From IMG/VR virus record IMGVR_UViG_3300037852_000102, positions 7,546-71,545 of that record: a stretch of 64,000 bases of DNA; one strand, given 5' to 3'. This stretch comes from a virus. The translations under genes and the position numbers were made by a program. A model generated the notes under the pieces. The model was not told the DNA's origin. It saw only the letters and a program-made list of their open reading frames with translations, and made no database searches. Below are positions 1 through 64,000 of this stretch, in pieces; the first letter of the stretch is position 1; every line of letters starts with the position of its first letter.

Positions 1-46
1 TGATCGCGACCCAGCTTCATGAGCCGTGGGGCGATTACTTCAATTG

Positions 47-76
47 AAAAGGCCGCCCCGGAGCATCGGAGCGGCC
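47..76 (-). terminator. Rho-independent terminator ending the late/lysis operon
   Basis: Minus strand GGCCGCTCCG-atgctc-CGGGGCGGCC-TTTT just downstream of the stop at 99. Confidence 0.7.
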
Positions 77-434
77 ATTAACCACCAAGCCCTGAAAATC
101 AGGATGCAGGCGGCGCGTCGGTCGTGAGCCCGCTGGCCGCAGGTGCGGCAGGCGCAGCAGCAGGTGCCGGAGCGGGGGCAGGCGCGGGTGCAGCAGGGAC
201 TGCCGGGATCGTGTTCGCGGTGATCGCGTCCGCCGTCGCTTGATTGTCCGTCGTCAGGGTGCCAGCCGCCGCGTCAACGTCCGCCTGCACCTGCGCAAGC
301 TGGGCCGCCGTCGCGCCGCCGGACGCCTGCAGCGCGGCAAGCTGGGCCGACACGTCTTTGAGGGCAGAGGTGTTCGCCGCTAGCAGCGAACGGAGCGAAG
401 CCGATTCGGTCTGTTCCGCCGCGACCGCGGCGAG

Positions 435-442
435 TAACTTTG
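435..442. repeat. Left 8-bp target-site duplication TAACTTTG
   Basis: Identical to 2513-2520; abuts the left TIR. Confidence 0.95.
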
Positions 443-509
443 GGGAATTATATACTTGACTCCCTCGATTTTTTAAGGCAAAATCTGCCCATAAATCAGG
501 GGTTAGGCC

Positions 510-1418
510 ATGTCCAAGAGCACGATTTCCACCTTCCAGCTTTTTGAAATGTTCCCGGATCAGGAATCGGCCCGGGCATACCTTGAAGGTCGCCTTTGGC
601 CAAATGGCCCGCGTTGTCCAGTGTGCGGACTTGGCGAACGGATTACAGTTCGCAAGGAGGGCTACTATCGTTGCAACCAATGCAAGGAAGATTTCACGGT
701 GCGCACTGGCACGATTTTCGAGCGCAGCCACGTTCCGCTGCACAAGTGGGTTTACGCGATGTACCTGCTCGTGACGGCCCGCAAAGGCATCTCCAGCATG
801 CAACTGGCGAAAGAGATCGGCATTACGCAAAAGTCGGCTTGGTTCGTCCTGCATCGGCTTCGCGAAGCCTGCGGCGACAAACTCGAAAAGCTGCAAGGCA
901 TCATCGAGATTGACGAAACCTATGTCGGCGGGATCGAAGCTAACAAGCATGACCACAAGAAACTCAAGGGCGGGCGTGGTGCGGTAGGCAAAACCGCCGT
1001 CCTTGGAATGCGGGAACGTGGCGGGCGCACCGTCGCCATGTCGATTGAGGCGACCGATGCGGAAACAATTCAGGCTGCGATAGTGAATCACGTCGAAGCC
1101 GGTTCGACCATCCACACTGACGAAGCCGGTGCCTACAAGGGCATGCCCTTCGATCATGAGACCATCAATCATTCTGAAAAAGAATATGTACGCGACGGCG
1201 TAACGACCAACTCGATTGAGAGCGTATTCGCGGTTCTCAAGCGCGGCCTGATCGGTGTCTACCACCACGCCAGCGCAAAACATCTTGATCGCTATGTCGA
1301 TGAATTTGCATTCCGCTTGAATGAAGGCAACGTAAAAAATCACACCATGACGCGGCTCGATAGCTTCGTGACTGGAACGAAGGGCAAGCGCCTTACTTAT
1401 AAGGGGCTGATCCAATGA
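510..1418 (+). CDS. tnp: IS1595-family transposase
   Basis: Zn ribbon CPVC...CNQC, FTVRTGTIFE, EIDETYVGG, HTDE, TNSIESVF, YVDEFAFRLN. Confidence 0.95.
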   Translation: MSKSTISTFQLFEMFPDQESARAYLEGRLWPNGPRCPVCGLGERITVRKEGYYRCNQCKEDFTVRTGTIFERSHVPLHKWVYAMYLLVTARKGISSMQLAKEIGITQKSAWFVLHRLREACGDKLEKLQGIIEIDETYVGGIEANKHDHKKLKGGRGAVGKTAVLGMRERGGRTVAMSIEATDAETIQAAIVNHVEAGSTIHTDEAGAYKGMPFDHETINHSEKEYVRDGVTTNSIESVFAVLKRGLIGVYHHASAKHLDRYVDEFAFRLNEGNVKNHTMTRLDSFVTGTKGKRLTYKGLIQ

Positions 1419-1579
1419 CGCAGCAGAAACCGCCGAAAGAACTAGATGCGATTGCCGATATCGTTCTCGCCTATCGGCCAAAGCCAAAGACGAAAGCGGG
1501 AAAGCAGCGGAAACGCTTGGCGCGGAAGCTGTCACGTATTGCTCCAGTAGATCGCGCCAAGAAGGAACGCGAGTATTAG
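1415..1579 (+). CDS. Small basic IS passenger protein (54 aa)
   Basis: ATGA-coupled to the transposase stop; MTQQKPPKELDAIADIVLAYRPKPK. Confidence 0.6.
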   Translation: MTQQKPPKELDAIADIVLAYRPKPKTKAGKQRKRLARKLSRIAPVDRAKKEREY

Positions 1580-1598
1580 CGACCAGACTACAAAAGCA

Positions 1599-2429
1599 AT
1601 GCAACAGGTGCGAAAGCCGTTTTTGCCCGCATGGTATCTGCCGAACGGGACAAAGTACGCCCATGAAAATGAATTAGAGGGCGCATCCGGTTCGTGCGAA
1701 CGCTGGAGTATTTGGTGCGGTTTTCTGGTCATCGTCGGTATCATCGCAGAATTTGCCATTGCCATGATTGAGCCGCCGTATGGCCTGTTTTTGAAGCTTT
1801 CAGCCGTTCCCGACGCGGGAGTCGCCATAGGCATCGTCGGCGAAGTGCTGTTCGGCATATTGAACAACAGACTCCAAACCGAATTGCGAGCTAGATCAAA
1901 CGCGAAACTTTCCGAAGCTATCGAGCGCGCCGCAAAAACTGACTTGGCGCGCGTCGAGTTAGAAAAACAATTGTCAGCACGGACATTAACCCAAGAGTCA
2001 TTTGATATTTTGCAAAAACTCAAGGGAAAAATCCCCGCTGTCATAGTGGCCTCCGATGCAGATTCGGAACCGGCATGGTTTGCTAATATAATCGCGATTG
2101 CTCTCCAAAAAGCTGGAATCGATGTTGGTATAGTTACGCGCGGAGCGCATGCGCATAGCACTGCGAATTTTGTTTGTGATAGGCGAGCATTTTCTAACCC
2201 AGATGGCGAGCCAACGAATGGCGAACCGCTAGTCAGCATCTTCAAGGAAGCAGGTATCCCGCTGGACGGAATCTCAGCCGTCCGCCCCATGGATTTGCCA
2301 GAGGACAATCCAGATGTCCCAATGATCGTAATCGGCGGTCGGTTTATCATCCCGCCTAATCCGCCGTACCTCGGGCCAAATAATTCTGCACCCCCGGCAA
2401 CGATGCTTGAGAGAATTAGAAACCCGTAA
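1599..2429 (+). CDS. IS passenger membrane protein (2 TM, coiled coil, soluble domain)
   Basis: 276-aa ORF inside the TIRs with two hydrophobic segments. Confidence 0.75.
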   Translation: MQQVRKPFLPAWYLPNGTKYAHENELEGASGSCERWSIWCGFLVIVGIIAEFAIAMIEPPYGLFLKLSAVPDAGVAIGIVGEVLFGILNNRLQTELRARSNAKLSEAIERAAKTDLARVELEKQLSARTLTQESFDILQKLKGKIPAVIVASDADSEPAWFANIIAIALQKAGIDVGIVTRGAHAHSTANFVCDRRAFSNPDGEPTNGEPLVSIFKEAGIPLDGISAVRPMDLPEDNPDVPMIVIGGRFIIPPNPPYLGPNNSAPPATMLERIRNP

Positions 2430-2512
2430 AGAAGCGCGCCACCCTGTCGGAGGCCGATTCTGGATAGCCGAAATTTTGAGAAAAAATTAAGGGAGTTAAA
2501 TATATAATTCCC

Positions 2513-2520
2513 TAACTTTG
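2513..2520. repeat. Right 8-bp target-site duplication TAACTTTG
   Basis: Identical to 435-442. Confidence 0.95.
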
Positions 2521-2633
2521 AGGTGTCGATGGCCATGGCGCTGAGCTTCCCTATGATGATGGAAAATCGCGGATCGTCCGCATATTTATGGTTGATGGTG
2601 AATTGCATCGTGCAAGGTCTAGCGCAAAACCAG

Positions 2634-2777
2634 TCAGCCGTAAATCCGTCCTATCACGATTGCCACCGCGATCATAAACAGCGTCGCGAGGATCAGGATG
2701 TCTTGGGCGCGGGTCGTGTACTGCTTGGGACGAGCGGCCAAGGATTTCGCGCGCTCGCTGTGTGGGGGTTTGTTCAT
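2634..2777 (-). CDS. Small single-TM protein (47 aa)
   Basis: MNKPPHSERAK...ILILATLFMIAVAIVIGRIYG; GGAG upstream. Confidence 0.55.
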   Translation of the reverse strand: MNKPPHSERAKSLAARPKQYTTRAQDILILATLFMIAVAIVIGRIYG

Positions 2778-2931
2778 CTGTTTTTGTCTCCAAAACATTC
2801 AACAGCCTCGGCAGATACTACGTGGGCCGCGCGGCATCGGTGGCAGTCGGTCGATCTGAGATTCGCGGCCCCGGTCAGGCGTCGGACACTGGCCGGAATC
2901 GTTTTGATCTTCTATCGGGCACCGCTCCCGA

Positions 2932-3375
2932 TCATCGGCTGAGTCGCGCTGGAAAGTGGCCAGCGGTGAATACCCCCAGCCCTCCCCCGAACAAGGCTTG
3001 CTCTGCCGCCAGCAACATCGCGATCAGCACAACCGCGGCCAGAATGTATTTTAACGCTGGGGCCAGTGCTGGGAGCGCGATCCAGTCGATGACGAGATTG
3101 AGGATAAAGAACACGGCGTAAATCACGATGATCGCCACGGCAAATTCGATCACGTTGCCCGGGGTAATAACCGGCCCAGCACCGCCGCCGAACAGCACCG
3201 CCTTAATCATCAGCAAAGCGAGGATCGTCCCGGCGATGCCGAGCGCGATGCGCGCGATCTGTTTCATTCTGGCGTCGGGCACGATGCCGTCCAGCGCGAC
3301 ATAGATCATATAAAAAATGCCGATTAGTCCGACGACTGAAATTAAGAAATCGACGAGTCCGCTGCCGGTTGACAT
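2932..3375 (-). CDS. 4-TM membrane protein with an internally duplicated helical hairpin
   Basis: Four hydrophobic helices in two similar halves; GGAGGG SD. Confidence 0.75.
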   Translation of the reverse strand: MSTGSGLVDFLISVVGLIGIFYMIYVALDGIVPDARMKQIARIALGIAGTILALLMIKAVLFGGGAGPVITPGNVIEFAVAIIVIYAVFFILNLVIDWIALPALAPALKYILAAVVLIAMLLAAEQALFGGGLGVFTAGHFPARLSR

Positions 3376-3419
3376 AGAGAATCCCTCCGGGGGTGAGATG
3401 GTCCAATTCGGTCAGGCGG

Positions 3420-3608
3420 TTAAAGTTCCACCTTGCGGATCGCGACCTCGTAAATCACGCCAGTCTCAAATTCGATCCGGTCCTTGAGCAATTCCAGCGT
3501 CACATGCTCGCGACCGTTTCGCTGCACTACGGGTTTCAACAGCGCGATGGCCGAACTGTCAAAAGACACCGCCGCCGTGCAAATGAATTTGTCGGCAACC
3601 ATATCCAC
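3420..3608 (-). CDS. Hypothetical protein
   Basis: Fits the operon packing. Confidence 0.5.
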   Translation of the reverse strand: MDMVADKFICTAAVSFDSSAIALLKPVVQRNGREHVTLELLKDRIEFETGVIYEVAIRKVEL

Positions 3609-3612
3609 GCGC

Positions 3613-4119
3613 TTATTTTGCTGTTACCGGGACCATGATGCGCTGGCGCAGGCTTTCCAACTCAGCCCGAAGGGTTCTCACTTCCTCAATGATCGTGGGG
3701 GCAGATCGTCTGTCCTGTTCCTCGTTGCGCCGCTCAAGCCGGTCCATCCGGGAATCTAGAGCGGCCACGGTCGCAACAGCGTTAGTGCGGTGCAGTTGCT
3801 CTCCTTCGATGTGGTCGATGCGCGCGATGTTCTTTGTAATATCGCTTCTGATCCAAGCAAACTTGGTGGCCACAGTTTTCTTGTATTCGTCGTTGGTCTG
3901 AATCGAGGTGTAGAGTTTTGCAAGCTGATCGCTGTCTTTCTCACGCCCAATTTCCAGCTTTTCAATTCGTGCGCTCTGAGGCCCAATGACCGCCGCACCA
4001 AGGGCGCTCACTGTAATAACGACGGCACCAACAGCGCCGATCATCGTTCTGATCCAGTCCCCATTATTGGATGCTGGCATACGGTCGTCTCCCGCGCCCC
4101 GGCAGGAAGCGGCATTCAT
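3613..4119 (-). CDS. Single-TM coiled-coil protein (lysis block; start may be internal)
   Basis: TM IGAVGAVVITVSALGAAVIG followed by a long heptad region. Confidence 0.65.
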   Translation of the reverse strand: MNAASCRGAGDDRMPASNNGDWIRTMIGAVGAVVITVSALGAAVIGPQSARIEKLEIGREKDSDQLAKLYTSIQTNDEYKKTVATKFAWIRSDITKNIARIDHIEGEQLHRTNAVATVAALDSRMDRLERRNEEQDRRSAPTIIEEVRTLRAELESLRQRIMVPVTAK

Positions 4120-4128
4120 ACCCGCAAA

Positions 4129-4344
4129 TCACTTGATCGGCAACGCCGCGAGTCGCTGCCTAAGCAATACCCGAACCCGCAGCCGACCAAGAATTTCACA
4201 GGCCGATGGCAGTTCGGTCTTGCGGGCCTCCGCGCGCGCCACCTTCATGCGCTTCCGAACCCGCCATCCCTTCATGGACGCGGCGCGACGACTCTTGATA
4301 CTCATGGGCTTCCCGGCCTCGTTGTGCGCCGTGAAACAATTCAC
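4129..4344 (-). CDS. Small basic hypothetical protein
   Basis: GTGA overlap with the upstream gene. Confidence 0.45.
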   Translation of the reverse strand: MNCFTAHNEAGKPMSIKSRRAASMKGWRVRKRMKVARAEARKTELPSACEILGRLRVRVLLRQRLAALPIK

Positions 4345-4730
4345 TCGCGTTCGAAACTCACATACGCCAGACCGTCGACGAGTCGCAAGCCCAGCGCCAC
4401 AAACGCGCTCGGAGGTAGATCAATCGCCCGCTTCAATTTCGGATCAGGCCCGATGTCACCGATTCGGCATCGGATGCACAAGCCTGTTGCGACCGCACAC
4501 ACCCTCAGAACGGTGCCAAGCGGTTCGCTAGGCGACGCACAAACGAATCTCTCGGGATCAGGATCGTATGGCCGCAGCCGCTCGCCGGTCGATGCTATCG
4601 TGTCGTCGAAATGGCTGGCGATGCCGGGAGACGGTTCGCGAATCATAATCCTGCGCCATGCGTCATCGAACGTCCCGGCGTTCGCCGAACCCGCCCAGAT
4701 CGCCAACGCAACCGCGAGTGACTTCCTCAC
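4341..4730 (-). CDS. Secreted RlpA-like double-psi beta-barrel protein
   Basis: Signal peptide; TASTGE-like start, LGTVLRV, DIGP...RAIDLPPSAFVALG resembles the RlpA DRGP/IDLS motif. Confidence 0.75.
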   Translation of the reverse strand: MRKSLAVALAIWAGSANAGTFDDAWRRIMIREPSPGIASHFDDTIASTGERLRPYDPDPERFVCASPSEPLGTVLRVCAVATGLCIRCRIGDIGPDPKLKRAIDLPPSAFVALGLRLVDGLAYVSFERE

Positions 4731-5083
4731 AGCCCAGATTTGTGCGAGCTAGGGTGAGCCATCGTAGTCCGCATTTCCTGATTGTTGATGACTTGGTTTA
4801 GCAGCGTGTGCGTGTGCCGCTGGCCCTGATTAAATTCGGTCACGTTCTTTGCGATGTCGGCCAGAATGGCGTTCGTCTTGCGGCGTTCCTCGTTGGCGTC
4901 GTGCGCCTGCAAATAGGTGGGCATGTCCATCGCCGATACATTATTCGACATGCCCTTGCTGTCCCGCTCCCCGCGCCGCCACGCCGCTACCCCAAGAAAC
5001 GTAATGACGATGACGAAAAAGCCCTCGGCAATAGGCCATTTAGCCAAAATGCTTGGGTCAGTTGCCGCTGTGGGGTCTAACAT
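4727..5083 (-). CDS. Single-TM protein with coiled coil
   Basis: MLDPTAATD...GFFVIVITFLGVAAWRR. Confidence 0.6.
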   Translation of the reverse strand: MLDPTAATDPSILAKWPIAEGFFVIVITFLGVAAWRRGERDSKGMSNNVSAMDMPTYLQAHDANEERRKTNAILADIAKNVTEFNQGQRHTHTLLNQVINNQEMRTTMAHPSSHKSGL

Positions 5084-5486
5084 CCAAGGCCGCCCGATAT
5101 GAAATGTAGACCTCTGCCCCGGTGAAAGAACTCCAGAAGAAAACCATAGGCGACGGGAACCCCTGATTGATCGAAACGCGGGCCATTGAGAGAACGAACG
5201 TAAGCCACAAGATCGACCGCACGATGGCGCTGAATGACCGCAGCCGCGGTCCAATCCGAAGGGAACTGCCATTGGCGATCAACGCGACGATGCCTGTGAT
5301 TCCTATCGCCACGAACGCCAGTGCGGTCGCAATCTCTCCGATGTTCAAAACCAGCACCCGCAAAATGCTCCCTTGTGCGATCATCGGCCATATCAGAATC
5401 GAAACCCCGAGCATGATCATCGGCACAGAAAATGCCCACTCAAACAGCCTCGCGTCAAGGTAGTACGTTATGGGTTTCGAAACCAC
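5058..5486 (-). CDS. 4-TM membrane protein (holin-like candidate)
   Basis: Four hydrophobic segments, lysis-block context. Confidence 0.65.
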   Translation of the reverse strand: MVSKPITYYLDARLFEWAFSVPMIMLGVSILIWPMIAQGSILRVLVLNIGEIATALAFVAIGITGIVALIANGSSLRIGPRLRSFSAIVRSILWLTFVLSMARVSINQGFPSPMVFFWSSFTGAEVYISYRAALDVRPHSGN

Positions 5487-5492
5487 AGTATT

Positions 5493-5870
5493 TTACCCGA
5501 TATTCGGATTCGGCGTGGCGCGGTCGATGTAATTTTGCTCTTGCTCCGGCGTCATCTTGGGAGCGCCGACGATTTGACGAGTGATATTTTCGGCATGGGC
5601 GCGGGCTACCGCAGGGGTGACCGTTCCAATCGGAGCCGCAGCGACGAAATCCTTGACGGCCTTGGCCAGATCGGGCGCGGCTTTCTCAGCCGCAGCGAGC
5701 GCGCCCGGGCCTTCCGTCGCCGCCTCCTGAATGACGGGGCCGACCGCCACAAGCTGATCCTCGTGCGTTTCCAGAAATCCGATCAGGCCAGCATATTCGG
5801 GGTGCAGCCAACCGAGAACGTGCAGCATTCCGTCGGTGGCTTGTTTGTTGATAGCCATGGCATCCTCCAA
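5493..5870 (-). CDS. Hypothetical Ala-rich helical protein
   Basis: GGAGG SD before MAINKQ; GC3-rich codons. Confidence 0.65.
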   Translation of the reverse strand: MEDAMAINKQATDGMLHVLGWLHPEYAGLIGFLETHEDQLVAVGPVIQEAATEGPGALAAAEKAAPDLAKAVKDFVAAAPIGTVTPAVARAHAENITRQIVGAPKMTPEQEQNYIDRATPNPNIG

Positions 5871-5914
5871 ATTGTTGGGGCGGTACGACGCGCCGCCCCT
5901 CGCGAAACGCTATA

Positions 5915-6619
5915 TCACCATTCGATGATGGAGCCGACTCGGAACTCGGAGCCGCGTTTGATGCACCCGACGACTACACCAATGCACGTCTGCGTGCTCG
6001 GCAACGTGTATTCGGCGAAAGCGTCGAACACGAGGCCGTTGGAAAGCCGCGTCTTGGTCCCGATCTGGAATCCGCCCGAGAGCAAATATTGCTTGTTGCT
6101 CGCCAGTCCGATTGCCACGCCCGTGTCATCCTGATGGAAGGCCAACGCGAGATAGGGATTAGTCGTCACCACGTTGACGCCGGTCGGAAGCGGGATCAGC
6201 GACGGCACCGCGTTCTGCAGCGAACTGAGCCCCGGAACCAGAGCAATAAGCTGATTGATCGGAGCGCCAAAGCCGAACCGCTCCATGAAACTCGCTGGCC
6301 CCGTGGCATTGAATCCGTTCCCCGAGCCGTTGAGGTTGGCGAAATCGCCGCTACCATCGGCGAACCAATAGGCGGCACCAACCGGGCAAGTATAGCCGAT
6401 AGTCAGGCCGACCGCGCCCTGCACGATTTGCGTGCCAATCGCGGCGTTTGACACCGAGCCGGTCGAACCCATCGTGTTGACGCCGTAGTACATGCCGCAC
6501 TTGAGGCTCGGATAGGCGAAGGAGATGGGCGGAGCTTTGACCGGCAGATCGGCAGCGAGTGCAGCAGACCCGGCGAGCAAAGCCGACGCGAAAGCAAAAC
6601 TGCGAAGCAAGTTTTTCAT
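5915..6619 (-). CDS. Outer-membrane beta-barrel protein (Omp25/RopB-like)
   Basis: Signal peptide then ADLPVKAP, GMYYGVN, alternating beta-strands, C-terminal Trp. Confidence 0.8.
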   Translation of the reverse strand: MKNLLRSFAFASALLAGSAALAADLPVKAPPISFAYPSLKCGMYYGVNTMGSTGSVSNAAIGTQIVQGAVGLTIGYTCPVGAAYWFADGSGDFANLNGSGNGFNATGPASFMERFGFGAPINQLIALVPGLSSLQNAVPSLIPLPTGVNVVTTNPYLALAFHQDDTGVAIGLASNKQYLLSGGFQIGTKTRLSNGLVFDAFAEYTLPSTQTCIGVVVGCIKRGSEFRVGSIIEW

Positions 6620-6735
6620 GACATTACCCCTGATTGAATGTTGACAGTGCGGGCACGCTAGGGCGGCAACTGATTCGCCTCTACCGCGCGCAAGCCGTCA
6701 AACTCATTTCCTCAGCGAGTGCGACCTTTTTGCAA

Positions 6736-7458
6736 CTACGCCTTGGGAGCCGCCGCGCTCGGGGTCGCGGGAGATAACGGCGACGGCGGCGATGCCGGAA
6801 CGCCTGACGCAACCGCCGTGGCCGCCGCGTCCAGATTGGCCAGCATCTTGGCCGCGCGCGCCCGTATCGCTTCCTCGGCTGCCGGGCTTGTCGGGTCGAC
6901 GCCGATGGCCTTGAGCGTGTCTGAACCGTGTTCCTTGGCATAGGCTACCGCACTCGCCATTACCTGATTTTTCACCTCATAGGTGAGTTTGCCCGAGAGG
7001 TTCGCCTGCGCGTCGTGCGCCCCGAGCGCAACGCCGTTTTCCACAATCTCCTGAAACTTGGCCCGCTGGGCGTCGCTCGTGGTCAGCCCGAGCCGCGCTC
7101 GCAATTTCACGTAGAGGTCGACCAACGCCGCTGCAATGAGCGGCATCAGAATCGGCACCATCCACTCAATGATCGCACCCGCGTAGTCCCCGAACGCCAC
7201 AGTTTCCTTGGGCGGCGTCGGCTGGGTCACGGTGACCACAGGGGCGGGCGTGGGAGCGTCGAACGTCGCGGGCGGCTGCTGGATCGTGATGTTCGGCATG
7301 GGCACCGGCGGCCCTGCCTGCGCCAGCAGCGGCATGTTGTCGTTCGACCGTGACAGCACGAGCAATGGCATATTGTCGGGCATCGCCCGGTAATAGTCCG
7401 CTGCCATCGCCGACGTGCTCGCGATCACCGCCAGCGCCGCAATCAAAATCCGCTTCAT
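6736..7458 (-). CDS. Holin-like membrane protein with signal peptide and Pro-rich linker
   Basis: Start MKRILIAALA; TM then RAKFQEIVENGV...AVAYAK region reminiscent of LL-H-type holins. Confidence 0.6.
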   Translation of the reverse strand: MKRILIAALAVIASTSAMAADYYRAMPDNMPLLVLSRSNDNMPLLAQAGPPVPMPNITIQQPPATFDAPTPAPVVTVTQPTPPKETVAFGDYAGAIIEWMVPILMPLIAAALVDLYVKLRARLGLTTSDAQRAKFQEIVENGVALGAHDAQANLSGKLTYEVKNQVMASAVAYAKEHGSDTLKAIGVDPTSPAAEEAIRARAAKMLANLDAAATAVASGVPASPPSPLSPATPSAAAPKA

Positions 7459-7564
7459 GTGATTCGCTCCCCAAATGTCAATCAACGGGTTGTAACGCGG
7501 ATTGCTGGATTTGTCGCCTGCTATTTGGTATCCGTAATCGGACCAAACAAAGTTGGTATTTGCC

Positions 7565-8098
7565 ATGATCTTACACAACAAAATATGCCAAGTTTGCAAC
7601 GTCGCGTTCACTACGATTCGCAAGCGGCAGAAAACTTGCGGCAACAAATGCGGCGGTGGCCTTGGCGGAAAGGCCCCCAGCAAGCGCACCTGCCCGTGCG
7701 GACAGCCAGCTTCTAAAAAAGGGTGGTGCGCGAAGTGTTCCCTTGACCGTAAGCGACAAAGCCGCCGCAATTTTTACTACCGCCATCGGGAAAGCATCAA
7801 GGACGACCATCGCACGCAGTACGCCACCGACCCAGCCAAACGAGAAATGATTCTCGCTTACTCAATTAAAAAACGGTTCAATGGATTGCGCGAAGCGCGC
7901 CTCAAACTTGATAACTACGCTTGCCAAAAATGCGGTTCCAAAGAAAAGATTCTCGTTCACCACAAAAAACGGCGCGCCAATCGAAACAAAAAGGACGTAG
8001 AAAGCACGATTAACGATCTACTTACTCTATGCCGATCCTGCCATTTCAGACTGCACTATGAGGCAGGCCATCTAAAGCCTTCCGCAAAGCGGCTATAG
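7565..8098 (+). CDS. Free-standing HNH endonuclease, antisense to the late operon
   Basis: CxxC ribbons, DNYACQKCG...VHHK...LLTLCRSCHFRLH; lower GC. Confidence 0.85.
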   Translation: MILHNKICQVCNVAFTTIRKRQKTCGNKCGGGLGGKAPSKRTCPCGQPASKKGWCAKCSLDRKRQSRRNFYYRHRESIKDDHRTQYATDPAKREMILAYSIKKRFNGLREARLKLDNYACQKCGSKEKILVHHKKRRANRNKKDVESTINDLLTLCRSCHFRLHYEAGHLKPSAKRL

Positions 8099-8915
8099 TG
8101 ATTTCGCCACACAATCCGTCCACTTCCAGCCCCTTCCATTTCTGGAACGCCATCACGGCCAGCCGGGTGATTCGGTCGTAATTGTTGTTCGCCGGAAGCG
8201 GCGGCGTGCAGCCGAGCGCGTTCAATGCGCCGTGGATTTGCACGGTCGACATGGTGCCACCGCCATGGCCAACCGGCGGCGGGGATGGCGCGGCCACCAC
8301 CGTGTGAGCCGTTACGGTCGGCAGCGCCCGCCGCAGCGCGAGGTCCGGCGCAAGTTCGGCAATCGCGAGCATCACCGCGACGCAGCCCAACTGCGTGTCG
8401 TAAGCGTTCGGATTCCACACGCCATCGGAGACATACTTGCCGCCGTTGTAGATGTTCGTTCCCGCCCAATTGTAGCCGGTGTGCTTGCCGTGCGCACGCG
8501 GCCCAAATCCGTTGAAGGCTTCCCACTCGTAAACAGCGCGCTCTTGCGTCCAGCCCTCGGACTGCGCAGCCACCTTGTCCAAACCGTCAATGTGAAACGC
8601 CGTCTGCGCCCCCGCCTCGAACGTCGCCCACGGGCCATAGCCGCGTGGCACCAGCGTTGTCTTGTGGCTCGTACCGATGATCTTTTCGCCGTTGCACAGC
8701 GCACACCGGAAATCACCGCTGCACTCCCGCTCGTGAATGCAGGCGTCCGGCACCACCAGCACCGTCGTGAGTGTCTGGATTTCCTCGTACCGCGTGCGCG
8801 AGGTCAGCAACCGCTTGCCGACCGCCAGCGCCGTGGGCCTGATCGCCGGGAGAATGTGCGCGCCCGAAAGCAGCGCGGCGTTTTCCAGTTTTAGAGTTTC
8901 GTAAGGATGCTGCAT
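8046..8915 (-). CDS. Endolysin: lysozyme-family domain plus peptidoglycan-binding domain
   Basis: IHEREC, EAFNGFG, YNWAGT, GKYVSDG, QLG; C-terminal AVMAFQ...GLEVDGLCG. Confidence 0.9.
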   Translation of the reverse strand: MQHPYETLKLENAALLSGAHILPAIRPTALAVGKRLLTSRTRYEEIQTLTTVLVVPDACIHERECSGDFRCALCNGEKIIGTSHKTTLVPRGYGPWATFEAGAQTAFHIDGLDKVAAQSEGWTQERAVYEWEAFNGFGPRAHGKHTGYNWAGTNIYNGGKYVSDGVWNPNAYDTQLGCVAVMLAIAELAPDLALRRALPTVTAHTVVAAPSPPPVGHGGGTMSTVQIHGALNALGCTPPLPANNNYDRITRLAVMAFQKWKGLEVDGLCGEITIAALRKALDGLPHSAV

Positions 8916-8924
8916 GGCCGACTC

Positions 8925-10055
8925 CTATGGATCGATGATGATTCCTGCTGGCGCGGCGATCCCGCCGTACTTGCGGAAGCCGCTGGAGTTCTGCGTGATG
9001 CCGTCGAACACGCCGGGCGAGGACTGCGGTCCGAACTCGTTCTTGATGAACTGCGACGGGAAGTTTGGGTCCAGCACGCCGCCGCCCACATCGTAGCCGT
9101 AGCACGTCGCCGTCGTCAGAGTCGATCCGTTCGCCGTCTTGTGCTGGTTGCGCTCCGCGATCAGGTTCCAGCACTCTCCGCCGGAGATGTTGACGTGAAC
9201 GAACGACGGCATGAACGTGCCGCCGGACGCCTGCGCGAGCGGGTGCGCGGTGTTCCAGTCGCTGCTGCTGTACATCTGGGAGAGGAAACGATTCCGCTCC
9301 CAGCGCCAGTTGCGGCTGCGGACGACGCTCATGCCCCAGCCCCAATTGTCCTGTATCTCGTTCATCTCGATGCGGCCCATCTGCGGCGGCCCTTCCACCG
9401 TGTCGATCATGATGCCGCCGACGCCGTTGTACGAGAACACGTTGTTGATGATCTCGCACTGGCCGGTGGTGAGCCGCAGGCCGATGCCGTGGTTCTGGAT
9501 CGACTGCGAGTAGGCAATCTTGAGACCGGCGGGACTCTGGCCAGCGCCGAAGTCCATGCCGTTGCCGTAGCACTGCTGGACGTAGCAGTGCTCGATGTCG
9601 AGGCCGTAGCACTGGTATACGTCGCTGAGCGACGGATTGATGTCCGGCCGCCACGGCGTCATGATCCCGCTCTGGAAACCGTTCGGGAGCCAGACGCGCT
9701 TGAGGGAGGCGAAGAACGCGGCCGTCAGGCTGATCCCGTTCAGCGACCGACCGGGAGCCGGACGCAGCACCACGTCCTGAATCAGGTGGCCGAGGCTATA
9801 CCTACCGGAGCCCGCCGTGTCGTTCTGGATCAGCGCGCGGTTCATGCCGCCATCGCTGTCGAAGTCGCCGATCAATGTGGTGCGGAAACCCGGTGCCCCG
9901 ATCAGCGCGCCGCCGCTGTCGGTCGAGGTCGCGGCAACCACGCCGACCGGAGCGGTCACGCGGATCGTTCCGGCAGGCAGCGGCGTCCCGCTGCGGTAGG
10001 CGTCGTTCACTGGCCCGGTCTGGTCGAGAACTCCGCCGTCTGCGATGACCGTCAT
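8925..10055 (-). CDS. Right-handed beta-helix protein (pectate-lyase-like depolymerase/tailspike)
   Basis: Repeated IEHCYVQQCYGNGM / IQNHGIGL / SYNGVGGI / DNWGWGM rungs. Confidence 0.75.
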   Translation of the reverse strand: MTVIADGGVLDQTGPVNDAYRSGTPLPAGTIRVTAPVGVVAATSTDSGGALIGAPGFRTTLIGDFDSDGGMNRALIQNDTAGSGRYSLGHLIQDVVLRPAPGRSLNGISLTAAFFASLKRVWLPNGFQSGIMTPWRPDINPSLSDVYQCYGLDIEHCYVQQCYGNGMDFGAGQSPAGLKIAYSQSIQNHGIGLRLTTGQCEIINNVFSYNGVGGIMIDTVEGPPQMGRIEMNEIQDNWGWGMSVVRSRNWRWERNRFLSQMYSSSDWNTAHPLAQASGGTFMPSFVHVNISGGECWNLIAERNQHKTANGSTLTTATCYGYDVGGGVLDPNFPSQFIKNEFGPQSSPGVFDGITQNSSGFRKYGGIAAPAGIIIDP

Positions 10056-10058
10056 CGT

Positions 10059-13028
10059 CTACCCCGTTCTTTCAAATGCAAAAGCCGCGAAATTATCGTT
10101 GCTCGGTTCAAGGCTCGCCGTACTGCCGCAAACCCAATTGATCGTGTCACCTGTCAGCGACGAACCGCCAATGGTAAGTTGTGTTGTTGAGGCTGTCACG
10201 GTCAAAGACGCGATAGCCGTTCCCGATGATGCCACGCAACGCGGTGCAGCGCCCCACGTCTTGCCGAAGTTGATGACGCAGGAAGTAAGAACGCCGGTGC
10301 CAGCGATGACGGTGCCGAAGTTGTCCCCGCCGGAAACGGTCGGCGAGGTACCGCAGCTTGAGACTGCTGGCGTGGTTCCGGTTCCTGCCAGCAAGTGAGT
10401 ATTTGCCAAGATGGCACCAATGCCGGGATCGCCCACCGATGCGCCGACGCCAAATCCGCCGCTCGCAAATACCGTAGCTGCCGTCGTGAGGTTATTGTGC
10501 GTTCCGGAAGGAGTTGTCTTGAACGCAATGAAGGCGCTGCTGTCCGTGCCGCTTTGCGTGTTGAGCGTGTTGTAGGTGATGAAGGCATTTGAGATGTAGC
10601 TCGTGCCGTCATAGGCCTGTCCGCCGAAACCAGCATATTCTTTACTACCGCTGCCTGCGGTTGGCGCTGCCGCTGTACCTTGGGCGTAGCGGAGGAAGTT
10701 AATGATTTCTCCCGACCCGAACATATCGATGGTTATGCCGGGCAGCCCCGATCCAGTAGCACCGACTAAATGTAGCTGTTGGCCTGAATTTGCGGCAACT
10801 GCAGTCGCCGCAGAATTACTGTTGATAGTGAGCAACGCGTCGGGAGTGACGTTGGCTCCGATTTCCCAAAGCTGCCCGGTCGAGATGCTGCCAGCGAAGG
10901 TCGAGCCGTTGCTCTGGAACGTCAGCGCGCCCGATGCGGTGTGGATCGGTGACGAGATCGACGTTGAGGCCGTGATCGCGGTTCCGGCGATAGTCCCGCC
11001 GCCCGTGATGTTGTTGCCCCCCATCGCGATGGCACCGCCAGCGGTGAAAGCATTGATCGTAGTCGGCGATATCGTTCCGAACGTCTGCGTCCCGGTGAAG
11101 GTCTGCGCTGCGTCGGTTCGTGCAATCGTGGCGCTAGTCGTCGGGAACGTCATCGTGGTGGTGTCGGTGCCGGCCAGCGTGATCGAGTTGTTGAAGGTCA
11201 GGGTCTTTCCAGCAGCGCCGGTCAGCGTGTAGGTGCCAGTTGTGAACGTATTGCCGTTGATGGTAGTCGATGAGAGAGCTGCTAGACCATTGATGCTGTT
11301 GCTATTGCCGACGATGCTGCCGCCGAGGGTAAATCCGTTTATGGTCGTTGCCGCCAGCGTCGCAACCGTGGTCGTGCCGGCGATAGACTGCCCGCCAGCG
11401 GTTGTGACGCACGTCGGGCACGCGATGGTGCCAGTGGTCGTGATTGTGCCGCCCGTAATTGGGCCAGTGGTCGCGATACTGGTGACGCCGGTGCCGGGGG
11501 GCGTGACCCATGTTCCATCGCCACGCCAATATGTAGATGACGATGCTGACGTTCCACTGTTGAGATTCGCAACCGGTAGATTTCCAACGACGCCGCCGTT
11601 GACGTTGCCAGCCGCGAGATTGACCGCCGACATGTTCGCGCCGGGGATCATGCCAGTCCACGTCACGTTCGACGCGGAGATCGTGACGCCGGTTGAGAGC
11701 GTGCCGCTCGATGGCGTTCCCAGCGCGGGCGTCGTCAGCACCATGTTGACCGCCGCAATTCCACTCGGCAGCGTTGTCGAGGCTTGCAAGACGCCGCCGG
11801 AGCTGAATGACACGACCGAACTATTCACCGCCGCGAGCGCGCCCAGCGTGCCGCCTGAGGTCGCATTGTAGAGAATGCCGGGGCCGCCAGAGACCGTCGT
11901 GCTGCCGACCGTCACGCTTGAGGCCGCCGCCGTGATCGTCTTGGTGTCGCCGAGGTTGACCGTCGTGCCATTCAGGACGAATGACGAGTTGACCAACCCG
12001 GCGTTGCCGAGCTGCGCATACTGCGGACATGCCGTGCTCTGCGAAACGAGGGCCAGCCCCGACGAACCTGCGCTGGTCGGCACGGTGTTCATCGCGCTCG
12101 TGCCAGCGCCGCACAGCAGGTAACCCGTCGTCAGCGAGGCTAGCCCTGAGCCGCCGCTCGGCACGCCAAGCGGGGCCAGAGGAAGAGAGAGCACGCCAGC
12201 GCCGGTTAGCTGCATCCCGTTGACGAGCGCGTTCTGCGCGGACCCGCTCGAACCGGCTGGCGCGATCTGGAATATGATGCCCCCACCCGCTCCGGTGCCG
12301 GTGCCCTGAGACCCCGCGATGATCCGATTCGCACCTGCCGTGTTCGACGTTCCCGCAATGACATTCTGCACGATGCTGGTTTGTGCTACCGGCGCGGCGG
12401 CATCCGGCGCTCCGAACCGTAGTGTTCCGGCGCTGACCCGCTCAATAAACGTGTCACGGTTCGCGTTGCCCGGACCAAAGGCCACGCTCGGAATGTCGGT
12501 TGCGTTCATGCCGACGCGAACGCGCGCCACCGTATCGCCAGCAATTTGCGCGTACCAGCCGGGCGACGAAGCCGACGCCCCCTGATTGGTCTGCTGCGCT
12601 AGGAATGTGTTGGCGACGGTGAAATCAAAACTGATCGTAGCAACGCCGCCCGAAAAATTCGCGAGGATCGGCGACGTGCCGATAAGTGACGCGCTCGAAA
12701 TCGTCGGCGTGTAGGTGTGCGCCGTGCGGTCCAGAAACCCGCTCACAACGTATTGCGTGCCGTCGAACATCGAAATCGGCGACGGGTTCACACCCGTCTG
12801 AGCCCACATCGAAAACGTGACCGGAGACGGCGGCTGCGTGGTCCCCGCGAACATCGACAGGATATTATTGATGTCGGTCGCCGCCGCAGCGAAGTTGCCG
12901 CGGATCGGCGCGGACGCTGTCGGCGATCCCTGCGCAGGAATAGCCGGATTGATCGTGCTGCCGCCCGCGAGCGCCGACCCGATGGAAACCAAAAGCGCAA
13001 CGACCGCGCCAAAAACCCGATTCATCAT
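10059..13028 (-). CDS. Large Gly/Thr/Ser-rich fibre-like protein with N-terminal signal peptide
   Basis: [27 protein letters not shown] fibre motifs; follows the tail-fibre gene. Confidence 0.75.
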
Positions 13029-13073
13029 TTCATTCGTTCCCAAAAAGTCACCCGGCTTTTAGGGGTCGAAAGT

Positions 13074-15464
13074 CTAGAACAGCCTGCGCCTTGGATCGCG
13101 CCAGCCTTGAGTATAGATGCTAATGGGGATGCCCGCTGCACTGGCACGTACCCCGATTTGGGCTGCCGTATTTGTGACCCGAGAAAAATCGCCAGCCGCC
13201 GCGCCGTTGGCAGTTGTTTGGATCAAGTCTCCGGGAGAACCTACATTCGTCACGGCAACATCATTTTGATATAGCGACGTGAACAGTATGCCAGCAAAGC
13301 CGCCCGGGCTGTTGATCGCGGCTTGGAAATGCGCGGTGACGGCGACGCCATTGGGGACTCCCGTCAGGACTTGCGAAATCCGAGACGTTCCGACTGTAAC
13401 GTTATTGTTGGCCGCTGCTGCCAAAATGAACTCATCACCAATTTGAAGCATCGACAAGATGTTGGCGGACCCATCGGTGAGGAACGAGCCGAGGCACTGC
13501 TTGGTAGTGAAGCTGGCAGGCAGCGTCGGCGTTGGATACGACTGCGACGCCAGAATGTCGAACCCGTCCACCAGCGCAGTTGTCGCCGGAGCGCCGGACG
13601 ACACGTTGCCGCCAGCGTTCGACCAAGTGATGCTGTTGGTGGTGACCGCAGTAGCGATCTGGAATCCGTCGAACCCGCCGCCGAACCCCTGTGTGCGGAA
13701 CTGACTTCCGACGCCCAGCCCGTGATTGGCAATCGTCATGCTCGCGACGTTCGAGGCGCGCGACACCGCCGTGGGCACCATCCCGGTCTTACCGATCAGG
13801 TAGATGTGCCACGTCTGATTCGGTCCCTTGGTCGAAGCATCGCACGCGCCGTTGTTCGTACCGCCCGCCCACGATTGATCGAGTCGCTTGGTCATCCCGG
13901 CGAGGATCATTTGCAGATTGGTGAGATTCTGATCGTCGCGAACGCTGCCGGTCGTCACGTTGAACGCATAGGTGGGATTCGTCGCGTCGTTTTGAATGCG
14001 CAGATTGTCGACGGGCTGAATCGAGCAATAGGGGAACGGCGCACCGGCCACGCTCAACATCTGCGGCGTGATCGTCGCAGGCTGCACGGTGAGCGCGCCC
14101 GTGCCATCGGTGCCAAGCGTCAACCCGTTGTTGGTAGTGAGGTTGCCAGCGCCGTCATTCTTGAGGAACGCGCCGATGTTCATGGTGGCGAGTTGCCCAA
14201 GCTGGGCGCTCTGGATCAGGTACACCGTGCCGGTCCAGATCACGGAGACGAACTCGCCTACCGTGAGTTCGCCGCCGGTCAGCGGCACAGGGCCGGTTTT
14301 GTTGATCGCCGACACGCCAGTGCCGTCCACGTTGAGCGTGGTGGCTCCCGTGTTAGGTCCGGGGCCAACCGTAAACGTGACGATCTGGCCGGGTGTCTTG
14401 GCAAAACCAGCCGGAGTCGTGGTGGCGACCACCTGCGCATTTGCCGCCCCCGTGGACGTGCCGCCCGCGAACTGCGACGTGCTCGCGCCCACAACCGAAG
14501 TCCACACCGCCGTCGATGTCGTGCCCGTGGTGGTGCAGATGTAAAGCAGCTTGTTCGTGGTGTCCCAGCACTGATCTGGCGCACCGTTGACGTTGGCATT
14601 ACCGGCCACGTTGCCGTTCGGATTGCCTGCATTTTGCCTGATGGCACTGATTCCGCCGGTCGTGTTCGACGCTGGCATGTTGGTGAGCGGCAGTTGATTC
14701 TTGACCTCGGCGGTGAGGTCGATCTGCGGCGCTTGGCCCGCGATGCCCTTGTGGTGCTGATTGAGCAGGCCAGCGATGAACGGTGCGCCCGGATAGTTCG
14801 ACGGCACGTTGCTGCCGACCGATGGTCCCGCGACCAAAATCTGGCCCGACGTGATCTGCGTTTGCCCGAACGTCAGATCGACAAGATACATCGGAACCCA
14901 GCCGGTGGTCGGCGTCGGCGGCACCTCGCTGCCGGTCGTGGCAACCGATCCATAGAGCACCTGAATCGCAACGGTCCCGAGCCGCACGGTCGGCTGTATC
15001 TGGCCGTCGTTGTTCGGGCCTTGGAACGGCTGCGATGGATTGGTGGAATTGTAATAGAGCAAGAGGCCGCCGGTCGGATCGCCGGTCGCAACCTGATCGA
15101 CCTGTGCGAACTGCGCTTGCACCAGCGCCCAGCGGCTCTGCCCGCCCGCCAGCCCCGAGGTTGTCAACGCCACCTGCTGAGTCGCCGCGAGGCCCTGCTG
15201 CTGAATGATCTGCGTATCCGACGCCAGCGCGCCGTAAGACGTGGAATCCACCGCCGACTGCTGATAGATGCTGCCCGCCGCTAGGTTGATGGTCAGCGTG
15301 GCGGGTGAGGTCGGCGTGGCACCGAAACCAGCGAGTTGCGCGCCAATCGTGCCGGAAAGGTCTTGCTCCAATTGGCACAGCGCGATCAGCGCATCGCGCA
15401 GACCCCACAGGATGTCGAACGTGCGACCCTGTTCCTCGGAGTATAGAATCGGTCGGTCGACCAT
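13074..15464 (-). CDS. Tail fibre protein
   Basis: Directly after the baseplate genes; NPNGNVAG, NTGATTLNVDG fibre motifs. Confidence 0.8.
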   Translation of the reverse strand: MVDRPILYSEEQGRTFDILWGLRDALIALCQLEQDLSGTIGAQLAGFGATPTSPATLTINLAAGSIYQQSAVDSTSYGALASDTQIIQQQGLAATQQVALTTSGLAGGQSRWALVQAQFAQVDQVATGDPTGGLLLYYNSTNPSQPFQGPNNDGQIQPTVRLGTVAIQVLYGSVATTGSEVPPTPTTGWVPMYLVDLTFGQTQITSGQILVAGPSVGSNVPSNYPGAPFIAGLLNQHHKGIAGQAPQIDLTAEVKNQLPLTNMPASNTTGGISAIRQNAGNPNGNVAGNANVNGAPDQCWDTTNKLLYICTTTGTTSTAVWTSVVGASTSQFAGGTSTGAANAQVVATTTPAGFAKTPGQIVTFTVGPGPNTGATTLNVDGTGVSAINKTGPVPLTGGELTVGEFVSVIWTGTVYLIQSAQLGQLATMNIGAFLKNDGAGNLTTNNGLTLGTDGTGALTVQPATITPQMLSVAGAPFPYCSIQPVDNLRIQNDATNPTYAFNVTTGSVRDDQNLTNLQMILAGMTKRLDQSWAGGTNNGACDASTKGPNQTWHIYLIGKTGMVPTAVSRASNVASMTIANHGLGVGSQFRTQGFGGGFDGFQIATAVTTNSITWSNAGGNVSSGAPATTALVDGFDILASQSYPTPTLPASFTTKQCLGSFLTDGSANILSMLQIGDEFILAAAANNNVTVGTSRISQVLTGVPNGVAVTAHFQAAINSPGGFAGILFTSLYQNDVAVTNVGSPGDLIQTTANGAAAGDFSRVTNTAAQIGVRASAAGIPISIYTQGWRDPRRRLF

Positions 15465-15518
15465 GCGCGCCCCCTACGTCCCTCTAGATCAAATACCCTA
15501 CCCGGCAGCGAAACGCTA

Positions 15519-16310
15519 CTAGCTCCACGACAACCCAGCCTGATCCCAGTTTTGGCCGCTATCCCAGCTTGGCGCAGGCGCAGGCACGAACTTGACCCAC
15601 GCAATCGTCCCCTCACACTTGGTCTGATTGATCGCGTTATACACGACCTGCGGCCCAAGCGTTACCGATGGTTCAAGGTCGATCAGTGACGAGCCCGGGC
15701 TATCCCAAAAGAAAATCGAATCGTAGCACGGCACCGGATTCCCATTGAGCAGCGCGGGCGTGGGCAACACGCACTCCAAAAAACCCTGATAGGCGAGATT
15801 GCGTTGCGCTGGAATCGCCGATCCGGTCCAGCGGAACGGCGTGCGCGCGTTGTCCACGTCCCAGTAGAAATGCCCCCATGCGCCCGTGTCGGCGGGCCGC
15901 CATGGTTCGATGATCCGCGGCGCGTAGCCGGTCACGGCCTCCACAGCGGCGCTGATCGCGGCTCGGGTCGCGCGCGGCTGCAGCATCGCCGCGGTCAGCC
16001 GCACACGATACGACGCATCCGATTCGCCCGGATTGCGCGGCACCGCGTAAAGCCCGCTACCGAAATAATCCAGCGAGGCGAGGTCCAGCGCGCCGTTGAT
16101 CGCCGTCTGGATTCGGGTCGCGGCCAGCGAATAGATCAGCCCGCCGTTCTCGAATGACAGGCCGCCGCCGATCATCCCCATGACGGCATAGAGCACGCCG
16201 CCCGGCGATTTGGCTTCCGGCGACGACCACCCCGGCGGGAACAGCGCCGCCATCCGATTTGCGTAATCGGTGGCCGATAGCGGCGGGATGGTGGTGGGAA
16301 GCGTGCCCAT
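15519..16310 (-). CDS. Baseplate wedge protein (gpI-like)
   Basis: ATRIQTA...LDLASLDYFG...RNPGESDASYR; follows gpJ. Confidence 0.8.
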   Translation of the reverse strand: MGTLPTTIPPLSATDYANRMAALFPPGWSSPEAKSPGGVLYAVMGMIGGGLSFENGGLIYSLAATRIQTAINGALDLASLDYFGSGLYAVPRNPGESDASYRVRLTAAMLQPRATRAAISAAVEAVTGYAPRIIEPWRPADTGAWGHFYWDVDNARTPFRWTGSAIPAQRNLAYQGFLECVLPTPALLNGNPVPCYDSIFFWDSPGSSLIDLEPSVTLGPQVVYNAINQTKCEGTIAWVKFVPAPAPSWDSGQNWDQAGLSWS

Positions 16311-16313
16311 CGG

Positions 16314-17453
16314 TCAGTAGCTCGAAACTGTAACGTGATTCACATCGGTGCGCGTCGCTTGGAACCCGGTCACCGTCAAGTCTGCCGCGTGCCCGTTCAA
16401 CGTCGTCCCAGACTGCACCGCAACCACGCCCGACACCGCAAGCGCCGCCGCCTCCACCGTGCTCACGTAAAGCGACGACCCGATGCCGTTGCCGTTGATC
16501 GCGGTAATGACCGCATTGGCCGCCGCCGCCTCAACCTGCTGTGCATTCACTCCAGCCGCCAGCTTCACCGCGATCACCACGGAAACCTCGATCACGACCA
16601 CGGATACGACCTCGGGCATGATGGTGAACCCGCGCACCGCATCGACCGCAGAAAACACCGACGCCAGCAGGGACGACGGCGGCGATCCGGTCCCGTCGTC
16701 GACGGTCACGACGAACTCGCCCGGCCACGGATTGCCGTTAACGTCGACATTTTCCTGCAAGTTAAATTCGATGCCCTGCTGTACTCCCTCGATTGCCGAG
16801 ACGATGGCCCCATATGTCGCTTTCGACAGCGAGTTGAGGAACAGCACGAACCGATTGCGGAACGAGGTATCCGACTCGGCGTCGGCCCCGTTGGTGATCG
16901 GCACAAGGTTGGTGACCGAATCAGCGCCCGGGACGGGAGTGGCCACCTGCGCCAATTGCCCCACGGTGACGTTGTAGGCGCTCCCGGAAATCAGCGCCTC
17001 AGCCGTGGCGGTGAGGCTGCTCTGGCCGATCTGCAACACGTAGCCATTGAGCGCCGCGTTGAACGTCGGCTGATTCGTGTCCGCCGCCAGCGCGTATTGA
17101 ATCGCGCCGCCGACCGTCTGCACCACCATGCCGACTGGGTAGAGCACTTGCACGGCCGCGGGCGAGGCTTTCGACACCACCACCGGACCCTCGGCGAACT
17201 GGCCGGCCAGCCGCGTGAACCCGAATTGCGCATAAAACGTGTCTAGGTCGGCTCCCGTGGAGGTCTGCGCGCGCGCCACCGCGTTGACCAACTGCACCTG
17301 CGCCTGCAGGAATACGAGTTGCGCCGCGGTGGTCTGCATCAGCGCATAGAGCGCGTCGCCAGCCTGCAACGTCGGCTGAAACCCGAGCGACGCCGCCCAC
17401 GAGGCGGTCATATCGGAAACGAAGGTGTTAAAGTCCTTGGCCGGAATCCCCAT
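16314..17453 (-). CDS. Baseplate J-like protein
   Basis: TSTGADLD...FGFTRL, GSAYNV, NGADAESDTSFRNRF. Confidence 0.92.
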   Translation of the reverse strand: MGIPAKDFNTFVSDMTASWAASLGFQPTLQAGDALYALMQTTAAQLVFLQAQVQLVNAVARAQTSTGADLDTFYAQFGFTRLAGQFAEGPVVVSKASPAAVQVLYPVGMVVQTVGGAIQYALAADTNQPTFNAALNGYVLQIGQSSLTATAEALISGSAYNVTVGQLAQVATPVPGADSVTNLVPITNGADAESDTSFRNRFVLFLNSLSKATYGAIVSAIEGVQQGIEFNLQENVDVNGNPWPGEFVVTVDDGTGSPPSSLLASVFSAVDAVRGFTIMPEVVSVVVIEVSVVIAVKLAAGVNAQQVEAAAANAVITAINGNGIGSSLYVSTVEAAALAVSGVVAVQSGTTLNGHAADLTVTGFQATRTDVNHVTVSSY

Positions 17454-17866
17454 CACGACACCTTAAGCGAGATTGTCCCCGGCTGCCCGGTCAGCAGCGT
17501 CACCCCGATCACAATCCACAACGTCGCCGGGTTCGGTCGCTCGAACACGATGGACGGCGGAATCGTGGTGTTCACGTCCTCGTCCTCTAGCACACCCTGC
17601 GCGATCTTGCGCTCCACCTCGGATTCATAGTTCTGGTTTAGCGCCTGATCCACCAGCGAGCCGAGGCCGATTCCGAAATCCTGATTGAACACATCATCGG
17701 CGGGAGTGAACGTCTGGTCCGGCAACCGCCGCGCCGGATTGGTGATGATGCGGCGGGTGATTCGCTGGCGAACCCGTGTCCAACCAACGGCAGGCTGGAT
17801 CGACCCCGATGGCGTCACCATCAGATCGCTGTTGAAATCGAGGCTGAAATCCGCGCCGTTGTTCAT
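17453..17866 (-). CDS. Baseplate wedge subunit (gpW/gp25-like)
   Basis: RQRITRRIITNP...DFGIGLG; lies between spike and gpJ. Confidence 0.8.
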   Translation of the reverse strand: MNNGADFSLDFNSDLMVTPSGSIQPAVGWTRVRQRITRRIITNPARRLPDQTFTPADDVFNQDFGIGLGSLVDQALNQNYESEVERKIAQGVLEDEDVNTTIPPSIVFERPNPATLWIVIGVTLLTGQPGTISLKVS

Positions 17867-18648
17867 TCGGCCTCCAAAACCGTCGTCAGTTGCGCGTCGG
17901 TCATTTGCTGGTTAGGCGGCTGCGCCGTTCCGCCCGAAACCGGATGCGTGTGCGCGTTGAACAGCGTCACGAACGCGGCGGTGACCAGCTTGTTCACGAG
18001 GCCGCCGACCGCGCCGATGCTTGATGCCGTCGCGGTGATCGCCAGACTGCCGAGCGCCGCCAGCGTGAGGTTGCCACTGGAATTGAGGGTGCAATCCCCT
18101 TCCGAGTTGACGGTGATCGCGCCCCGCGACGTGATCGACGTGGCCCCTTGTGTCGTGATGGCGAGGTCGCCTACCGCCGTCATATTCAGTTTTTCCAGCG
18201 ACGTGACCGTGATGCTTTTGTCGGTGGCCAGTTTGATCGACGAACCACCCTGCGCCTGCAGCCCGACCTCCCCCGGTTGCAGATCGGGGAACGGCGGCGC
18301 GTTGACCTGATTCCAGACCTGAGACGCCACCGCCTGCACACCCACCTGCCGGTCGATCCGCTGCACCACGCACAGTTCGCCGCCGGTCGGGTTTTGCTGG
18401 GTGGCCCCGCCCATCGGCGCGATCTGAATACCCCAGCCCGCGCCCGCGCCAATCGTCCCCAGCGGCATCCATGCGGTGAGCACCGGCGTACCGTCCTCGT
18501 CGCGCTGGCTCGGCAGCACGAGGCGAACGCGATGGGTCAGCGGGTCATACGACGCAATGTGGCCGTACACGAACGGCGCATAGCCGCCATCCTGCTGTTC
18601 CGATGCCAGCTTCATGTTGTGCAGAAACTCGTCAGCCGCTCTGCTCAT
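17863..18648 (-). CDS. Baseplate central spike (gpV-like)
   Basis: OB-fold N-terminus, beta-helix repeats, C-terminal HTH metal-binding motif (NAHTHP). Confidence 0.88.
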   Translation of the reverse strand: MSRAADEFLHNMKLASEQQDGGYAPFVYGHIASYDPLTHRVRLVLPSQRDEDGTPVLTAWMPLGTIGAGAGWGIQIAPMGGATQQNPTGGELCVVQRIDRQVGVQAVASQVWNQVNAPPFPDLQPGEVGLQAQGGSSIKLATDKSITVTSLEKLNMTAVGDLAITTQGATSITSRGAITVNSEGDCTLNSSGNLTLAALGSLAITATASSIGAVGGLVNKLVTAAFVTLFNAHTHPVSGGTAQPPNQQMTDAQLTTVLEAE

Positions 18649-19928
18649 TATCCCACCGGAGCCGGTTTGGTCGCCGCCTTGCCCTTACCCTCGGGCTGGC
18701 GGTCCAGCATCGTGAAACTCGTGTCGAACTTGCTGCCGCCTTTGCTGATACTAAACGCATGGTGGTAGGCCGTCACGTAATAGGTGTGGGTCGCGAACTC
18801 GGGATTGATCAGGCCGGAAAGCGTCGCCTGCTGGCCCGGGGCCATGCCGGGGATCACGTCGGCCTCGCACGCCGCCACCAACTCCCGCTTGGCGATGTCT
18901 GCTGCAATCGCTTCCGCGCGCGACTGCGCCTGCGACGCGGTGAGCCCGTCCATGTGGTAGGTGTAAATCGGGATGGCGTTTTTCTTGGAACCCGAACCCG
19001 TGCCGACCGCCTTTGCGATCTGCGACGCCTGCGCGCCGCCCCACGCGCCCGCGTGAACCGTGCCGCCGTCGCTCGTCGAATAGTTCGAGCCGATCACATA
19101 AGCCTGCCCCGTGGTGATCTGCGCCAGCGTCGGGTCATACGACAGCACCATCACCCGGAACGTCAGGTTGCGGCGCGGGTTGTGGGTCACGCGGCATTTG
19201 ATCAGCGGGATGCCGCCGCCGGTTTGCCGGTAGGTCAGCGCCAGCGTTTCCAGTCCGGCCCCGGGCTCGCCGAAAACCAGATGCTTTTCCGCGTTCACAT
19301 AGACGATGTTCCCGCTCTGCCGCGCCAGTTTCGTCAGGATGCCCCACAGCGTTTGCGGCGTGGAGGTCATGATCGTGTCGTCGGTGTTGCCGAAAATCGC
19401 GCCCACATCCGCATCGGCGTTGCTGATGTTCTGATTCAACCGCAGGTCCGGGATCAGGGAAAATTGCGTCGCGATGTTGGTCACGATCTGCGACAGCTTT
19501 TGGTTTTGCGTGCTCACGCCCGAGTCGGCGGTCTGATCCGGCGCAAGGGCTGCGCTCGAACCGCCCACCACATTGGTGAGCACCCGCTTTTGGTCAACGA
19601 GCGGCCCCGCCCAGTCCCGCGCGTGGATCGTCACCGAATCGTTGTCATAGTCGAAGTCGCCGGTGACGTACTCCCCGGAAAACAGATGCGTGTCGCCGAA
19701 CGCCTCGCTGTTCGGGTCGTCGTCGCTCACGTAAACGTCAATCGGCAGCGAGCCGGGCGCGGCGATGGACGCGGCCACGATGTCCACCCCAGCGTCGGCC
19801 ATGGCCTTGATGCTGGACGTTCCCACGAGGCTCCCCGTCGATCCGTAGGCCCCTCCGGTCACGGTGAACGAATCAGTTGGCAACTGGCCGCCGCTGCCCC
19901 CGACGATCAGGCGCGGGATTACGGTCAT
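18648..19928 (-). CDS. Baseplate hub (gpD/Mu gp44-like)
   Basis: TIHARDWAG, WGILTKLA, YVTAYHHAFS; synteny. Confidence 0.82.
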   Translation of the reverse strand: MTVIPRLIVGGSGGQLPTDSFTVTGGAYGSTGSLVGTSSIKAMADAGVDIVAASIAAPGSLPIDVYVSDDDPNSEAFGDTHLFSGEYVTGDFDYDNDSVTIHARDWAGPLVDQKRVLTNVVGGSSAALAPDQTADSGVSTQNQKLSQIVTNIATQFSLIPDLRLNQNISNADADVGAIFGNTDDTIMTSTPQTLWGILTKLARQSGNIVYVNAEKHLVFGEPGAGLETLALTYRQTGGGIPLIKCRVTHNPRRNLTFRVMVLSYDPTLAQITTGQAYVIGSNYSTSDGGTVHAGAWGGAQASQIAKAVGTGSGSKKNAIPIYTYHMDGLTASQAQSRAEAIAADIAKRELVAACEADVIPGMAPGQQATLSGLINPEFATHTYYVTAYHHAFSISKGGSKFDTSFTMLDRQPEGKGKAATKPAPVG

Positions 19929-20794
19929 ATCGGCACCGTCAGGGTGAACGTGCCCACCGGCTGGGGATCAGGCGGCAGGTTCGATGCCGATGCGATGCTT
20001 TCCCACAATCCCGCATTTCCGAGATATTGCGCGGCCAGAGCAAACAGGTTCGGATTGACCGCCTGCACGAGCCGAACGCCGCCCGCCGGATTGCCAATGA
20101 TCTGATTGACCGCCGTCCCGCGCACCGACAGGTCCAGCGCGGGCGAGGCCGTGGTGGGGTCGGTCCCGAGCGAATACGGCAGGCAGGCGTTTTCGAGCGC
20201 GAGCGCCGCCGCGTTGATCGTGGCCGCGTCCGCCGTGCTGATCCCCGCCACCGTGCCGTTCCCGTTCAACAGCCCAACTGACACCGAATCGAGCAACGCC
20301 TGCGCATTGTCCGCCAGCGTGCCGGGCAGCGACAGGCCGTCCGTGGCATCGATCATACCCGTGATCGCCGTGACCTCGCCCGAAAGCAGCGTCTCAGCAC
20401 TATCCGGGGCGAACGGCACCGTGCCGACACCGGAGAGGTCAGCAATCGGTTCAAACATGATGGTGTAGGGCACATACCATTGATGTTTCGGCTTGGCCGA
20501 AAACGACGCCACCATGCCGGTCCACGCAAAATCGCCGTAGGAAAGCGTCACCTCGTTGCCGAGCGCCCGTATCCGGTCCAACTGCTGCGCCCGCGCGAAC
20601 GCATCCGAGCCGGTCAGGATTCCGGTCCACGACACCGGATGCGGGAACGCCCCCAGCGGGGTGATGGTGATCAAGCCCCCGGGGAACTCGTGTTTCACGA
20701 GCGTCTGCCGCCCGCCGATCTCGCCGATTTCCTCGGGGATTTCGAGCCCGGACAGCACCACGTTGCCGATGATCAGGAACAGCCCGTTGCTCAT
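19925..20794 (-). CDS. Tail tube initiator/baseplate protein with LysM-like C-terminus
   Basis: GGRQTLVKHEFPGG; NLFALAAQYLGNAGLWESIA. Confidence 0.75.
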   Translation of the reverse strand: MSNGLFLIIGNVVLSGLEIPEEIGEIGGRQTLVKHEFPGGLITITPLGAFPHPVSWTGILTGSDAFARAQQLDRIRALGNEVTLSYGDFAWTGMVASFSAKPKHQWYVPYTIMFEPIADLSGVGTVPFAPDSAETLLSGEVTAITGMIDATDGLSLPGTLADNAQALLDSVSVGLLNGNGTVAGISTADAATINAAALALENACLPYSLGTDPTTASPALDLSVRGTAVNQIIGNPAGGVRLVQAVNPNLFALAAQYLGNAGLWESIASASNLPPDPQPVGTFTLTVPI

Positions 20795-20979
20795 TAGTTT
20801 GCCGGAGGTCTGTGAGAAGCTGGAAATAGGCTGTCTGGATCACAACAACACCATGTTGGCGATATGCCATCATCATACTCAAAGAGCATCGTCATTTCGA
20901 AACCTTTGATCTTACCAGCGCGGGCCTCGTTTGTGAGTTTAACCAATTCATTGACGATCTGTGTCTGACTATTGCTCAT
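20794..20979 (-). CDS. Small AT-rich inserted hypothetical protein
   Basis: GAGG SD, lower GC than flanks. Confidence 0.5.
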   Translation of the reverse strand: MSNSQTQIVNELVKLTNEARAGKIKGFEMTMLFEYDDGISPTWCCCDPDSLFPASHRPPAN

Positions 20980-20988
20980 GGGTTTTCC

Positions 20989-22965
20989 TCATGGGAGTGC
21001 CGCCCCCGTGGCATACGGTGACGACGCGACGCTATCGGCCTCTCCCAGATTGTGGGTATGGCCTTGAGCAATCTGTCGGTTGATCTCGATTAGCACGCGA
21101 TTGGCAAGACCTTTCACGTCGTCCGTACCCTCCGGCACGTTCATTGTGATGTCAGCCTTGACGATCACAGGCGATCCTTGGCCCGGCACCGTACCCGGCG
21201 GCAGCGTTGCGATTCCAGCGTTAGCCGCCCCGAGTCCCGTAGTGGCTTTGTTCCAAAGATACTGACCGCCTTCCGCCGCGCCGTAGGTCAATGCACCCAC
21301 AGCCATGCCGAGCGGGATTGTCGCCCATGCCGAGGTTCCTGCGGTCACCAAACTGGCGAGGCCACCCACAACTCCACCGGGGACAAGACCCTTTGACATG
21401 CCGCGCTTCAGTGCATCGCCAAGCGTTCCGGGGTTCGGGACGCCGCCAATCTGCCCTTGCGCTGGCATTGTTTCGCGAATTGCTTTGAGAATCCCGCTGA
21501 CGGTTTTCAGGCTTTCAGTGAGCGGCGGCAGCACCACGGTTGCCAATTCCATCAACACTACCGTCAGTTCCGAAAACGCCGTGCGAGCCTGCTGCACTGG
21601 CGATGCTTTGCCATACGCGCCCAGCACGTCCTCGCCGCCAGCCGCCGACTGCATCTGCTGCGATAGGCGCGGGAACTGAGCGATAAACTCCGGCAGGTTG
21701 AACAGCCCCGCCTCGCGGCCACCCTGCTTTCCGAACACGGTATCAAGCGTTTGCATCCGCTGCGCATCGGGCAGCGCCGCAAGATTCTTGCCGAGCAATG
21801 GCGAGAGTTTCAAAAGGCTGGCCTGCCAATCGGTCTTGCCACCCTCGCCCGTCACCATCCATGTCGGCACACCACCGGCCACGAGCCCCAACCCCTCCAA
21901 TGCCTCGTTGTGGTGCAATTGCGTCTTGGTGAGATGATCGCCGGTCGCTGGCATGAGTTTTGAGAAAAACGCCTGAATCCACGTTCCGGCCTTGGACGAC
22001 CCGATGCCCGCCTGCTGGTTCATCGCTGTCAGGAACATGATCGAAGTCGGGTCCATTCCCATGCCGCCGACAAGCGACGGCATCGCATAGGACAGCGCCG
22101 TGGTGTATTGCGTCAGTGTTTTCGGCGTGAGTTGCGATGCATAGGCGAACTTGCGGTACAGGTCCGGCAGCTTCGCCGGATCGTAGGTTCCGGTCATATG
22201 CGACAGCCCGACAAGGGCCTCAGCCGATTCCTTGAGCGGCGTTTCCTTGAGCCGGGCCTCCTGCATCGCGTAGGGCAGCATCGTGTCCAGTACCGCCATG
22301 CGTTCATTGAACGGCAAACCGGCAAACTGCCGTTCGCTGCCCAGCACGGCCTCGCCAACCTCTTTCGGAGAGAATCCGCCCGAAATGGCATTACGGGTGA
22401 TCACGCTGCGCAACTGCTTGAACACCTCGCCACGGTTCATGCCCGCGTCAACCTTGATCTGGCCGGTGATCATGGCCCGGGCAGCAATGTCCTCCACCTC
22501 GGCTTCCTCATAGACGCCATAGGCGAGAGCACCGGCCCCGGCCATAGCCGCATTCCCGCCGCCTCTAAAATGGGCATGGCCGCCCGGAATCCGCGTGCTC
22601 AGGCTAGATACGTGGAAACCGCCCCCGCCAGCGCCCGGGGCTGGCCCGTGGCGGCCTCCACCGCCCCCGCCGGGCAGAACCACCGACCGCCCCGCCGCCG
22701 CGCCAGCGCGGCCCGCAGCGGCCAACTGAGCGGTAAGCGCCCGAGCCGTGGCCAGCGCCCCGGTCAGGCTGGCGTCCATCATCGCCGCGCCTTCCGTGAT
22801 GGCCGCCGTCATGGCTCCGGCTGCCGTCGTGATCGACTGCAATTCGGTCTTAACCCGCGTCGTGTCGCGCGCCAGTTCCCGCATTGCAGCAGACAGACGC
22901 TGCACGGTTCCGCTAGCCTCGTCTTTGACTTGGAACACGGCCCCGACTCTAAACGAGGTGATCAT
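20989..22965 (-). CDS. Tape measure protein
   Basis: SSKAGTWI, VFGKQG TMP core motifs; position after chaperone. Confidence 0.88.
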   Translation of the reverse strand: MITSFRVGAVFQVKDEASGTVQRLSAAMRELARDTTRVKTELQSITTAAGAMTAAITEGAAMMDASLTGALATARALTAQLAAAGRAGAAAGRSVVLPGGGGGGRHGPAPGAGGGGFHVSSLSTRIPGGHAHFRGGGNAAMAGAGALAYGVYEEAEVEDIAARAMITGQIKVDAGMNRGEVFKQLRSVITRNAISGGFSPKEVGEAVLGSERQFAGLPFNERMAVLDTMLPYAMQEARLKETPLKESAEALVGLSHMTGTYDPAKLPDLYRKFAYASQLTPKTLTQYTTALSYAMPSLVGGMGMDPTSIMFLTAMNQQAGIGSSKAGTWIQAFFSKLMPATGDHLTKTQLHHNEALEGLGLVAGGVPTWMVTGEGGKTDWQASLLKLSPLLGKNLAALPDAQRMQTLDTVFGKQGGREAGLFNLPEFIAQFPRLSQQMQSAAGGEDVLGAYGKASPVQQARTAFSELTVVLMELATVVLPPLTESLKTVSGILKAIRETMPAQGQIGGVPNPGTLGDALKRGMSKGLVPGGVVGGLASLVTAGTSAWATIPLGMAVGALTYGAAEGGQYLWNKATTGLGAANAGIATLPPGTVPGQGSPVIVKADITMNVPEGTDDVKGLANRVLIEINRQIAQGHTHNLGEADSVASSPYATGAALP

Positions 22966-23414
22966 GCGCGTCCCCGTTCGGACAGCGGCACCAACAGTGC
23001 CACCGCCGCGTCATAGAAAGCATCTTCGGAAAGCGGCGCGGCGCTTTGCATGGCCAGCGCCAAGAATGGTCGCGGCGGTATCCGCGACGTGCCGAGTTCC
23101 TGCCACATCGCCTTGTCCAGCGGTGAACCCACAACCACAGCGTAGGGCACGACCTCAGCGGCGATGCTGTCCCGCATTTCGCCCGTGCGTAGCAGCGGGT
23201 CGGTGGCGGAGACGCGCCCGACAAACCCAAGGCGCTGCTTTTGTGCCACCGTGCTCGCCGCCAACGGCGGCCATGACGGCAACTCATGCCCGATGTATTC
23301 AACCGCCATCGTTCGGGCGAGCGCCCCGACACGCGCCAGAGCTACGTCAATCTCCGGCATGGCTCGCCGTGCCGATCCTGCCAGAAAATCCGCGTATTGT
23401 TCGAATGTGACCAT
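22962..23414 (-). CDS. Virion morphogenesis/tail-completion protein (HK97 gp10/Mu gpG-like)
   Basis: WPPLAAST, LLRTGEMRDSI, QELGTSRIPPRPFL. Confidence 0.82.
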   Translation of the reverse strand: MVTFEQYADFLAGSARRAMPEIDVALARVGALARTMAVEYIGHELPSWPPLAASTVAQKQRLGFVGRVSATDPLLRTGEMRDSIAAEVVPYAVVVGSPLDKAMWQELGTSRIPPRPFLALAMQSAAPLSEDAFYDAAVALLVPLSERGRA

Positions 23415-23423
23415 GCCCGGGGC

Positions 23424-23614
23424 TCACTTTGGTTTCGGAGCGATTAGTTTCCCGGTCTGCCAGTCTACCGTAAAGCCGTCCAGTTGCGCCGCCGCATAGA
23501 TAAACGCCTTGCGCTCCATGCTGTCCATCCGTTTCGCCTCACTCCACGGCTGGCCATACTTGTATGCGACGTGAACCGCCTCCTGAAAATCAGGCCCCTC
23601 GCAGATTTTTTTTT
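23424..23614 (-). CDS. Frameshift extension (gpGT-like) of the tail assembly chaperone
   Basis: A9 run at 23606-23614; the -2/+1 frame reads ICEGPDFQEAVHVAYKYGQPWSEAKRMDSMERKAF...KPK*. Confidence 0.7.
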
Positions 23615-24114
23615 AGCAGTTGCAGGTCTGAAATCCGCACCTGCCCCCAATGCTTGTCGTACCAGAACGCGAGTTCGTCTATCGGCACGTCCCCCAGCAT
23701 ATTGGCAACAGCCGTCAGGTCCACGATGTTGGCGATCTGCCGTGGCTGCTTGCCGTCAATCGTTCGGATGCACATGCAGACGCGCGCCAGTCGGTCGATC
23801 ACGGGATTGCTCGTCGCGTCCGGGATCGTCATGGCGATTCGCATCGTGAGCGAAATCCCGGGCGGCGGTCCGAACTCCACCATTCGCCCATCCAGCAGTT
23901 TGACCTCGATTGATTCCACGTCCTCGCGCGGCGGCGGCAATGCTTCCGATTCGGCTGGCGTCTGTGCTGCCGCGGCGTTGCGCTCGCGCATGGCGGTCGC
24001 AGAGGCGGCCAGTTCGGCGTTCTTGGTATCGCGAGCCTGCCGCGCCTCGGGCTTGGGCGCGGCTTTCGTGTTGATCCGCAGTTCGGCGTCGGCGTGACGC
24101 GCTTCCGTTTGCAT
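23590..24114 (-). CDS. Tail assembly chaperone (gpG-like)
   Basis: Between tube and TMP; ends LLKKNLRGA over the slippery run. Confidence 0.78.
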   Translation of the reverse strand: MQTEARHADAELRINTKAAPKPEARQARDTKNAELAASATAMRERNAAAAQTPAESEALPPPREDVESIEVKLLDGRMVEFGPPPGISLTMRIAMTIPDATSNPVIDRLARVCMCIRTIDGKQPRQIANIVDLTAVANMLGDVPIDELAFWYDKHWGQVRISDLQLLKKNLRGA

Positions 24115-24139
24115 GGCAATCCCCCGGCTAGAAAATCAG

Positions 24140-24631
24140 TTACGCGGCAAGTCCCGTCAGGAACGGCGTCCCGCCGCCGGTCTTAATGCAGTCCGACCAC
24201 ATGAAACTCAGGCCGTTGTCGACCTCTTTCATCGCGGCGAAGTTGCCGAAGTCCGGCGTCTCGAACTGCACTCCGGTGTAGAGATATTCGTCGATGGACG
24301 AATCCCTGTTGAGGATTGACGCGGCGATGGCGAACACCGGAATGATCCCGCTGTTGTGGTAAGCGGCCATCAGTTCCAGCACCATCGACTGCAGGTTGCC
24401 ATTCGTGCGTGCGAACCGCATCCGGCCATCGCCGCCGTTCCACACGGTCTGAAAGATCGGCTTGCCGCCGTTGGTGATCGGCGTGACCTTGATGACCGAA
24501 CTGTGCGCCTTGGAGTCGAAGTCCAGCAGCAGCCCGAGCGCATCGACTGGGAACTGATCGCCGAAATTGTCGGAAATCGACAGACCGATGTCGGTGCCGA
24601 TGTTGTACGCGGTACCGTTGATCGTTGCCAT
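24140..24631 (-). CDS. Tail tube protein
   Basis: 163 aa, directly after the sheath. Confidence 0.8.
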   Translation of the reverse strand: MATINGTAYNIGTDIGLSISDNFGDQFPVDALGLLLDFDSKAHSSVIKVTPITNGGKPIFQTVWNGGDGRMRFARTNGNLQSMVLELMAAYHNSGIIPVFAIAASILNRDSSIDEYLYTGVQFETPDFGNFAAMKEVDNGLSFMWSDCIKTGGGTPFLTGLAA

Positions 24632-24643
24632 GATGGTCCCCTG

Positions 24644-26599
24644 TTAATTCGACTGCAATTGCTGGCCCGGCGTTGCGCCCACCGTCACAACAACGGTGCC
24701 GCCTTGCAGGGAGACGATGAAGAAACGCACTACGGACAGATAACGCACGCGAAGTAGCGCATAGAGGTAGTGCGCACCGATGCTCGCTGGCGTGTTGACG
24801 CCATTTCCCGGAATAGCGTTCGGTGCCCCGTTGAACGCGCAAATCACCGAAAAATCGTCGATGATCCCCACGCTGCCGTTCGCGCCCTTGAGGCTGTCCA
24901 AGAACGTGTTGAACTGATTCCGCACGGCGTTGCGCAGCGGGTCGTTCGGCTGCTGACTTTGCAGCGCATCGACAAACTGGCCCATGGTGGTTCCGATGGA
25001 CCGCGCGAGGAACGAGGTCATGCGCCAGTATTCCATCCCCGCCGTCACCGGGTTCAACGACGTGATCTGGCCGTGGCGCGTGCCGAAGATGTTGCCCGCT
25101 GGGATCGGGTTGGTGATGAAGATGATTCCCGCCGCCGTAAGCTGGGCGATCTCGCTGATGCTGTATGGCTGGATATTTCCGGTGACCGGGTTGTTGCGCT
25201 CGGTGCCCAGGCACAATTGCACGGGTTTGTTGCCGATGCCCTGTTCGGGCGAGAGCGTGGCCGCCATGCCGCCGACGTAGGCCGTGGGCGGCACCAGCCG
25301 CGTCACGTTGTTGAGCGGGTCATAGAAATAAACCCAGTCCTTGACGTAACCGAACGACGGATCGTGCTGGCCGATGGACGCGGATAGCCCCGTGGCAACC
25401 GCCGTGCTCGTGCCGGTGGGGAACGGGAACAGCGTCGAGATGCCGTTGCCGCGACCGAACGCCACGAGGGACGCTGGCAACGCCTGATCCGTGCTGCCGA
25501 CGATCCACGAAATGCCCACCGCTGGGTTGACGCCCTGCAGCGCATAGAGGCCGGTCGCCGGAATGGCGGTGTTGCTGCCGAGTAGCGTGGCCGTCACGAC
25601 GCCCGCGCGGCCATCGGTGCCGCCGGAGAACGTGGACGTGCCCGCGGTCGGCGCAGCCACCGCGATGTTCGGCGTTCCAGCCTTGACGATCTGCGACGGC
25701 CCGCGCACGCCATTGATGCCCTGCGCAATCGCGTTTGCCAGTGCGGTGAAAAACGTCGCGTTGGGCAGGTTCGGGTAGAGTTCGCTGATGCCCAGCGTCG
25801 GCAGCGCGATGGTCGCCGATGTGGTGTTCGCACCCGCGCCGGTCGCCAGCGTCGCCGTGAGAGCATTGCCCACGCTGCCGGTGAAAATGCCCGACAGCAC
25901 GAGGCCAGCGGTGACCGCAGCACCAGTGCCGAGCGTGAACGTGCCGGTGCCGGTGACCGCACGGGAAACCGTGGCCTGCGGCGACAGCGCGGTGGGCTGA
26001 TAGATCGAAACGACGCCAACGAGGCTCGTGGCGAAAATGCCGACCGCCGACAGGGCAGCGGTGGCGTTGATCAAGGCCGCGACACCGGCGGCAATCGTGG
26101 TCGGGGTCGGCGATGGGCTGGCGGGCACCGTATAGGTGATGGTGAGCGGCGAACCGGCAATTGCCGACGACGTGAACGTGAGCGCGATGGTGTCTGCAGC
26201 AACGCCCGCCGCCGAGGTGCCGGTGATGCTCGCCGAGGTCGCCGCGCCGTTGAGCGTGCCCGTGGCCGCCACGTCGGTGCCGTCAGACACGCGCACGCCC
26301 CACGCCTCAAGCGTCGCCGCGCTGGCAGCCTGTCCGAACGCAATCGCCAAATCAGTCGGCATGTCATAGGGGTCAGTCAGCGACGCCGCCGAAATCGGCC
26401 CGAACGTCTGCATGGCGTCGAACGGGTTGCCCATGTGCTGGGCCATGTTCACCGGACCCCAGCCCGCCGTTCCCACGATGCCGATCACATCGGTGGGCAC
26501 GCCGACGATGAATCCGGGCGGGTTCTGGATTTGGATATAGAGGTCGTCGGCCCCGAGAGACGCCGGATTGAACGAACCTGCGGGAATAATTTGCGTCAT
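24644..26599 (-). CDS. Tail sheath protein
   Basis: GIVGTAGWGPVN, FSGGTDG, VRYLSVVRFFIVSLQGG; start at MTQIIPAG. Confidence 0.92.
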   Translation of the reverse strand: MTQIIPAGSFNPASLGADDLYIQIQNPPGFIVGVPTDVIGIVGTAGWGPVNMAQHMGNPFDAMQTFGPISAASLTDPYDMPTDLAIAFGQAASAATLEAWGVRVSDGTDVAATGTLNGAATSASITGTSAAGVAADTIALTFTSSAIAGSPLTITYTVPASPSPTPTTIAAGVAALINATAALSAVGIFATSLVGVVSIYQPTALSPQATVSRAVTGTGTFTLGTGAAVTAGLVLSGIFTGSVGNALTATLATGAGANTTSATIALPTLGISELYPNLPNATFFTALANAIAQGINGVRGPSQIVKAGTPNIAVAAPTAGTSTFSGGTDGRAGVVTATLLGSNTAIPATGLYALQGVNPAVGISWIVGSTDQALPASLVAFGRGNGISTLFPFPTGTSTAVATGLSASIGQHDPSFGYVKDWVYFYDPLNNVTRLVPPTAYVGGMAATLSPEQGIGNKPVQLCLGTERNNPVTGNIQPYSISEIAQLTAAGIIFITNPIPAGNIFGTRHGQITSLNPVTAGMEYWRMTSFLARSIGTTMGQFVDALQSQQPNDPLRNAVRNQFNTFLDSLKGANGSVGIIDDFSVICAFNGAPNAIPGNGVNTPASIGAHYLYALLRVRYLSVVRFFIVSLQGGTVVVTVGATPGQQLQSN

Positions 26600-26609
26600 C
26601 GTCGCCCCC

Positions 26610-27491
26610 TTAGCCCACCTGTAGCTGCACCTGCATCGTGGCCACCGGGGCCAAGACTGCAAACAGCGCGTCCGTCACCGTCACCGGGTAATCCATGCCT
26701 ACCATAGTGTCGTGCCGGTACACGTCCTCCAGAGTATCGTCCTCTAAATCATAATCCGACACATAAGACAATCGTGCCACCGTGCCGTCCGGCAGTGACG
26801 GCCCGAAATTCAACTCTGATTCGGCGACGGCGTCGGCGAGCGCGGCTGTCATTGCGTTGCGCTGTTCGACGGTCTGAGTCCAGATGATTATCTGCACCTG
26901 CTGATCGCGCCGCCCGATCTCGCGCACCTGCGACCCGCCGTTGCCCGCGTAAGACCCGACCGCCAGCGCCACCGTCGCCACGTTGGTGATCGTCACCACC
27001 GGCCCCGATGCCGTCGCGGTCAGCATCCCTGCCATGGACGAATCACCGTTGATTGCCGCGGCCAGTTTCGTGGCCATGGTCGTCGGCGTATCGGTGTGCA
27101 GCCCTGAAACCACCACCGCGCCCGTGTTCGCGCCCAGCATGATCGCCAGCGCCGACACCGCGTCGCCGTCCGTCATGGTCCCGCCGAGCGTGATCTGCGC
27201 CGTGTGACCGGGCGCGATGTGATCGGGCGCAATCGCCGTGGTCAGCGTCGCTGGGACCACGATCTGCGAAACCACGTAGGGATTCCACCGCGTCGCGTTC
27301 TTGCTGATCTTCCGGTCGTAAATCGAAACGATGGCGGGCTGGCCTGCCGGTGTCCCCTTGGCGATGCCCTGCAACACGCCAACCGGCGGGTAACCGATGC
27401 CCGACTTGTACGGGATCGACGGCGACAGCCCGTTGAGCGCGGTGTTCACCAACGCTTGAATCGAGGTCAGCACGTCGAACTGTGAAGCCAT
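26610..27491 (-). CDS. Neck/tail terminator protein with inserted domain
   Basis: Position before the sheath; IGYP, REIGRRDQQVQIIIW. Confidence 0.7.
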   Translation of the reverse strand: MASQFDVLTSIQALVNTALNGLSPSIPYKSGIGYPPVGVLQGIAKGTPAGQPAIVSIYDRKISKNATRWNPYVVSQIVVPATLTTAIAPDHIAPGHTAQITLGGTMTDGDAVSALAIMLGANTGAVVVSGLHTDTPTTMATKLAAAINGDSSMAGMLTATASGPVVTITNVATVALAVGSYAGNGGSQVREIGRRDQQVQIIIWTQTVEQRNAMTAALADAVAESELNFGPSLPDGTVARLSYVSDYDLEDDTLEDVYRHDTMVGMDYPVTVTDALFAVLAPVATMQVQLQVG

Positions 27492-28297
27492 CAGCCGTCG
27501 CTCCTGATCTTGCGGTCGCAGGTCAACTGGTAGCCGGAGACGCCGGTTTTCTGCTCATACGGCACCACCACGAGATAGCGCGCGCCGTTTTCGTCCACCA
27601 GCGCATCGCCCTCCGCTGGCATGTAGCCGGGCAGCGGCGGCACGTACACGAACCACTTTGCCTCTTTCAACATGCCGGGGACGCCGGGCTGGAAAATCCA
27701 GTCGTGTTGCCGGATCGCCGACATGAAGCCCGCCGGGACGAAACTGGCATTCCCCGCGCCCGCGGTGCCGAACGCATAGGTGCCGCCCGACAGCACCAGC
27801 GGCAGGTCGTTCACCAGCGTTTCTTTCCAATACGTCGCACCGTTCGCGCCGACCGATGCAGGTGATTCGGCTGGCCGGTAGATTTTCACTCGCCGGTCGA
27901 GACGCGCTCCAATCGCCTTATTCTCCGGGGGATGCCACGCCAAGCACATGGCGTTGAACTCAATGGTTCCGGGAATCGAAGTAGCTCCCGCTCCGTATGA
28001 GAATCCGGGGGCATAGGCGGGGTCGTTTTGCACAAACACGTCACCCAGTACGAATCGGTCCATGTTCGCCACGATGTCGTAAAAAAGTGCAACATTTTTG
28101 ATGCCCAGTTCCAGTTTGGTTTCCGCGAGCCTGCGCCTAAACATATAGAAATTGGGGACCGTCACGTTCCATGCGCCCGGGAAATCGCCCGATGATCCCG
28201 AGCCCAGCCGGTAGCCAACGAACGGTTGGCCGACGTGCTTGGCAGCTTGGCCGCGACCGTGGTCTATGTGGCGCTGGATTCTCGCATATTGAGTCAT
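27491..28297 (-). CDS. Head closure/neck protein
   Basis: Synteny; IDHGRGQAAKHVG, EGDALVDENGARY. Confidence 0.65.
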   Translation of the reverse strand: MTQYARIQRHIDHGRGQAAKHVGQPFVGYRLGSGSSGDFPGAWNVTVPNFYMFRRRLAETKLELGIKNVALFYDIVANMDRFVLGDVFVQNDPAYAPGFSYGAGATSIPGTIEFNAMCLAWHPPENKAIGARLDRRVKIYRPAESPASVGANGATYWKETLVNDLPLVLSGGTYAFGTAGAGNASFVPAGFMSAIRQHDWIFQPGVPGMLKEAKWFVYVPPLPGYMPAEGDALVDENGARYLVVVPYEQKTGVSGYQLTCDRKIRSDG

Positions 28298-29127
28298 GCG
28301 AATGCCACCCCGCCACTACGCTTGGGCTTTTGCGTCGCGTCTTTGTTGACCGGAATGCCGAGAAAATCGGAAAGAAGGGCGACCGTATTCTCGTAAAGAG
28401 AACGCCGCTGCCCGGCCTCGTTCGAACGCGGACTCCATTCGACCGTTTTGCTCGTGTCGAGATTGTCCGATGTCGTCCAGTACGCCGCTTCAAGCGCGTC
28501 CAGAATCGGGATGTAGCCCCACAGCACCGTATTGCCGCCGTCAAGCGAGGTCGGCCCGGGCGGCAGCAGCGAGCCGTCCGCCGTGATCGACGGGTAGAGC
28601 AGCCCGCTGCCGGACACCGCCACGGTGAAAGCCGCCGATCCGGCAGGACCGCGGAAACCCAGTTCCGGCACCGGCACCGCATTGGCCGCCCACGGTCCCG
28701 TCCCGTAGGGCGCGAGCGCGTAAATCTTGGCCGCCTGCAACACCGCGTTCTGATTGATCAGCGACGCCAGCGTGAGCGCCACGGTCAGCGCGGGCACATT
28801 GCCGGACGTTGGCGGCCCAACCGTCGCCGTGACCGTCTGCGGGCTAGCGATGCTCCCGCCGGAAAGCGTGATGCTGGCCGTGTCGCCCTGATTCGGCGTC
28901 GGCCCCACCAGCGACACCGCGCCGTAAGGAGCCCCCACAATGCGCGCTTCCTCGTCCGGGTTCATGTTGTTCATTCGGTATTCCAGCGCGCCATAGGCTT
29001 GGAAAAACCGATAGCCGACCGACCCCTGCGCGAACTGCGCGCCGCCGGGCGACACGACGTAGTTCCCGACCACGCCATACTTCAAATGTCGTCTGATTGC
29101 GGATTTCTGAGCAAGGGTGAGCGCCAT
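28294..29127 (-). CDS. Head-tail adaptor with inserted domain
   Basis: MALTLAQKSAIRRHL, YGALEYRMNNM, NLDTSKTVEW. Confidence 0.7.
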   Translation of the reverse strand: MALTLAQKSAIRRHLKYGVVGNYVVSPGGAQFAQGSVGYRFFQAYGALEYRMNNMNPDEEARIVGAPYGAVSLVGPTPNQGDTASITLSGGSIASPQTVTATVGPPTSGNVPALTVALTLASLINQNAVLQAAKIYALAPYGTGPWAANAVPVPELGFRGPAGSAAFTVAVSGSGLLYPSITADGSLLPPGPTSLDGGNTVLWGYIPILDALEAAYWTTSDNLDTSKTVEWSPRSNEAGQRRSLYENTVALLSDFLGIPVNKDATQKPKRSGGVAFA

Positions 29128-29131
29128 GGCG

Positions 29132-29767
29132 TCACCCCGCGCGCCGGGCCGGAATGATGCGGGGCAGTTTGAAAACCGTCTGGCAGGCCGGGCAGCACGC
29201 CATGCCCGGCGCATCGCCCACCGGAACCATCGGCGCGTTTTCCACACGCAACGCCATGATCAGCGGGAAGTCCGTCACCACGTCGTTCGGCTTGAAATGC
29301 GCCATGACGGGGCCGACCATGCAGGAGAACTTCTCAAGGAACACATGCGGGCCGGTCGCGGCGCGGTCGATCGCGGCCTGTGCAGCGCGCGCGGCGCTGG
29401 CGTGGTCAGGCAATGCTGCGATGAACGAATCCACCTGCTCGTCGGTCGGGTCCAGATCGTGCTCGCCGAGGCCCTGCGGAACGGGCGGCACGAAACCAGC
29501 GGCCAAATCTCCGTTGCCGTGTTCGGCGATCAGATGAAACGTGCTCGGCTCGGGCTGGGCGGCCAGCACCGTCTTGGCCCGTTCCACGTCGGCCAGCGTG
29601 AGCGCAGGCGCGGTTTCAAGTGTCGTGGCCTCATGAGCCGCCGCCACGGGTTCGGTCGCTCCCGCGTCCGCAGCCCACGGCGACGCCCCACCGCACGACG
29701 GACACGCCTTGCGGTTCCGATGCACGGGCTCCTGACACTTCGCGCAATCCCGGTAATTCTTGTTCAT
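29132..29767 (-). CDS. Zn-ribbon-containing hypothetical protein
   Basis: CAKC..CPSC N-terminus, CPAC C-terminus. Confidence 0.65.
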   Translation of the reverse strand: MNKNYRDCAKCQEPVHRNRKACPSCGGASPWAADAGATEPVAAAHEATTLETAPALTLADVERAKTVLAAQPEPSTFHLIAEHGNGDLAAGFVPPVPQGLGEHDLDPTDEQVDSFIAALPDHASAARAAQAAIDRAATGPHVFLEKFSCMVGPVMAHFKPNDVVTDFPLIMALRVENAPMVPVGDAPGMACCPACQTVFKLPRIIPARRAG

Positions 29768-31746
29768 ACGATGGGCATCCCCTGCGCAACCATCTGCGCC
29801 AGCACATCATAGCCGATGTCATAGGGCTGGCCATAGTAGAACGCGCTGATCCCGCCGTTCGACGGCGCGAACTCGAAATTGTTGGCCGCAAGGATCGGCC
29901 CGGTGCCGCCCGACAGCAGACCGCTCGCCCCGCCCGCGCCGCCGCTCATGTGCCCGTTCGACGGCGTAAAGGTCACGGTTTCCGTGCCGCCGCCGGTTTC
30001 GGTCACGGTCGCACTCACCACGGTGGTGTTGCCGATGACGCCCTGCTGGGTGATCGTAATCACGCCCGCAAGATTGCTGGCCGAAATGTCAGCATCCTGC
30101 AGGGTGGTGTCGCCGTTGATCAGCGCGACCAGCCCCGCGGCAATGGTCGTGGCGCTGTCGGCCCCGATCAGCGTGTAGGTCTTGGTCACCGGCAATCCGG
30201 GAACGCCGGAATTGGTGAACGTGAGCGCAACCGTATCGGTCGCCGCCGGAGCGGACGAAACGATGGTGGCAACTACACTGGCCAGCGTGTCGTTGATGAC
30301 GACGGTTTCGGTGTTCTTGCTCAACACCGTAATGGTTTCGGTCGGTGTGGTCGAAAGCGTGATGGTTTCCGAGCCCGGGCTGACAGACTGGGCAAACCGG
30401 ATTTGCCCGTTGTCCTGCTGGTAGCCGAACGTGATCACGTTGGTCGACGGCGACGCCGTGATGCCTGCCGCGATCAGCACCGGATCGGCATTGATCGTGT
30501 TCGACAGGTTGGCGGCAAGCGTGGTCGTGGTTTCGCCCAGCAGCGCCGTCCAGCTAACCGCGTGCGTTCCGCCCGGCAGGTACGCCGCATTGAACGTCAG
30601 ATTGAGCACGTCGCCAGCCGCCACGGCCCCGGTGATGGTCGCGGTCGGGGTGATGGTGTTCACCCATGCGGTATAGCTGATCGGCTCCGCAGCCGCCGGA
30701 ACCGCAATGGTGACGACGCCGGACGAATTGGTCCCGGTGATGGTGTTTGCGGCCAAGGTCGCGTCGGCATTGATCGCGGTGGCGAGGTTCGCGCCCATCG
30801 TGGTGGCGTTCTGGGTCGTGGTGAGAGCCGAGGTCACGAGCACGCCGCCCGGTTGGCCGGACCCGCCGCCCATGTGGCCGTTCGACGGAATGAACGTCAC
30901 CGTCTCCGAACCCGACACCGTGCGCGTCACCACCGTGGAATTGCCGATGGCACCCTGCTGCAACATCTGGATTTCGTTGCCGTTGGCAATCGCGGTGATG
31001 TCCGCGGCCTCAAGCGTCGTGTCCGCATTGATCAGCGCGGTGAGACCCGCCGCGACGCTCGCCGCGGTATCGCCCGCCAAAACGGTGTAGGTCTTGGTGA
31101 CCGGCAGGCCAGCCACGCCCGAGTTCGTGAACGTCAGGGCCACGGTGTCGGTCGGCGCGAACGTGCCGCCGAGGTCGGCCAGCACCGTCGCAGGCGTGAG
31201 CACGCTCAATGCCGGGCCGGTAAACAGCACTCCGAAAATGTCGCCGGTCAGCGCCGTGCCGCCCACGGTGATCTTGCTGGGCTCGCCGAGCGGGGCCTGC
31301 AGCGTGGTGAAATTGCCGACCGGGCCGCTTTGGTTGAACGTCAGCACCGAGCCGGCCACGTCCACCTCAACGTCGAACTGCGCCAGTGCCGCGTCGTCGT
31401 TGAACAGGTCGGCCAGCGATTCGGCAATCGAAGTCACCGTGTCGCCGCTCACCGTGGTGTAGGTGTGCGAGAACAGCCCGTTCGGGAAAACCGCGTTGAG
31501 CAATTCCAGCGTGATCTCGTCGCCGGTAGTCACATTGCCGCCAATCGTCGCGGTCGCGCTCGCATTGGCGCGCGGGTCCGCCACCAAGAAACCGGCGGGC
31601 GACGAATGGTTGACCGTGGGCGGCATGACGTTCGCCGAGCCATCGCCCAGCACGCGGTTCCGGTCGAAGTTCGGAATCAGCGTCGGATTGCGCGGATCGA
31701 ATTTCCCGGGGGTGCCCTGCGGCGGCAGGAGGGTGCGGACGACCAT
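29764..31746 (-). CDS. Thr-rich repeat virion (decoration-like) protein
   Basis: Five copies of a ~75-aa GD..LTF..TYT..GDT..IA..L..IN domain. Confidence 0.75.
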   Translation of the reverse strand: MVVRTLLPPQGTPGKFDPRNPTLIPNFDRNRVLGDGSANVMPPTVNHSSPAGFLVADPRANASATATIGGNVTTGDEITLELLNAVFPNGLFSHTYTTVSGDTVTSIAESLADLFNDDAALAQFDVEVDVAGSVLTFNQSGPVGNFTTLQAPLGEPSKITVGGTALTGDIFGVLFTGPALSVLTPATVLADLGGTFAPTDTVALTFTNSGVAGLPVTKTYTVLAGDTAASVAAGLTALINADTTLEAADITAIANGNEIQMLQQGAIGNSTVVTRTVSGSETVTFIPSNGHMGGGSGQPGGVLVTSALTTTQNATTMGANLATAINADATLAANTITGTNSSGVVTIAVPAAAEPISYTAWVNTITPTATITGAVAAGDVLNLTFNAAYLPGGTHAVSWTALLGETTTTLAANLSNTINADPVLIAAGITASPSTNVITFGYQQDNGQIRFAQSVSPGSETITLSTTPTETITVLSKNTETVVINDTLASVVATIVSSAPAATDTVALTFTNSGVPGLPVTKTYTLIGADSATTIAAGLVALINGDTTLQDADISASNLAGVITITQQGVIGNTTVVSATVTETGGGTETVTFTPSNGHMSGGAGGASGLLSGGTGPILAANNFEFAPSNGGISAFYYGQPYDIGYDVLAQMVAQGMPIV

Positions 31747-31750
31747 CGGA

Positions 31751-31954
31751 TTACCTCTTTGCCTTCATCAATTTGCCGGGGCCAAGCGGCGTGACCTTAT
31801 CACCTAGCTTGGCGCGATTCGTGTCGCGTCGCATGGCCTGCTCACCCGCCGCATACTTGTCCCAGTCCGGCGTAAATTGCTCGTCGAACTTGGAAAAAAC
31901 GGCGGCTTCCGTTTTCGGGCCGCCGTTGATTCGGGTGATCACCTTGCGGGCCAT
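31751..31954 (-). CDS. Small basic protein
   Basis: Operon packing; late-gene codon style. Confidence 0.6.
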   Translation of the reverse strand: MARKVITRINGGPKTEAAVFSKFDEQFTPDWDKYAAGEQAMRRDTNRAKLGDKVTPLGPGKLMKAKR

Positions 31955-31994
31955 GTCGATTTTCTCAACCGTCTAGTAGGGCGCAAAAATCGAG

Positions 31995-32201
31995 TTACTT
32001 GACCCGGTTCATCGGGTCCGCGTAGTGCGCCGCACTCCGCTCGTGATCGGCACCCGGCGGCTTCGCAACGCTGCCCGTTCCCGGCACCGTCATCGATTCG
32101 CCCTTGGTCACACCACTCACGTTCACCGATTCCGCACCGCGTCCGCCTGACTTCTGACCGCGCAACGAGGCCGACATATCCTTGGAAACTGGTTTAACCA
32201 T
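31995..32201 (-). CDS. Small basic Gly-rich protein
   Basis: GGAGAGGACAGGA upstream. Confidence 0.6.
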   Translation of the reverse strand: MVKPVSKDMSASLRGQKSGGRGAESVNVSGVTKGESMTVPGTGSVAKPPGADHERSAAHYADPMNRVK

Positions 32202-32223
32202 GGTCCTGTCCTCTCCGATTTCA

Positions 32224-32252
32224 AAACGGGGGCCGAGTCGCCCCGGCCCCCG
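32224..32252 (-). terminator. Terminator after capsid/HNH
   Basis: CGGGGGCCGGG-gcga-CTCGGCCCCCG-TTTT. Confidence 0.7.
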
Positions 32253-32314
32253 CCGTCACCGCCACGATAGCCGCCGGGTAGGACTATCGCAACAGACCCC
32301 AAGCGCCCCCGGAA

Positions 32315-33073
32315 CTAATTCAGCATCGCCCGGTCGCGAATCTCTTGCGCGCGATCCGGCGCGTATTCCTCAACCGTTCTGTCCTGCTTGCTCGAATTGC
32401 ACGGCAGACAAGCTGGAACGATGTTGCCCTTTTGATTCTTGCCGCCGCGTGACAGTGGCGTCAGATGCTCAAAGGTCATTTTCGTTTCGACGCCGCAATA
32501 AGCGCAGGAATGGTCGAACTCTTTCAGCAGCGCCAGCCAATCGGCGCGCGTGAATTTCCCCTCCAGCGACAGCACTTCGGAAATCGTGCCGTCCGCTCGG
32601 TACGCCTCTCGGCGCAGCATCGCCTTGCGCAGACGCCTGCGATCACGTTCAACCACGCGAACGTCTGGACGCTGACGGTAGACCTTTCGCTTGGCTTTGA
32701 ACTCTGGCGTCTTGCGCATGGCGTTCGTCTTGGCCTTCCGGGCTTCGCGATTGTCTCGCCAACTTTTTAGCGAGGTTACTCTGGTTCGATCATTGTGGCA
32801 GGAAATACAATATGACCCTGTTCCTGTCGGACTCCTTACGTTCTTGCAAAATTCAGCGTGCGATTTTGTTTCCTTGCAGAGAGCGCATTTCCTTGTCTCA
32901 GTTGGGTTGATGGTTGGCGGGTTCGCCTTCGCTCTCGCCAACTTCTCTTTTGCCATGGTCCCGTTGCACGCCTTGCAGTACACATCGAATCCATCACCGT
33001 ACTTGCGTTTCGACGGGTAGAAACCACCAACCTTCGGTTTCGTTTCCCCGCAACGCGGACACCGCTTTTGCAT
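32315..33073 (-). CDS. Free-standing HNH endonuclease
   Basis: Two KxCxxC..CKAC modules, CAYCG..EHLTPLSRGG..NIVPACLPCNSSK; GGAGG SD. Confidence 0.9.
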   Translation of the reverse strand: MQKRCPRCGETKPKVGGFYPSKRKYGDGFDVYCKACNGTMAKEKLARAKANPPTINPTETRKCALCKETKSHAEFCKNVRSPTGTGSYCISCHNDRTRVTSLKSWRDNREARKAKTNAMRKTPEFKAKRKVYRQRPDVRVVERDRRRLRKAMLRREAYRADGTISEVLSLEGKFTRADWLALLKEFDHSCAYCGVETKMTFEHLTPLSRGGKNQKGNIVPACLPCNSSKQDRTVEEYAPDRAQEIRDRAMLN

Positions 33074-33105
33074 GCTCGCCTCCATCTGCGAACACACTAT
33101 ACGGA

Positions 33106-34476
33106 TTATCCCGCATGCTCAATACAGAGGGCTCTTTTGTAAAGGGAGTTCGATGCGGTTGGGATAATGCTTGTGGTCGAAGTCTGGTCGCTCGGGACGG
33201 CCATGTCGCCGATCCACGTCCACGACTGGCTCGCGTTCTGGCCGAGCCGGTCGAGCGGCGGGCGGATGATCTGGGCCACGTTGTTGATCAGAAACACGTC
33301 GTTGATCGGGCTCATGCCCTCGCGGGCGATCCACGAATCGATGCCCTCGAAATTGCCCTGAATGAGACATTCGGCACCGAGGATGATCGGACGCCGCACG
33401 CGGACACCGATGGCCGACGTTCCCGTGGCACCCGTCGCGTTGGCCTGCTGGACGTAGGCTTCCGTCGTCGGGATGTAGGTGACGCCCAACAGCCGGATGA
33501 TGTCGCCGTCGCGGTACTCGCGCGAATCGGAGCGGCCCGCGAACAGGATTTTGAAGTCCTGATCGGCCCAAAGCTGGCGCATCGACGTGTTGTCGAGAAT
33601 GCAGTGGTAGGAGCCATCGGGCATCGGCGGCACGCCGTTGTCGCGCAGGTACGCCACGCCGTCCTCAACGAGGCTCATGGTCATCACGTCGCTGCCGGTC
33701 AGTTGCGCCGTGGTCTGTTTCGAGAACGGACGCAGGATTTTCGGAGCGTTGAGCGCCAGCAGCGCATCGCCGTTGACCGGGGTAGTGGCGGCGGTGAACG
33801 TGATCACGCCCGAGATACCATCGGGGGCGCTTGAGTGGTTGGTGCCATCGGCAACCGCCGCGGTCACGGTGAGCGTCTGCGCCACACCACCGGCGGCGAT
33901 CTGGACCTCGAACACGGTCAGCGGGTTGGTGGACGAAATCGGCGTCACCACGCCGTTGACCAGCACCGTGGTGAAACCGCGGATGTCATCGACGTGGGCG
34001 GTGGTGGTCGATCCCGCGCCGAGGTCGGTGCGGACGCGGCTGTTGCCGCCGAGGTAAGCCGAAAACAGCTTGAACCGGGCGATGCGCTCAAGCGACTGCG
34101 CCGCCTGCACGCCGGAGTTCCGGCTGTTCGCGAACATCTGATTCGCGATGCCCGCGAGTTCCTGCATCAGGTTGGTGTCGACCGTATCGCCGTATTCCTG
34201 CATGTTGAACGAATACTGCTCAACCGAGAACGACGACGGCGTAAGCCCGTTGTCCAAGCCTGTGTTGGTGCTCGGGTTCATGGGCGTGGTGACCGGCGCT
34301 TTGCGGCCCTTGCGGGTCCGGGTCAGCGTCTCGCCGATTCGGGCGGGCACCGTTTCCTCAAGAGCGGCGCGGCGATAGGCGAGGACCGAGTCCAGCCCTT
34401 CCTCAAATTCCCGCTCCAAGAAACCCAGTTGCAACGTCGGAACAAGCGCGGCGGGAAAATTGGTAAAGCCAGCCAT
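33106..34476 (-). CDS. Major capsid protein (N4-gp56/DUF4043-like)
   Basis: LQLGFLEREF, IGETLTRTRKG, EQYSFNMQEYG, RPPLDRL; size and synteny. Confidence 0.88.
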   Translation of the reverse strand: MAGFTNFPAALVPTLQLGFLEREFEEGLDSVLAYRRAALEETVPARIGETLTRTRKGRKAPVTTPMNPSTNTGLDNGLTPSSFSVEQYSFNMQEYGDTVDTNLMQELAGIANQMFANSRNSGVQAAQSLERIARFKLFSAYLGGNSRVRTDLGAGSTTTAHVDDIRGFTTVLVNGVVTPISSTNPLTVFEVQIAAGGVAQTLTVTAAVADGTNHSSAPDGISGVITFTAATTPVNGDALLALNAPKILRPFSKQTTAQLTGSDVMTMSLVEDGVAYLRDNGVPPMPDGSYHCILDNTSMRQLWADQDFKILFAGRSDSREYRDGDIIRLLGVTYIPTTEAYVQQANATGATGTSAIGVRVRRPIILGAECLIQGNFEGIDSWIAREGMSPINDVFLINNVAQIIRPPLDRLGQNASQSWTWIGDMAVPSDQTSTTSIIPTASNSLYKRALCIEHAG

Positions 34477-34490
34477 GGCAGAGGCCCCCT

Positions 34491-34700
34491 GAAAACGGTC
34501 AAGCGTTGGATTGCATAGGGATTGCAGTCTGGGCGGTCGGCCTGCCGACGCTGCCTTGGGCGCTTGCCCGAACGATGTTTACGACAATCGTTGGTGTCGG
34601 TTTCCACGTTGCGATCTTGCGTCGCTCAAGGAAACTGCGGAGCCTGCTCGTACACGTCCACCGTTTGATCGGCTTGGGGGAGGGCCTGCCCTCTCCCACG
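34491..34700 (-). ncRNA. Candidate structured 5' leader of the capsid gene
   Basis: Closing stem AAACGGT/ACCGTTT, several hairpins, three CAGG tetraloops. Confidence 0.55.
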
Positions 34701-34716
34701 GATCATGTTGGATTTG

Positions 34717-34745
34717 TCAATACGACGAAATTTTGAAACGCGCAA
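34717..34745 (-). promoter_or_regulatory. Putative sigma70 promoter for the capsid transcript
   Basis: TTGCGC-17-TATTGA. Confidence 0.5.
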
Positions 34746-34773
34746 GGGGTTGGCGCAACGGGTAGTGCAAACG

Positions 34774-34986
34774 TCAGCGCCTGCCGCTAGATCGAGCAGT
34801 CGGAATGCCTTGTCTACAATATGCCGATAAAATACTTTGAGATGCTCTAATAGCGTCAGCGGATTTCTCGCAAGCCTCAGAGGGAAGCGGTCCGATCATT
34901 TGCGTACCCATGGACTCCCAGCTTTCTATGGTTGTAGACGGCTGGAGATTGGCGACCATCATGACTATCAGAAAAAATTCTGGCAT
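34774..34986 (-). CDS. Small Cys-pair exported/membrane protein
   Basis: Hydrophobic N-terminus, GPL..EAC...AYC; similar to 53457-53636. Confidence 0.6.
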   Translation of the reverse strand: MPEFFLIVMMVANLQPSTTIESWESMGTQMIGPLPSEACEKSADAIRASQSILSAYCRQGIPTARSSGRR

Positions 34987-35010
34987 GTTTCCCTCAATGC
35001 TGGCCGCGCC

Positions 35011-35178
35011 TTACCGGGGGCCGTGTAGCTCTCTCTCGTCTGCCGGTAAACGCTGCATTGCTTCTCGCCCAACCCTAAACCCTGTGATAAATCCTTCGGT
35101 GACAAACCCAACCACGACGCCAATCAACACTGGAAAGCCGCCAGCATAGCATTTGAGAATGGTCCAGAGCGGTTTCAC
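35011..35178 (-). CDS. Small membrane protein (55 aa)
   Basis: GGAGGGG SD, GTG start, FPVLIGVVVGFV. Confidence 0.5.
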   Translation of the reverse strand: MKPLWTILKCYAGGFPVLIGVVVGFVTEGFITGFRVGREAMQRLPADERELHGPR

Positions 35179-35194
35179 TTTTCCCCTCCAAAAA

Positions 35195-35731
35195 CTACTT
35201 GTCCAGAATCTTGTCGATGTCCGCCAGCGTGGTGCCCGGAATCTCGTTGGTCTCCAGCTTGAGGTCGTCGCGCTTGATGTGGATCAGCGTGACGTGGCAG
35301 GGCAGCGTGCCGAGCGCGACTAGTTGTTTGCTGTATTCCGCAAAGTCCGGGTTTTGGTGTTCTTTCTTGTCATCGCCCGTGACCGTCTGCGGAATCTCAG
35401 GTGCGCCCTTGGCGATCTCCGAAAAGATTTTTTGCCGCGCGTTTTCGATCTCGGTGGGGATGTTCGCGAGCCGCGCCTGATTCTCCGCGATGTTGCCGCG
35501 CAGGGTCGCGTTCTTGAAAATGTAGGACTGCACGTTGCCCTTGTCGGTCGTGTAGCCGTCCAGCCCGCGCAAGCCCCGCAGGATCGTCACGCAGTCGTTG
35601 AACGTAAATTCGGCCTTGGGGATCACGGTGGTGCGCGGCGGCTCCGGTGTCGGCGCTGCCGGAGCCTGCTGGCCGAACGCAACGGTTGCCATGGCGAACA
35701 TGGCAGCGAAAATCATCAACAGCTTTTTCAT
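35195..35731 (-). CDS. Secreted hypothetical protein
   Basis: Sec signal MKKLLMIFAAMFAMATVAFG; GC3-rich. Confidence 0.75.
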   Translation of the reverse strand: MKKLLMIFAAMFAMATVAFGQQAPAAPTPEPPRTTVIPKAEFTFNDCVTILRGLRGLDGYTTDKGNVQSYIFKNATLRGNIAENQARLANIPTEIENARQKIFSEIAKGAPEIPQTVTGDDKKEHQNPDFAEYSKQLVALGTLPCHVTLIHIKRDDLKLETNEIPGTTLADIDKILDK

Positions 35732-35784
35732 GGGGTGTGCGCCTTTCCCGGGCGGTTCGTGGTGGTGACTGTCGTTTGGAAACT

Positions 35785-36171
35785 TTAGCCGTCCAAAACT
35801 TTTTTCGCCTCATTAAGGGCGGTTTGAAGATCGATGCAAGTCCCGTCTGGACGTTTGCCATGAATGAACCCGTAAAGCACCCGCGCCATCTTCAAGCAGC
35901 GGCTTTCGTAGTTCATCATGATCTCTCGGGTACGATCATATTCGTGCTTCCATCCCTCGGCCGCCTCCTTTGCGTTGGCGGGAACCCCGCCTCTAGGGAA
36001 CTGCAAGCGGCAAACCGGCGGATCGACAAGCGCTTCCAAGTCGGCGACCTGCGCAGTTAATCGTTTGATTTCGTCGCGATCTTCCCGCGCCTCCTTCAGG
36101 ATTGGACCGACGATCTCGTTATAGTCCGCATGATCTTCTATTTGTTTGAAAACGCTGTCATGCCGTGGCAT
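35785..36171 (-). CDS. Hypothetical coiled-coil protein
   Basis: GGAG SD before MPRHDSV. Confidence 0.6.
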   Translation of the reverse strand: MPRHDSVFKQIEDHADYNEIVGPILKEAREDRDEIKRLTAQVADLEALVDPPVCRLQFPRGGVPANAKEAAEGWKHEYDRTREIMMNYESRCLKMARVLYGFIHGKRPDGTCIDLQTALNEAKKVLDG

Positions 36172-36189
36172 CGTCGGGTTTCTCCAAAA

Positions 36190-36290
36190 GGGCGATCCAG
36201 TAAACCGCCTCGGCACCAACCACGCGCGTGGCCTAGCTCCGAAGTTACCTGATGGCGGCGCAAGGTCGGATAACTCACGCTAGATCGCCC
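36190..36290 (-). ncRNA. Candidate 101-nt cloverleaf-like small RNA
   Basis: 11-bp closing stem GGGCGATCTAG/CTGGATCGCCC then TTTT; starts at the predicted +1. Confidence 0.55.
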
Positions 36291-36296
36291 AACAGT

Positions 36297-36325
36297 ATTA
36301 TGCGGAATTACCCGCACGATGTCAA
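36297..36325 (-). promoter_or_regulatory. Strong sigma70 promoter with a 16-bp operator in its spacer
   Basis: TTGACA-17-CATAAT; TGCGGAATTACCCGCA at 36301-36316. Confidence 0.75.
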
Positions 36326-37017
36326 CGGTCCTTGAGGGCGCGTATCGCTTGATCTTGTGCAGCCCGGTATTCGGCAGGCGGTAGCGTCCGAGCGGTTGCT
36401 GGCGATGGGGGCGGCGATCCCGGCGTGACCGGAGGTGCGGGGTTGCCCGTCCTCGGGGCCGGAGGCGGCCCGCCTGCGGTGAAATAGTTCGGCTTCTTTG
36501 CCTTGAACGCGGCGATGGCCTCGGCGACGCCAGTCACATTGCCCTTTGCGTCCACAACTATTGTGGTGCGGTCGATCATCGGAAGCAAATCCAGATCGGT
36601 CAATCCAGCGGTGGCGGCCTCTGCCATCAATCTGGCGTCCGCGATCTGCTGATTGCGTTCGGAGATGGTGGCGGCTGCGGTGGCTTCCGCGGTGGCCACC
36701 CGCTGATCAGCTTCCTGCCTGATTCGGTCGGCCTCGGCGCGGGCGGCGGCCTCGGCTTCCCGCGCCGTGCGGGCGTCGATCCGGTACGCCGCAGCCTCGG
36801 CGCGCAACGCTGCCGGGTCATCACTGCTGGCCCGCTGCGGAGCGGGAGGCGGCGGTGGCGCGTGGTGTACCGGCGGCGGGGCAGGCGGCGGCGCTGGGGG
36901 CGCTGGCGGAGGCGGGGCGGGGTTCGGCGGGTTCGGCTCGTCAAAGTGCATCAGCGGGCCGCCCAGCGCACGCGGCAGCAGCAGGCTGGAAATCGTCGTT
37001 TCCCCGGTCTTTGTCAT
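36322..37017 (-). CDS. Capsid scaffolding protein
   Basis: Pro-rich ends, LRAEAAAYR, coiled coil, AFKAKKPNYF. Confidence 0.8.
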   Translation of the reverse strand: MTKTGETTISSLLLPRALGGPLMHFDEPNPPNPAPPPPAPPAPPPAPPPVHHAPPPPPAPQRASSDDPAALRAEAAAYRIDARTAREAEAAARAEADRIRQEADQRVATAEATAAATISERNQQIADARLMAEAATAGLTDLDLLPMIDRTTIVVDAKGNVTGVAEAIAAFKAKKPNYFTAGGPPPAPRTGNPAPPVTPGSPPPSPATARTLPPAEYRAAQDQAIRALKDR

Positions 37018-37038
37018 GGTTCCCTCGTGGTTTGCGAA

Positions 37039-37749
37039 TCAGATTGATGCGTTGAGCGCAACGGTGACGTTCGCGCCCGTGCCGGTCAGCGTTTGCAGCC
37101 GGGCCTTGATGTAGGTCGGCAACGTCGTCAGTTCGGTGAACCCGAACGCGGCGAGGCTGGACCCGATCTTGGTCCCGTTGGTCAGGGTCGCGACCGCTGC
37201 CGTCTCGCTGGCCCCGGCGGATAGCGTGGTGGTCACGCCGGTGAAATTCGCAACACCCTGCGGAGTGCCGCCAGCCGTATCGCCGCCCGGCCAAATGCTC
37301 GGGAAATTGATCGTGACGATCGCGCCCGCCTGTTGGGCGGAAATCCCGCAGCCCTGCAGGTTCACGTCCGCATTGATCGCCGCGGCCAAAGCCACGGCCA
37401 GCGTCGTGGTGGTGTCGCTGCTGCCCGCCGTAACCACAACGGCCTCGGTGCCAGCGCCCGGCAGGTTAGGATTGGTGAACGTCGCGGTGATCGTGTCCCC
37501 GCTCGTAACCGTCGATCCGATGGTGATGGTGTAGCCGTTGACCGGGTTCGGGTTGTTCGTGCCGTAGATGTCCACGCTCAACGTCGATTGCGAGCCGAAC
37601 AGTTCCAGCGAAATATCCTTGGCCCCGCCGATCTGAATCCACGGCCCCTCGTAAACCGGCACCGCCTGCGCCGCGGGTAGCAGCAGCGCGTTGAGGCCGT
37701 AAGCGCCGACGAACCGGGGCGAGAGAAAATCAATCAGCGGTGTCTGCAT
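37039..37749 (-). CDS. Virion protein (jelly-roll-like) with inserted repeat domain
   Basis: VDIYGTNN...YIKARL flanking the same domain found in 29764-31746. Confidence 0.7.
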   Translation of the reverse strand: MQTPLIDFLSPRFVGAYGLNALLLPAAQAVPVYEGPWIQIGGAKDISLELFGSQSTLSVDIYGTNNPNPVNGYTITIGSTVTSGDTITATFTNPNLPGAGTEAVVVTAGSSDTTTTLAVALAAAINADVNLQGCGISAQQAGAIVTINFPSIWPGGDTAGGTPQGVANFTGVTTTLSAGASETAAVATLTNGTKIGSSLAAFGFTELTTLPTYIKARLQTLTGTGANVTVALNASI

Positions 37750-37963
37750 GTCCGTCCCCTTCGATCTCGGCTAGCGCCTCACCCTGCCCGACGAACGCAC
37801 CCAATACCACCAACCACGTCAACACGCCATCGCACGGCGCAACAATCGGGAACATCGTTTTCATGCACTCCAGTTCACCGATGCTCTCGCCCGCCTTCAC
37901 GCTGGCCCCCGTCTCCGCGTAGAATTGGCTCACGCTGCCGACCGTCTCCGAACTGATTCGCAC
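37730..37963 (-). CDS. Stand-alone biotinyl/lipoyl-domain protein
   Basis: GASVKAGESIGELECMKTMFPIVAPCDGVL...GEALAEIE matches the BCCP E-x-M-K fold pattern. Confidence 0.8.
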   Translation of the reverse strand: MRISSETVGSVSQFYAETGASVKAGESIGELECMKTMFPIVAPCDGVLTWLVVLGAFVGQGEALAEIEGDGHADTAD

Positions 37964-38676
37964 TATAAAAACGCCTCCTGCTTCGGAGCGGGCTTCGGCG
38001 CTTCAATGAACAAATCCGGCCGCGCCAGCGCGTCGGCGATGCGGCGGCAGGCGATCTCGAAATACTTCGGCTCGATCTCGATGCCGATAAACTTGCGGCC
38101 GAGCTTGACGGCGGCAACGCCGGTGGTGCCGGAGCCCATAAAGGGGTCAAGGATGGTTCGGCATTCTTCAGGAAGATGCTCGATGCACCACTTCATAACA
38201 TTTGCTGATTTTTGGGTCGGATGAAATCTTTCCTCACCACCTTTTCGCTGAAAACCGTTCCAGCACCACCGGATCAGGCGAACGGCTTGGTCAAGGTTGG
38301 TCCACGCCAGTTCGCAATCTGCAAAGTCCGTTTCACCGTTGCATTTATCCCAAATGAGCCAGCAGCGCGCCGGCGGAAGCTCATAATAATTGCCGCCAAA
38401 AATAATCTGGTATGAAGACATTTCACACATAGCGGCGAGCAAGCCGACATCAATCGGTTTCTGATCCCAGTTGTATTCGCCATAATCGCGCGGCGATGCA
38501 TTGCGCCAGCGCGGGCTGCTTGTTCCTCTACTCGCTGTTCGCCTTGAACTTTCACCAATCCCATACGGCGGATCAGTCACCACGGCGTCGACCTTGCCGA
38601 GATCAGGCAATATCTCCCGGCAATCGCCGCAATAAAGCGTGACGCCTTCGGCGAGATGTTCGACGCGCGGGTTCAT
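37963..38676 (-). CDS. DNA N6-A/N4-C methyltransferase (beta class)
   Basis: VTDPPYG, HPTQK, ILDPFMGSGTTG, GIEIE. Confidence 0.93.
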   Translation of the reverse strand: MNPRVEHLAEGVTLYCGDCREILPDLGKVDAVVTDPPYGIGESSRRTASRGTSSPRWRNASPRDYGEYNWDQKPIDVGLLAAMCEMSSYQIIFGGNYYELPPARCWLIWDKCNGETDFADCELAWTNLDQAVRLIRWCWNGFQRKGGEERFHPTQKSANVMKWCIEHLPEECRTILDPFMGSGTTGVAAVKLGRKFIGIEIEPKYFEIACRRIADALARPDLFIEAPKPAPKQEAFL

Positions 38677-38698
38677 ATGATCCTCGAATCCTGCTCCA

Positions 38699-38878
38699 TC
38701 ATGGCAGCCGAGCGATGTCATCGACGATCACAAGTTTCCCGGCGTTGGCCAATCGTTCGACCTCCGGCCACAGGGCTCCGGGCGGTTTCGTTAGTGTATC
38801 TTCGGCGAGTGCTCGGCTCAAATAGCCGCGACTGCTGATATCAGCCAAAACCGATTCCTCAGTTATTTCTACCCACAT
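38699..38878 (-). CDS. Small hypothetical protein (59 aa)
   Basis: TGATG coupling; MWVEITEESVLADI. Confidence 0.5.
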   Translation of the reverse strand: MWVEITEESVLADISSRGYLSRALAEDTLTKPPGALWPEVERLANAGKLVIVDDIARLP

Positions 38879-39204
38879 CAGACGATTCTCGAATCCGCTT
38901 CCCGCCAGTTCAAAACGATGGTGGCACCGCGATCCCGCCCGCCCATTTCCAGCATCAGCCCGTCCTCAGCTCCCGCCATCAGGACGAAACTCCCAGTGAA
39001 GCATGAAGGCTGGAACCATAGCGGGCGGCCCGCCCCCGTCAAGACGCGCGCGCGAACCCATGCACCTGCGGAAAGGATTTGCACGCTGTAGAGTTCGCAA
39101 CTCCGGCGCGCGAACCGCGTCACCCCGAGCGTGTCCACGGTCGCCGACCGCATCAGCGAGCCCGGCGCGCAAGGGGCGTATATCTCGCGGTCAGGCTGCA
39201 ACAT
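38878..39204 (-). CDS. Small beta-rich protein, paralogue of 39191-39658
   Basis: GRPLWFQPSCFTGSFVLMAGAEDGL. Confidence 0.6.
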   Translation of the reverse strand: MLQPDREIYAPCAPGSLMRSATVDTLGVTRFARRSCELYSVQILSAGAWVRARVLTGAGRPLWFQPSCFTGSFVLMAGAEDGLMLEMGGRDRGATIVLNWREADSRIV

Positions 39205-39658
39205 TGGCGCGACGGAAGGGCTGCCAGACGAACGTCGCGACCGCAGCGACCGAATTGTGGCCGCCGCCTGCGTGGATCGTCAGCCCGTTGTGAAACCCCG
39301 CATTCAGCATCCAGCTTCCCATGACAGCAGGCAATGCCGTGTAGAACGCGCGCCCGTTGCGCTTGCCCCACTTTTCCAGCACCTCGGGCGGCGAATCGAA
39401 CGCCGGTTCGTCCACAGGCACGTCCTCGGGATTGGTGAAAAACCCGTTTTCATCCGGGATGCCGTCGATGATTCGAATGCCGCCCGACCCGCCGTGCGTG
39501 CAGGCGCAGGTGATGATCGTGCCGGGGCCGCGTTCGAGCACGAACAGGCCCTTGTCGTTCAACAACCATGCTTTGGCCCCCATCACGGGCTGCGGGACTT
39601 CAACGTGTGTCACGGCAGGCTGCGCCTCGCCCGACAACGAATGGCCAACCGCTCTCAT
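39191..39658 (-). CDS. Small beta-rich protein downstream of portal
   Basis: GRAFYTALPAVMGSWMLNAGFHNGL; ATGA coupling. Confidence 0.65.
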   Translation of the reverse strand: MRAVGHSLSGEAQPAVTHVEVPQPVMGAKAWLLNDKGLFVLERGPGTIITCACTHGGSGGIRIIDGIPDENGFFTNPEDVPVDEPAFDSPPEVLEKWGKRNGRAFYTALPAVMGSWMLNAGFHNGLTIHAGGGHNSVAAVATFVWQPFRRANVAA

Positions 39659-41436
39659 TCCAATGCTCCCGCCGTGCTCGCGCTAATCAGCCCCGTCCCG
39701 CCGCCCACCTGATCCTCGTCACCCTCGGGCGTGCCGGGCGGGTTGTTCACGTCAATCGAGGTCGGTGACGGAATGATCTCAGTCGGTTCCTCGGGGGAGG
39801 TCGGGCTGTCGTCCACATCCTCGTCCTCGGCATCCGTCGCCTCAAGGTCCAGCATTCCGATGTCCATATTGATCAGCAGATACGCGCGCGCCTCGTCGAT
39901 GGTCAGGAATTGCTCGCTGTCCTCGCCACCGCCCTTTGCTGCGGTTTTCGGCGGCTTGGGGCGCGTCGGTGGCACCTCGGGCGTCCCGGGTGTCGCTGGG
40001 CCGCCGCCAGCCCCAGCTGGCTTGCCGGGCTGCGCAGGCGTGCCGGGAGCCGTCGCCTTAAGCGGGTCGATGGCGATCTGCAACGCCTGCATGAGAGCAA
40101 ACAATTCATCCGGCGTCGGCTGGAACAGCCGCGGCCACTGCAATTGAATCCCACCCACGGCGTTGTCACCCATCAGCTTCGCCGCCATCGCAATCTTTTT
40201 GATCAGCGGCAACGCGCCATCCTCGCCGTACTGGCTCCGCAGGTCCATCACGAGGTCGTTGGATTCCTCGTCGAGATATTCCATCGCGCGGCCCGACAGC
40301 GGGGCTTTCATCTTGTCGGGGTCTTTGCGAGACGCGGCGATCTGTTCCAACGCGAAATTGCGCAGGCTTTCGATCAGCTTCAAGCCGGCGTCGGTGCCGG
40401 TGCCGGACATTTCCAGCAACTCAGCCCCGCCCTCCCCGATGGTCATGCCATCGTCCTCTTTGTACCCGGCGCGCACCTGCAGCACGTTCGCAGGCCCGCG
40501 CACCATGTCGTCGTTCATCAACTCGCCCTTGATGACCAATTGCGGCGCGGCGTTGTAGCGCACCCCGCGCCCGATCTGCGACAGCGTGTAATCCAGTTCG
40601 ATGCTGTTGGGGATCGCGTCGGCCCATGTGCAGTCGCCGTCAACGCCGCTGCCGCCCGCGAGATTGACGAACCACTGGCCGGGCACGAAATTCAGCCCGT
40701 GCGTTATCGTGCCGTCCGCTGTTCCGACCTTTGGGGCTGGCTTCAATTCGGTCGGCGGCGTCTTGTTGTCGGTGAACCCGTCGACCGGATTCCACTTGTC
40801 CTGCGGGATCGGCAGATAGGTGATTTCCTCGGATGTCGTGTAGTCGCGCACGAACCAGTAATTGGCGGCGTTGTCCAGCTTGATGCCGAACATATCATCG
40901 GGCAGCCCGAACGCGACGAGCCCCGCGCCTGCCGCCGTGTATGACACCCGCAATTGCGCGAGTTCGCCGAAATCGTCAAACGACGGCTTGCAGTATTTCG
41001 CCCGCCACAGCGTCAGCGCCAGCCGCGCGTCGTCCTTGGTCCCCTCCACCCGGAACGTCACCGCAATCGACCCGACGGAGCCCAGCAGCACGGCCTCGGC
41101 CATCTTCTGCCAGAACTTCGCGCGCCGCAGCAGCCGGTTCAACGGCTTAAGCTGGGCCTTGTCCTTGAGCCGCAGTTTCGGACGGTGCCGTCCGGCGAAC
41201 AGTTTCCGCGCGCTCCACCGCGCCACCATGCGCGGGAGGCGGAACTGCGCCGAGGGCCGCCGGTCCTCAAGCGGAATCATCTTCTGCTGCTGGTCCAGTT
41301 CGTCGTAAAACGCCGAGGGCAAGTGGTCGTAAAACGTGCCGTCCAGCAGCCGGTCGAACTGATCCAGCCGCTTGTAGCGCGGCCAGCGTTTGGCCCATTC
41401 GGGAAGCTGGATTTTGTCTGCAGTCTTGCGGAACAT
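39655..41436 (-). CDS. Portal protein
   Basis: Follows terL; LLGSVGSIA, IELDYTLSQIGRGVRY, SGRAMEYL. Confidence 0.85.
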   Translation of the reverse strand: MFRKTADKIQLPEWAKRWPRYKRLDQFDRLLDGTFYDHLPSAFYDELDQQQKMIPLEDRRPSAQFRLPRMVARWSARKLFAGRHRPKLRLKDKAQLKPLNRLLRRAKFWQKMAEAVLLGSVGSIAVTFRVEGTKDDARLALTLWRAKYCKPSFDDFGELAQLRVSYTAAGAGLVAFGLPDDMFGIKLDNAANYWFVRDYTTSEEITYLPIPQDKWNPVDGFTDNKTPPTELKPAPKVGTADGTITHGLNFVPGQWFVNLAGGSGVDGDCTWADAIPNSIELDYTLSQIGRGVRYNAAPQLVIKGELMNDDMVRGPANVLQVRAGYKEDDGMTIGEGGAELLEMSGTGTDAGLKLIESLRNFALEQIAASRKDPDKMKAPLSGRAMEYLDEESNDLVMDLRSQYGEDGALPLIKKIAMAAKLMGDNAVGGIQLQWPRLFQPTPDELFALMQALQIAIDPLKATAPGTPAQPGKPAGAGGGPATPGTPEVPPTRPKPPKTAAKGGGEDSEQFLTIDEARAYLLINMDIGMLDLEATDAEDEDVDDSPTSPEEPTEIIPSPTSIDVNNPPGTPEGDEDQVGGGTGLISASTAGALE

Positions 41437-41439
41437 GCC

Positions 41440-41748
41440 CTATGCCTCTTGCGGGTCGGCGGGATCAACGTCGGTGGAGGTGTTCGCAATCTGCTGGCCG
41501 TAATCGGTGGCCGCGACATGCATCCCGCTGTGCAAGACGTGCATCCGGGTCAGGTTGTTTTTGACCCCGAACCAGCCATATGACACGCGCTCGCCGGGGC
41601 GGATATAGGCAAACGCAATCGCCCTGAGTTGGCCGCTTTCGGCCTTGGCCAGCAATTCCTTGAGCGACTGGACGACCTCGGCGACGGGCTGCACACCCAA
41701 GGCATGGTCCGGCTGTGTCACGCCCGGGAATGATTTTACTTCGGCCAT
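41440..41748 (-). CDS. Hypothetical protein
   Basis: LKELLAKAESGQLRAIAFA. Confidence 0.65.
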   Translation of the reverse strand: MAEVKSFPGVTQPDHALGVQPVAEVVQSLKELLAKAESGQLRAIAFAYIRPGERVSYGWFGVKNNLTRMHVLHSGMHVAATDYGQQIANTSTDVDPADPQEA

Positions 41749-41766
41749 CGGCGGTCCCCTCACGCC

Positions 41767-42216
41767 TTATGCGGCGGCGGGCGGTTCGGCGTCAAGCACC
41801 ACCCGCCCTCTCGCCTTAACCTTTTCGATAGCCCACGCTGGCGGCGAATTGTCCGCTCGGCTGCTGTTACACGGTTCACAAGCAACGACGATGTTGTCCC
41901 ACCGCTGCGTTCCGCCACGACTTCGCGGTATCAATTCGTCCATGGTTGCATCTTCAAGCCGCAGCACCGTGGGGCACCAGAAGCACTTGCCGCCTTGATG
42001 CTCGTGGAGAATGCGCTTTCGCTGTCGGTATTTGGAGCTAGTAAGTCGCCCCGGGCCGGTCGCGACGGCGGCGGGTCGCGCATGAAGTAGTCGCCAATCG
42101 TGCAGCGCATCGTACTGTGGGACGCTGTGCGCGGACAGGTGCATGTCCTTGTGCCCGAACGACGCGCGCGCCACGACGTTGTTCTGGCCCATGGGCGAGC
42201 CTTTCGACTTGTGCAT
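41767..42216 (-). CDS. HNH endonuclease
   Basis: QGGKCFWC, ATMDELIPRSRGG, NIVVACEPCN (first His replaced by Glu). Confidence 0.8.
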   Translation of the reverse strand: MHKSKGSPMGQNNVVARASFGHKDMHLSAHSVPQYDALHDWRLLHARPAAVATGPGRLTSSKYRQRKRILHEHQGGKCFWCPTVLRLEDATMDELIPRSRGGTQRWDNIVVACEPCNSSRADNSPPAWAIEKVKARGRVVLDAEPPAAA

Positions 42217-42237
42217 GGATAGGCGTTCCCTTGATGC

Positions 42238-42510
42238 TCATGGCTTGCTGTCCGTGATCTGCTTGCGGAACGCATCGCGCGCCTTCACCGCGAACTTGTA
42301 TCCCTCGGTCGCGCGGCCCAGCGCGCCATCATCGCTCGGGTCCAGCATCGCTGTCTCAAGGTTCGAATACAGCAGCTTGACCCGATCCTGAAACGCCTCG
42401 TCGATGGCGTCCAGCGCCAGATTGCGCGCGCGGTCGGGTCGATCTTCAGCCTTGGCCGATGCCAGTTCGCCCTCGTCGGCCAGTTTCTTGATCGTGCCGG
42501 TGTCAGCCAT
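42238..42510 (-). CDS. Hypothetical protein
   Basis: Helical ORF with good codon use. Confidence 0.6.
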   Translation of the reverse strand: MADTGTIKKLADEGELASAKAEDRPDRARNLALDAIDEAFQDRVKLLYSNLETAMLDPSDDGALGRATEGYKFAVKARDAFRKQITDSKP

Positions 42511-42712
42511 TGCGCACGTTCCATTCTTTTGCAGCCTCGGCAACGCCAAATTCAGAAACGGTGCGGGCTGAGCAATTATCGCATCGAATCACTGCGCCGC
42601 ATGAACCGGATGGGGCAGCGTGGGCGGTCGCACCGCAGAATGGACAGCGTGCCAGCACGGGATTCCATGCCGGATGATTAGCAGAAAAAGGTGGGGATAT
42701 AGTTTCAGCCAT
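42503..42712 (-). CDS. Lar-family (restriction alleviation) Zn-ribbon protein
   Basis: CPFCG...CDNCSA...EAAKEWNVR. Confidence 0.75.
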   Translation of the reverse strand: MAETISPPFSANHPAWNPVLARCPFCGATAHAAPSGSCGAVIRCDNCSARTVSEFGVAEAAKEWNVRNG

Positions 42713-43061
42713 TGATTTCCGTCCTGTTGCGCTGCTGATCCTCGTACCATAGCCAATCGACCTCAGACCACAGCGCCGTGCTCTCCCCGCTCGGCAGCCG
42801 CGACGGGCCGAATATCCGCCAGCCGGTCAATCGGTATCCCAATTCCGGCGCGGGCTTGCTGCCGAGAATGCCGGACGGTTCAACGATGTGACTGATGTGG
42901 CTGAAATCTACATTCGGCTCGTCGATGACATTCAACCACACACCGTTGACTTCGACGCGGACTTTGATCCGGCCGCTGTGGGCGTCCAGCCACACGCCTT
43001 GTATGGCGACGGGCTCCTGTAATGACGCTCTGGCGCGTGCGTGGTCTGCTCTTTGTGACAT
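42705..43061 (-). CDS. Hypothetical protein
   Basis: GGAGG SD, start MSQRAD. Confidence 0.55.
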   Translation of the reverse strand: MSQRADHARARASLQEPVAIQGVWLDAHSGRIKVRVEVNGVWLNVIDEPNVDFSHISHIVEPSGILGSKPAPELGYRLTGWRIFGPSRLPSGESTALWSEVDWLWYEDQQRNRTEING

Positions 43062-43063
43062 AC

Positions 43064-44668
43064 CTACCTCCCGAATATCGACGTGGCCGCGTTCACCGTG
43101 CGGCCCGAACCCATTTCCTGCCGGGATGGCTTTTGCAACGTGGCATATGCGCCGCTCGCCGCGTCCACCTTGTCTTTCAGCGCGCCTCCCGGAAAGGCAC
43201 ACGCTTGGTCTATGAAGCCCTCAGCCCATGGTGGCAACGGCTGATTCGGATTGCAAACAATATACACATTCCCCGCCTCACATTGCGAGGCCAGCGGTTC
43301 GGCTCGGCTGGCCTTGTCCCCGCTTTCCCGCAAAAACCGTACGTTGAACTCGCCCAGCATTCCGGCATGATGCCGCTTTACGATTTTTCCCGCACCGCCC
43401 GGGTCTTGCGGCAGCCCGATCTCATAGGGGAAATACGTCATGCGATCCGTCATCGCCGTGTTCTTTATCAGCGGGTCGTGGTTTTCCAGCCATTCCGCCT
43501 CGCACCCGGCAATGTAGATATTGTTCCCGCGATCCTTGCCCATCAGCACGCCAGCCGTCTGCGCCGTGTTCGCCTGTGCGAACTTTTCATCGGTCGCCGC
43601 GATGTCCCAGAACCGCACCCACCGCGTTCCAGTCGGGGCCGCTCCCACCATCTTGAACCAGTGGCGCTTGAACATATTGCCTTCGCGCTGGCCCGGCCTT
43701 TGCTGGTGTTGCCCGGCGACCGCGTAGGCCGTCATGGTCCCTTCGTCACGGTCCACCGTTTCCTTGGGGAACCGTTCCGGGAAAATCAGTTCGCCCTCGC
43801 TTGCGCGGGGATCGGTAAACAGCGGCGTGACACACCTGCGCGCGACCTCGAACCGCATGGGCAGCATGATGTGGATATATCGCTGGGTGCTCACCAGCGC
43901 CAAACCGGACACGTCTTTGACGTGCAGTCGTTGCATGATGATGATGATCGCCGACGTGACAGGATCATTGACCCTGCTGTGCAGCGATTCGCGGAATATG
44001 CGTTCCGCTCTCGCGCGGTCCAAATCCGATTCGGTCTGTTCGGTCGAATGCGGATCATCCACTAGAACCCGGTCGGCGCGACCTCCTGTAAGTCCGGTGA
44101 ACGCCAGCGCGCGACGCCAGCCCATATGATTGTTGTGAAATTCTTCCTCGCCGCTCTTGGTCAGGTAAACGTCGGACTCAGTGCCGCGTCCCCAGCGTTC
44201 TTGCCACCATTCGGAGGCGATCAGTTCGCGCATCTTGCGGGTGTCGCGGCCTGACAATCCTTCAACACGATAGGCCGTCGAAAGGTAGGACAGCCAAGGC
44301 ATCTTGGCCGGTCCCCACTCCCACGACGGCCAGAACACGCCCACCAGCAGAGATTTCATCATGCCCGGCGGGACGTTTATCAAAAGCCGGTTGAGGTGGC
44401 CCATCTGCAGCAGGCGGCCATCGGTGATCGCCTCTAGGTGGTCGCAAATCGCCTGCAGCGCCCAGCCCCATTTCAGAACCGCGTTCGGTTCTAGGACGTG
44501 CCACGCCTCTTTGATGTAGTCCGCGAGGGGAAGGCGTTCGGCTGGCGCGGCTGTCTTGGCTAGGCGCTCGGCCTCAGTGTCGCGTCGTATCCGCTCCGCC
44601 CGTACCGCCTGAATCAAGTCTGTTGGGCTGTATTCGCTGAATAGCTGTTGCAAGAACGGCAAATTCAT
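43064..44668 (-). CDS. terL: Terminase large subunit
   Basis: Walker A INVPPGMMKS, Walker B VLVDDPH, IMQRLH, WDIAAT, KDKVDA. Confidence 0.95.
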   Translation of the reverse strand: MNLPFLQQLFSEYSPTDLIQAVRAERIRRDTEAERLAKTAAPAERLPLADYIKEAWHVLEPNAVLKWGWALQAICDHLEAITDGRLLQMGHLNRLLINVPPGMMKSLLVGVFWPSWEWGPAKMPWLSYLSTAYRVEGLSGRDTRKMRELIASEWWQERWGRGTESDVYLTKSGEEEFHNNHMGWRRALAFTGLTGGRADRVLVDDPHSTEQTESDLDRARAERIFRESLHSRVNDPVTSAIIIIMQRLHVKDVSGLALVSTQRYIHIMLPMRFEVARRCVTPLFTDPRASEGELIFPERFPKETVDRDEGTMTAYAVAGQHQQRPGQREGNMFKRHWFKMVGAAPTGTRWVRFWDIAATDEKFAQANTAQTAGVLMGKDRGNNIYIAGCEAEWLENHDPLIKNTAMTDRMTYFPYEIGLPQDPGGAGKIVKRHHAGMLGEFNVRFLRESGDKASRAEPLASQCEAGNVYIVCNPNQPLPPWAEGFIDQACAFPGGALKDKVDAASGAYATLQKPSRQEMGSGRTVNAATSIFGR

Positions 44669-44963
44669 CTTGGGTCATCCCGGCGAACAATTCGTGCAGG
44701 TTAAGCCCTTTGTGCGTCACCATGGCAAGGCGGTTGTGGCAGTAGGGTGCGGCGGCGCGGGCGGCATCGACCCGTTCGGGACGCGGCACCTTGCTGTTAC
44801 GCATCACACTCAGGAGGAAATCCAAAGGCATGATACCGCCTGCCTTTGCCGCGAGGATGGCACGCTGGCTAACTTTGTTCGGTATGCCCTTTTTGCGTCC
44901 GCCATGTTTCTTGCGTTTGGGTGGGGCCTCAGGCGGTGACGGCGGTTGTGGTTGATCTACCAT
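44574..44963 (-). CDS. terS: Terminase small subunit
   Basis: GGRKKGIPNK, PLDFLLSVM, AAAPYCH; upstream of and overlapping terL. Confidence 0.78.
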   Translation of the reverse strand: MVDQPQPPSPPEAPPKRKKHGGRKKGIPNKVSQRAILAAKAGGIMPLDFLLSVMRNSKVPRPERVDAARAAAPYCHNRLAMVTHKGLNLHELFAGMTQDEFAVLATAIQRIQPNRLDSGGTGGADTTRH

Positions 44964-44993
44964 GAGAATCTAGCCCGGTCGGTTTCTACTTTA

Positions 44994-45227
44994 CTACTTT
45001 TCGGACTTAATTTCTATTTTGTCTATAGGGTTGCGCTTTGCGGCCTCGCGTCTCGGCTTGACCTTGGTTTCGTATGAAACCCGGCTGGACACTCGGCAGT
45101 TGTCCAGATGTTCGAGGCGCTTGCAGGAGTCGCAGTAGCTTCGCGCCTTGGTCCGCTGAATGTAAACGAACGGTTTTCCGCATCGCTTGCAAATCGACCT
45201 GACTCGTTCCCCTTCAATTTGGTTCAT
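44994..45227 (-). CDS. Zn-ribbon protein
   Basis: CKRCGKPF...YCDSC. Confidence 0.6.
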   Translation of the reverse strand: MNQIEGERVRSICKRCGKPFVYIQRTKARSYCDSCKRLEHLDNCRVSSRVSYETKVKPRREAAKRNPIDKIEIKSEK

Positions 45228-45460
45228 GCGACGATCACGGCGATAACCCGCTGGCGCAGCGATTGATCCGACTCGCCGATCATGCGCAGCACGCCAAAGT
45301 TCAGCCCCGCGCGATCAAGCCAGATGCCAGATAGCGGGAAAGTTACCGGAGCGGTTTCGTTTCCGAGTTCGGCGAGGAACGGTTCCGCGCGCAGGCCGCC
45401 GAATGCCGCAGCCATCGTTGATCCTGCACCGATGATGATTTGGCGGCGGGTGAGCGTCAT
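45224..45460 (-). CDS. Hypothetical protein with twin-Arg-like N-terminus
   Basis: LTRRQII; LDRAG..FGVLR..GESDQSLRQR resembles the gpI-type motif. Confidence 0.55.
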   Translation of the reverse strand: MTLTRRQIIIGAGSTMAAAFGGLRAEPFLAELGNETAPVTFPLSGIWLDRAGLNFGVLRMIGESDQSLRQRVIAVIVA

Positions 45461-45675
45461 GTCTGGAACTTTCGCAGGTCGATTATCTTGCCGCCGTCCT
45501 GCACCATCGCCACGAACTCGTCCATGGTGAGGTCGACTATCACGCGGGCGACGTTCAGGCCGTGGCCGTCAACCATGATGGTATCTGTCCCGCGCGGGTG
45601 AACCGTCCACGTCGTCGAAATAACTGGGCGCGTGCTGCCGTCGTGGTGGACGTTGAACATCAGCGCGGTCATCAC
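45457..45675 (-). CDS. Hypothetical protein
   Basis: Coupled ORF. Confidence 0.5.
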   Translation of the reverse strand: MMTALMFNVHHDGSTRPVISTTWTVHPRGTDTIMVDGHGLNVARVIVDLTMDEFVAMVQDGGKIIDLRKFQT

Positions 45676-45917
45676 AAAATCCTCAGGCTTGCGGAGTTGA
45701 ACTCGATCTCGTTGGCGCTCGTGCCCTTTTCGAAGTCGATATGCTCCATGGTGATTCGCTGCTTGATTTCGTCCAGTGCGGCGCTGTGCCAGCCCGGCGG
45801 CATGGGGTCGCCGGTCGTGACCGTGATCGCGCGGGCCGCGTGGTTCCTGCGCACGACGTAGCCGCGGCGGGATAGCTCGGTGATGATCTCGGAGTCGGTG
45901 ATGCGACGCCAGTTCAT
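45672..45917 (-). CDS. Hypothetical protein
   Basis: MNWRRITDSEIITELSRRG; ATGA coupling. Confidence 0.55.
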   Translation of the reverse strand: MNWRRITDSEIITELSRRGYVVRRNHAARAITVTTGDPMPPGWHSAALDEIKQRITMEHIDFEKGTSANEIEFNSASLRIL

Positions 45918-46165
45918 TGCTGCGTTCCGTGCGGCAAGGTCGAGACGATCACAAACCGTTTCCAGCATGATTCGCAGAACATCGTCGTGTCGCCATTTAA
46001 TCCGGCGATGATGTATGAATCGCCATCGCGGGCTTTGGGTAGAATGGCTCGGCAGGCGATCACGCCGCACTTTCCATCCGACACCTGAGCGAGTGGTCGG
46101 ATGATGCAATGCGTGGGGATGCTAAACCCCTCGCGGAAATGTATCTGCCCGATGCCGTCCGTCAT
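45914..46165 (-). CDS. Hypothetical Cys-containing protein
   Basis: ATGA coupling at both ends. Confidence 0.5.
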   Translation of the reverse strand: MTDGIGQIHFREGFSIPTHCIIRPLAQVSDGKCGVIACRAILPKARDGDSYIIAGLNGDTTMFCESCWKRFVIVSTLPHGTQQ

Positions 46166-46563
46166 TGCCGTGTCGCCTCGTCGGCCTCGCGCGCGGCGCT
46201 CATTTCGGCAAACCACGCGAGGTCGTCAAGCCGGACCTCCCAGCCCTTCGGTGTGATCTGCCAGTGGATCAACGTCGTTTGCCCGCTGCGCGCGCCGGGC
46301 GCGGGTTTGATTTCCGTCCGGTATGTGACGAGCCCGAGGGCCACGAGCGCGTCCCAGTCTTTCGGCCAGTGCCACTCTGCCTCGGCTTTGCCAAAGAACG
46401 GTCGACCGTCCAGCACGCTCGGATCAAAGTGGCCCGGCGACACCGCGCCGTTGAACAGCGCCGCGAACGTGTGCTGCACATGATTCGCCTGCCGGGCGAT
46501 CACCGCCGCGGGGCGCTCCGGCAGAGCGTCAAAGATGGCTTGTGCGTTGGGTCCGATTTGCAT
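46162..46563 (-). CDS. Hypothetical protein (winged-helix-like C-terminus)
   Basis: DALVALGLV...WQITPKG. Confidence 0.55.
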   Translation of the reverse strand: MQIGPNAQAIFDALPERPAAVIARQANHVQHTFAALFNGAVSPGHFDPSVLDGRPFFGKAEAEWHWPKDWDALVALGLVTYRTEIKPAPGARSGQTTLIHWQITPKGWEVRLDDLAWFAEMSAAREADEATRQ

Positions 46564-46585
46564 GTGGCTTCCCGGCCTCGAAATA

Positions 46586-46713
46586 GGTGGGCGTCTCTCC
46601 GCCCTGTCACGACACGGTTTCGGTGCGTCGTTCCACCTAGATGCTATCCCAGCACCCGAGGGCCGGTTCACTCCGCATGATATGGCGCTGCAGTCACCGG
46701 AAACCCGCCCACC
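46586..46713 (-). ncRNA. Candidate 128-nt multibranch RNA
   Basis: GGTGGGCG/CGCCCACC closing stem, three hairpins, then TATTT. Confidence 0.4.
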
Positions 46714-46718
46714 ATCCG

Positions 46719-47066
46719 TCAATCCCGTGGTTCCGCGTCCTCGTGGCTACCGGCACGGGCTGCCTGCCCGCCGTCATCGTGAGGGCGCGGATTTGGGGCT
46801 GCCGTATCGCCTACCACCGGGAAATTGTAGTTCATCCCGATACCGTCCGCTAGCCTTTCCACCAATAGTTTCTGGTGCAATTTGCAGGATGATTCGAACC
46901 ACGTTTTGCGTTCGGCCATGAACGCCTGCACGAGGTCCGCCGGTATCGGTCCCCATAGCGTGGTCCCGATGCTGCGGCTCATTTTCTCCTGCACGTAATG
47001 TAACCCGTCGCCGCCGATCTGCGGCGTGAGCGTGAGGGTGATGGTCAGGCTGTCGGGGTCGATCAT
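46719..47066 (-). CDS. Hypothetical protein
   Basis: Coupled ORF. Confidence 0.5.
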   Translation of the reverse strand: MIDPDSLTITLTLTPQIGGDGLHYVQEKMSRSIGTTLWGPIPADLVQAFMAERKTWFESSCKLHQKLLVERLADGIGMNYNFPVVGDTAAPNPRPHDDGGQAARAGSHEDAEPRD

Positions 47067-47359
47067 ATTTTCCATGTTGCTACGTTCCCGGCGTCGTAAT
47101 CACGCGGCAACCAACCGTTCGCCTTGTATCGGTCGATCTGCGCCTGCAACGCCACGTTGATATTGCAGAACGGCGAAACCGTCATCAGGCAGTTCGTCAC
47201 GTTCCGGCGTCGACGGATGTACGGATTGCGCCAGAACCACGGTTCCTGCGTGCTGTCGATGAAAGTCACCCACTCCACGTCGTCGAGATTCGAAATGATT
47301 CCGATGCAGACGGCTGGCCCGAGCGGCGTGGTGACGGGGAATGGATCAAGCGGGGTCAC
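47063..47359 (-). CDS. Hypothetical protein
   Basis: VTTPLGPAVC...WVTFID...WFWRNP. Confidence 0.55.
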   Translation of the reverse strand: MTPLDPFPVTTPLGPAVCIGIISNLDDVEWVTFIDSTQEPWFWRNPYIRRRRNVTNCLMTVSPFCNINVALQAQIDRYKANGWLPRDYDAGNVATWKI

Positions 47360-47529
47360 CGCCTTACCCCGCCCAATAGCATCAGAGCACAGATGGGGCC
47401 TAAGACAGCGCCGCAAAATGCAATTACAACGTAACCTGACGTGTCCTCTTCAAGCCATGCCTTGGGGGTGCTGAGCCACAGAGAAAACCAGCCAGAGAGC
47501 GCCCACAATGTTGCAAAGGTGTAAATCAT
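47356..47529 (-). CDS. Small 2-TM protein
   Basis: MIYTFATLWALSG...GAVLGPI. Confidence 0.5.
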   Translation of the reverse strand: MIYTFATLWALSGWFSLWLSTPKAWLEEDTSGYVVIAFCGAVLGPICALMLLGGVRR

Positions 47530-47771
47530 GGCTGCCTCAATTCTGGGGACACGTTGTCCACCACAAAGTCGATCAGGTGCCCGTGGGAGTAAACCGGGTT
47601 CCCGTTCACGTCCCACTGCCCATCGAACCTGCGGAACTCCTGCACCCGCAGCCGGGCGCGAATCGTGGTCCCGTCCGCGAGCGCGTATTGCGTCCACGGC
47701 TCGATTGCGCCGATGACCCTGACGACCGTGCTGGCGTTCGTGGTGAACGGCTTGGCGGGTTCGATGGGCAT
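47526..47771 (-). CDS. Hypothetical protein
   Basis: EPWTQYALADGTTIR...GNPVY. Confidence 0.6.
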   Translation of the reverse strand: MPIEPAKPFTTNASTVVRVIGAIEPWTQYALADGTTIRARLRVQEFRRFDGQWDVNGNPVYSHGHLIDFVVDNVSPELRQP

Positions 47772-48193
47772 CAGGACAGGTCCGTGGCGGGGCTGGGAGC
47801 GTCGTTGGGAGCCGTTCCGGTTTCGGGTGCCGATGCGGCGGCGGCCTCGGGCTGGGCCACCACGGGCGGCGCTGGGGCCGCTACGTGCACCACCGGCACA
47901 AAGTCGTCGCCCCCGTCCGCGAACTCTACCCGTTTGATCGGGCGGAACCGGCCTGTAGTCGGGTCGATGATCGAAAACGTCGGCAGCCCGTCCACGTCAA
48001 AGTTCCCCGCAGCGAGGTTCAACCGCATCAGCGGCGGAACCCCGGGCCGCATCGCAACATCGCACGCGATGATCCCCGGAACCGCGTTGCCCTTGGCGTC
48101 CAGCACCTTGAGGTCGCCGCCCCAATTCAGAACGCGGATGTGGTCGGCGTGCATAGCTCGGCTGGGCACTTCGCCGTTGTGGCGCGCTTTCAT
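47771..48193 (-). CDS. Hypothetical protein
   Basis: AAGGA SD, high GC3. Confidence 0.6.
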   Translation of the reverse strand: MKARHNGEVPSRAMHADHIRVLNWGGDLKVLDAKGNAVPGIIACDVAMRPGVPPLMRLNLAAGNFDVDGLPTFSIIDPTTGRFRPIKRVEFADGGDDFVPVVHVAAPAPPVVAQPEAAAASAPETGTAPNDAPSPATDLS

Positions 48194-48277
48194 TTTCTCA
48201 GGTTCCTTTTTAGGTTGGCAAACCCAGCGACGTGAATAGGTAGAGCACGACAATCAGGGCCAACGTCAAGGATAGTT

Positions 48278-48556
48278 TCACGACGCCCGAAGGTCTCGCT
48301 CACGAATCATTTTTTCGGTTTCGCGGCGCTGTTCCTGCAATGACAGTTGGAAAAGCACCATCTGGGCGAGGCCAGCGGACGCACGGGACATGGCAAGGAG
48401 TGTGCGGGCCGCGCGTACCGGCTCAGTGATCTCGTCGCAATAGCCCTTTTCGATCCGGTCGGCGATGTCGTGAAGCGCCTGCAACGGATCGTCCAAGGAA
48501 TCCAGTGCCGCCGTCAATTCCGGAATTGTCACGTTTTTGAGTCTCGGCATCATCAT
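48278..48556 (-). CDS. Hypothetical protein
   Basis: CAGGAG SD. Confidence 0.55.
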   Translation of the reverse strand: MMMPRLKNVTIPELTAALDSLDDPLQALHDIADRIEKGYCDEITEPVRAARTLLAMSRASAGLAQMVLFQLSLQEQRRETEKMIRERDLRAS

Positions 48557-48671
48557 CTCCTGTTGGCTGCGTGTGGCAGCGATTAGATACAAATCCCCAG
48601 CATGACCGCGATCAGCGCGAGCCCCGACAGCACGAAAATCGCCTCGTCTCGGGTGATGGTGCGGAGCGCGG

Positions 48672-49007
48672 TCACTGTAGCAACTCCACAAATTCCTCGT
48701 AATATCCGATTACTTCGGCGTAGCCGCTGCCGTGGCCGTGCTCCCATGCAAGGGACCATAGTTTGCCGGCCTTCGGATGGCCTGCAACGTCATTCTCTGC
48801 TTCAAGGTCGGATCGCAGCAAATCGCCCATACGACCTTCGTTTTCTTGATAAAGACGACGCTGCGCCCGCTGTCGCTGCTTTTCAGCTTCCAAGTGATCG
48901 CGCGCCTGCTTGACGCTCATCCGATCTTCATCAACCGGAATCTTTTCGATATCGAATGGAACTGTGTTTGCGTATTTTCCGGCGGCCAGATTATCGCGAA
49001 CACTCAT
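48672..49007 (-). CDS. Conserved-looking phage hypothetical protein
   Basis: HPKAGKLWSLAWEHGHGSG. Confidence 0.65.
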   Translation of the reverse strand: MSVRDNLAAGKYANTVPFDIEKIPVDEDRMSVKQARDHLEAEKQRQRAQRRLYQENEGRMGDLLRSDLEAENDVAGHPKAGKLWSLAWEHGHGSGYAEVIGYYEEFVELLQ

Positions 49008-49276
49008 CAGAACGCGCTCCTTCTTACGCCGTCCTGCTGCTTGCCGTAGGGCGTCACCATCACGCACGGCCCCGAATCGTCCGGCAGCCCGCGATCCCGC
49101 CGCCATGCCCGCCGCTCCGCTTCCGCGCGCTCTGTCAGCCATTGGGTCGCCTCCCGCAGGTACTTCGGCGGGAAGTCCGGCGATCCGTATTCACGGGCCG
49201 CGCGGAGCGGGGCGCGTTCGGCGATGGCGGCGTGGTCAACTTCGCCTGATTCGGTGAGCATGGGCTGGTAGGTCAT
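49007..49276 (-). CDS. Hypothetical protein
   Basis: TGATG coupling. Confidence 0.55.
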   Translation of the reverse strand: MTYQPMLTESGEVDHAAIAERAPLRAAREYGSPDFPPKYLREATQWLTERAEAERRAWRRDRGLPDDSGPCVMVTPYGKQQDGVRRSAF

Positions 49277-49527
49277 CACCGCCGATCCTCTTCAATTGAC
49301 TGGCGAACTGACGCGGACCCATAAATGTTCTCGTCTGTTCGATCATCAAACTGAATGCCCTCAAGCTCTCGGCTTGCCGCCTTTACGGTGTCACAAGCCC
49401 GCGCCAGAGTAGCGCGGATATAGGGAGGGATGCGCTTATCGTCGCATTCGCCTCGCAGAAGTTCGACAACCCGATCCAATCGGGCCATCCTGCGGTCGCG
49501 TTGTGCTTCTGTGATAAATTTTGCCAT
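49276..49527 (-). CDS. Hypothetical protein (first gene of a leftward early unit)
   Basis: CAGCAGCAGGAGA leader. Confidence 0.6.
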   Translation of the reverse strand: MAKFITEAQRDRRMARLDRVVELLRGECDDKRIPPYIRATLARACDTVKAASRELEGIQFDDRTDENIYGSASVRQSIEEDRR

Positions 49528-49532
49528 GGCGG

Positions 49533-49658
49533 TCTCCTGCTGCTGTGCCCATGTTGTCGCATGGGGGAAAACCCGTGTCAAGCACTTTGCGTATTTTCCC
49601 AAATAATTGTTGCAAGCCAGTTTGGGGTGTGCAATAAGGGTCTCACAGCAGCAGGAGA
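49533..49658. promoter_or_regulatory. Divergent early promoters with two operator-like boxes and two CAGCAGCAGGAGA leaders
   Basis: Minus TTGACA 49576-81; boxes 49562-77 and 49588-603; leaders 49533-45 (-) and 49646-58 (+). Confidence 0.7.
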
Positions 49659-49663
49659 GATAC

Positions 49664-49903
49664 ATGCACGGTCGCACATTCAACGTCCTGACCATGGGCC
49701 AGAACGCTACCCTCTGGGGACCGCGTTTGGAATCTTCGCCTCATGCCCGATATTATGGGAAGTGCGGTGTCATCATCGCCAAAGATGGCGAGCCCCGCAG
49801 AGGCCACGGATTCGTCACCCTCCGATTCCCTGATGGGCACATAGCTCGCGTGATGCACCACAACGTCGCCCTCGGCGATAACAGCCGTGCATCGGAGGAT
49901 TGA
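49664..49903 (+). CDS. Hypothetical protein (SH3-like)
   Basis: Leader plus ATG; YYGKCGVII...VTLRFPDG. Confidence 0.55.
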   Translation: MHGRTFNVLTMGQNATLWGPRLESSPHARYYGKCGVIIAKDGEPRRGHGFVTLRFPDGHIARVMHHNVALGDNSRASED

Positions 49904-49906
49904 CCG

Positions 49907-50197
49907 ATGCCTGACCCCTCCACCGTCGAAATTCTCACGCGAGAAGGCCCAACTCTGACCAATGAGAATGGCGCTCTCGATTATCAATACCCGTCCTGCC
50001 GTGGATGCAAGTGGTTGCGCGTTCACGATTGGCATTATTTCTATTGCCGCGATCTAGGCGACAAGAGCAAGCCCGATTACACATCGGTTTATAGCGGCGG
50101 AATGCGGCGAATCTTTACCTATCCGCGTCCGCTTCCTGAATGCCGATTCCAAATTCCAGCAGAGGATGCGCCGCCAGAGAGGGAGTTTCTGCGATGA
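49907..50197 (+). CDS. Cys-containing hypothetical protein
   Basis: GGAGG SD; CRGCKW...ECRF. Confidence 0.55.
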   Translation: MPDPSTVEILTREGPTLTNENGALDYQYPSCRGCKWLRVHDWHYFYCRDLGDKSKPDYTSVYSGGMRRIFTYPRPLPECRFQIPAEDAPPEREFLR

Positions 50198-50637
50198 CCG
50201 ATCAACCGCAAAGCCCGTTCGTTCCCGGCGCTCGGGTCGCGATCTATACGGGCGACCGCCATACTGCTTTTGGCTATCGCGAAGATTACGTTCACAAGGT
50301 AGGCAAGACGGGCAGGTTCACACTGCGAAGCGATACTAAACAGCAATGGAGACCATGCAAACCATATAGCATCCGAGCATTTTGGACTGCCGATCAAACT
50401 GGCGATCACGGTTGGTCTGGCGGCGGTTCGCTCCGAATTTGGGACGAAGCGAACGACGCCGAAATCACGGCCACGATAGCACGGCGCAGGCGATTTGAAA
50501 AATTCGATAAATTGAAAATGGCAATTGGCCGCATTTCATTTTCGGATTTGATCACCGATGAATTGCTGGATCAATTCGAGATTGTCGTGCTGGGCGTCAA
50601 ACCAATTCCGAAGGAAAAGCCGGAGCGCCTGCCATGA
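50194..50637 (+). CDS. Hypothetical protein
   Basis: ATGA coupling; FVPGARVAI. Confidence 0.6.
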   Translation: MTDQPQSPFVPGARVAIYTGDRHTAFGYREDYVHKVGKTGRFTLRSDTKQQWRPCKPYSIRAFWTADQTGDHGWSGGGSLRIWDEANDAEITATIARRRRFEKFDKLKMAIGRISFSDLITDELLDQFEIVVLGVKPIPKEKPERLP

Positions 50638-50766
50638 CCGCCCGCGCCCGCGTCATCGCCGCCGCCATGTCGTGGACATACGACCGCGCCCGCCGTCTCG
50701 GCATGTCCAGCGCAGAGGCCGAAATCGAGGCGTTCGAGGTCGCGGAATTTATCAAGGAGATCACAG

Positions 50767-50976
50767 ATGGCAAAATCAGTTACTAAACGAGAAATTTCAC
50801 TCAAGAATCGCGCCGATCAGCAAATGATTCGCGATATTCAAACGCTCGAATCTTTCGCTCATGCCCGCGGTCTGCATGTCACTGCCCATGCCCTCAATCG
50901 AGCCAAGAATGCATTGGGTTGGGAAGTTGCTGGTGATGTCGAACAAGCCGCAAAGGCATCCTTCGCGCTCGCATGA
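50767..50976 (+). CDS. Hypothetical protein
   Basis: AAGGAG SD. Confidence 0.55.
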   Translation: MAKSVTKREISLKNRADQQMIRDIQTLESFAHARGLHVTAHALNRAKNALGWEVAGDVEQAAKASFALA

Positions 50977-51054
50977 AGCCATCCGCCAAACTCCTGCTGC
51001 ACCGCAACAAGCCGGTGGGCCGGTCGATCTCCGCTGCGGACGTGGCGGCCATGG

Positions 51055-51549
51055 TCAAGTCGGCGAATGCTCGGCAGTCGGCTGCAAATGACCCGAGAGC
51101 GGATGCTTTGCCATCGCCTCGGAAAGGGACCGCGAAACCGAAAGGCGCTCCGTAGGGCCTCCTGAGCGTCTTGAGAGAGCTTTCTGGCGGGGAACGCACG
51201 ACACCGACACCGGAACCCGCTCGCAATCCCGGCTCCCGAACCCCAGCCGCGTCACAACGATGGTTTCCGCCGCGAACCACCACCCGTCCAGCGGTGCTCC
51301 CGGTTCCCGGCCCCGCTTGCGGAACTTCCTGATCTCCCGCTGGCGTTCGATCTCCGCCCGGCGCTCGTCCGATGCTGGCAGGCCCCGACCGTTGCGGTAG
51401 GCCGCGCGCGGATCGTGCATCGCGCGGGCCTCTGCGATCAGCCGGTGAATCCTGCGGATGCCCGGCCCCGTGATCCCGAGTTCCGCGGCGATCTGCTTCA
51501 CGGCCAGACCTTTGGCACGACGTTCCAGAATTGCGTCTGGGAGGTCCAT
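51055..51549 (-). CDS. HTH-containing protein
   Basis: RAKGLAVKQIAAELGIT. Confidence 0.55.
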   Translation of the reverse strand: MDLPDAILERRAKGLAVKQIAAELGITGPGIRRIHRLIAEARAMHDPRAAYRNGRGLPASDERRAEIERQREIRKFRKRGREPGAPLDGWWFAAETIVVTRLGFGSRDCERVPVSVSCVPRQKALSRRSGGPTERLSVSRSLSEAMAKHPLSGHLQPTAEHSPT

Positions 51550-51914
51550 CACTCATCTTCCCGATGGCTTGAAGGGAGAGGGCGGTCAAGATGACGTGGG
51601 CTCTGCACGTACCATTGACGGGTCGCATGAAACCGTTCAACGCTTTCGTCCTCCAGTTCCTTATCGAGCCCGAGCCGAACGGCATCGAGACGAACCTGTA
51701 ATTCGTCGCGCTGGTTTTCGGTTTGGCGCAACGCCATCACAAGAGAGCGCTCGCCGCCCAGCTTGATGCGGCATGCGGGCGTCGCGGCCGGACTAAATCC
51801 GAAATGGTCGCGCGCCTCGCCGGGCGTTCGGAAAACGTCGCCGCAGTGGAAGCATACCCAGCCATGCTTCGGTCTGTTATAGACCCATTCTTCCGGCTCT
51901 GGTTTCATTTGCAC
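51549..51914 (-). CDS. C2H2-like Zn-finger phage protein
   Basis: WVCFHCGDVF...ARDHFG. Confidence 0.65.
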   Translation of the reverse strand: MQMKPEPEEWVYNRPKHGWVCFHCGDVFRTPGEARDHFGFSPAATPACRIKLGGERSLVMALRQTENQRDELQVRLDAVRLGLDKELEDESVERFHATRQWYVQSPRHLDRPLPSSHREDE

Positions 51915-53293
51915 TTCGTTTCCACAGGACTGTCGTTCCCCTCTCCCCGATGGCGCGCTGCGGCGAGGGCGGAACGGGCGCGGCGAACGTCCTTTGGTGT
52001 GATTGCGAGATCGGGAGCGTCGATCATGTCATTGTATGCGCCGGGTGCGGCATCGCGGACCAAGGCGATCTTGGCGAACGGCTCCAGCGTCTTGGCCAAA
52101 TTCTCCGCTTGGTTCATGAACTTTTCCATGTCCAGAAGCGCATTATCCCGCTGAACCTTTATACGAGCCACGTCTTCTAGCGCCTCAATGATCGCCTTGC
52201 GGCCGTCCTCCGTATGGATTGGCAGACGTGATGGACAATCGGCATGATGCCCGCGCTCTTTCGGAAAGTGCTGTCCGCAGTCGGGACATTTCTCGCTCTC
52301 CCCCGCTTGCGGCGATGGGGCAGGGGCGGCGGAGAGTCTCGCCGACACTTCCGGGGCAAAGCATTCACCCATTTCGTTATTACGCTGGAGCCCGGCCAGA
52401 ATGTCAGCATCGTCAAGCGTGTCGCCCCAACTGCCGATCATTGCCAGCAGGCACGGACTCGCACCTTTGAGCACGTTCACCGCTCGATAAAGTTCGCTGG
52501 TGATTTTCAGACCTGTTGCGTCAAGGCAGGTTTTTAGCTTCGAAGAGGGAGGCACGGCAGATCGGTAACAAACCGTTGGACGGTAAGGCCAGCGGCGATT
52601 GCAGGGCACACAATCCCAGCCTAATGAGGATTCGGAGATGACGCATGATTCCAACGCCTCCCGCGCTGCTGATGGGGGAGGGGCGGCGAGCGGTAGCACG
52701 GCATCAGTGCAGCGCGGATGTGTATAGAGCGGGATCAGTGGCGCGTTGTGTGTTTTCGCCCATTCCTTGGCAAGGTCATTGCGCCGCCACCAAATACGAA
52801 CGTTGGCTTCGTCTTTTGACAGAACGATCCACGCGACCGGCTCCAACACCTCCCGCGCACTGCGGGCAGCGAGTAAGGCTTCAACGCGAAGCGCCGTTTC
52901 CTCAACGCATTCGAGCGTGACCTGATAGCCAGTTGCTTTCTCAACATCGGCCTTTAAGCGGTCAAGCCACTGTACGTCGAGACGCCAGCCACCTTGCGTC
53001 TCGTCAACCTTGGTTACTCTTGGCAACGCCTCCCGCACATCCGGGAGGGAGCGGGCCGTCTCAATTTCCTTGGTGCACCCGAGGCCGCATCCGCCTTTAC
53101 AATCAGGGCAGTCTTGGCATTCAGCGCCATAAAAAACGGACGGGCCATAGGCGCGCGCGATATAAGATGCAAGCTCGCTTTTACTAATAAGCGCCATGTC
53201 CGAATATTCTTCTGGCGAAGTCCGATCGTCTTTTTCGATCAGATCATGCCAGCACTTGTCCGCCAGCCTCTCCATCTCCGCACGGCTCGTCAT
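51905..53293 (-). CDS. Mosaic Ea22/ead-like accessory protein
   Basis: EPVAW...PLY, REAL linkers, several CxxC modules, LEPFA. Confidence 0.65.
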   Translation of the reverse strand: MTSRAEMERLADKCWHDLIEKDDRTSPEEYSDMALISKSELASYIARAYGPSVFYGAECQDCPDCKGGCGLGCTKEIETARSLPDVREALPRVTKVDETQGGWRLDVQWLDRLKADVEKATGYQVTLECVEETALRVEALLAARSAREVLEPVAWIVLSKDEANVRIWWRRNDLAKEWAKTHNAPLIPLYTHPRCTDAVLPLAAPPPSAAREALESCVISESSLGWDCVPCNRRWPYRPTVCYRSAVPPSSKLKTCLDATGLKITSELYRAVNVLKGASPCLLAMIGSWGDTLDDADILAGLQRNNEMGECFAPEVSARLSAAPAPSPQAGESEKCPDCGQHFPKERGHHADCPSRLPIHTEDGRKAIIEALEDVARIKVQRDNALLDMEKFMNQAENLAKTLEPFAKIALVRDAAPGAYNDMIDAPDLAITPKDVRRARSALAAARHRGEGNDSPVETKCK

Positions 53294-53456
53294 GGGTTTT
53301 TCCTTTCAGTGCGCCAGCGAGAACCACACAAGGCCCACATGACTTTAAGCCACCACGGCGGGCGATGCTGCCAACAAGCGCCTAATGTGCATGGACAATC
53401 GGGCCAGCCGCATGTTCGCTGCGTCTCCGCACGGCTCGTCTGCATGGTGTGCGTTC

Positions 53457-53636
53457 CTATTTCCGTTCTGGCGCAGAGCGCGGCACAGGCTGGCACATGG
53501 CATTCAGTTTGGTGGGTGCAGATGCGATAAGCGCGTTAGCGCCCTTCTGACACGTCTCCCGATCCATTGGACCCAGCGAGCCACCCGCACCACCAGATAT
53601 CGTGTAGAAAACAATCAATATGTAAAGCTGCGACAT
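53457..53636 (-). CDS. Small Cys-pair exported/membrane protein (59 aa)
   Basis: MSQLYILIVFY...GPMDRETC...AMC; similar to 34774-34986. Confidence 0.55.
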   Translation of the reverse strand: MSQLYILIVFYTISGGAGGSLGPMDRETCQKGANALIASAPTKLNAMCQPVPRSAPERK

Positions 53637-53733
53637 TCGGTCATTCTCCTATGGTTGATGTTCTGCATTGGATGCGTTTATTGAAACTTGGTCGGCAGCA
53701 TCGCGCGCCTCTCCGCACGGTTCGGGGGATTGG

Positions 53734-54057
53734 TCATGGGCGGCGGCCTTCTGCTTTTGCGATTGCGTTACAAAATTCGTCATATAATTTCATGTTTTCG
53801 TCGCTCTCACAGAAGTTTGCGAGGATCGACTTCGTCGCCTTCATCGCTCTAAGCATGTCAGGCGCCGCGGCCATCAATCGTGCATTGGCAAGATGGGTCT
53901 TTTTCAAACGGTCCGAGTTGTCAAAGCCAGACCATTGCACGATGGCGTTGCCATGGTCGCTTTGAATTTCAATGATCCTGTCGCGGGATAACTGCGGACG
54001 TAGCGCTGCGTGGTATACCTTCCACGGTCCCGGCGTGTGCTTGCCTTTGGCGCTCAT
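53734..54057 (-). CDS. HTPGPW/ANARLIAAAP-family phage protein
   Basis: KHTPGPW...ANARLMAAAPDML. Confidence 0.75.
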   Translation of the reverse strand: MSAKGKHTPGPWKVYHAALRPQLSRDRIIEIQSDHGNAIVQWSGFDNSDRLKKTHLANARLMAAAPDMLRAMKATKSILANFCESDENMKLYDEFCNAIAKAEGRRP

Positions 54058-54067
54058 CTTCATCCCT

Positions 54068-54439
54068 CTATCGTTGGGCGGGAGGATCGGGGAGGGGTTG
54101 CCAATGTGTTGGCTTGTCGCCAGTTTCTCCGACCAACCAATCACACCGCCACGCGCCAATTGGTGGGCTCCAATAGCCGGTGACACGATTATTTGCGTCA
54201 GCAAGCCAAATGCGTGTTCCGTTCCGGGGCGCAGTCTCAATCGGCTGCCACGGCATTGTTTGGGCAGGAATGCTCAAACGCCGAGAAATCTCCTTGAGCA
54301 CATCGCCAGGATCGACGATGAGCCCGCTCTTGTCGTGCTGGACACTCAGCTTCGCACCGGGCTGTCCGAGATGCCATGCCATGGTCGCAATGTTTTCCTC
54401 AAGCGCCAGCAGTTCTTCGCGTGTCATGGGCGCGGTCAT
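54068..54439 (-). CDS. DUF551-like protein
   Basis: WQPIETAPRNG...PTHWQPLPDPP. Confidence 0.75.
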   Translation of the reverse strand: MTAPMTREELLALEENIATMAWHLGQPGAKLSVQHDKSGLIVDPGDVLKEISRRLSIPAQTMPWQPIETAPRNGTRIWLADANNRVTGYWSPPIGAWRCDWLVGETGDKPTHWQPLPDPPAQR

Positions 54440-54660
54440 GACAGTGGCCCCTCGTTGAACTCGTGAACGATCCGCTCGGCTTCCTCCCGGATCGTGTGAA
54501 GTGATATGATCGTTGCGCCGACCAACGTGCCTTCGCACTTTGTAGTATCCACGCTAAAAACCGCGAATGGTTCCGGATTTGGAGTGCGCAGTTCGCCTAG
54601 AACGTACCAAACCGTGCGCTTGCCAGATTCCGCATTAACAGGAGATGTATGCGCGGTCAT
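54436..54660 (-). CDS. Hypothetical protein
   Basis: ATGA coupling. Confidence 0.5.
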   Translation of the reverse strand: MTAHTSPVNAESGKRTVWYVLGELRTPNPEPFAVFSVDTTKCEGTLVGATIISLHTIREEAERIVHEFNEGPLS

Positions 54661-54830
54661 GGTTTAGCCTGCTGCATGACTACACGTTCGCATGACGCAA
54701 ACGCCTCTGTCGCTTTTCGCAGTTCCTCGTAGCCGTCTTGCCCGATATGAACACCACTGCGCTCAAGAGCGAGTTGCAGATAATGAGAGAAAATCTCAGC
54801 AGCTTGAGCCATTGAAATGTTGTTGGCCAT
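54657..54830 (-). CDS. Hypothetical protein (57 aa)
   Basis: GAGGA SD; MANNISMAQAAEIF. Confidence 0.5.
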   Translation of the reverse strand: MANNISMAQAAEIFSHYLQLALERSGVHIGQDGYEELRKATEAFASCERVVMQQAKP

Positions 54831-54875
54831 CTTCAATTCCTCACCCCATCAACGTGAATTTCAAACCCGGAACGG

Positions 54876-55101
54876 TCATCGGCAGTACCAGCCCTTAAGC
54901 TTCCGCATTGCTCCCAGCACTTCTCGAATGTCGCGGGCGGCGAGTTTTGTTTCCGCCTGTATCAGAATAATGATGGCGCGCTCATTGAGCGCCGGACTTC
55001 GCGAGTGCATCCATTGCGCTCCCGATCCGGATGATGGCCTCGGCAAGAATTTCCTTACTCTCGGGCTTCTCGGCATTCTTCACAACTTTGATATTTGCCA
55101 T
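54876..55101 (-). pseudogene. Small helical protein with an apparent 1-bp insertion
   Basis: MANIKVVK...ALAKSG continues as LNERAIIILIQ only if one base near 54990 is removed. Confidence 0.55.
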
Positions 55102-55217
55102 TTCAATTTTCCTTCAAATCCATGAGCATCCCCCGCCAGCCTGCGGAATGCAGGGAAGCGAGAACCATGCGAGAGCGTAGAGCGGGGCGCAGAGGCCGGT
55201 GAGCTGGAGGACGCGGG

Positions 55218-55433
55218 TCATGCCGTCACCGCAGGATAGCACGCCGCGCCCGTCTCAGGTGCGTCAGCCTTGCGGTCGAAATACCTGCACCGCGAAATCT
55301 GCGTTGACGCTAATCCCGGCGGGAACGTCGTCAGCGAGCACACGCCGTCGCGAACGTCGGTGATGATCGCGGCATACTCGTCGCCAGCTATGGCGCGGTA
55401 GAGTACGGGCTGGGATTTGTACGGCGCACTCAT
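55218..55433 (-). CDS. Hypothetical protein
   Basis: AAIITDV...LTTFPPG; coupled to the ASCH gene. Confidence 0.6.
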   Translation of the reverse strand: MSAPYKSQPVLYRAIAGDEYAAIITDVRDGVCSLTTFPPGLASTQISRCRYFDRKADAPETGAACYPAVTA

Positions 55434-55789
55434 AGCTTCACAAACTCAATTCGGGTGATGACCTTGTTCGGATAGCAACCGCGATGGCTTGCGCAGAAGT
55501 ATTCCACAAATTGCGTTGGCGTATCATGGGGGAACCCTTCTCTCGCGCATTCGCGTTTCCCGTAGTCAGGTTCCTTCGTCATGCGGTTCAGCGGCTCGCG
55601 TCGCACGTCCGCCACACGAATCATCCCGAGCCGCTTGACCTTCTCGCCTTTCTTGAGACCTTGGCCCTTTTCGACCGCGCACAATTCGTCACCAGCCTTC
55701 AAGTTCTCCCAGCCCATGCGCCGCGTCACATCCTTGGTGCCAGCAAGGAACTGCGGAGTCGTAAGCGAAAATGAAATGTTGCGCGGCAT
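55430..55789 (-). CDS. ASCH-domain protein
   Basis: FLAGTKDVTRR.GW..LKAGD...REGF. Confidence 0.82.
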   Translation of the reverse strand: MPRNISFSLTTPQFLAGTKDVTRRMGWENLKAGDELCAVEKGQGLKKGEKVKRLGMIRVADVRREPLNRMTKEPDYGKRECAREGFPHDTPTQFVEYFCASHRGCYPNKVITRIEFVKL

Positions 55790-55793
55790 ATGG

Positions 55794-55842
55794 TCTCCTG
55801 CTTGCTAGCCGAGACGGTGCCACAACGCGGAAAAACCCGCAA
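55794..55842 (-). promoter_or_regulatory. Promoter/operator plus AGCAAGCAGGAGA leader of the ASCH gene
   Basis: CGCGGAAAAACCCGCA at 55826-41; leader at 55794-806. Confidence 0.6.
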
Positions 55843-55861
55843 GTGTTATTTTGGGGTAGTT

Positions 55862-55908
55862 GGGGCGGGCGCTGGCATCTACAGCAAGCAGAAGATAGCG
55901 CCCGCCCC
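55862..55908 (-). promoter_or_regulatory. 12-bp stem-loop carrying the anti-leader sequence
   Basis: GGGGCGGGCGCT/AGCGCCCGCCCC stem; the minus strand inside reads TCTTCTGCTTGCTGT. Confidence 0.6.
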
Positions 55909-56372
55909 GGCGGAACACCTGAGAGGCGGTCCGATTACGGCATTACGTGACTTTGCGCCGTTTCACAATCTCTGGGACCGGAGCATTTGGGGATAACGGC
56001 TTGCCGCAACCCTGCACGAGCGCAGCCCGCAGGAGGTCGTCCAGATCGCCATCCATCGTCGCGTCGAACGGCTGCACAACTCCGGTGCGCAGGTCTTTCA
56101 CATAGCCGCGATCCTGCACGTAGCTGCGAATCTGGTGCCCAAACCCGATCTGATCTCGGATGGGCGGCACGTATGTTTTATCGATCTGGCGCATAGCTAA
56201 ACCCATCCGGCGACGTGCATGGGCCGCACACAAATTCCTGCGGGCGCTGGCGGAACGTGCGGTGCGGATTGCCGCAGCGGTCGCATAGCTCAATGCGGCC
56301 AGCTACCGCCGGATCGTTGCGACGGCGCGACCGCTCTTTGAGAAAATCGCCAGCGTAATAGGGGTGCATCGC

Positions 56373-56576
56373 TCAATGCCTCCGCACGCCAAGGTGCCCC
56401 GCGAACCGCGCGAAGTCGTCCGGGTGCAGCAGAACCACTTTCCCATCCGCCTCCGGCGCGCTCTGAATCGGCCCGGCGTACACCAGCGCATCGTCCTCAA
56501 TCATCACGCACGAGCCCGCCGCAACTCCGCGGTGAATCGAGGCGTCGAATATCTCGGTGGTGCTCATGGTCGTCAT
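56373..56576 (-). CDS. Hypothetical protein
   Basis: VLLHPDDF; coupled. Confidence 0.55.
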   Translation of the reverse strand: MTTMSTTEIFDASIHRGVAAGSCVMIEDDALVYAGPIQSAPEADGKVVLLHPDDFARFAGHLGVRRH

Positions 56577-56791
56577 CCGGCGGCTTGTTCTTGGCTGGCC
56601 GCGTCCAGTTCGTCATTGCGGCGGCGCGCGTCTTGAATGATTCGCGCCGCCCTGTCACGCGCCGCCTGCGCTTGCACACTTATTTCTTTTAATTCGGCAT
56701 CCTGCTGCCGACGCGATTCGGCCCGCAGTTCGGTGAGTAAATCCGCGAACTTATGCCGCAACCTTTCCTCAATATCGGTCGCGTTGCTCAC
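56573..56791 (-). CDS. Coiled-coil hypothetical protein
   Basis: Coupled ORF. Confidence 0.55.
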   Translation of the reverse strand: MSNATDIEERLRHKFADLLTELRAESRRQQDAELKEISVQAQAARDRAARIIQDARRRNDELDAASQEQAAG

Positions 56792-57411
56792 ATTCGCCTC
56801 GGTGCTATTCTGACGACTTGGCCAGTTCCAGATTTAATTTCGGTTTCCGGGATTGGTTCCAAATCCATCGCGCGCTCAATCGACGGTGCCACCAGAACTG
56901 CGGAAAGGTGAGAGATGGTATCTTTTGCGGGCTGCAAAATCTGCAACACCGCAAACCGTAATTCGGCCGGCGACGGCGCAAAACGATAATTATGATCGTC
57001 CCCCAACTCACCCCGATGCCATCGCCGGATAGCCCCTGCAACCGCCCACGGTGGCACGTCATCAAGCGCAGCAAGATATGCCATAGCCCGAGCCCTGCCC
57101 GATTCCTCGCTCCCAGCGGCCATTGGATAGGCCATGAGCATGTTCGCCACCAATCCAAGCCGCGCCTTGCGGTTTTCCGCGCTGTCATCCGATTCCGATA
57201 GCCCGCGCAATTCAGTCACCTTTGCCGCCATCCGTTCACGCTCGTCAGTGCTCAATATTAACCCGCCCGAGAGGTATTTCCGAATCGGTAGGCCGGGGTG
57301 TTGGATCGTGCCCAGCGATATCCTCCGCCACGCTAGACATTCCGGCGAAGAAGTCAGCGCTTGCAGATCGACGTTGCGGGTGGTGATTTCTCGCGCCATT
57401 TGTCGCTCCAT
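56788..57411 (-). CDS. Replication accessory protein (helicase loader/inhibitor-like)
   Basis: AYLAALDDVPPWAV..AIRRW...FAPSPAELR; follows the initiator. Confidence 0.7.
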   Translation of the reverse strand: MERQMAREITTRNVDLQALTSSPECLAWRRISLGTIQHPGLPIRKYLSGGLILSTDERERMAAKVTELRGLSESDDSAENRKARLGLVANMLMAYPMAAGSEESGRARAMAYLAALDDVPPWAVAGAIRRWHRGELGDDHNYRFAPSPAELRFAVLQILQPAKDTISHLSAVLVAPSIERAMDLEPIPETEIKSGTGQVVRIAPRRM

Positions 57412-57898
57412 AGTCGATTGCTCGGTCTATCCAGTTTCGCCAAGCAGCATTCCAGCTTTTCGATACGCGGCCTTTGTCAGCCGCGTAATTTTTGAATTTT
57501 GTAAGTTCGAGTTCGCAACGCTGTAATCCGACCAACGAGATTGAGTTTTGCCAAGCCGTCTCGTCAGGCTTCCAGCCATCAGGCAACTGTGACGCTCGCC
57601 TCTCTCTCTTTTTACTATTTTCTATATTTGAATCTTCCTTAAGAGAGAGAGGTGGAACGTCACCCGTGACGGTTTGTGACGGTTTGTGACGGTTTGTGAC
57701 GGTTTTAGGTGCGCTAACCTGACCGTCACTTGTGACGTTCTGTGACGCCTGTTTCTCGCGCCATTTGCGGGTTCTGAGTGCTGCCTTGGATGGGCCGGCA
57801 GCCATCTCAGCGCCAGCCCGAGCTACCAATCCAGCGGCGTCAACAATATCCATGCCAGATTTGACGAGTGCCGCTATGAGGTCATTGGTCGCGCTCAT
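57245..57898 (-). CDS. Replication initiator (DnaT-like C-terminal domain)
   Basis: RTRKWRE, internal iterons, LPDGWKP, WNAAWRNWI. Confidence 0.8.
   Translation of the reverse strand: MSATNDLIAALVKSGMDIVDAAGLVARAGAEMAAGPSKAALRTRKWREKQASQNVTSDGQVSAPKTVTNRHKPSQTVTGDVPPLSLKEDSNIENSKKRERRASQLPDGWKPDETAWQNSISLVGLQRCELELTKFKNYAADKGRVSKSWNAAWRNWIDRAIDYGATNGARNHHPQRRSASADFFAGMSSVAEDIAGHDPTPRPTDSEIPLGRVNIEH
57600..57747. repeat. Replication origin: 4x10-bp GTGACGGTTT iterons, extra GTGAC boxes, AT-rich tract
   Basis: Tandem copies at 57666-57705; further boxes at 57658, 57724, 57731, 57741; AT-rich 57601-57650. Confidence 0.8.
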
Positions 57899-57956
57899 AC
57901 CAAAAACAATTCCTGTTCGGAACCGATGGCGGCCTGCGGGATTTTATGGGATGGGG

Positions 57957-57985
57957 TTGACGAAAGGCGCTATTCGCCTTAAATC
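57957..57985 (+). promoter_or_regulatory. Antisense sigma70 promoter
   Basis: TTGACG-17-TAAATC. Confidence 0.65.
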
Positions 57986-57991
57986 AGTCTC

Positions 57992-58065
57992 ACCCGATGC
58001 CCGTCGAAAAGCCATCGGCATTGCTACAACGGCCCGCCACCAGCCCGGCGGGTCGTTTGCATTTT
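57992..58065 (+). ncRNA. Counter-transcribed small RNA over the initiator leader
   Basis: Promoter, CCGATG/CATCGG hairpin, AACGGCCCGCC/GGCGGGTCGTT terminator plus T-run. Confidence 0.6.
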
Positions 58066-58105
58066 ATAGCCCCGCATCACGAAACTGTCAAAGATTCCAG
58101 CGCCG

Positions 58106-58438
58106 CTAGACCTCGGGGCTACCGGCTGGACTTGACGCAATCCGTGGTGATTCGCGGCTACTCGACCTCGCGCGCGCTAATTCGAGGCAGAACCATCGGC
58201 TGCAATCTTGATCGAAGTTTCGCCACCATTGCGGATGCCGAGCCATGAACTCCGCCCACGTCGCCGCGTCCATCGACCCCCGAATCCGGTTGCACTGGAT
58301 GCACGCCAGCACCGTCTGACGACCGCCCTGCGATTTCGGCACCGGCCAGTGATCCCGCGTCGGATGCGTCCGCCCCGTCCCGTGGCGCGTCGGGCGCTCG
58401 CACCACCGGCACGGGCCGCGGTTCTGTGGTTTCGGCAT
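58106..58438 (-). CDS. HNH endonuclease largely nested in the methyltransferase 3' frame
   Basis: CRWC..TRDHWPVPKSQGG..VLACIQCNRIRG; own SD. Confidence 0.75.
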   Translation of the reverse strand: MPKPQNRGPCRWCERPTRHGTGRTHPTRDHWPVPKSQGGRQTVLACIQCNRIRGSMDAATWAEFMARHPQWWRNFDQDCSRWFCLELARARSSSRESPRIASSPAGSPEV

Positions 58439-59093
58439 GGACCTTTCCCCCTGCGGCAAACAACGGCCCCGGATCGGCAATCTTGCCAGCCACCACGATC
58501 TCGGCGCGGCGGCGCTCGTCCGGCCCCATGAAAGTATAGTGCGGAATGTGATTCGCGACGCTGACCCGTGGCACAAATTGCGGCCCTGTTTCGTGCCCGG
58601 GCAGGAACTCGTACCAGCAGCAATTATCCTTGCCGACGTGCTTTGTCCCCGGCATCCACTTGACCCGGCCAATCGGCACGATGCGCGAGCACCGCAGGAT
58701 CAGGTCGGACGATTGCCGAGTGTGCGGCCAGTCGGCATCAAAAAGCAGCCAGCACGGCCACACCGCCGATAGCCGGTCGATCAACGGGTGCAGGATGCTC
58801 CGCGTCCACGGCGGATTCGTCACCACCACCTGCGCGCGGACGTTCCGCCGACCGAGTCGCGGCAGCGTCATGGCGTTGAGCGTGCCGATGTCCTCGCGCT
58901 GTGGGTTGATGTCGGTCGCCCAAACGCAGTGATGGCCCTCAGCCGTCAGGTGGTCGATCAAAAACCCGTGACCGGCGCACGGCTCGGCGAACTCAGTCCC
59001 GGGCGCAAGGTACGGCAGCAGCGGCGCAACAGCCGGTTTCGGCGTGTCGTAAAGGTCGCGCGACACCCGCTCAAAATTCGATCTCTTGCCCAT
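58158..59093 (-). CDS. DNA adenine methyltransferase with low-complexity C-terminal extension
   Basis: DLYDTP, EPCAGHG, VTNPPW, GRVKW. Confidence 0.85.
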   Translation of the reverse strand: MGKRSNFERVSRDLYDTPKPAVAPLLPYLAPGTEFAEPCAGHGFLIDHLTAEGHHCVWATDINPQREDIGTLNAMTLPRLGRRNVRAQVVVTNPPWTRSILHPLIDRLSAVWPCWLLFDADWPHTRQSSDLILRCSRIVPIGRVKWMPGTKHVGKDNCCWYEFLPGHETGPQFVPRVSVANHIPHYTFMGPDERRRAEIVVAGKIADPGPLFAAGGKVHAETTEPRPVPVVRAPDAPRDGADASDAGSLAGAEIAGRSSDGAGVHPVQPDSGVDGRGDVGGVHGSASAMVAKLRSRLQPMVLPRISAREVE

Positions 59094-59169
59094 CGCGGAA
59101 TCATGCCTGATACGATTCGCGCCCGCAAGAAATTTTTGGGATTATCCGCATCGCCGTATTGCTTGGAAG

Positions 59170-59724
59170 TCAGGTTTTGTCGGGCCATTTTAATTCCACG
59201 AGGTCACAGCGCGCGGCTCCATAGAGCGCAAGTAAAGAAGATTCTGCGATATTATGCGACTTCTTGAACTTGAACCATGTTGCAGCGCGCTCGGGGAATA
59301 GCTGTCGCGCCAGATCGACGCTGTTCCCCTTGTTCGGCCCGGCCAAGCCGAGGGCCTTTTTCCAAACCCCGGGCTGGACCGATGCCCAGTCGATGCCGCA
59401 TAGCTCTACGCAAGCCTCTGTCGCGCCAGCCGCCCTGAGATAGCGGGCCATCGTACCCCCTCCCATTGGCCTCCTAAAGCCCGTGGCGTCGGGTATGGCG
59501 GGCATCGCGTTCGCATTCTCAATATAGGCAAAACTTACGTCATGCTGCATGAGCCAATGCCGGAACGCCGTCACGTCGATCCGCTTGGCGGTTCCCTCGC
59601 CCCGGGTCGGTAGGTCCGTCACTGCCAGCAGCGCGGGCAGGCGTGCGCTCCCGTCATATCCGTACACGGCAGCCGCGCCGGACGAGAGGCCCGCGTCGAT
59701 ACCTAAAATGCGGCGATGTTTCAT
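59170..59724 (-). CDS. RuvC-like Holliday junction resolvase
   Basis: ILGIDAG, AYIE, PGVWKKALGL, IAESSLLA. Confidence 0.85.
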   Translation of the reverse strand: MKHRRILGIDAGLSSGAAAVYGYDGSARLPALLAVTDLPTRGEGTAKRIDVTAFRHWLMQHDVSFAYIENANAMPAIPDATGFRRPMGGGTMARYLRAAGATEACVELCGIDWASVQPGVWKKALGLAGPNKGNSVDLARQLFPERAATWFKFKKSHNIAESSLLALYGAARCDLVELKWPDKT

Positions 59725-59731
59725 GTGATTC

Positions 59732-59769
59732 TGAAAAGAAAATGCACGGAACGAGGCTCCCCGCCGTGC
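59732..59769 (-). terminator. Terminator/attenuator before the resolvase
   Basis: GCACGG...CCGTGC-ATTTTCTTTTC. Confidence 0.6.
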
Positions 59770-59774
59770 CGGGT

Positions 59775-59935
59775 ATATGACCGCCCTCGCTGCTAGGCAC
59801 CCACCTGTCCAGTCCTCGGCAGGGCCTCGGCCTTCTAAGGTTGCTCTTACCCGACGAGCGCTTCCACGCGGCGCGTCGGCTGTTTGCACCATCGCCAGTC
59901 GTGGTGAAGGCGATGGCCCTAGTGCTGTGGCCGTT
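59775..59935 (-). ncRNA. Candidate multibranch intergenic RNA
   Basis: CTAGG/CCTAG stem enclosing CCATCGCC/GGCGATGG, CCGACG/CGTCGG and other hairpins. Confidence 0.45.
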
Positions 59936-59941
59936 ATTCGA

Positions 59942-60469
59942 TTACGCGACTTCGGTCTGCGGCGACGGCACGCGCTCGTCGGCGTCGCCTTTGGGAACGA
60001 CCCGCAGCGAGCCCTTGGGCGCGTCCGCGGCAGTGGCGGGCGATTCGGTTCCCTCGCCAGCACCGTCGCCGTCGTTCTCGCCGTTGATCGGGAGCCCGCG
60101 CGCCTCGTCGGCAATGCGGTCCAAGCCGAGGTCCGCGATGTACGATAGGCAATGCGGCAGCGAAATTGCAAATTCGGTCGGCTTTTTCTTGGCGTGTCGA
60201 TACATAGACCGAACCCACGACAGCGCCTTGGCATCGAAATGCTGCGATTCCACCGCCTTGGCGATCTTCTCGCGCGCCGTGCCGCCGATGGACTTCTGAT
60301 CTTCGGACAGCGTTTCCAGCGTCCTGACGAGCCTGCGAACCTGTTCCGGTTCCGGCTTCTTACCGTCGAAGTCTTGCGAGGGCTGCGCTTGCGCCGCCTC
60401 GGGCTTCGCCTTGTTCGGGCCGCGCGCCTTGCGGGGTTTCTTGGGTTCCGTTGACTTCGGTCGTGCCAT
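59942..60469 (-). CDS. GapR/DUF2312-like DNA-binding protein
   Basis: QVRRLVRTLETLSEDQK...FDAKAL resembles the GapR helix pattern. Confidence 0.6.
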   Translation of the reverse strand: MARPKSTEPKKPRKARGPNKAKPEAAQAQPSQDFDGKKPEPEQVRRLVRTLETLSEDQKSIGGTAREKIAKAVESQHFDAKALSWVRSMYRHAKKKPTEFAISLPHCLSYIADLGLDRIADEARGLPINGENDGDGAGEGTESPATAADAPKGSLRVVPKGDADERVPSPQTEVA

Positions 60470-60809
60470 CGTGGTCCTCGTTAGGTTGGGGTTTCTGGGA
60501 TAAATCGTTCAATTCCGGGAAGCTATCATACGTCGTTCCCTCCGGCCAATGGCTGAGGTCGTAAAACCACGTCACCATCTTGTCGTAAAGCCGCGCCGTG
60601 AAGGAACCCTTGCGGTCGGCGTCGATCCGCAGCGGCTTGCCCTGCTTGATCCATTTCTTGTGCCGGGCGATCAAATCGACGAAAAACCGTGGATCGCTAT
60701 GGGCATAGCGCCCCGCCGTAATCAGCTTGTTCCCTGTTGCAGCGCACCATGCCTCTACAAGCCGAATCAGGTTTTCCCGCGCGGCGGGCTCAATGGGGGA
60801 AATCTGCAT
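60360..60809 (-). CDS. Cro-like transcriptional regulator
   Basis: LVEAWCAATG..TAGRYAHSDPRFFVDL; first gene of the divergent unit. Confidence 0.6.
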   Translation of the reverse strand: MQISPIEPAARENLIRLVEAWCAATGNKLITAGRYAHSDPRFFVDLIARHKKWIKQGKPLRIDADRKGSFTARLYDKMVTWFYDLSHWPEGTTYDSFPELNDLSQKPQPNEDHDGTTEVNGTQETPQGARPEQGEARGGASAALARLRR

Positions 60810-60862
60810 GGCGGCTCAGTAGCACGGTTTATGCGGTTTGTAAAATTCCGCTTGTGGACGAC

Positions 60863-60911
60863 TTGACAGCGTATGGAATTTCCCGCATAACAACGGGGCA
60901 GCAGCAGGAGA
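60863..60911 (+). promoter_or_regulatory. Early promoter, operator and shared leader
   Basis: TTGACA-17-CATAAC; TATGGAATTTCCCGCA at 60872-87; CAGCAGCAGGAGA at 60899-911. Confidence 0.75.
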
Positions 60912-60916
60912 TACCC

Positions 60917-61303
60917 ATGACCAATTACACAGTGAAACTTTCAAAAGCTGACCTAAACATGATTTTTCGTGGGTTAGCTTCTTGGTGCGGAGAACAGTCC
61001 AACCAAGGCAACCCAGAAGGCGCAAACGAAACCCGCGAACTTTATAATCGGCTTGGTGCGCAGACTATCTTGCGGGCTCCCCTTCATAACGAGCCGGTTT
61101 GGATGAAGGACAGAGATCAGCACTTCATCCAATATGCCAGCGGTCGCGTGATACGTTGGCAACTGTCTCGCGGAACTGGCTATTCCACCCGCGCGACGCC
61201 GGATGACGGTATTTGCCTCTACATGGGTGATAATTTCAGCGACGCCGTTCTTGCGCTTCCGCAGAACGCAATCCATCGGCAAATGAAGCAGGAGTCCGCA
61301 TGA
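60917..61303 (+). CDS. Hypothetical protein
   Basis: Leader plus ATG MTNYTV. Confidence 0.6.
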   Translation: MTNYTVKLSKADLNMIFRGLASWCGEQSNQGNPEGANETRELYNRLGAQTILRAPLHNEPVWMKDRDQHFIQYASGRVIRWQLSRGTGYSTRATPDDGICLYMGDNFSDAVLALPQNAIHRQMKQESA

Positions 61304-62406
61304 CCTCGCCATATAAATTCTGGACCGACTCACTTGCGTGGCTCGCTGGCCCGAGGACCGAGCCGCGACCGGCGATCATTAACGAACAGCCCGAGTGCGG
61401 ATTTTATCGGATGCGGCGGGGCACGTCATGGGTGCCCGTCGCGGTATGGCCGAAGTTGGCCGTAGATGATTGGCGGAAATATCTTGGTTTCAAATTCGGA
61501 TCGGAGGTTGTCGGCGACAATTTCGGTACTGAATGCTGGCCCAGCTACGCCGCCAACCCGATCACCGAGGTTGAATATCGCAGGGTCGCAGAGCGCGGCG
61601 AGTATTGGAGCGACGCCGATCCGACCGTAACGGCGCTCCTGTCGCGCAACTCCGCCGCCGAACAGCAGCAGCGCGAGGCGCGCGGAACTCCGTTGCCCGC
61701 ATTCGAGCAAAAGGGCGACCAGTTCCGCATTGCGGACGGCGCGGTGGTCGATCCCGTGGACGAAATCAAGGAACAGATCGCCGTCGCCCTCAAGGGCGTT
61801 GACGCCTACGCCAAGATCGAGAGCGAGGACGCGAACGCCAAGGCCGCCGGGCTGCGCAACATGCTGTTGAAACTTTCCGGCGATGCCGACAAGGGCGGCA
61901 AGGCGCTCTATGAGCCGCATTTCCGAAAGTACAAGGAACTGTACGACAAATATTATCCGATGGTAAAACTGGCGGCGGATGGTGCCCTGCGCATCCGCAA
62001 GGCAATGGAACACTATCAGGACGACCTCCGCGAAGCCGCCGCGCAAGCGGTTGCCCGCGCTGCCGAGGAAAACCGTAAGCGCCAGCAGGCCATCGCCGAC
62101 GCTGCAACGCAAGCCCAGATCGACGGCCAGCCGTCGCCGGAGCCTGTCGCCTTTGAGTCGGTCAAGCCCGTGTCGAATCTGCCGCCGCCAGCGACTCAGG
62201 TGCGACCGACGTTCGGCAAAGCTGCCGCCGTCCAGACCCGCATGGAGGTCACCGGCATCGACGCCGACAAGGTGCTGGCCGCCCTCAAGGCCCGCGCGGA
62301 GTGGGGACAGGTCGAAGCGTTCCTGACCGAACTATCCCAAAAGCTGGCGAACAAGGGAATCATCCTGCCGGGCGTGACGGCGGTCGAAAAATCGGCGATC
62401 AAATAG
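61300..62406 (+). CDS. Coiled-coil early protein (possibly Gam/gp157-like)
   Basis: GFYRMRRG..WVPVAVW N-domain, long coiled coil, ILPGVTAVEK C-terminus. Confidence 0.7.
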   Translation: MTSPYKFWTDSLAWLAGPRTEPRPAIINEQPECGFYRMRRGTSWVPVAVWPKLAVDDWRKYLGFKFGSEVVGDNFGTECWPSYAANPITEVEYRRVAERGEYWSDADPTVTALLSRNSAAEQQQREARGTPLPAFEQKGDQFRIADGAVVDPVDEIKEQIAVALKGVDAYAKIESEDANAKAAGLRNMLLKLSGDADKGGKALYEPHFRKYKELYDKYYPMVKLAADGALRIRKAMEHYQDDLREAAAQAVARAAEENRKRQQAIADAATQAQIDGQPSPEPVAFESVKPVSNLPPPATQVRPTFGKAAAVQTRMEVTGIDADKVLAALKARAEWGQVEAFLTELSQKLANKGIILPGVTAVEKSAIK

Positions 62407-62415
62407 GAGAGCCAC

Positions 62416-62631
62416 ATGATAGCACCGAAAGTTGCAAATTTCATCGCTGCTGACGACCAGCGCGAAAATCTACAACAAGCCCTCAATTTCATCGCTGAGG
62501 TTGCCACCACATTGGGCGAAACACCCATGGCAGAATTTTTCAACAATCCTACTATTCGAGCCTTTGCTGGGCACTTTATCGGGATTGAGCAAAAGTTAGC
62601 GAACCTAGCCGCCGATCCAATCCCGTTCTGA
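62416..62631 (+). CDS. Hypothetical protein
   Basis: AGGAG SD; ends DPIPF. Confidence 0.55.
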   Translation: MIAPKVANFIAADDQRENLQQALNFIAEVATTLGETPMAEFFNNPTIRAFAGHFIGIEQKLANLAADPIPF

Positions 62632-62644
62632 TCGGAGAACGCCC

Positions 62645-63151
62645 ATGCGCTACATTTTCGCCAACGTGATCGCCGCCGGGCCGATCGACTGGAAAGCCCC
62701 GCTGACCGCCGAGGGACAGCCGGGGATCGCCGAGTGCGAAATGATTTTGGCCGATGAAAATTGCGAGATCATCGAATCGTTCGCCGACGCCAGCGGTTTT
62801 TGCTTGGCCCGCTACAGCGAACACATTGGCAGCGGCGCAATCGTGGTCGGACACTCGGTCGAATTTCACCACGGCGCGTTGCGCGCGGCCATGATCCCCA
62901 TGGGCATCGACCCACACGACGGGCGCGTGATGACGATCTGCACGATGCTGGGATTGACTGGACACGCGATGAAATTCAACGGGCGCAAGGGCTGGCCGAC
63001 GTTCGCCGAGGCTTGCCACTGGGCTGGCGTTGACCGCGCCGCGACCGAATCAGCCGAGGACAACGCCCGATGCCTGCGGCTCGTGTTCGCGCAGATGCAG
63101 CGGCAGGGGATCGTCCCGGAGCCGAAGGTTTGGAAAGAACGCAATGGCTAA
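62645..63151 (+). CDS. Degenerate DEDDh 3'-5' exonuclease-fold protein
   Basis: DWKAP..QP.I, IVVGHSVEF, ICTM, WPTFAEA; catalytic positions substituted. Confidence 0.7.
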   Translation: MRYIFANVIAAGPIDWKAPLTAEGQPGIAECEMILADENCEIIESFADASGFCLARYSEHIGSGAIVVGHSVEFHHGALRAAMIPMGIDPHDGRVMTICTMLGLTGHAMKFNGRKGWPTFAEACHWAGVDRAATESAEDNARCLRLVFAQMQRQGIVPEPKVWKERNG

Positions 63152-63330
63152 CCGTCTCACGCCATCGAAACGGCGCAACGATGCCGCCGAACGAATCATC
63201 ACAACCGAGGGGCTGGCCTTTGCGCTGGCGGCACTCACTGGCAAGAAAAGTGGACGAGACGAGATTGCTTCTCAAGCAAGCCATTATTCGCGAATTGAAC
63301 GCGGAATATAATCGCGGCTTGAAATAGCAC

Positions 63331-63380
63331 TTGACCGCCTGCGGGAAACCCCGCTAGTGTCGCCGGACAGCAGCAGGAGA
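63331..63380 (+). promoter_or_regulatory. Early promoter, operator and shared leader
   Basis: TTGACC-17-CTAGTG; TGCGGGAAACCCCGCT at 63340-55; CAGCAGCAGGAGA at 63368-80. Confidence 0.72.
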
Positions 63381-63385
63381 CGAAC

Positions 63386-63640
63386 ATGGCAAAAATGCAA
63401 TACATCGTTCTTTGTGGGCAGGTGGTCGGAAGTGGCCCCTTTAACGTCGAATATGGATTTGATGGCAAGAGATTTGATGATCGCGATACCGCCATCCGCC
63501 ATGGATTCAAAGCTGGCCGATCTGACGATTTCAACATCGGCGTGTTGCGAGATGACAAACTCGTAAGTCTCGATTGGATGGATCAAACGGTCGATGCCGA
63601 CCCATCCACGCTAGCTGATATCAGCCAGCAAATTTTCTAA
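63386..63640 (+). CDS. Hypothetical protein
   Basis: Leader plus ATG. Confidence 0.6.
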   Translation: MAKMQYIVLCGQVVGSGPFNVEYGFDGKRFDDRDTAIRHGFKAGRSDDFNIGVLRDDKLVSLDWMDQTVDADPSTLADISQQIF

Positions 63641-63666
63641 CCCCACCACCCTCCGGGAACCCCAAC

Positions 63667-64000
63667 ATGACCACTTGGCTCAAAGACGCGAACGGCAACA
63701 AATGCTCCGTCGAATATTTCGGATCAAAGGAAGCGGCGAAAGCCGCTCTCGACGGCCTGAAAAATTGCGATAATTGTACCAACTGTTCGCGCTGTTCGGA
63801 CTGTTCGCGCTGTTCGGGCTGTTCGGGCTGTTCGCGCTGTTCGGACTGTTCGCGCTGTTCGGACTGTTCGCGCTGTTCGCGCTGTTCGCGCTGTTCGCGC
63901 TGTTCGGACTGTTCGCGCTGTTCGGACTGTTCGCGCTGTTCGGGCTGTTCGGGCTGTTCGCGCTGTTCGGACTGTTCGCGCTGTTCGGGCTGTTCGGACT
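63667..64000 (+). CDS. Cys-repeat (CSx)n protein, runs off the window end
   Basis: MTTWLKDANGNKCS...NCDNCTNCSRCSDCSRCSG... Confidence 0.75.
   Translation, partial: MTTWLKDANGNKCSVEYFGSKEAAKAALDGLKNCDNCTNCSRCSDCSRCSGCSGCSRCSDCSRCSDCSRCSRCSRCSRCSDCSRCSDCSRCSGCSGCSRCSDCSRCSGCSD
63784..64000 (+). repeat. 9-bp coding tandem repeat TGTTCG(CGC/GAC/GGC), 24 units visible
   Basis: Read directly from the sequence. Confidence 0.97.

Follow-up and report, generated by a model that had tools for sequence, protein, structure and literature searches.

What resides in the DNA immediately upstream of the major capsid gene of this phage, and whether it acts as RNA, are the questions raised by the present locus. 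The locus lies in a window of 64,000 nt (the whole stretch of DNA analyzed here), which derives from a 71.5-kb IMG/VR virus record, and belongs to a head module with the following elements, in order:

43064-44668, minus strand: large terminase, first in the head module
between the large terminase and the portal, minus strand: HNH endonuclease
39655-41436, minus strand: portal, after the first HNH endonuclease
after the portal, minus strand: DNA methyltransferase
after the DNA methyltransferase, minus strand: 77-aa biotin/lipoyl-like protein
after the 77-aa protein, minus strand: 236-aa protein of no known family
36322-37017, minus strand: scaffold protein, with a match to PF06810
between the scaffold and capsid genes: about 1.85 kb of extra DNA
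33106-34476, minus strand: major capsid protein gene (456 aa; ATG at 34476-34474)
32315-33097, minus strand: second HNH endonuclease, after the capsid gene

The scaffold family PF06810 is presumably the one formerly named GP20. The capsid protein matches phrog_1357 ('major head protein') with an E-value of 2e-27 and shares 48% identity, over residues 4-454, with the protein annotated as major capsid in Ralstonia phage Hyacinthe. Since it aligns to its relatives from residue 4, and intron models gave no match, the upstream stretch was rejected as an intron splitting the capsid gene. The capsid gene has a GC3 of 0.8-0.95, and in a GC3 plot strong coding signal is evident in this gene and in a 178-aa ORF (35195-35731), with no coding signal in any phase from 35190 to 34477. 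The ORFs located between the scaffold gene and the capsid leader (o144, o178 and o70) have no homologue in any of the loci collected in this work. A related capsid protein is encoded by Ralstonia and Komagataeibacter phages, in which about 90 nt separate the capsid gene from its immediate upstream neighbor; the latter, a scaffold gene by position, is annotated as 'hypothetical' or 'minor structural protein'.

The region from approximately 34712 to 34477 on the minus strand very probably constitutes a functional and conserved structured 5' leader of the major capsid mRNA, with a length of about 235 nt. An earlier note based on the bare sequence had listed a series of hairpins and inverted repeats in this region, including three hairpins with a CAGG loop, and all of them were recovered on the minus strand. 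A further hairpin was detected by hairpin scans upstream of the putative promoter:

34693-34680, minus strand: GAGGG-CAGG-CCCTC hairpin (P2), inverted repeat with arms extendable to 11 nt
34649-34640, minus strand: GAG-CAGG-CTC hairpin (P4)
34635-34630 and 34605-34600, minus strand: GTTTCC/GGAAAC inverted repeat (P5a)
34549-34536, minus strand: GTCGG-CAGG-CCGAC hairpin (in P8), inverted repeat
34775-34789, minus strand: TAGCG-GCAGG-CGCTG, fourth hairpin

The GTTTCC/GGAAAC arm encloses GCGA/TCGC and is capped by C-GCAA-G, and AACGAT/ATCGTT, GGGC/GCCC and AAACGGT/ACCGTTT inverted repeats are also present in the leader on the same strand. The fourth hairpin overlaps the stop of a 70-aa ORF and lacks a counterpart in L004, the locus with the most similar leader, and its membership in the element is uncertain. 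The minimum free energy of the leader (-88.2 kcal/mol) is matched by the mean of its dinucleotide shuffles (-88.8; z 0.12), 102 out of 200 of which fold at least as well. The single-sequence fold being thus unremarkable, the case for a structured RNA rests on comparison with relatives.

Loci were collected by means of the capsid protein, yielding 42 from IMG/VR, 57 from metagenomes and 30 from GTDB genomes. The GTDB loci stem mostly from Acetobacteraceae metagenome-assembled genomes (MAGs), suggesting Acetobacteraceae as the host family, and the clade encompassing the window is a small group of soil phages, probably of Acetobacteraceae. Among 131 loci, blastn searches with the leader revealed DNA similarity in L004 only, with a capsid protein 84% identical to that of the window. 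The two leaders are 76% identical, with indels of 1, 1, 1, 1, 2, 6 and 13 nt, and RNAalifold predicts 63 pairs for their alignment, 11 of which present compensatory changes, as exemplified by the replacement of GUUUCC/GGAAAC with GCUACG/CGUAGC in L004. A covariance model built from these two sequences (R1) matched L005 (E 3e-11) and L007, which shares its sequence with L046 and L103 (E 2.5e-5); both matches immediately precede the capsid gene, on its strand, and have only the 5' half in common. A second model (R2), based on four sequences and a hand-drawn structure, added L048 and L049 (E about 1e-5 each), again directly upstream of the capsid gene.

The third model (R3) identified no further members in 132 loci, with L006 as a marginal match (E 3.5), and in 151 genomes from the family of genome G001 it returned only G001 itself and one 46-nt partial match (E 0.0018). 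The family hence comprises six distinct sequences (window, L004, L005, L007, L048 and L049), and all six map directly upstream of the capsid gene and on its strand. When inspected by eye, L006 presents a P4-like GGGG-CAGGUU-CCCC hairpin followed by CGG-UAAGA-CCG. An exact-pattern scan of IMG/VR with two conserved blocks recovered L004 only, and a degenerate three-block scan recovered L004, the contig of L005 itself and a new contig, L149; the latter was dismissed as a chance match, given that it lies antisense inside a 453-aa ORF and is unmatched by R3.

The conserved part of the leader is a 5' domain with six helical elements (P1-P6). Its extent and the helices not listed above are as follows:

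34730-34576, minus strand: conserved 5' domain of about 150 nt, matched by R2 and R3
34708-34704/34656-52 plus 34702-00/34659-57, minus strand: P1, enclosing P2 and P3
34673-70/34663-60, minus strand: P3
34625-22/34614-11, minus strand: P5b, with a GCAA-type cap
34599-95/34586-82, minus strand: P6

P1, P2 and P3 are arranged as a three-way junction, which is followed by the P4 hairpin, the P5 arm and the P6 hairpin. The P5 arm carries a bulged A and is composed of the outer P5a, an AAYGU internal loop, the inner P5b and a GNRA-like cap ending in AAGA, with the unpaired AAYGU and AAGA bases conserved across 5-7 members. The GNRA-like cap and these conserved unpaired bases would equally fit a compact tertiary fold without a bound protein.

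In the alignment of the six sequences, which was fitted to the covariance model, 86.2% of the cells are paired, compared to 36.8-47.0% when the partners are slid by 1-3 columns, and 23 of the 35 pairs change on both sides, compared to 5-9 when slid; none of 500 shuffles reaches the observed values, and six distinct sequences are too few for a formal covariation test. These figures are similar in an unfitted MAFFT alignment of four sequences, with 84.1% of cells paired (36-44.5% when slid) and 17 of 35 pairs changing on both sides (2-7 when slid). With regard to strand, the sense and antisense consensus folds are similar in energy, and G-U and A-C cells number 14 and 8, respectively. The earlier note had raised the prospect that relatives would show neither conservation nor covariation; the domain is instead conserved, and covaries, in five other sequences. 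On comparative grounds, the presence of compensatory helices at a fixed position before the capsid gene identifies the leader as a candidate conserved structured RNA of the cis-regulatory kind.

Comparison with the relatives also revises the structure originally drawn for the window. The AAACGGT/ACCGTTT repeat, taken as an outer stem enclosing most of the hairpins, is present in the window but is not conserved in L004, and its CGGT half pairs locally with GCCG to form helix P3, which covaries in the relatives. Similarly, the proposed ACGAT/ATCGT hairpin can form, but it competes with CGACA/TGTCG (P6), and it is P6 that the relatives favor. A 13-nt complementarity between the P5 arm and the capsid gene (34612-34600/34443-34431, capsid codons 12-16) was also considered and discarded, as it is not conserved in any relative.

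Translation of the leader as a 66-aa ORF (34499-34699; GC3 0.69), the other ground on which the earlier note would have given up a regulatory RNA, is at odds with the comparison to L004, where the frame is not conserved: stops occur in all three L004 frames and the indels are not multiples of 3. A covariance-model search with the 4227 models of Rfam 15 yielded no match to the leader. In this search, the 33500-36000 segment of the window presented, at E up to 10, two chance-level matches, both inside the capsid gene; no matches were obtained for the whole window at gathering score or for seven relatives at E up to 1, and the region upstream of the scaffold gene (35900-38900) presented one weak SAM-SAH match (E 3.9). 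ARAGORN predicted no tRNA or tmRNA genes in the whole window.

A promoter had also been proposed immediately before the leader:

34717-34745, minus strand: putative promoter, TTGCGC (34745-34740), 17-nt spacer, TATTGA (34722-34717)

In the window this site is weak, matching the sigma-70 consensus at 6 of 12 positions, and it was not listed by a promoter scan. The equivalent site in L005 (TTGACA-18-TATAGA) matches at 10 of 12 positions, and those of L004, L006 and L047 match at 9 of 12 each, with TTGACA-like -35 boxes; the TATTGA/TATAGA/ATAGGA/TAAGGA block is aligned in five of the six members. In L007 and L048, the domain starts at the scaffold stop codon without a promoter of its own and is hence intercistronic. 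Overall, the initial proposal of an undescribed cis-regulatory RNA was borne out in that the element is conserved, covarying, noncoding and absent from Rfam 15, but not in its enclosing stem, which is not conserved, nor in its promoter, which is weak. The alternative raised in the earlier note, a packaging-associated RNA, found no support in these results.

The recurrence of the CAGG loop was quantified on ten deduplicated leaders (300 nt upstream of capsid genes with at least 62.5% capsid identity, a threshold picked after the data had been seen), in which CAGG ranks first among the 256 possible loop-initial 4-mers. With stems of at least 4 bp, the ten leaders harbor 12 CAGG hairpins, compared to 4 for the next motif and a shuffle mean of 0.36; with Watson-Crick stems of at least 3 bp, they harbor 17, compared to 5 for the next motif and a shuffle mean of 0.59. 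The observed count was reached by 0 of 1000 shuffles in either case. When the window and L004 are left out, the remaining eight leaders still present 8 and 13 CAGG hairpins, respectively, against 0.30 and 0.46 expected, and 75 outgroup leaders present 2 (stems of at least 4 bp) and 6 (at least 3 bp). The density of CAGG hairpins is 4.05 per kb in the leaders and 0.173 per kb in the rest of these loci and of the window, considering both strands.

At least one CAGG hairpin is found in eight of the ten clade leaders (L047 and L049 with three each; L006, L007 and L048 with two each; L005 with one), and none in L008 and L051. The helix that carries the motif varies: CAGG caps P2 in the window, L004 and L007, P4 in the window, L005, L048 and L049, and P6 in L048, and it is also found in non-homologous 3' hairpins. 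The P4 loop reads UAGAA in L004 and UAGAU in L007, indicating that CAGG is not obligatory at P4. Of the 17 loops, 9 have T immediately after CAGG, 6 have C and 2 have A, and the orientation of CAGG relative to the capsid gene is constant in the clade leaders. No enrichment was found for other NAGG loops in these leaders, so that likeness to a Shine-Dalgarno sequence cannot by itself explain the C. Taken together, stems that vary by compensation around a fixed, asymmetric loop, in several copies and in sense orientation, bear the signature of reading at the RNA level by a specific partner.

Downstream of the conserved domain, the leaders of the window and L004 share additional structure:

34569-34558, minus strand: P7, GGGC-AAGC-GCCC, common to the window and L004 only
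34555-34532, minus strand: P8, GGC..GTCGG-CAGG-CCGAC..GCC, common to the window and L004 only
34479-34531, minus strand: P9, predicted Shine-Dalgarno-sequestering helix from the RNAalifold consensus of the window and L004
34490-34485, minus strand: Shine-Dalgarno sequence AGGGGG, covered by the predicted P9

The two leaders are identical over a block of 25 nt around P8, and P7 keeps its stem in L004 with an altered loop. P9 pairs CAGA (34531-28) with TCTG (34482-79) and TCCCT (34521-17) with AGGGG (34490-86), and these pairs are kept between the two sequences through one-sided U-G/C-G changes. When eight leaders were folded singly, the pairing probability of the Shine-Dalgarno sequence was mixed (0.33-0.80), and occlusion of this sequence was discarded as a family-wide feature. 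We therefore confine to the window/L004 subgroup the hypothesis that P9 may sequester the Shine-Dalgarno sequence, as the consensus fold predicts.

Sequences from the leader are also present in RNA libraries, with one matching contig in each of three soil metatranscriptome runs from three studies:

34291-34573: contig X3, identical to the window
34516-34694: contig X5
34424-34613: contig X6

Together, these contigs span the leader plus 186 nt at the start of the capsid gene, reaching 34694 and no further, and no other RNA-library contigs were found between 33000 and 36400. Their variants fall in stretches predicted to be unpaired, namely a TT inserted at the P2/P3 junction and two bases substituted in the P9 interior loop. 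The runs were picked using the leader stretch itself and the contigs carry no strand information, with DNA carry-over being possible, and we take them as weakly suggestive of a stable RNA that contains the leader.

Several known systems resemble this leader in part. CsrA/RsmA is a translational regulator that binds hairpins with GGA loops in mRNA leaders, and its arrays likewise combine, within such a leader, several hairpins of variable stem and fixed, G-rich loop, one of them close to the Shine-Dalgarno sequence. The two differ in the loop itself: GGA defines the CsrA/RsmA site and is present in only 2 of the 17 CAGG loops, contrary to what such an array would display, and the invariant C-A preceding GG falls outside the CsrA site. 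In the MS2 and PP7 phages, a capsid-related protein reads the loop bases of a hairpin with a stem of free sequence and represses translation, a principle to which the proposed CAGG operators would be analogous. The MS2 and PP7 operators are, however, single hairpins over the start codon of RNA phages, as opposed to one to three hairpins located 50-230 nt upstream in a dsDNA phage. The layout also recalls that of T7 gene 10, in which scaffold gene, dedicated promoter, structured leader and capsid gene follow each other and capsid expression is very high, but the T7 leader is short and has neither a multi-helix domain nor a repeated loop motif. HK022 put and lambda nut similarly place a promoter-proximal structured RNA ahead of a long operon, and differ from the present leader in size and architecture, as well as in the boxA and Rfam match that are absent here.

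A literature search at the level of titles and listings, directed at CAGG-loop hairpins in capsid leaders and at translational autoregulation by scaffold or coat proteins, found nothing relevant. The closest precedents come from comparative genomics, in which GP20-a (RF02991) and GP20-b (RF03003) were described as structured RNA candidates that precede head-module genes of phages (PMC10690425). They resemble the present leader in being candidate cis-regulatory RNAs before a phage head gene, in our case next to a PF06810 scaffold, and differ in that they lie upstream of the scaffold gene rather than the capsid gene. The same study comprises 8,495 IMG/VR motifs, including five candidates upstream of capsid domain PHA00201, which share with the present motif its IMG/VR source, structured RNA nature and position before a capsid gene. 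Candidate structured leaders of phage head genes are already on record, and the present motif, absent from Rfam 15, is a putatively new one that may yet coincide with one of those five.

The model that we favor, tentatively and at a strength somewhat short of probable, is a leader in which the CAGG hairpins are operators for a trans-acting factor that tunes the translation or stability of the capsid mRNA. The hairpins would be the recognition sites of this factor, most likely an RNA-binding protein encoded by phage or host, which could exert its effect, for instance, by shifting the balance between the Shine-Dalgarno-sequestering helix and an open ribosome-binding site. Such an operator array, which the earlier note put forward as a possible means of setting capsid:scaffold stoichiometry, would fit the variable stems and the fixed CAGG loop seen at differing positions in eight of ten leaders. 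No RNA-binding family was found among the clade-conserved head-module proteins or the products of neighboring genes, and the presence of clade head-module proteins does not track the CAGG hairpins. A bolder version, which we consider improbable but worth stating, posits a new class of riboregulator in which free scaffold, capsid or other head-module protein would bind YAGR/CAGG loops exposed by a compact fold with GNRA stabilization and switch the Shine-Dalgarno helix, thereby coupling capsid synthesis to the state of head assembly. If true, this would extend assembly-feedback translational control, as operating for the coat proteins of ssRNA phages, to a tailed dsDNA phage; we know of no description of such control for the capsid gene of any tailed dsDNA phage.

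The same leader might also serve high expression passively, its structure shielding the 5' region from RNases and Rho and presenting the ribosome-binding site, as in the T7 gene 10 leader and the ompA 5' hairpin, with the CAGG loops acting as stable caps or ribosome standby sites and not as operators. No late product is more abundant than the capsid protein, a sigma-70-like promoter immediately precedes the domain in several members, L006 and L047 carry a CAGG hairpin within about 20 nt of the predicted transcript start, and the RNA contigs pile on the leader and not on its flanks, as expected of a stable fragment. Protection, on the other hand, requires no fixed loop, yet CAGG prevails by at least three to one over any other 4-mer; the missing enrichment of NAGG loops leaves the C unexplained by Shine-Dalgarno likeness, and the conserved unpaired AAYGU and AAGA of P5 would be superfluous, all of which renders a purely passive role rather unlikely. 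Still less likely, in our estimation, is that the domain acts on RNA polymerase, alone or with a factor, to promote read-through of a late operon of about 20 kb, in the manner of HK022 put, lambda nut/boxB or the Bacillus EAR element. The location of the domain just after a promoter-like site in four to five members, and the near-exclusive placement of coding-type-GC3 ORFs on the minus strand between 34476 and about 13000, would suit processive antitermination. Nonetheless, no boxA-like word (four variants of the consensus) occurs in any of the ten clade leaders, contrary to what a lambda-type nut site would show, Rfam presents no match, and the 14000-33200 region contains 8 terminator-like sites compared to a shuffle mean of 16, so that no barrier to overcome is evident. 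The promoterless, intercistronic domains of L007 and L048 are likewise difficult to reconcile with such a role, and several fixed-loop hairpins are not known as a feature of put RNAs.

The three-way junction, the GNRA-like capped arm with its bulged A and the conserved unpaired AAYGU and AAGA could alternatively denote a sensor akin to a riboswitch, or a ribozyme whose self-cleavage would process the transcript of scaffold and capsid, and in L007 and L048, where the domain is intercistronic, processing would uncouple scaffold and capsid mRNA levels. We regard this as very unlikely, in view of the lack of matches to riboswitch or ribozyme models in Rfam 15, of a 3' half, the expected expression platform, that is not conserved beyond L004, of the absence of terminator-like sites (attenuator or intrinsic terminator) after the domain and throughout 33000-37200 on the minus strand, and of RNA contigs without a common end. 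The least credible explanation, to which we assign a very small probability, is that the hairpins are chance products of GC-rich noncoding DNA, part of the small ORF at 34499-34699, or a DNA-level site such as cruciforms recognized by a DNA-binding protein. The unremarkable single-sequence fold, the existence of the 66-aa ORF with its GC3 value and the similar energies of the sense and antisense consensus folds are compatible with these options. Against them, covariation and loop enrichment are far above controls, frame-breaking indels and stops in every L004 frame rule out a conserved ORF, and arms that vary by compensation around a fixed asymmetric center, with the sense of CAGG constant toward the capsid gene, are the reverse of what a duplex DNA operator would display. 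As a host repeat, the 14-nt hairpin GTCGGCAGGCCGAC was rejected, its 56 matches in 201 genomes of the host family being at chance level when compared to about 43 for the reversed control, a figure tallied from the control columns listed. The remaining probability falls to readings other than those named here.

Few genes in nature are expressed as strongly as the capsid genes of tailed phages, and to our knowledge the post-transcriptional control of these genes has hardly been studied. The motif is narrowly distributed, its six distinct sequences coming from soil metagenomes and from a single Acetobacteraceae MAG, which limits its reach and the statistics that it affords. Within that range, a domain that is supported by covariation, spans about 150 nt and repeats a hairpin of fixed loop provides a concrete and compact test system. 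Should the CAGG loops prove to be operators, they would imply a regulator of head assembly that binds RNA, and its pairing with a compact hairpin might find use as a tool; otherwise, the motif still enlarges the sparse catalogue of leaders of phage structural genes by one well-supported family.

The minus-strand head module of the window is broken up by two HNH endonuclease genes, and an extra cassette separates the capsid leader, the structured RNA leader preceding the major capsid gene, from the scaffold gene. These features and the other head-module genes considered here are as follows.

Features of the head module
32315-33097, minus strand: HNH endonuclease gene, immediately 3' of the capsid gene
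34774-36325, minus strand: extra cassette, flanked by the scaffold gene and the capsid leader
34774-34986, minus strand: 70-aa ORF of the cassette
35011-35178, minus strand: hydrophobic 55-aa ORF of the cassette
35195-35731, minus strand: 178-aa ORF (GC3 0.83) with a signal-peptide-like N-terminus
within 34774-36325, minus strand: 144-aa ORF
36325-36297, minus strand: sigma-70-like promoter TTGACA-17-CATAAT (11/12), opening the cassette
37039-37749, minus strand: 236-aa protein, with the portal region on one side and the scaffold gene on the other
37730-37963, minus strand: 77-aa protein, biotin/lipoyl-attachment-like by its match to PF00364 (E 8e-11)
37963-38721, minus strand: DNA methyltransferase (PF01555, phrog_67), inserted into the head module
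41767-42216, minus strand: HNH endonuclease gene, between terminase and portal

Both HNH genes probably encode homing endonucleases; the relative L004 carries, in the same place after its capsid gene, an HNH endonuclease with 46% identity to the one next to the capsid gene of the window. The cassette has a counterpart in none of the relatives, and the promoter that heads it scores highest among the sigma-70-like sites of the region; it has the appearance of an inserted moron. The DNA methyltransferase is likewise without a counterpart in any of the related loci.

Hairpins of the CAGG type, which recur in the capsid leaders of the clade as a variable stem with a fixed loop, were also found outside those leaders. 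L113, a distant relative that comes from a MAG of the Acetobacteraceae and has 42% capsid identity, presents GGTCGG-CAGG-CCGACC at 2960-2980, 34 nt 5' of the capsid start codon, with a core identical to that at 34549-34536 of the window, while the remainder of both leaders is unrelated.

Separately, the sequence GCGTC-CAGGC-GGCGC lies within the capsid coding sequence (+369 to +381) and is identical in L006, L047, L049 and L051; this hairpin probably reflects codon conservation only.

Among the remaining head-module genes, the 77-aa biotin/lipoyl-like protein is conserved in L005-L008. The 236-aa protein, which had no sequence match in Pfam, PHROG or PDB, shows 36-42% identity to proteins of five related loci (L005, L006, L007, L047 and L054) and, judged by its position, could be a prohead protease.

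Follow-up and report, generated by a model that had tools for sequence, protein, structure and literature searches.

A G+C-rich hairpin lying between two leftward operons of an uncultured soil phage is best explained, with a confidence that falls a little short of even, as a conserved antisense "anti-leader" RNA element located in the 3′-terminal untranslated part of the leftward primosomal/replication operon. The explanation is carried by the structure of the hairpin, its complementarity to the leaders of the early genes, its conservation in the same register in a second phage, its strand asymmetry and the position of a promoter beside it. The window, that is, the whole stretch of DNA that was analysed (64,000 nucleotides, with a G+C content of 61%), covers bases 7546-71545 of an IMG/VR virus record (71.5 kb, 82% complete), and the early genes occupy 47-64 kb of it. 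By using the window as query, no similar DNA was found among cultured phages and plasmids, and its 67-, 168- and 368-aa proteins had no match in the same collections. The initial annotation of this DNA had read the hairpin as an RNA switch that sequesters the ribosome-binding site of the next gene in cis and could silence the other early genes in trans, an interpretation that is partly supported by the results described here.

The leftward block codes for a RuvC-like resolvase, a DNA methyltransferase and, through weak matches, a primosomal/DnaT-like protein. The features of the site, from the upstream operon into the next one, are the following:

58063-58091, minus strand: near-consensus sigma-70-type promoter (TTGACA-17-TATAAA), read by eye and absent from the promoter scan
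55943-56197, minus strand: 84-aa gene, the last of the upstream operon, homologous to the RF2 C-terminus (PDB RF2 chains)
55862-55908, minus strand: G+C hairpin with a 12-bp stem and a 23-nt interior, found by folding and by inverted-repeat search
55881-55895, minus strand: anti-leader TCTTCTGCTTGCTGT, which reads ACAGCAAGCAGAAGA on the plus strand and starts at nt 14 of the hairpin
55814-55842, minus strand: promoter-like unit between the hairpin and the leader (−35 TTGCGG at 55842-55837, −10 CACCGT at 55819-55814)
55794-55806, minus strand: leader and Shine-Dalgarno AGCAAGCAGGAGA of the ASCH-fold gene (ATG at 55789-55787)
55430-55789, minus strand: 119-aa gene with a predicted ASCH (YqfB-like) fold, which opens the next leftward operon

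Judged by its sequence, the promoter at 58063-58091 would drive the primosomal operon whose end is the hairpin. This operon passes through small genes to the 84-aa gene, a 153-nt spacer and the 119-aa gene. The term "replication operon", used in the initial annotation, depends on two weak matches, one to a primosomal PHROG (E 2.9e-7) and one to a DnaT domain (E 2.3e-4). Between the promoter and the primosomal gene there is a leader (57899-58091, minus strand) that spans about 155 nt and contains several G+C hairpins, and the scan placed a terminator-like site on the opposite strand at 58028-58057. Inside the primosomal/DnaT-like gene itself (57245-57898), a perfect 12-nt inverted repeat, CCTCTCTCTCTT / AAGAGAGAGAGG, was seen at 57599-57740, a region that also holds a 19-nt inverted repeat at 89%, and a like repeat, GCCTCTCTCT / AGAGAGAGGC, is found at the corresponding position in the gene of a relative with 46% identity (L229, 6247-6299); such repeats may represent a replication origin inside the initiator gene. 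At the far end of the window, an ORF running off its edge (63667-64000, plus strand) contains a long tandem repeat encoding CS(R/D/G)CS units.

The homology of the 84-aa protein is confined to the last ~50 amino acids of bacterial release factor RF2 (PDB RF2 chains, E 1.8e-12). Three closer relatives share 64-69% identity with it, one of them on a contig of about 72 kb, and the metagenome matches listed for the family are RF2-like genes with 35-58% identity, many on large contigs of bacterial size. The gene thus represents a free-standing RF2 tail within a phage replication operon. Regarding the 119-aa gene, the end of which is overlapped by 4 nt by the next gene, the label "ASCH" did not hold in profile searches: Pfam PF04266 gave E 0.098 and 13.8 bits, below its cut-off of 21.2, none of 17 family members matched ASCH at E≤0.01, and the protein had no PDB match by sequence. 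The label was upheld by structure prediction, since the model (pLDDT 95.6) retrieved in Foldseek YqfB (E 1.6e-5, TM 0.72/0.82) and ZmASCH (E 3.3e-4), with seven chains at E≤0.001. By structure prediction only, the protein is thus assigned an ASCH/PUA-like beta-barrel fold, YqfB being an ASCH-domain ac4C amidohydrolase.

The stem of the hairpin is perfect, as had been claimed: GGGGCGGGCGCT (55862-55873) pairs with AGCGCCCGCCCC (55897-55908) through 12 bp, 11 of which are G-C, and 23 nt are enclosed. It begins 34 nt past the stop codon of the last gene, directly ahead of a promoter, and no other inverted repeat of the window gives a better G+C hairpin. As minus-strand RNA, the 47 nt fold with −35.3 kcal/mol (z −6.1; none of 200 shuffles was equal), in comparison with −31.3 kcal/mol for the weaker plus-strand hairpin. 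The idea that the hairpin "displays" its antisense needs to be qualified: the apex is predicted to form six further pairs, which shrink the 23-nt interior to a free 5-nt terminal loop, UUGCU, with internal loops, and which take up most of the anti-leader. The opening of the 13 nt costs about 9.0 kcal/mol. No U-tract was found 3′ of the stem on either strand (the minus strand continues AACUACCCCAAAAUAAC and the plus strand GGCGGAACACC), and a terminator scan of the window gave no terminator-like site in the spacer between hairpin and leader; therefore, a defined 3′ end of a small RNA is not evident in the window. At gathering score, no Rfam family matched anywhere in the window, and at E≤10 around the site only three unrelated eukaryotic families appeared (E 0.11-3.9), with one in the distant relative G001 described below; the hairpin belongs to no Rfam family. 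Two other candidates in this region were rejected: a 37-aa ORF across the hairpin (55805-55918, GTG start), because it has no ribosome-binding site, and a weak second hairpin after the stem, which is better read as the AAATA, −35 and operator sequence of the promoter itself.

Over 13 nt, with one G-U pair, the anti-leader TCTTCTGCTTGCTGT is the complement of AGCAAGCAGGAGA, the leader that precedes the next gene, and with one bulge it also matches ACAGCAGCAGGAGA (leader AGCAGCAGGAGA of four other early units); both matches had been pointed out from the sequence alone and both were confirmed. The local leader sits 76 nt further 3′ on the same strand. Copies of AGCAAGCAGGAGA at up to 2 mismatches number 5, against 0.94 expected, a count reached by none of 100 shuffles, and among inverted copies only that of the loop has a single mismatch. 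The 12-mer AGCAGCAGGAGA has exactly four copies in the window, each placed 5 nt ahead of an ATG, with a fifth exact copy in the portion of the record outside the window:

49533-49544, minus strand: early leader copy AGCAGCAGGAGA, ATG at 49527
49647-49658, plus strand: early leader copy AGCAGCAGGAGA, ATG at 49664
60900-60911, plus strand: early leader copy AGCAGCAGGAGA, ATG at 60917
63369-63380, plus strand: early leader copy AGCAGCAGGAGA, ATG at 63386

The calculated duplexes between apex and leaders range from −21.7 to −25.0 kcal/mol in the window, where the local leader is the best partner, and from −18.5 to −22.9 kcal/mol in G001, where the local leader (−19.0 kcal/mol) is not the best target. 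All of them stay favourable once the opening costs (9.0 kcal/mol in the window and 4.0 in G001) have been subtracted. Energy alone is unspecific in such G+C-rich DNA, as 198 of 25,590 tested segments of the window and 327 of 33,874 in G001 reach −20 kcal/mol or lower. In a crude test of upstream complementarity, 2-5 of 200 shuffles did as well as the real sequence in the window and 11 of 200 in G001. The other leader units of the same direction showed upstream complementarity no better than that of shuffles (49 to 179 of 200 as good), which argues for one element per genome rather than for a general insulator. When only nested folding is allowed, the Shine-Dalgarno pairs with a nearby GUCUC (a GUCUC/GAGAC hairpin) rather than with the anti-leader, and the RNAcofold binding energy of 0 is uninformative because the loop-to-target pairing is not nested. 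In pseudoknots of H type, a 13-bp helix between a loop and a downstream segment is sterically unlikely with the stem closed, and here 1 nt separates the stem from the anti-leader.

The leader of the 119-aa gene is preceded by a promoter of its own. The unit at 55814-55842 has a 17-nt spacer containing GGGTTTTTCC and TGTGG, with AAATA upstream at 55851-55847. In total, 13 units from the two phages (5 from the window and 8 from G001) can be aligned, all with AAATA, a −35 TTG, a 17-nt spacer ending in a TGTG-type motif and a −10, followed by the leader after 6-9 nt and by the ATG 4-7 nt after the leader. Given this distance from the −10 in all 13 units, the leader is essentially the whole 5′ UTR. 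The proposal that an internal promoter bypasses the hairpin fits these data, since the local unit lies between hairpin and leader and shares the build of the 12 others. Palindromic GGAATTTCC-like motifs (GGGTTTTCCCC, GGAATTTCCC, GGGAAACCCC and GGATTTTTCC) were also observed at early promoters of the two phages, either within the spacer or a short way upstream of the −35 (in the window at 49545-49646, 55828-55837, 60870-60880 and 63340-63352), and are probably the operator of some regulator. In G001, at about 69.8 kb (4722-4792 of locus L048), a perfect 11-nt inverted repeat, GTAACGTAACA / TGTTACGTTAC, brackets one leader-unit promoter and may be an operator specific to that unit.

A distant relative offers a comparison: G001 (also L048), a phage genome of 84.7 kb with terminal repeats, 100% complete and with a G+C content of 54%. 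A search for the leader followed by ATG across IMG/VR gave at least 112 stretches, and G001 was the sole relative among the matches listed. Its early genes are syntenic with those of the window at 35-60% protein identity, and blastn between the two detected no DNA similarity, intergenic regions included. G001 carries eight exact GCAGCAGGAGA leaders, against 1+1 for a reversed-pattern control. After the homologue of the 67-aa protein (56% identity), its gene order continues with a small cysteine-rich gene, an outer 7-bp stem and the anti-leader hairpin; next come a second, terminator-like hairpin that ends in a U-rich tail, and then a promoter, a leader and an unrelated gene. A likeness of this second hairpin to the core sites of integron attC was rejected, as it is a plain 7-bp terminator stem. 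The small genes ahead of the hairpin (window 56178-56369, minus strand; L242 18324-18569, minus strand) show by eye a C-x2-C ... C-x2-C spacing, and blastp at E≤1e-5 gave no link between the two.

The G001 hairpin at the syntenic site has the form GGGGCGGCCG - 23 nt - CGGTCGCCCC. Its apex reads TCCTGCTGCAA, which contains TCCTGCTGC(AA), and is antisense to 9 nt, GCAGCAGGA, of all eight leaders and to 11 nt, TTGCAGCAGGA, of the three leaders in which these follow TT. Within the 20-kb G001 locus, TTGCAGCAGGA occurs three times (two leaders and the apex), in comparison with 0.01 expected. The distance from anti-leader to local leader is 115 nt. The stems of the two phages share pairs 1-6; at pair 7 a G-C stands against a G-U, and pair 8 shows a compensatory G-C/C-G change; the anti-leader begins at nt 14 of the hairpin in both, and is the best-kept part of the loop (n=2). 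Furthermore, an additional U in the window loop has its counterpart in an additional A of GCAAGCAG, the local leader variant, whereas the loop and the leader of G001 are both without the insertion. The structural covariation seen between these two phages consists of a single compensatory pair, a single G-U and a single matched insertion/deletion. The check for covariation of loop and leader in related phages, suggested in the initial annotation, was thus positive in one relative, where the apex is antisense to that phage's own leader. As in the window, the minus strand is the more stable one (−24.0 kcal/mol, z −3.05, versus −18.2 kcal/mol, z −1.23, for the plus strand, which 20 of 200 shuffles equalled).

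Searches built from these hairpins point to the same pair of phages. The pattern GGGGCGG-N4-10-TYCTGCT-N12-24-CGCCCCAA, composed to fit the two hairpins, had G001 as its sole match across the whole of IMG/VR, and a covariance model made from the window alone placed, with filters off, the G001 hairpin at the top of the 20-kb locus (16.9 bits, E 0.085, with the minus strand scoring above the plus strand); with default filters the same model missed it. MAFFT alignments of the two modules were structurally wrong. Since the arrangement is kept in so distant a relative, the hairpin is more probably an antisense RNA element with a regulatory role than a leftover.

A search of IMG/VR with the ASCH-like protein gave 29 loci, none of which shares the upstream region, and the closest have coding sequence up to the start codon. 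The 84-aa protein, the 71-aa protein and the exact stem pattern had no match in IMG/VR, and an alignment search with the 67-aa protein found only G001. Relatives of the primosomal protein, with identities of up to 46%, were found at 10 viral and 5 genomic loci; none of the 5 viral primosomal loci scanned carries a multi-copy leader, and no comparable hairpin is present in the two closest relatives, L229 and L230. Among 401 genomes from one phylum there was no match, a result that is uninformative.

Over the hairpin, the contigs from runs X1 and X2 show no difference from the window, those of X2, a second soil sample, being identical across 55019-55990, and they consequently offer no variation to compare. 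In the contig of a closer relative from a third sample (X3), the promoter island at 55811-55853 is kept at 41 of 43 positions. On one side of this island X3 has a different leader, AACAGGAGA-N5-ATG, followed by a different gene; on the other side, 201 other letters replace 55854-56408, comprising the hairpin and two genes, after which the 67-aa gene resumes. Homology in X3 thus breaks beside the island, which places the hairpin at a recombination boundary, and the genes behind the promoter differ in the window, G001 and X3, so that this slot behaves like an exchangeable cargo site.

Taken as an anti-leader RNA, the hairpin would operate as follows. The element would be transcribed on the minus strand together with the replication operon, and its apex would be the complement of the short 5′ UTR, from about +1 through the Shine-Dalgarno, that heads every early unit in this phage group. 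Base pairing, begun in the terminal loop, would extend into the weak stem of the apex, cover the ribosome-binding site and block translation, while coupling or polarity would also lower the expression of the genes behind the target. That this RNA is produced, that it pairs and that its effect is repressive are points that we infer. Two kinds of target may be envisaged: the next operon, on read-through transcripts, and all leader-bearing early mRNAs in trans, after processing or termination. Transcripts that begin at the unit's own promoter would carry no anti-leader and would escape control in cis. Action in cis on read-through RNA fits the arrangement in the window, which has no terminator, the local leader as best match and a 4-nt gene overlap. 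Action in trans fits that of G001, in which the hairpin is followed by a terminator and the best matches are leaders located elsewhere; the invariance of the entire leader would also be accounted for by it. The conservation of the leader could otherwise serve promoter escape or translation rather than pairing.

A more far-reaching version of the anti-leader explanation, which we consider rather improbable, treats the leader as an "address tag" on every early unit and the hairpin as a single "anti-tag" RNA that shuts off the tagged mRNAs. Transcription of the replication genes would then let the anti-tag accumulate until all tagged early mRNAs were left untranslated at once; such a system would be the RNA equivalent of T4 RegB, and its two partners, tag and anti-tag, would co-evolve from one phage to another. 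If true, this version would explain the invariance of the whole 5′ UTR, beyond the Shine-Dalgarno alone.

The serious rival to the anti-leader explanation, although still improbable on balance, is an ordinary operon-end hairpin, acting as terminator, transcriptional insulator or 3′ exonuclease stabiliser, and possibly as an RNase III site. Such a hairpin would keep the replication operon, which is strongly promoted, apart from the promoter that follows, and the likeness between loop and leader would be a by-product, for example an inverted leader copy derived from module shuffling, with no pairing involved. Its location 34 nt after the last stop with a promoter directly next to it, its rank as top G+C hairpin of the window's inverted repeats, the terminator-like hairpin that follows its counterpart in G001 and its place at a mosaic breakpoint, where X3 homology ends 8 nt from the hairpin base, are all in line with this rival, and the conservation of the stem far exceeds what mere presentation of a loop would need. 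However, the window has no U-tract on either strand and no scanned terminator there. Terminator loops are unconstrained, yet the anti-leader is the best-kept part while the flanking intergenic DNA is unalignable. By hand arithmetic, the chance of a 9-nt leader match in a 23-nt loop is about 2e-4, and the matched extra base of loop and local leader is left unexplained.

It appears still less likely that the motif works at the level of DNA, the leader being a protein-binding or recombination site and the hairpin copy an inverted second site, with the promoter flanked by two sites that would serve looping, repression or a hot spot of cassette exchange. An 11-14-nt leader is indeed kept far beyond the needs of a Shine-Dalgarno on 5 and 8 units, the cargo genes behind the promoter vary among the window, G001 and the X3 relative, and the distances found here (76 nt in the window and 115 nt in G001) are near those of true divergent units, the inverted leaders of which are about 90-100 nt apart. 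Nevertheless, most leader units lack an inverted partner altogether (2 of 5 in the window and 5 of 8 in G001). In addition, a G-U pair of the stem becomes an A-C mismatch on the other strand or in a DNA cruciform, which favours the minus strand, and the inverted copies retain minus-strand pairing but no longer have the plus-strand GGAG, which reads GAAG in the window and GGAC in G001. Taken together, the greater stability of both hairpins as minus-strand RNA, the lost GGAG and the lack of a start codon or gene after the plus-strand copies favour an RNA in the sense of the operon, and argue against both a relic of a rightward gene and a DNA cruciform.

The reading from the plus strand, as the decayed leader of a lost rightward gene or as a decoy RNA that mimics the leader, is very improbable: although ACAGCAAGCAGAAGA is 1 mismatch off the local leader and the geometry resembles a divergent promoter pair, no start codon follows and no plus-strand gene begins there in either phage, the scan of the site gave no plus-strand promoter, the plus-strand hairpins are the weaker ones (z −1.23 in G001), the G-U pairs stabilise both hairpins as minus-strand RNA, and a neutral relic is not expected to outlast the divergence of the two phages. 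The decayed leader had been named at the outset as the scenario that would refute the switch; with the hairpin kept across deep divergence and more stable on the minus strand, it is disfavoured.

Among known systems, the candidate anti-leader RNA may be compared with hairpins at the end of operons, with antisense RNAs and with a protein that acts on early mRNAs. Intrinsic terminator loops are typically of 3-8 nt, and lambda sib is a hairpin of retroregulation. Like these, the present hairpin is G+C-rich and located just past the last gene of an operon; unlike intrinsic terminators, that of the window has no U-tract, and its loop sequence is conserved and antisense to a neighbouring ribosome-binding site. 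The 23 nt between its perfect arms far exceed 3-8 nt, although the predicted apical pairs would reduce them to a 5-nt loop.

The closest parallel in layout is c4. In phage P1, full repression of ant requires the C4 antisense RNA, with a binding site ahead of icd/ant (PMC8198154). As in c4 of P1 and P7 (immI operon c4-icd-ant), the antisense here is encoded upstream of its target on the same strand, and would lie on the same transcript and block expression of the genes behind. Reportedly, in work of Citron and Schuster from 1990, the c4 loops pair with the icd ribosome-binding site, c4 is cut from a precursor, and translational coupling extends the block to ant. The complementarity expected of a c4-like element is found here, with 13 nt over the Shine-Dalgarno of a leader 76 nt downstream, and 9-11 nt in G001. 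As with the coupling to ant, the gene that follows the target in the window overlaps it by 4 nt. Rfam contains a C4 antisense RNA family, and the present element differs from c4 in having no Rfam match and one hairpin instead of a two-loop RNA. It also differs in its position at the 3′ end of a replication operon and in a target that is repeated on 5 to 8 units.

A second parallel is given by the small RNAs derived from 3′ UTRs, such as OppZ, CpxQ and SroC, among which OppZ acts on its own operon (PMC9438474). The candidate would share with them its origin from the 3′ end of an mRNA, a common promoter and a short conserved pairing region. In G001 a terminator-like hairpin and a U-rich tail come right after the element, whereas in the window there is none and a promoter comes next. 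Unlike those RNAs, the candidate is phage-borne, and its pairing region is inside a very stable hairpin instead of being single-stranded.

With regard to function, T4 RegB is an endoribonuclease that cuts GGAG in early translation initiation regions (PMC3014915). RegB is alike in that many early mRNAs are inactivated through a motif of the ribosome-binding site, and the leader of the present phages carries GGAG; RegB is a protein nuclease, whereas the candidate here is an antisense RNA. P22 sar and lambda OOP differ in another respect: they are made from the opposite strand of their target (cis-antisense), and here the antisense is a separate copy on the same strand. These two RNAs pair with the ribosome-binding region or the end of an mRNA and shut down an early regulator. 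To our knowledge, a single target is controlled by each of the phage antisense regulators known so far, such as P1 c4, P22 sar and lambda OOP. Searches of an open-access library yielded no phage antisense RNA aimed at a leader common to many early units, which is not proof of absence, and global early shut-off is known from proteins, T4 RegB being an example. If the anti-leader explanation is true, one structured RNA directed against a common early leader would represent a compact and programmable timing switch, and would account for the identity of entire 5′ UTRs across the early promoters of a phage. Its signature, a multi-copy leader together with one inverted copy in a hairpin, can be searched for in other uncultured phages.
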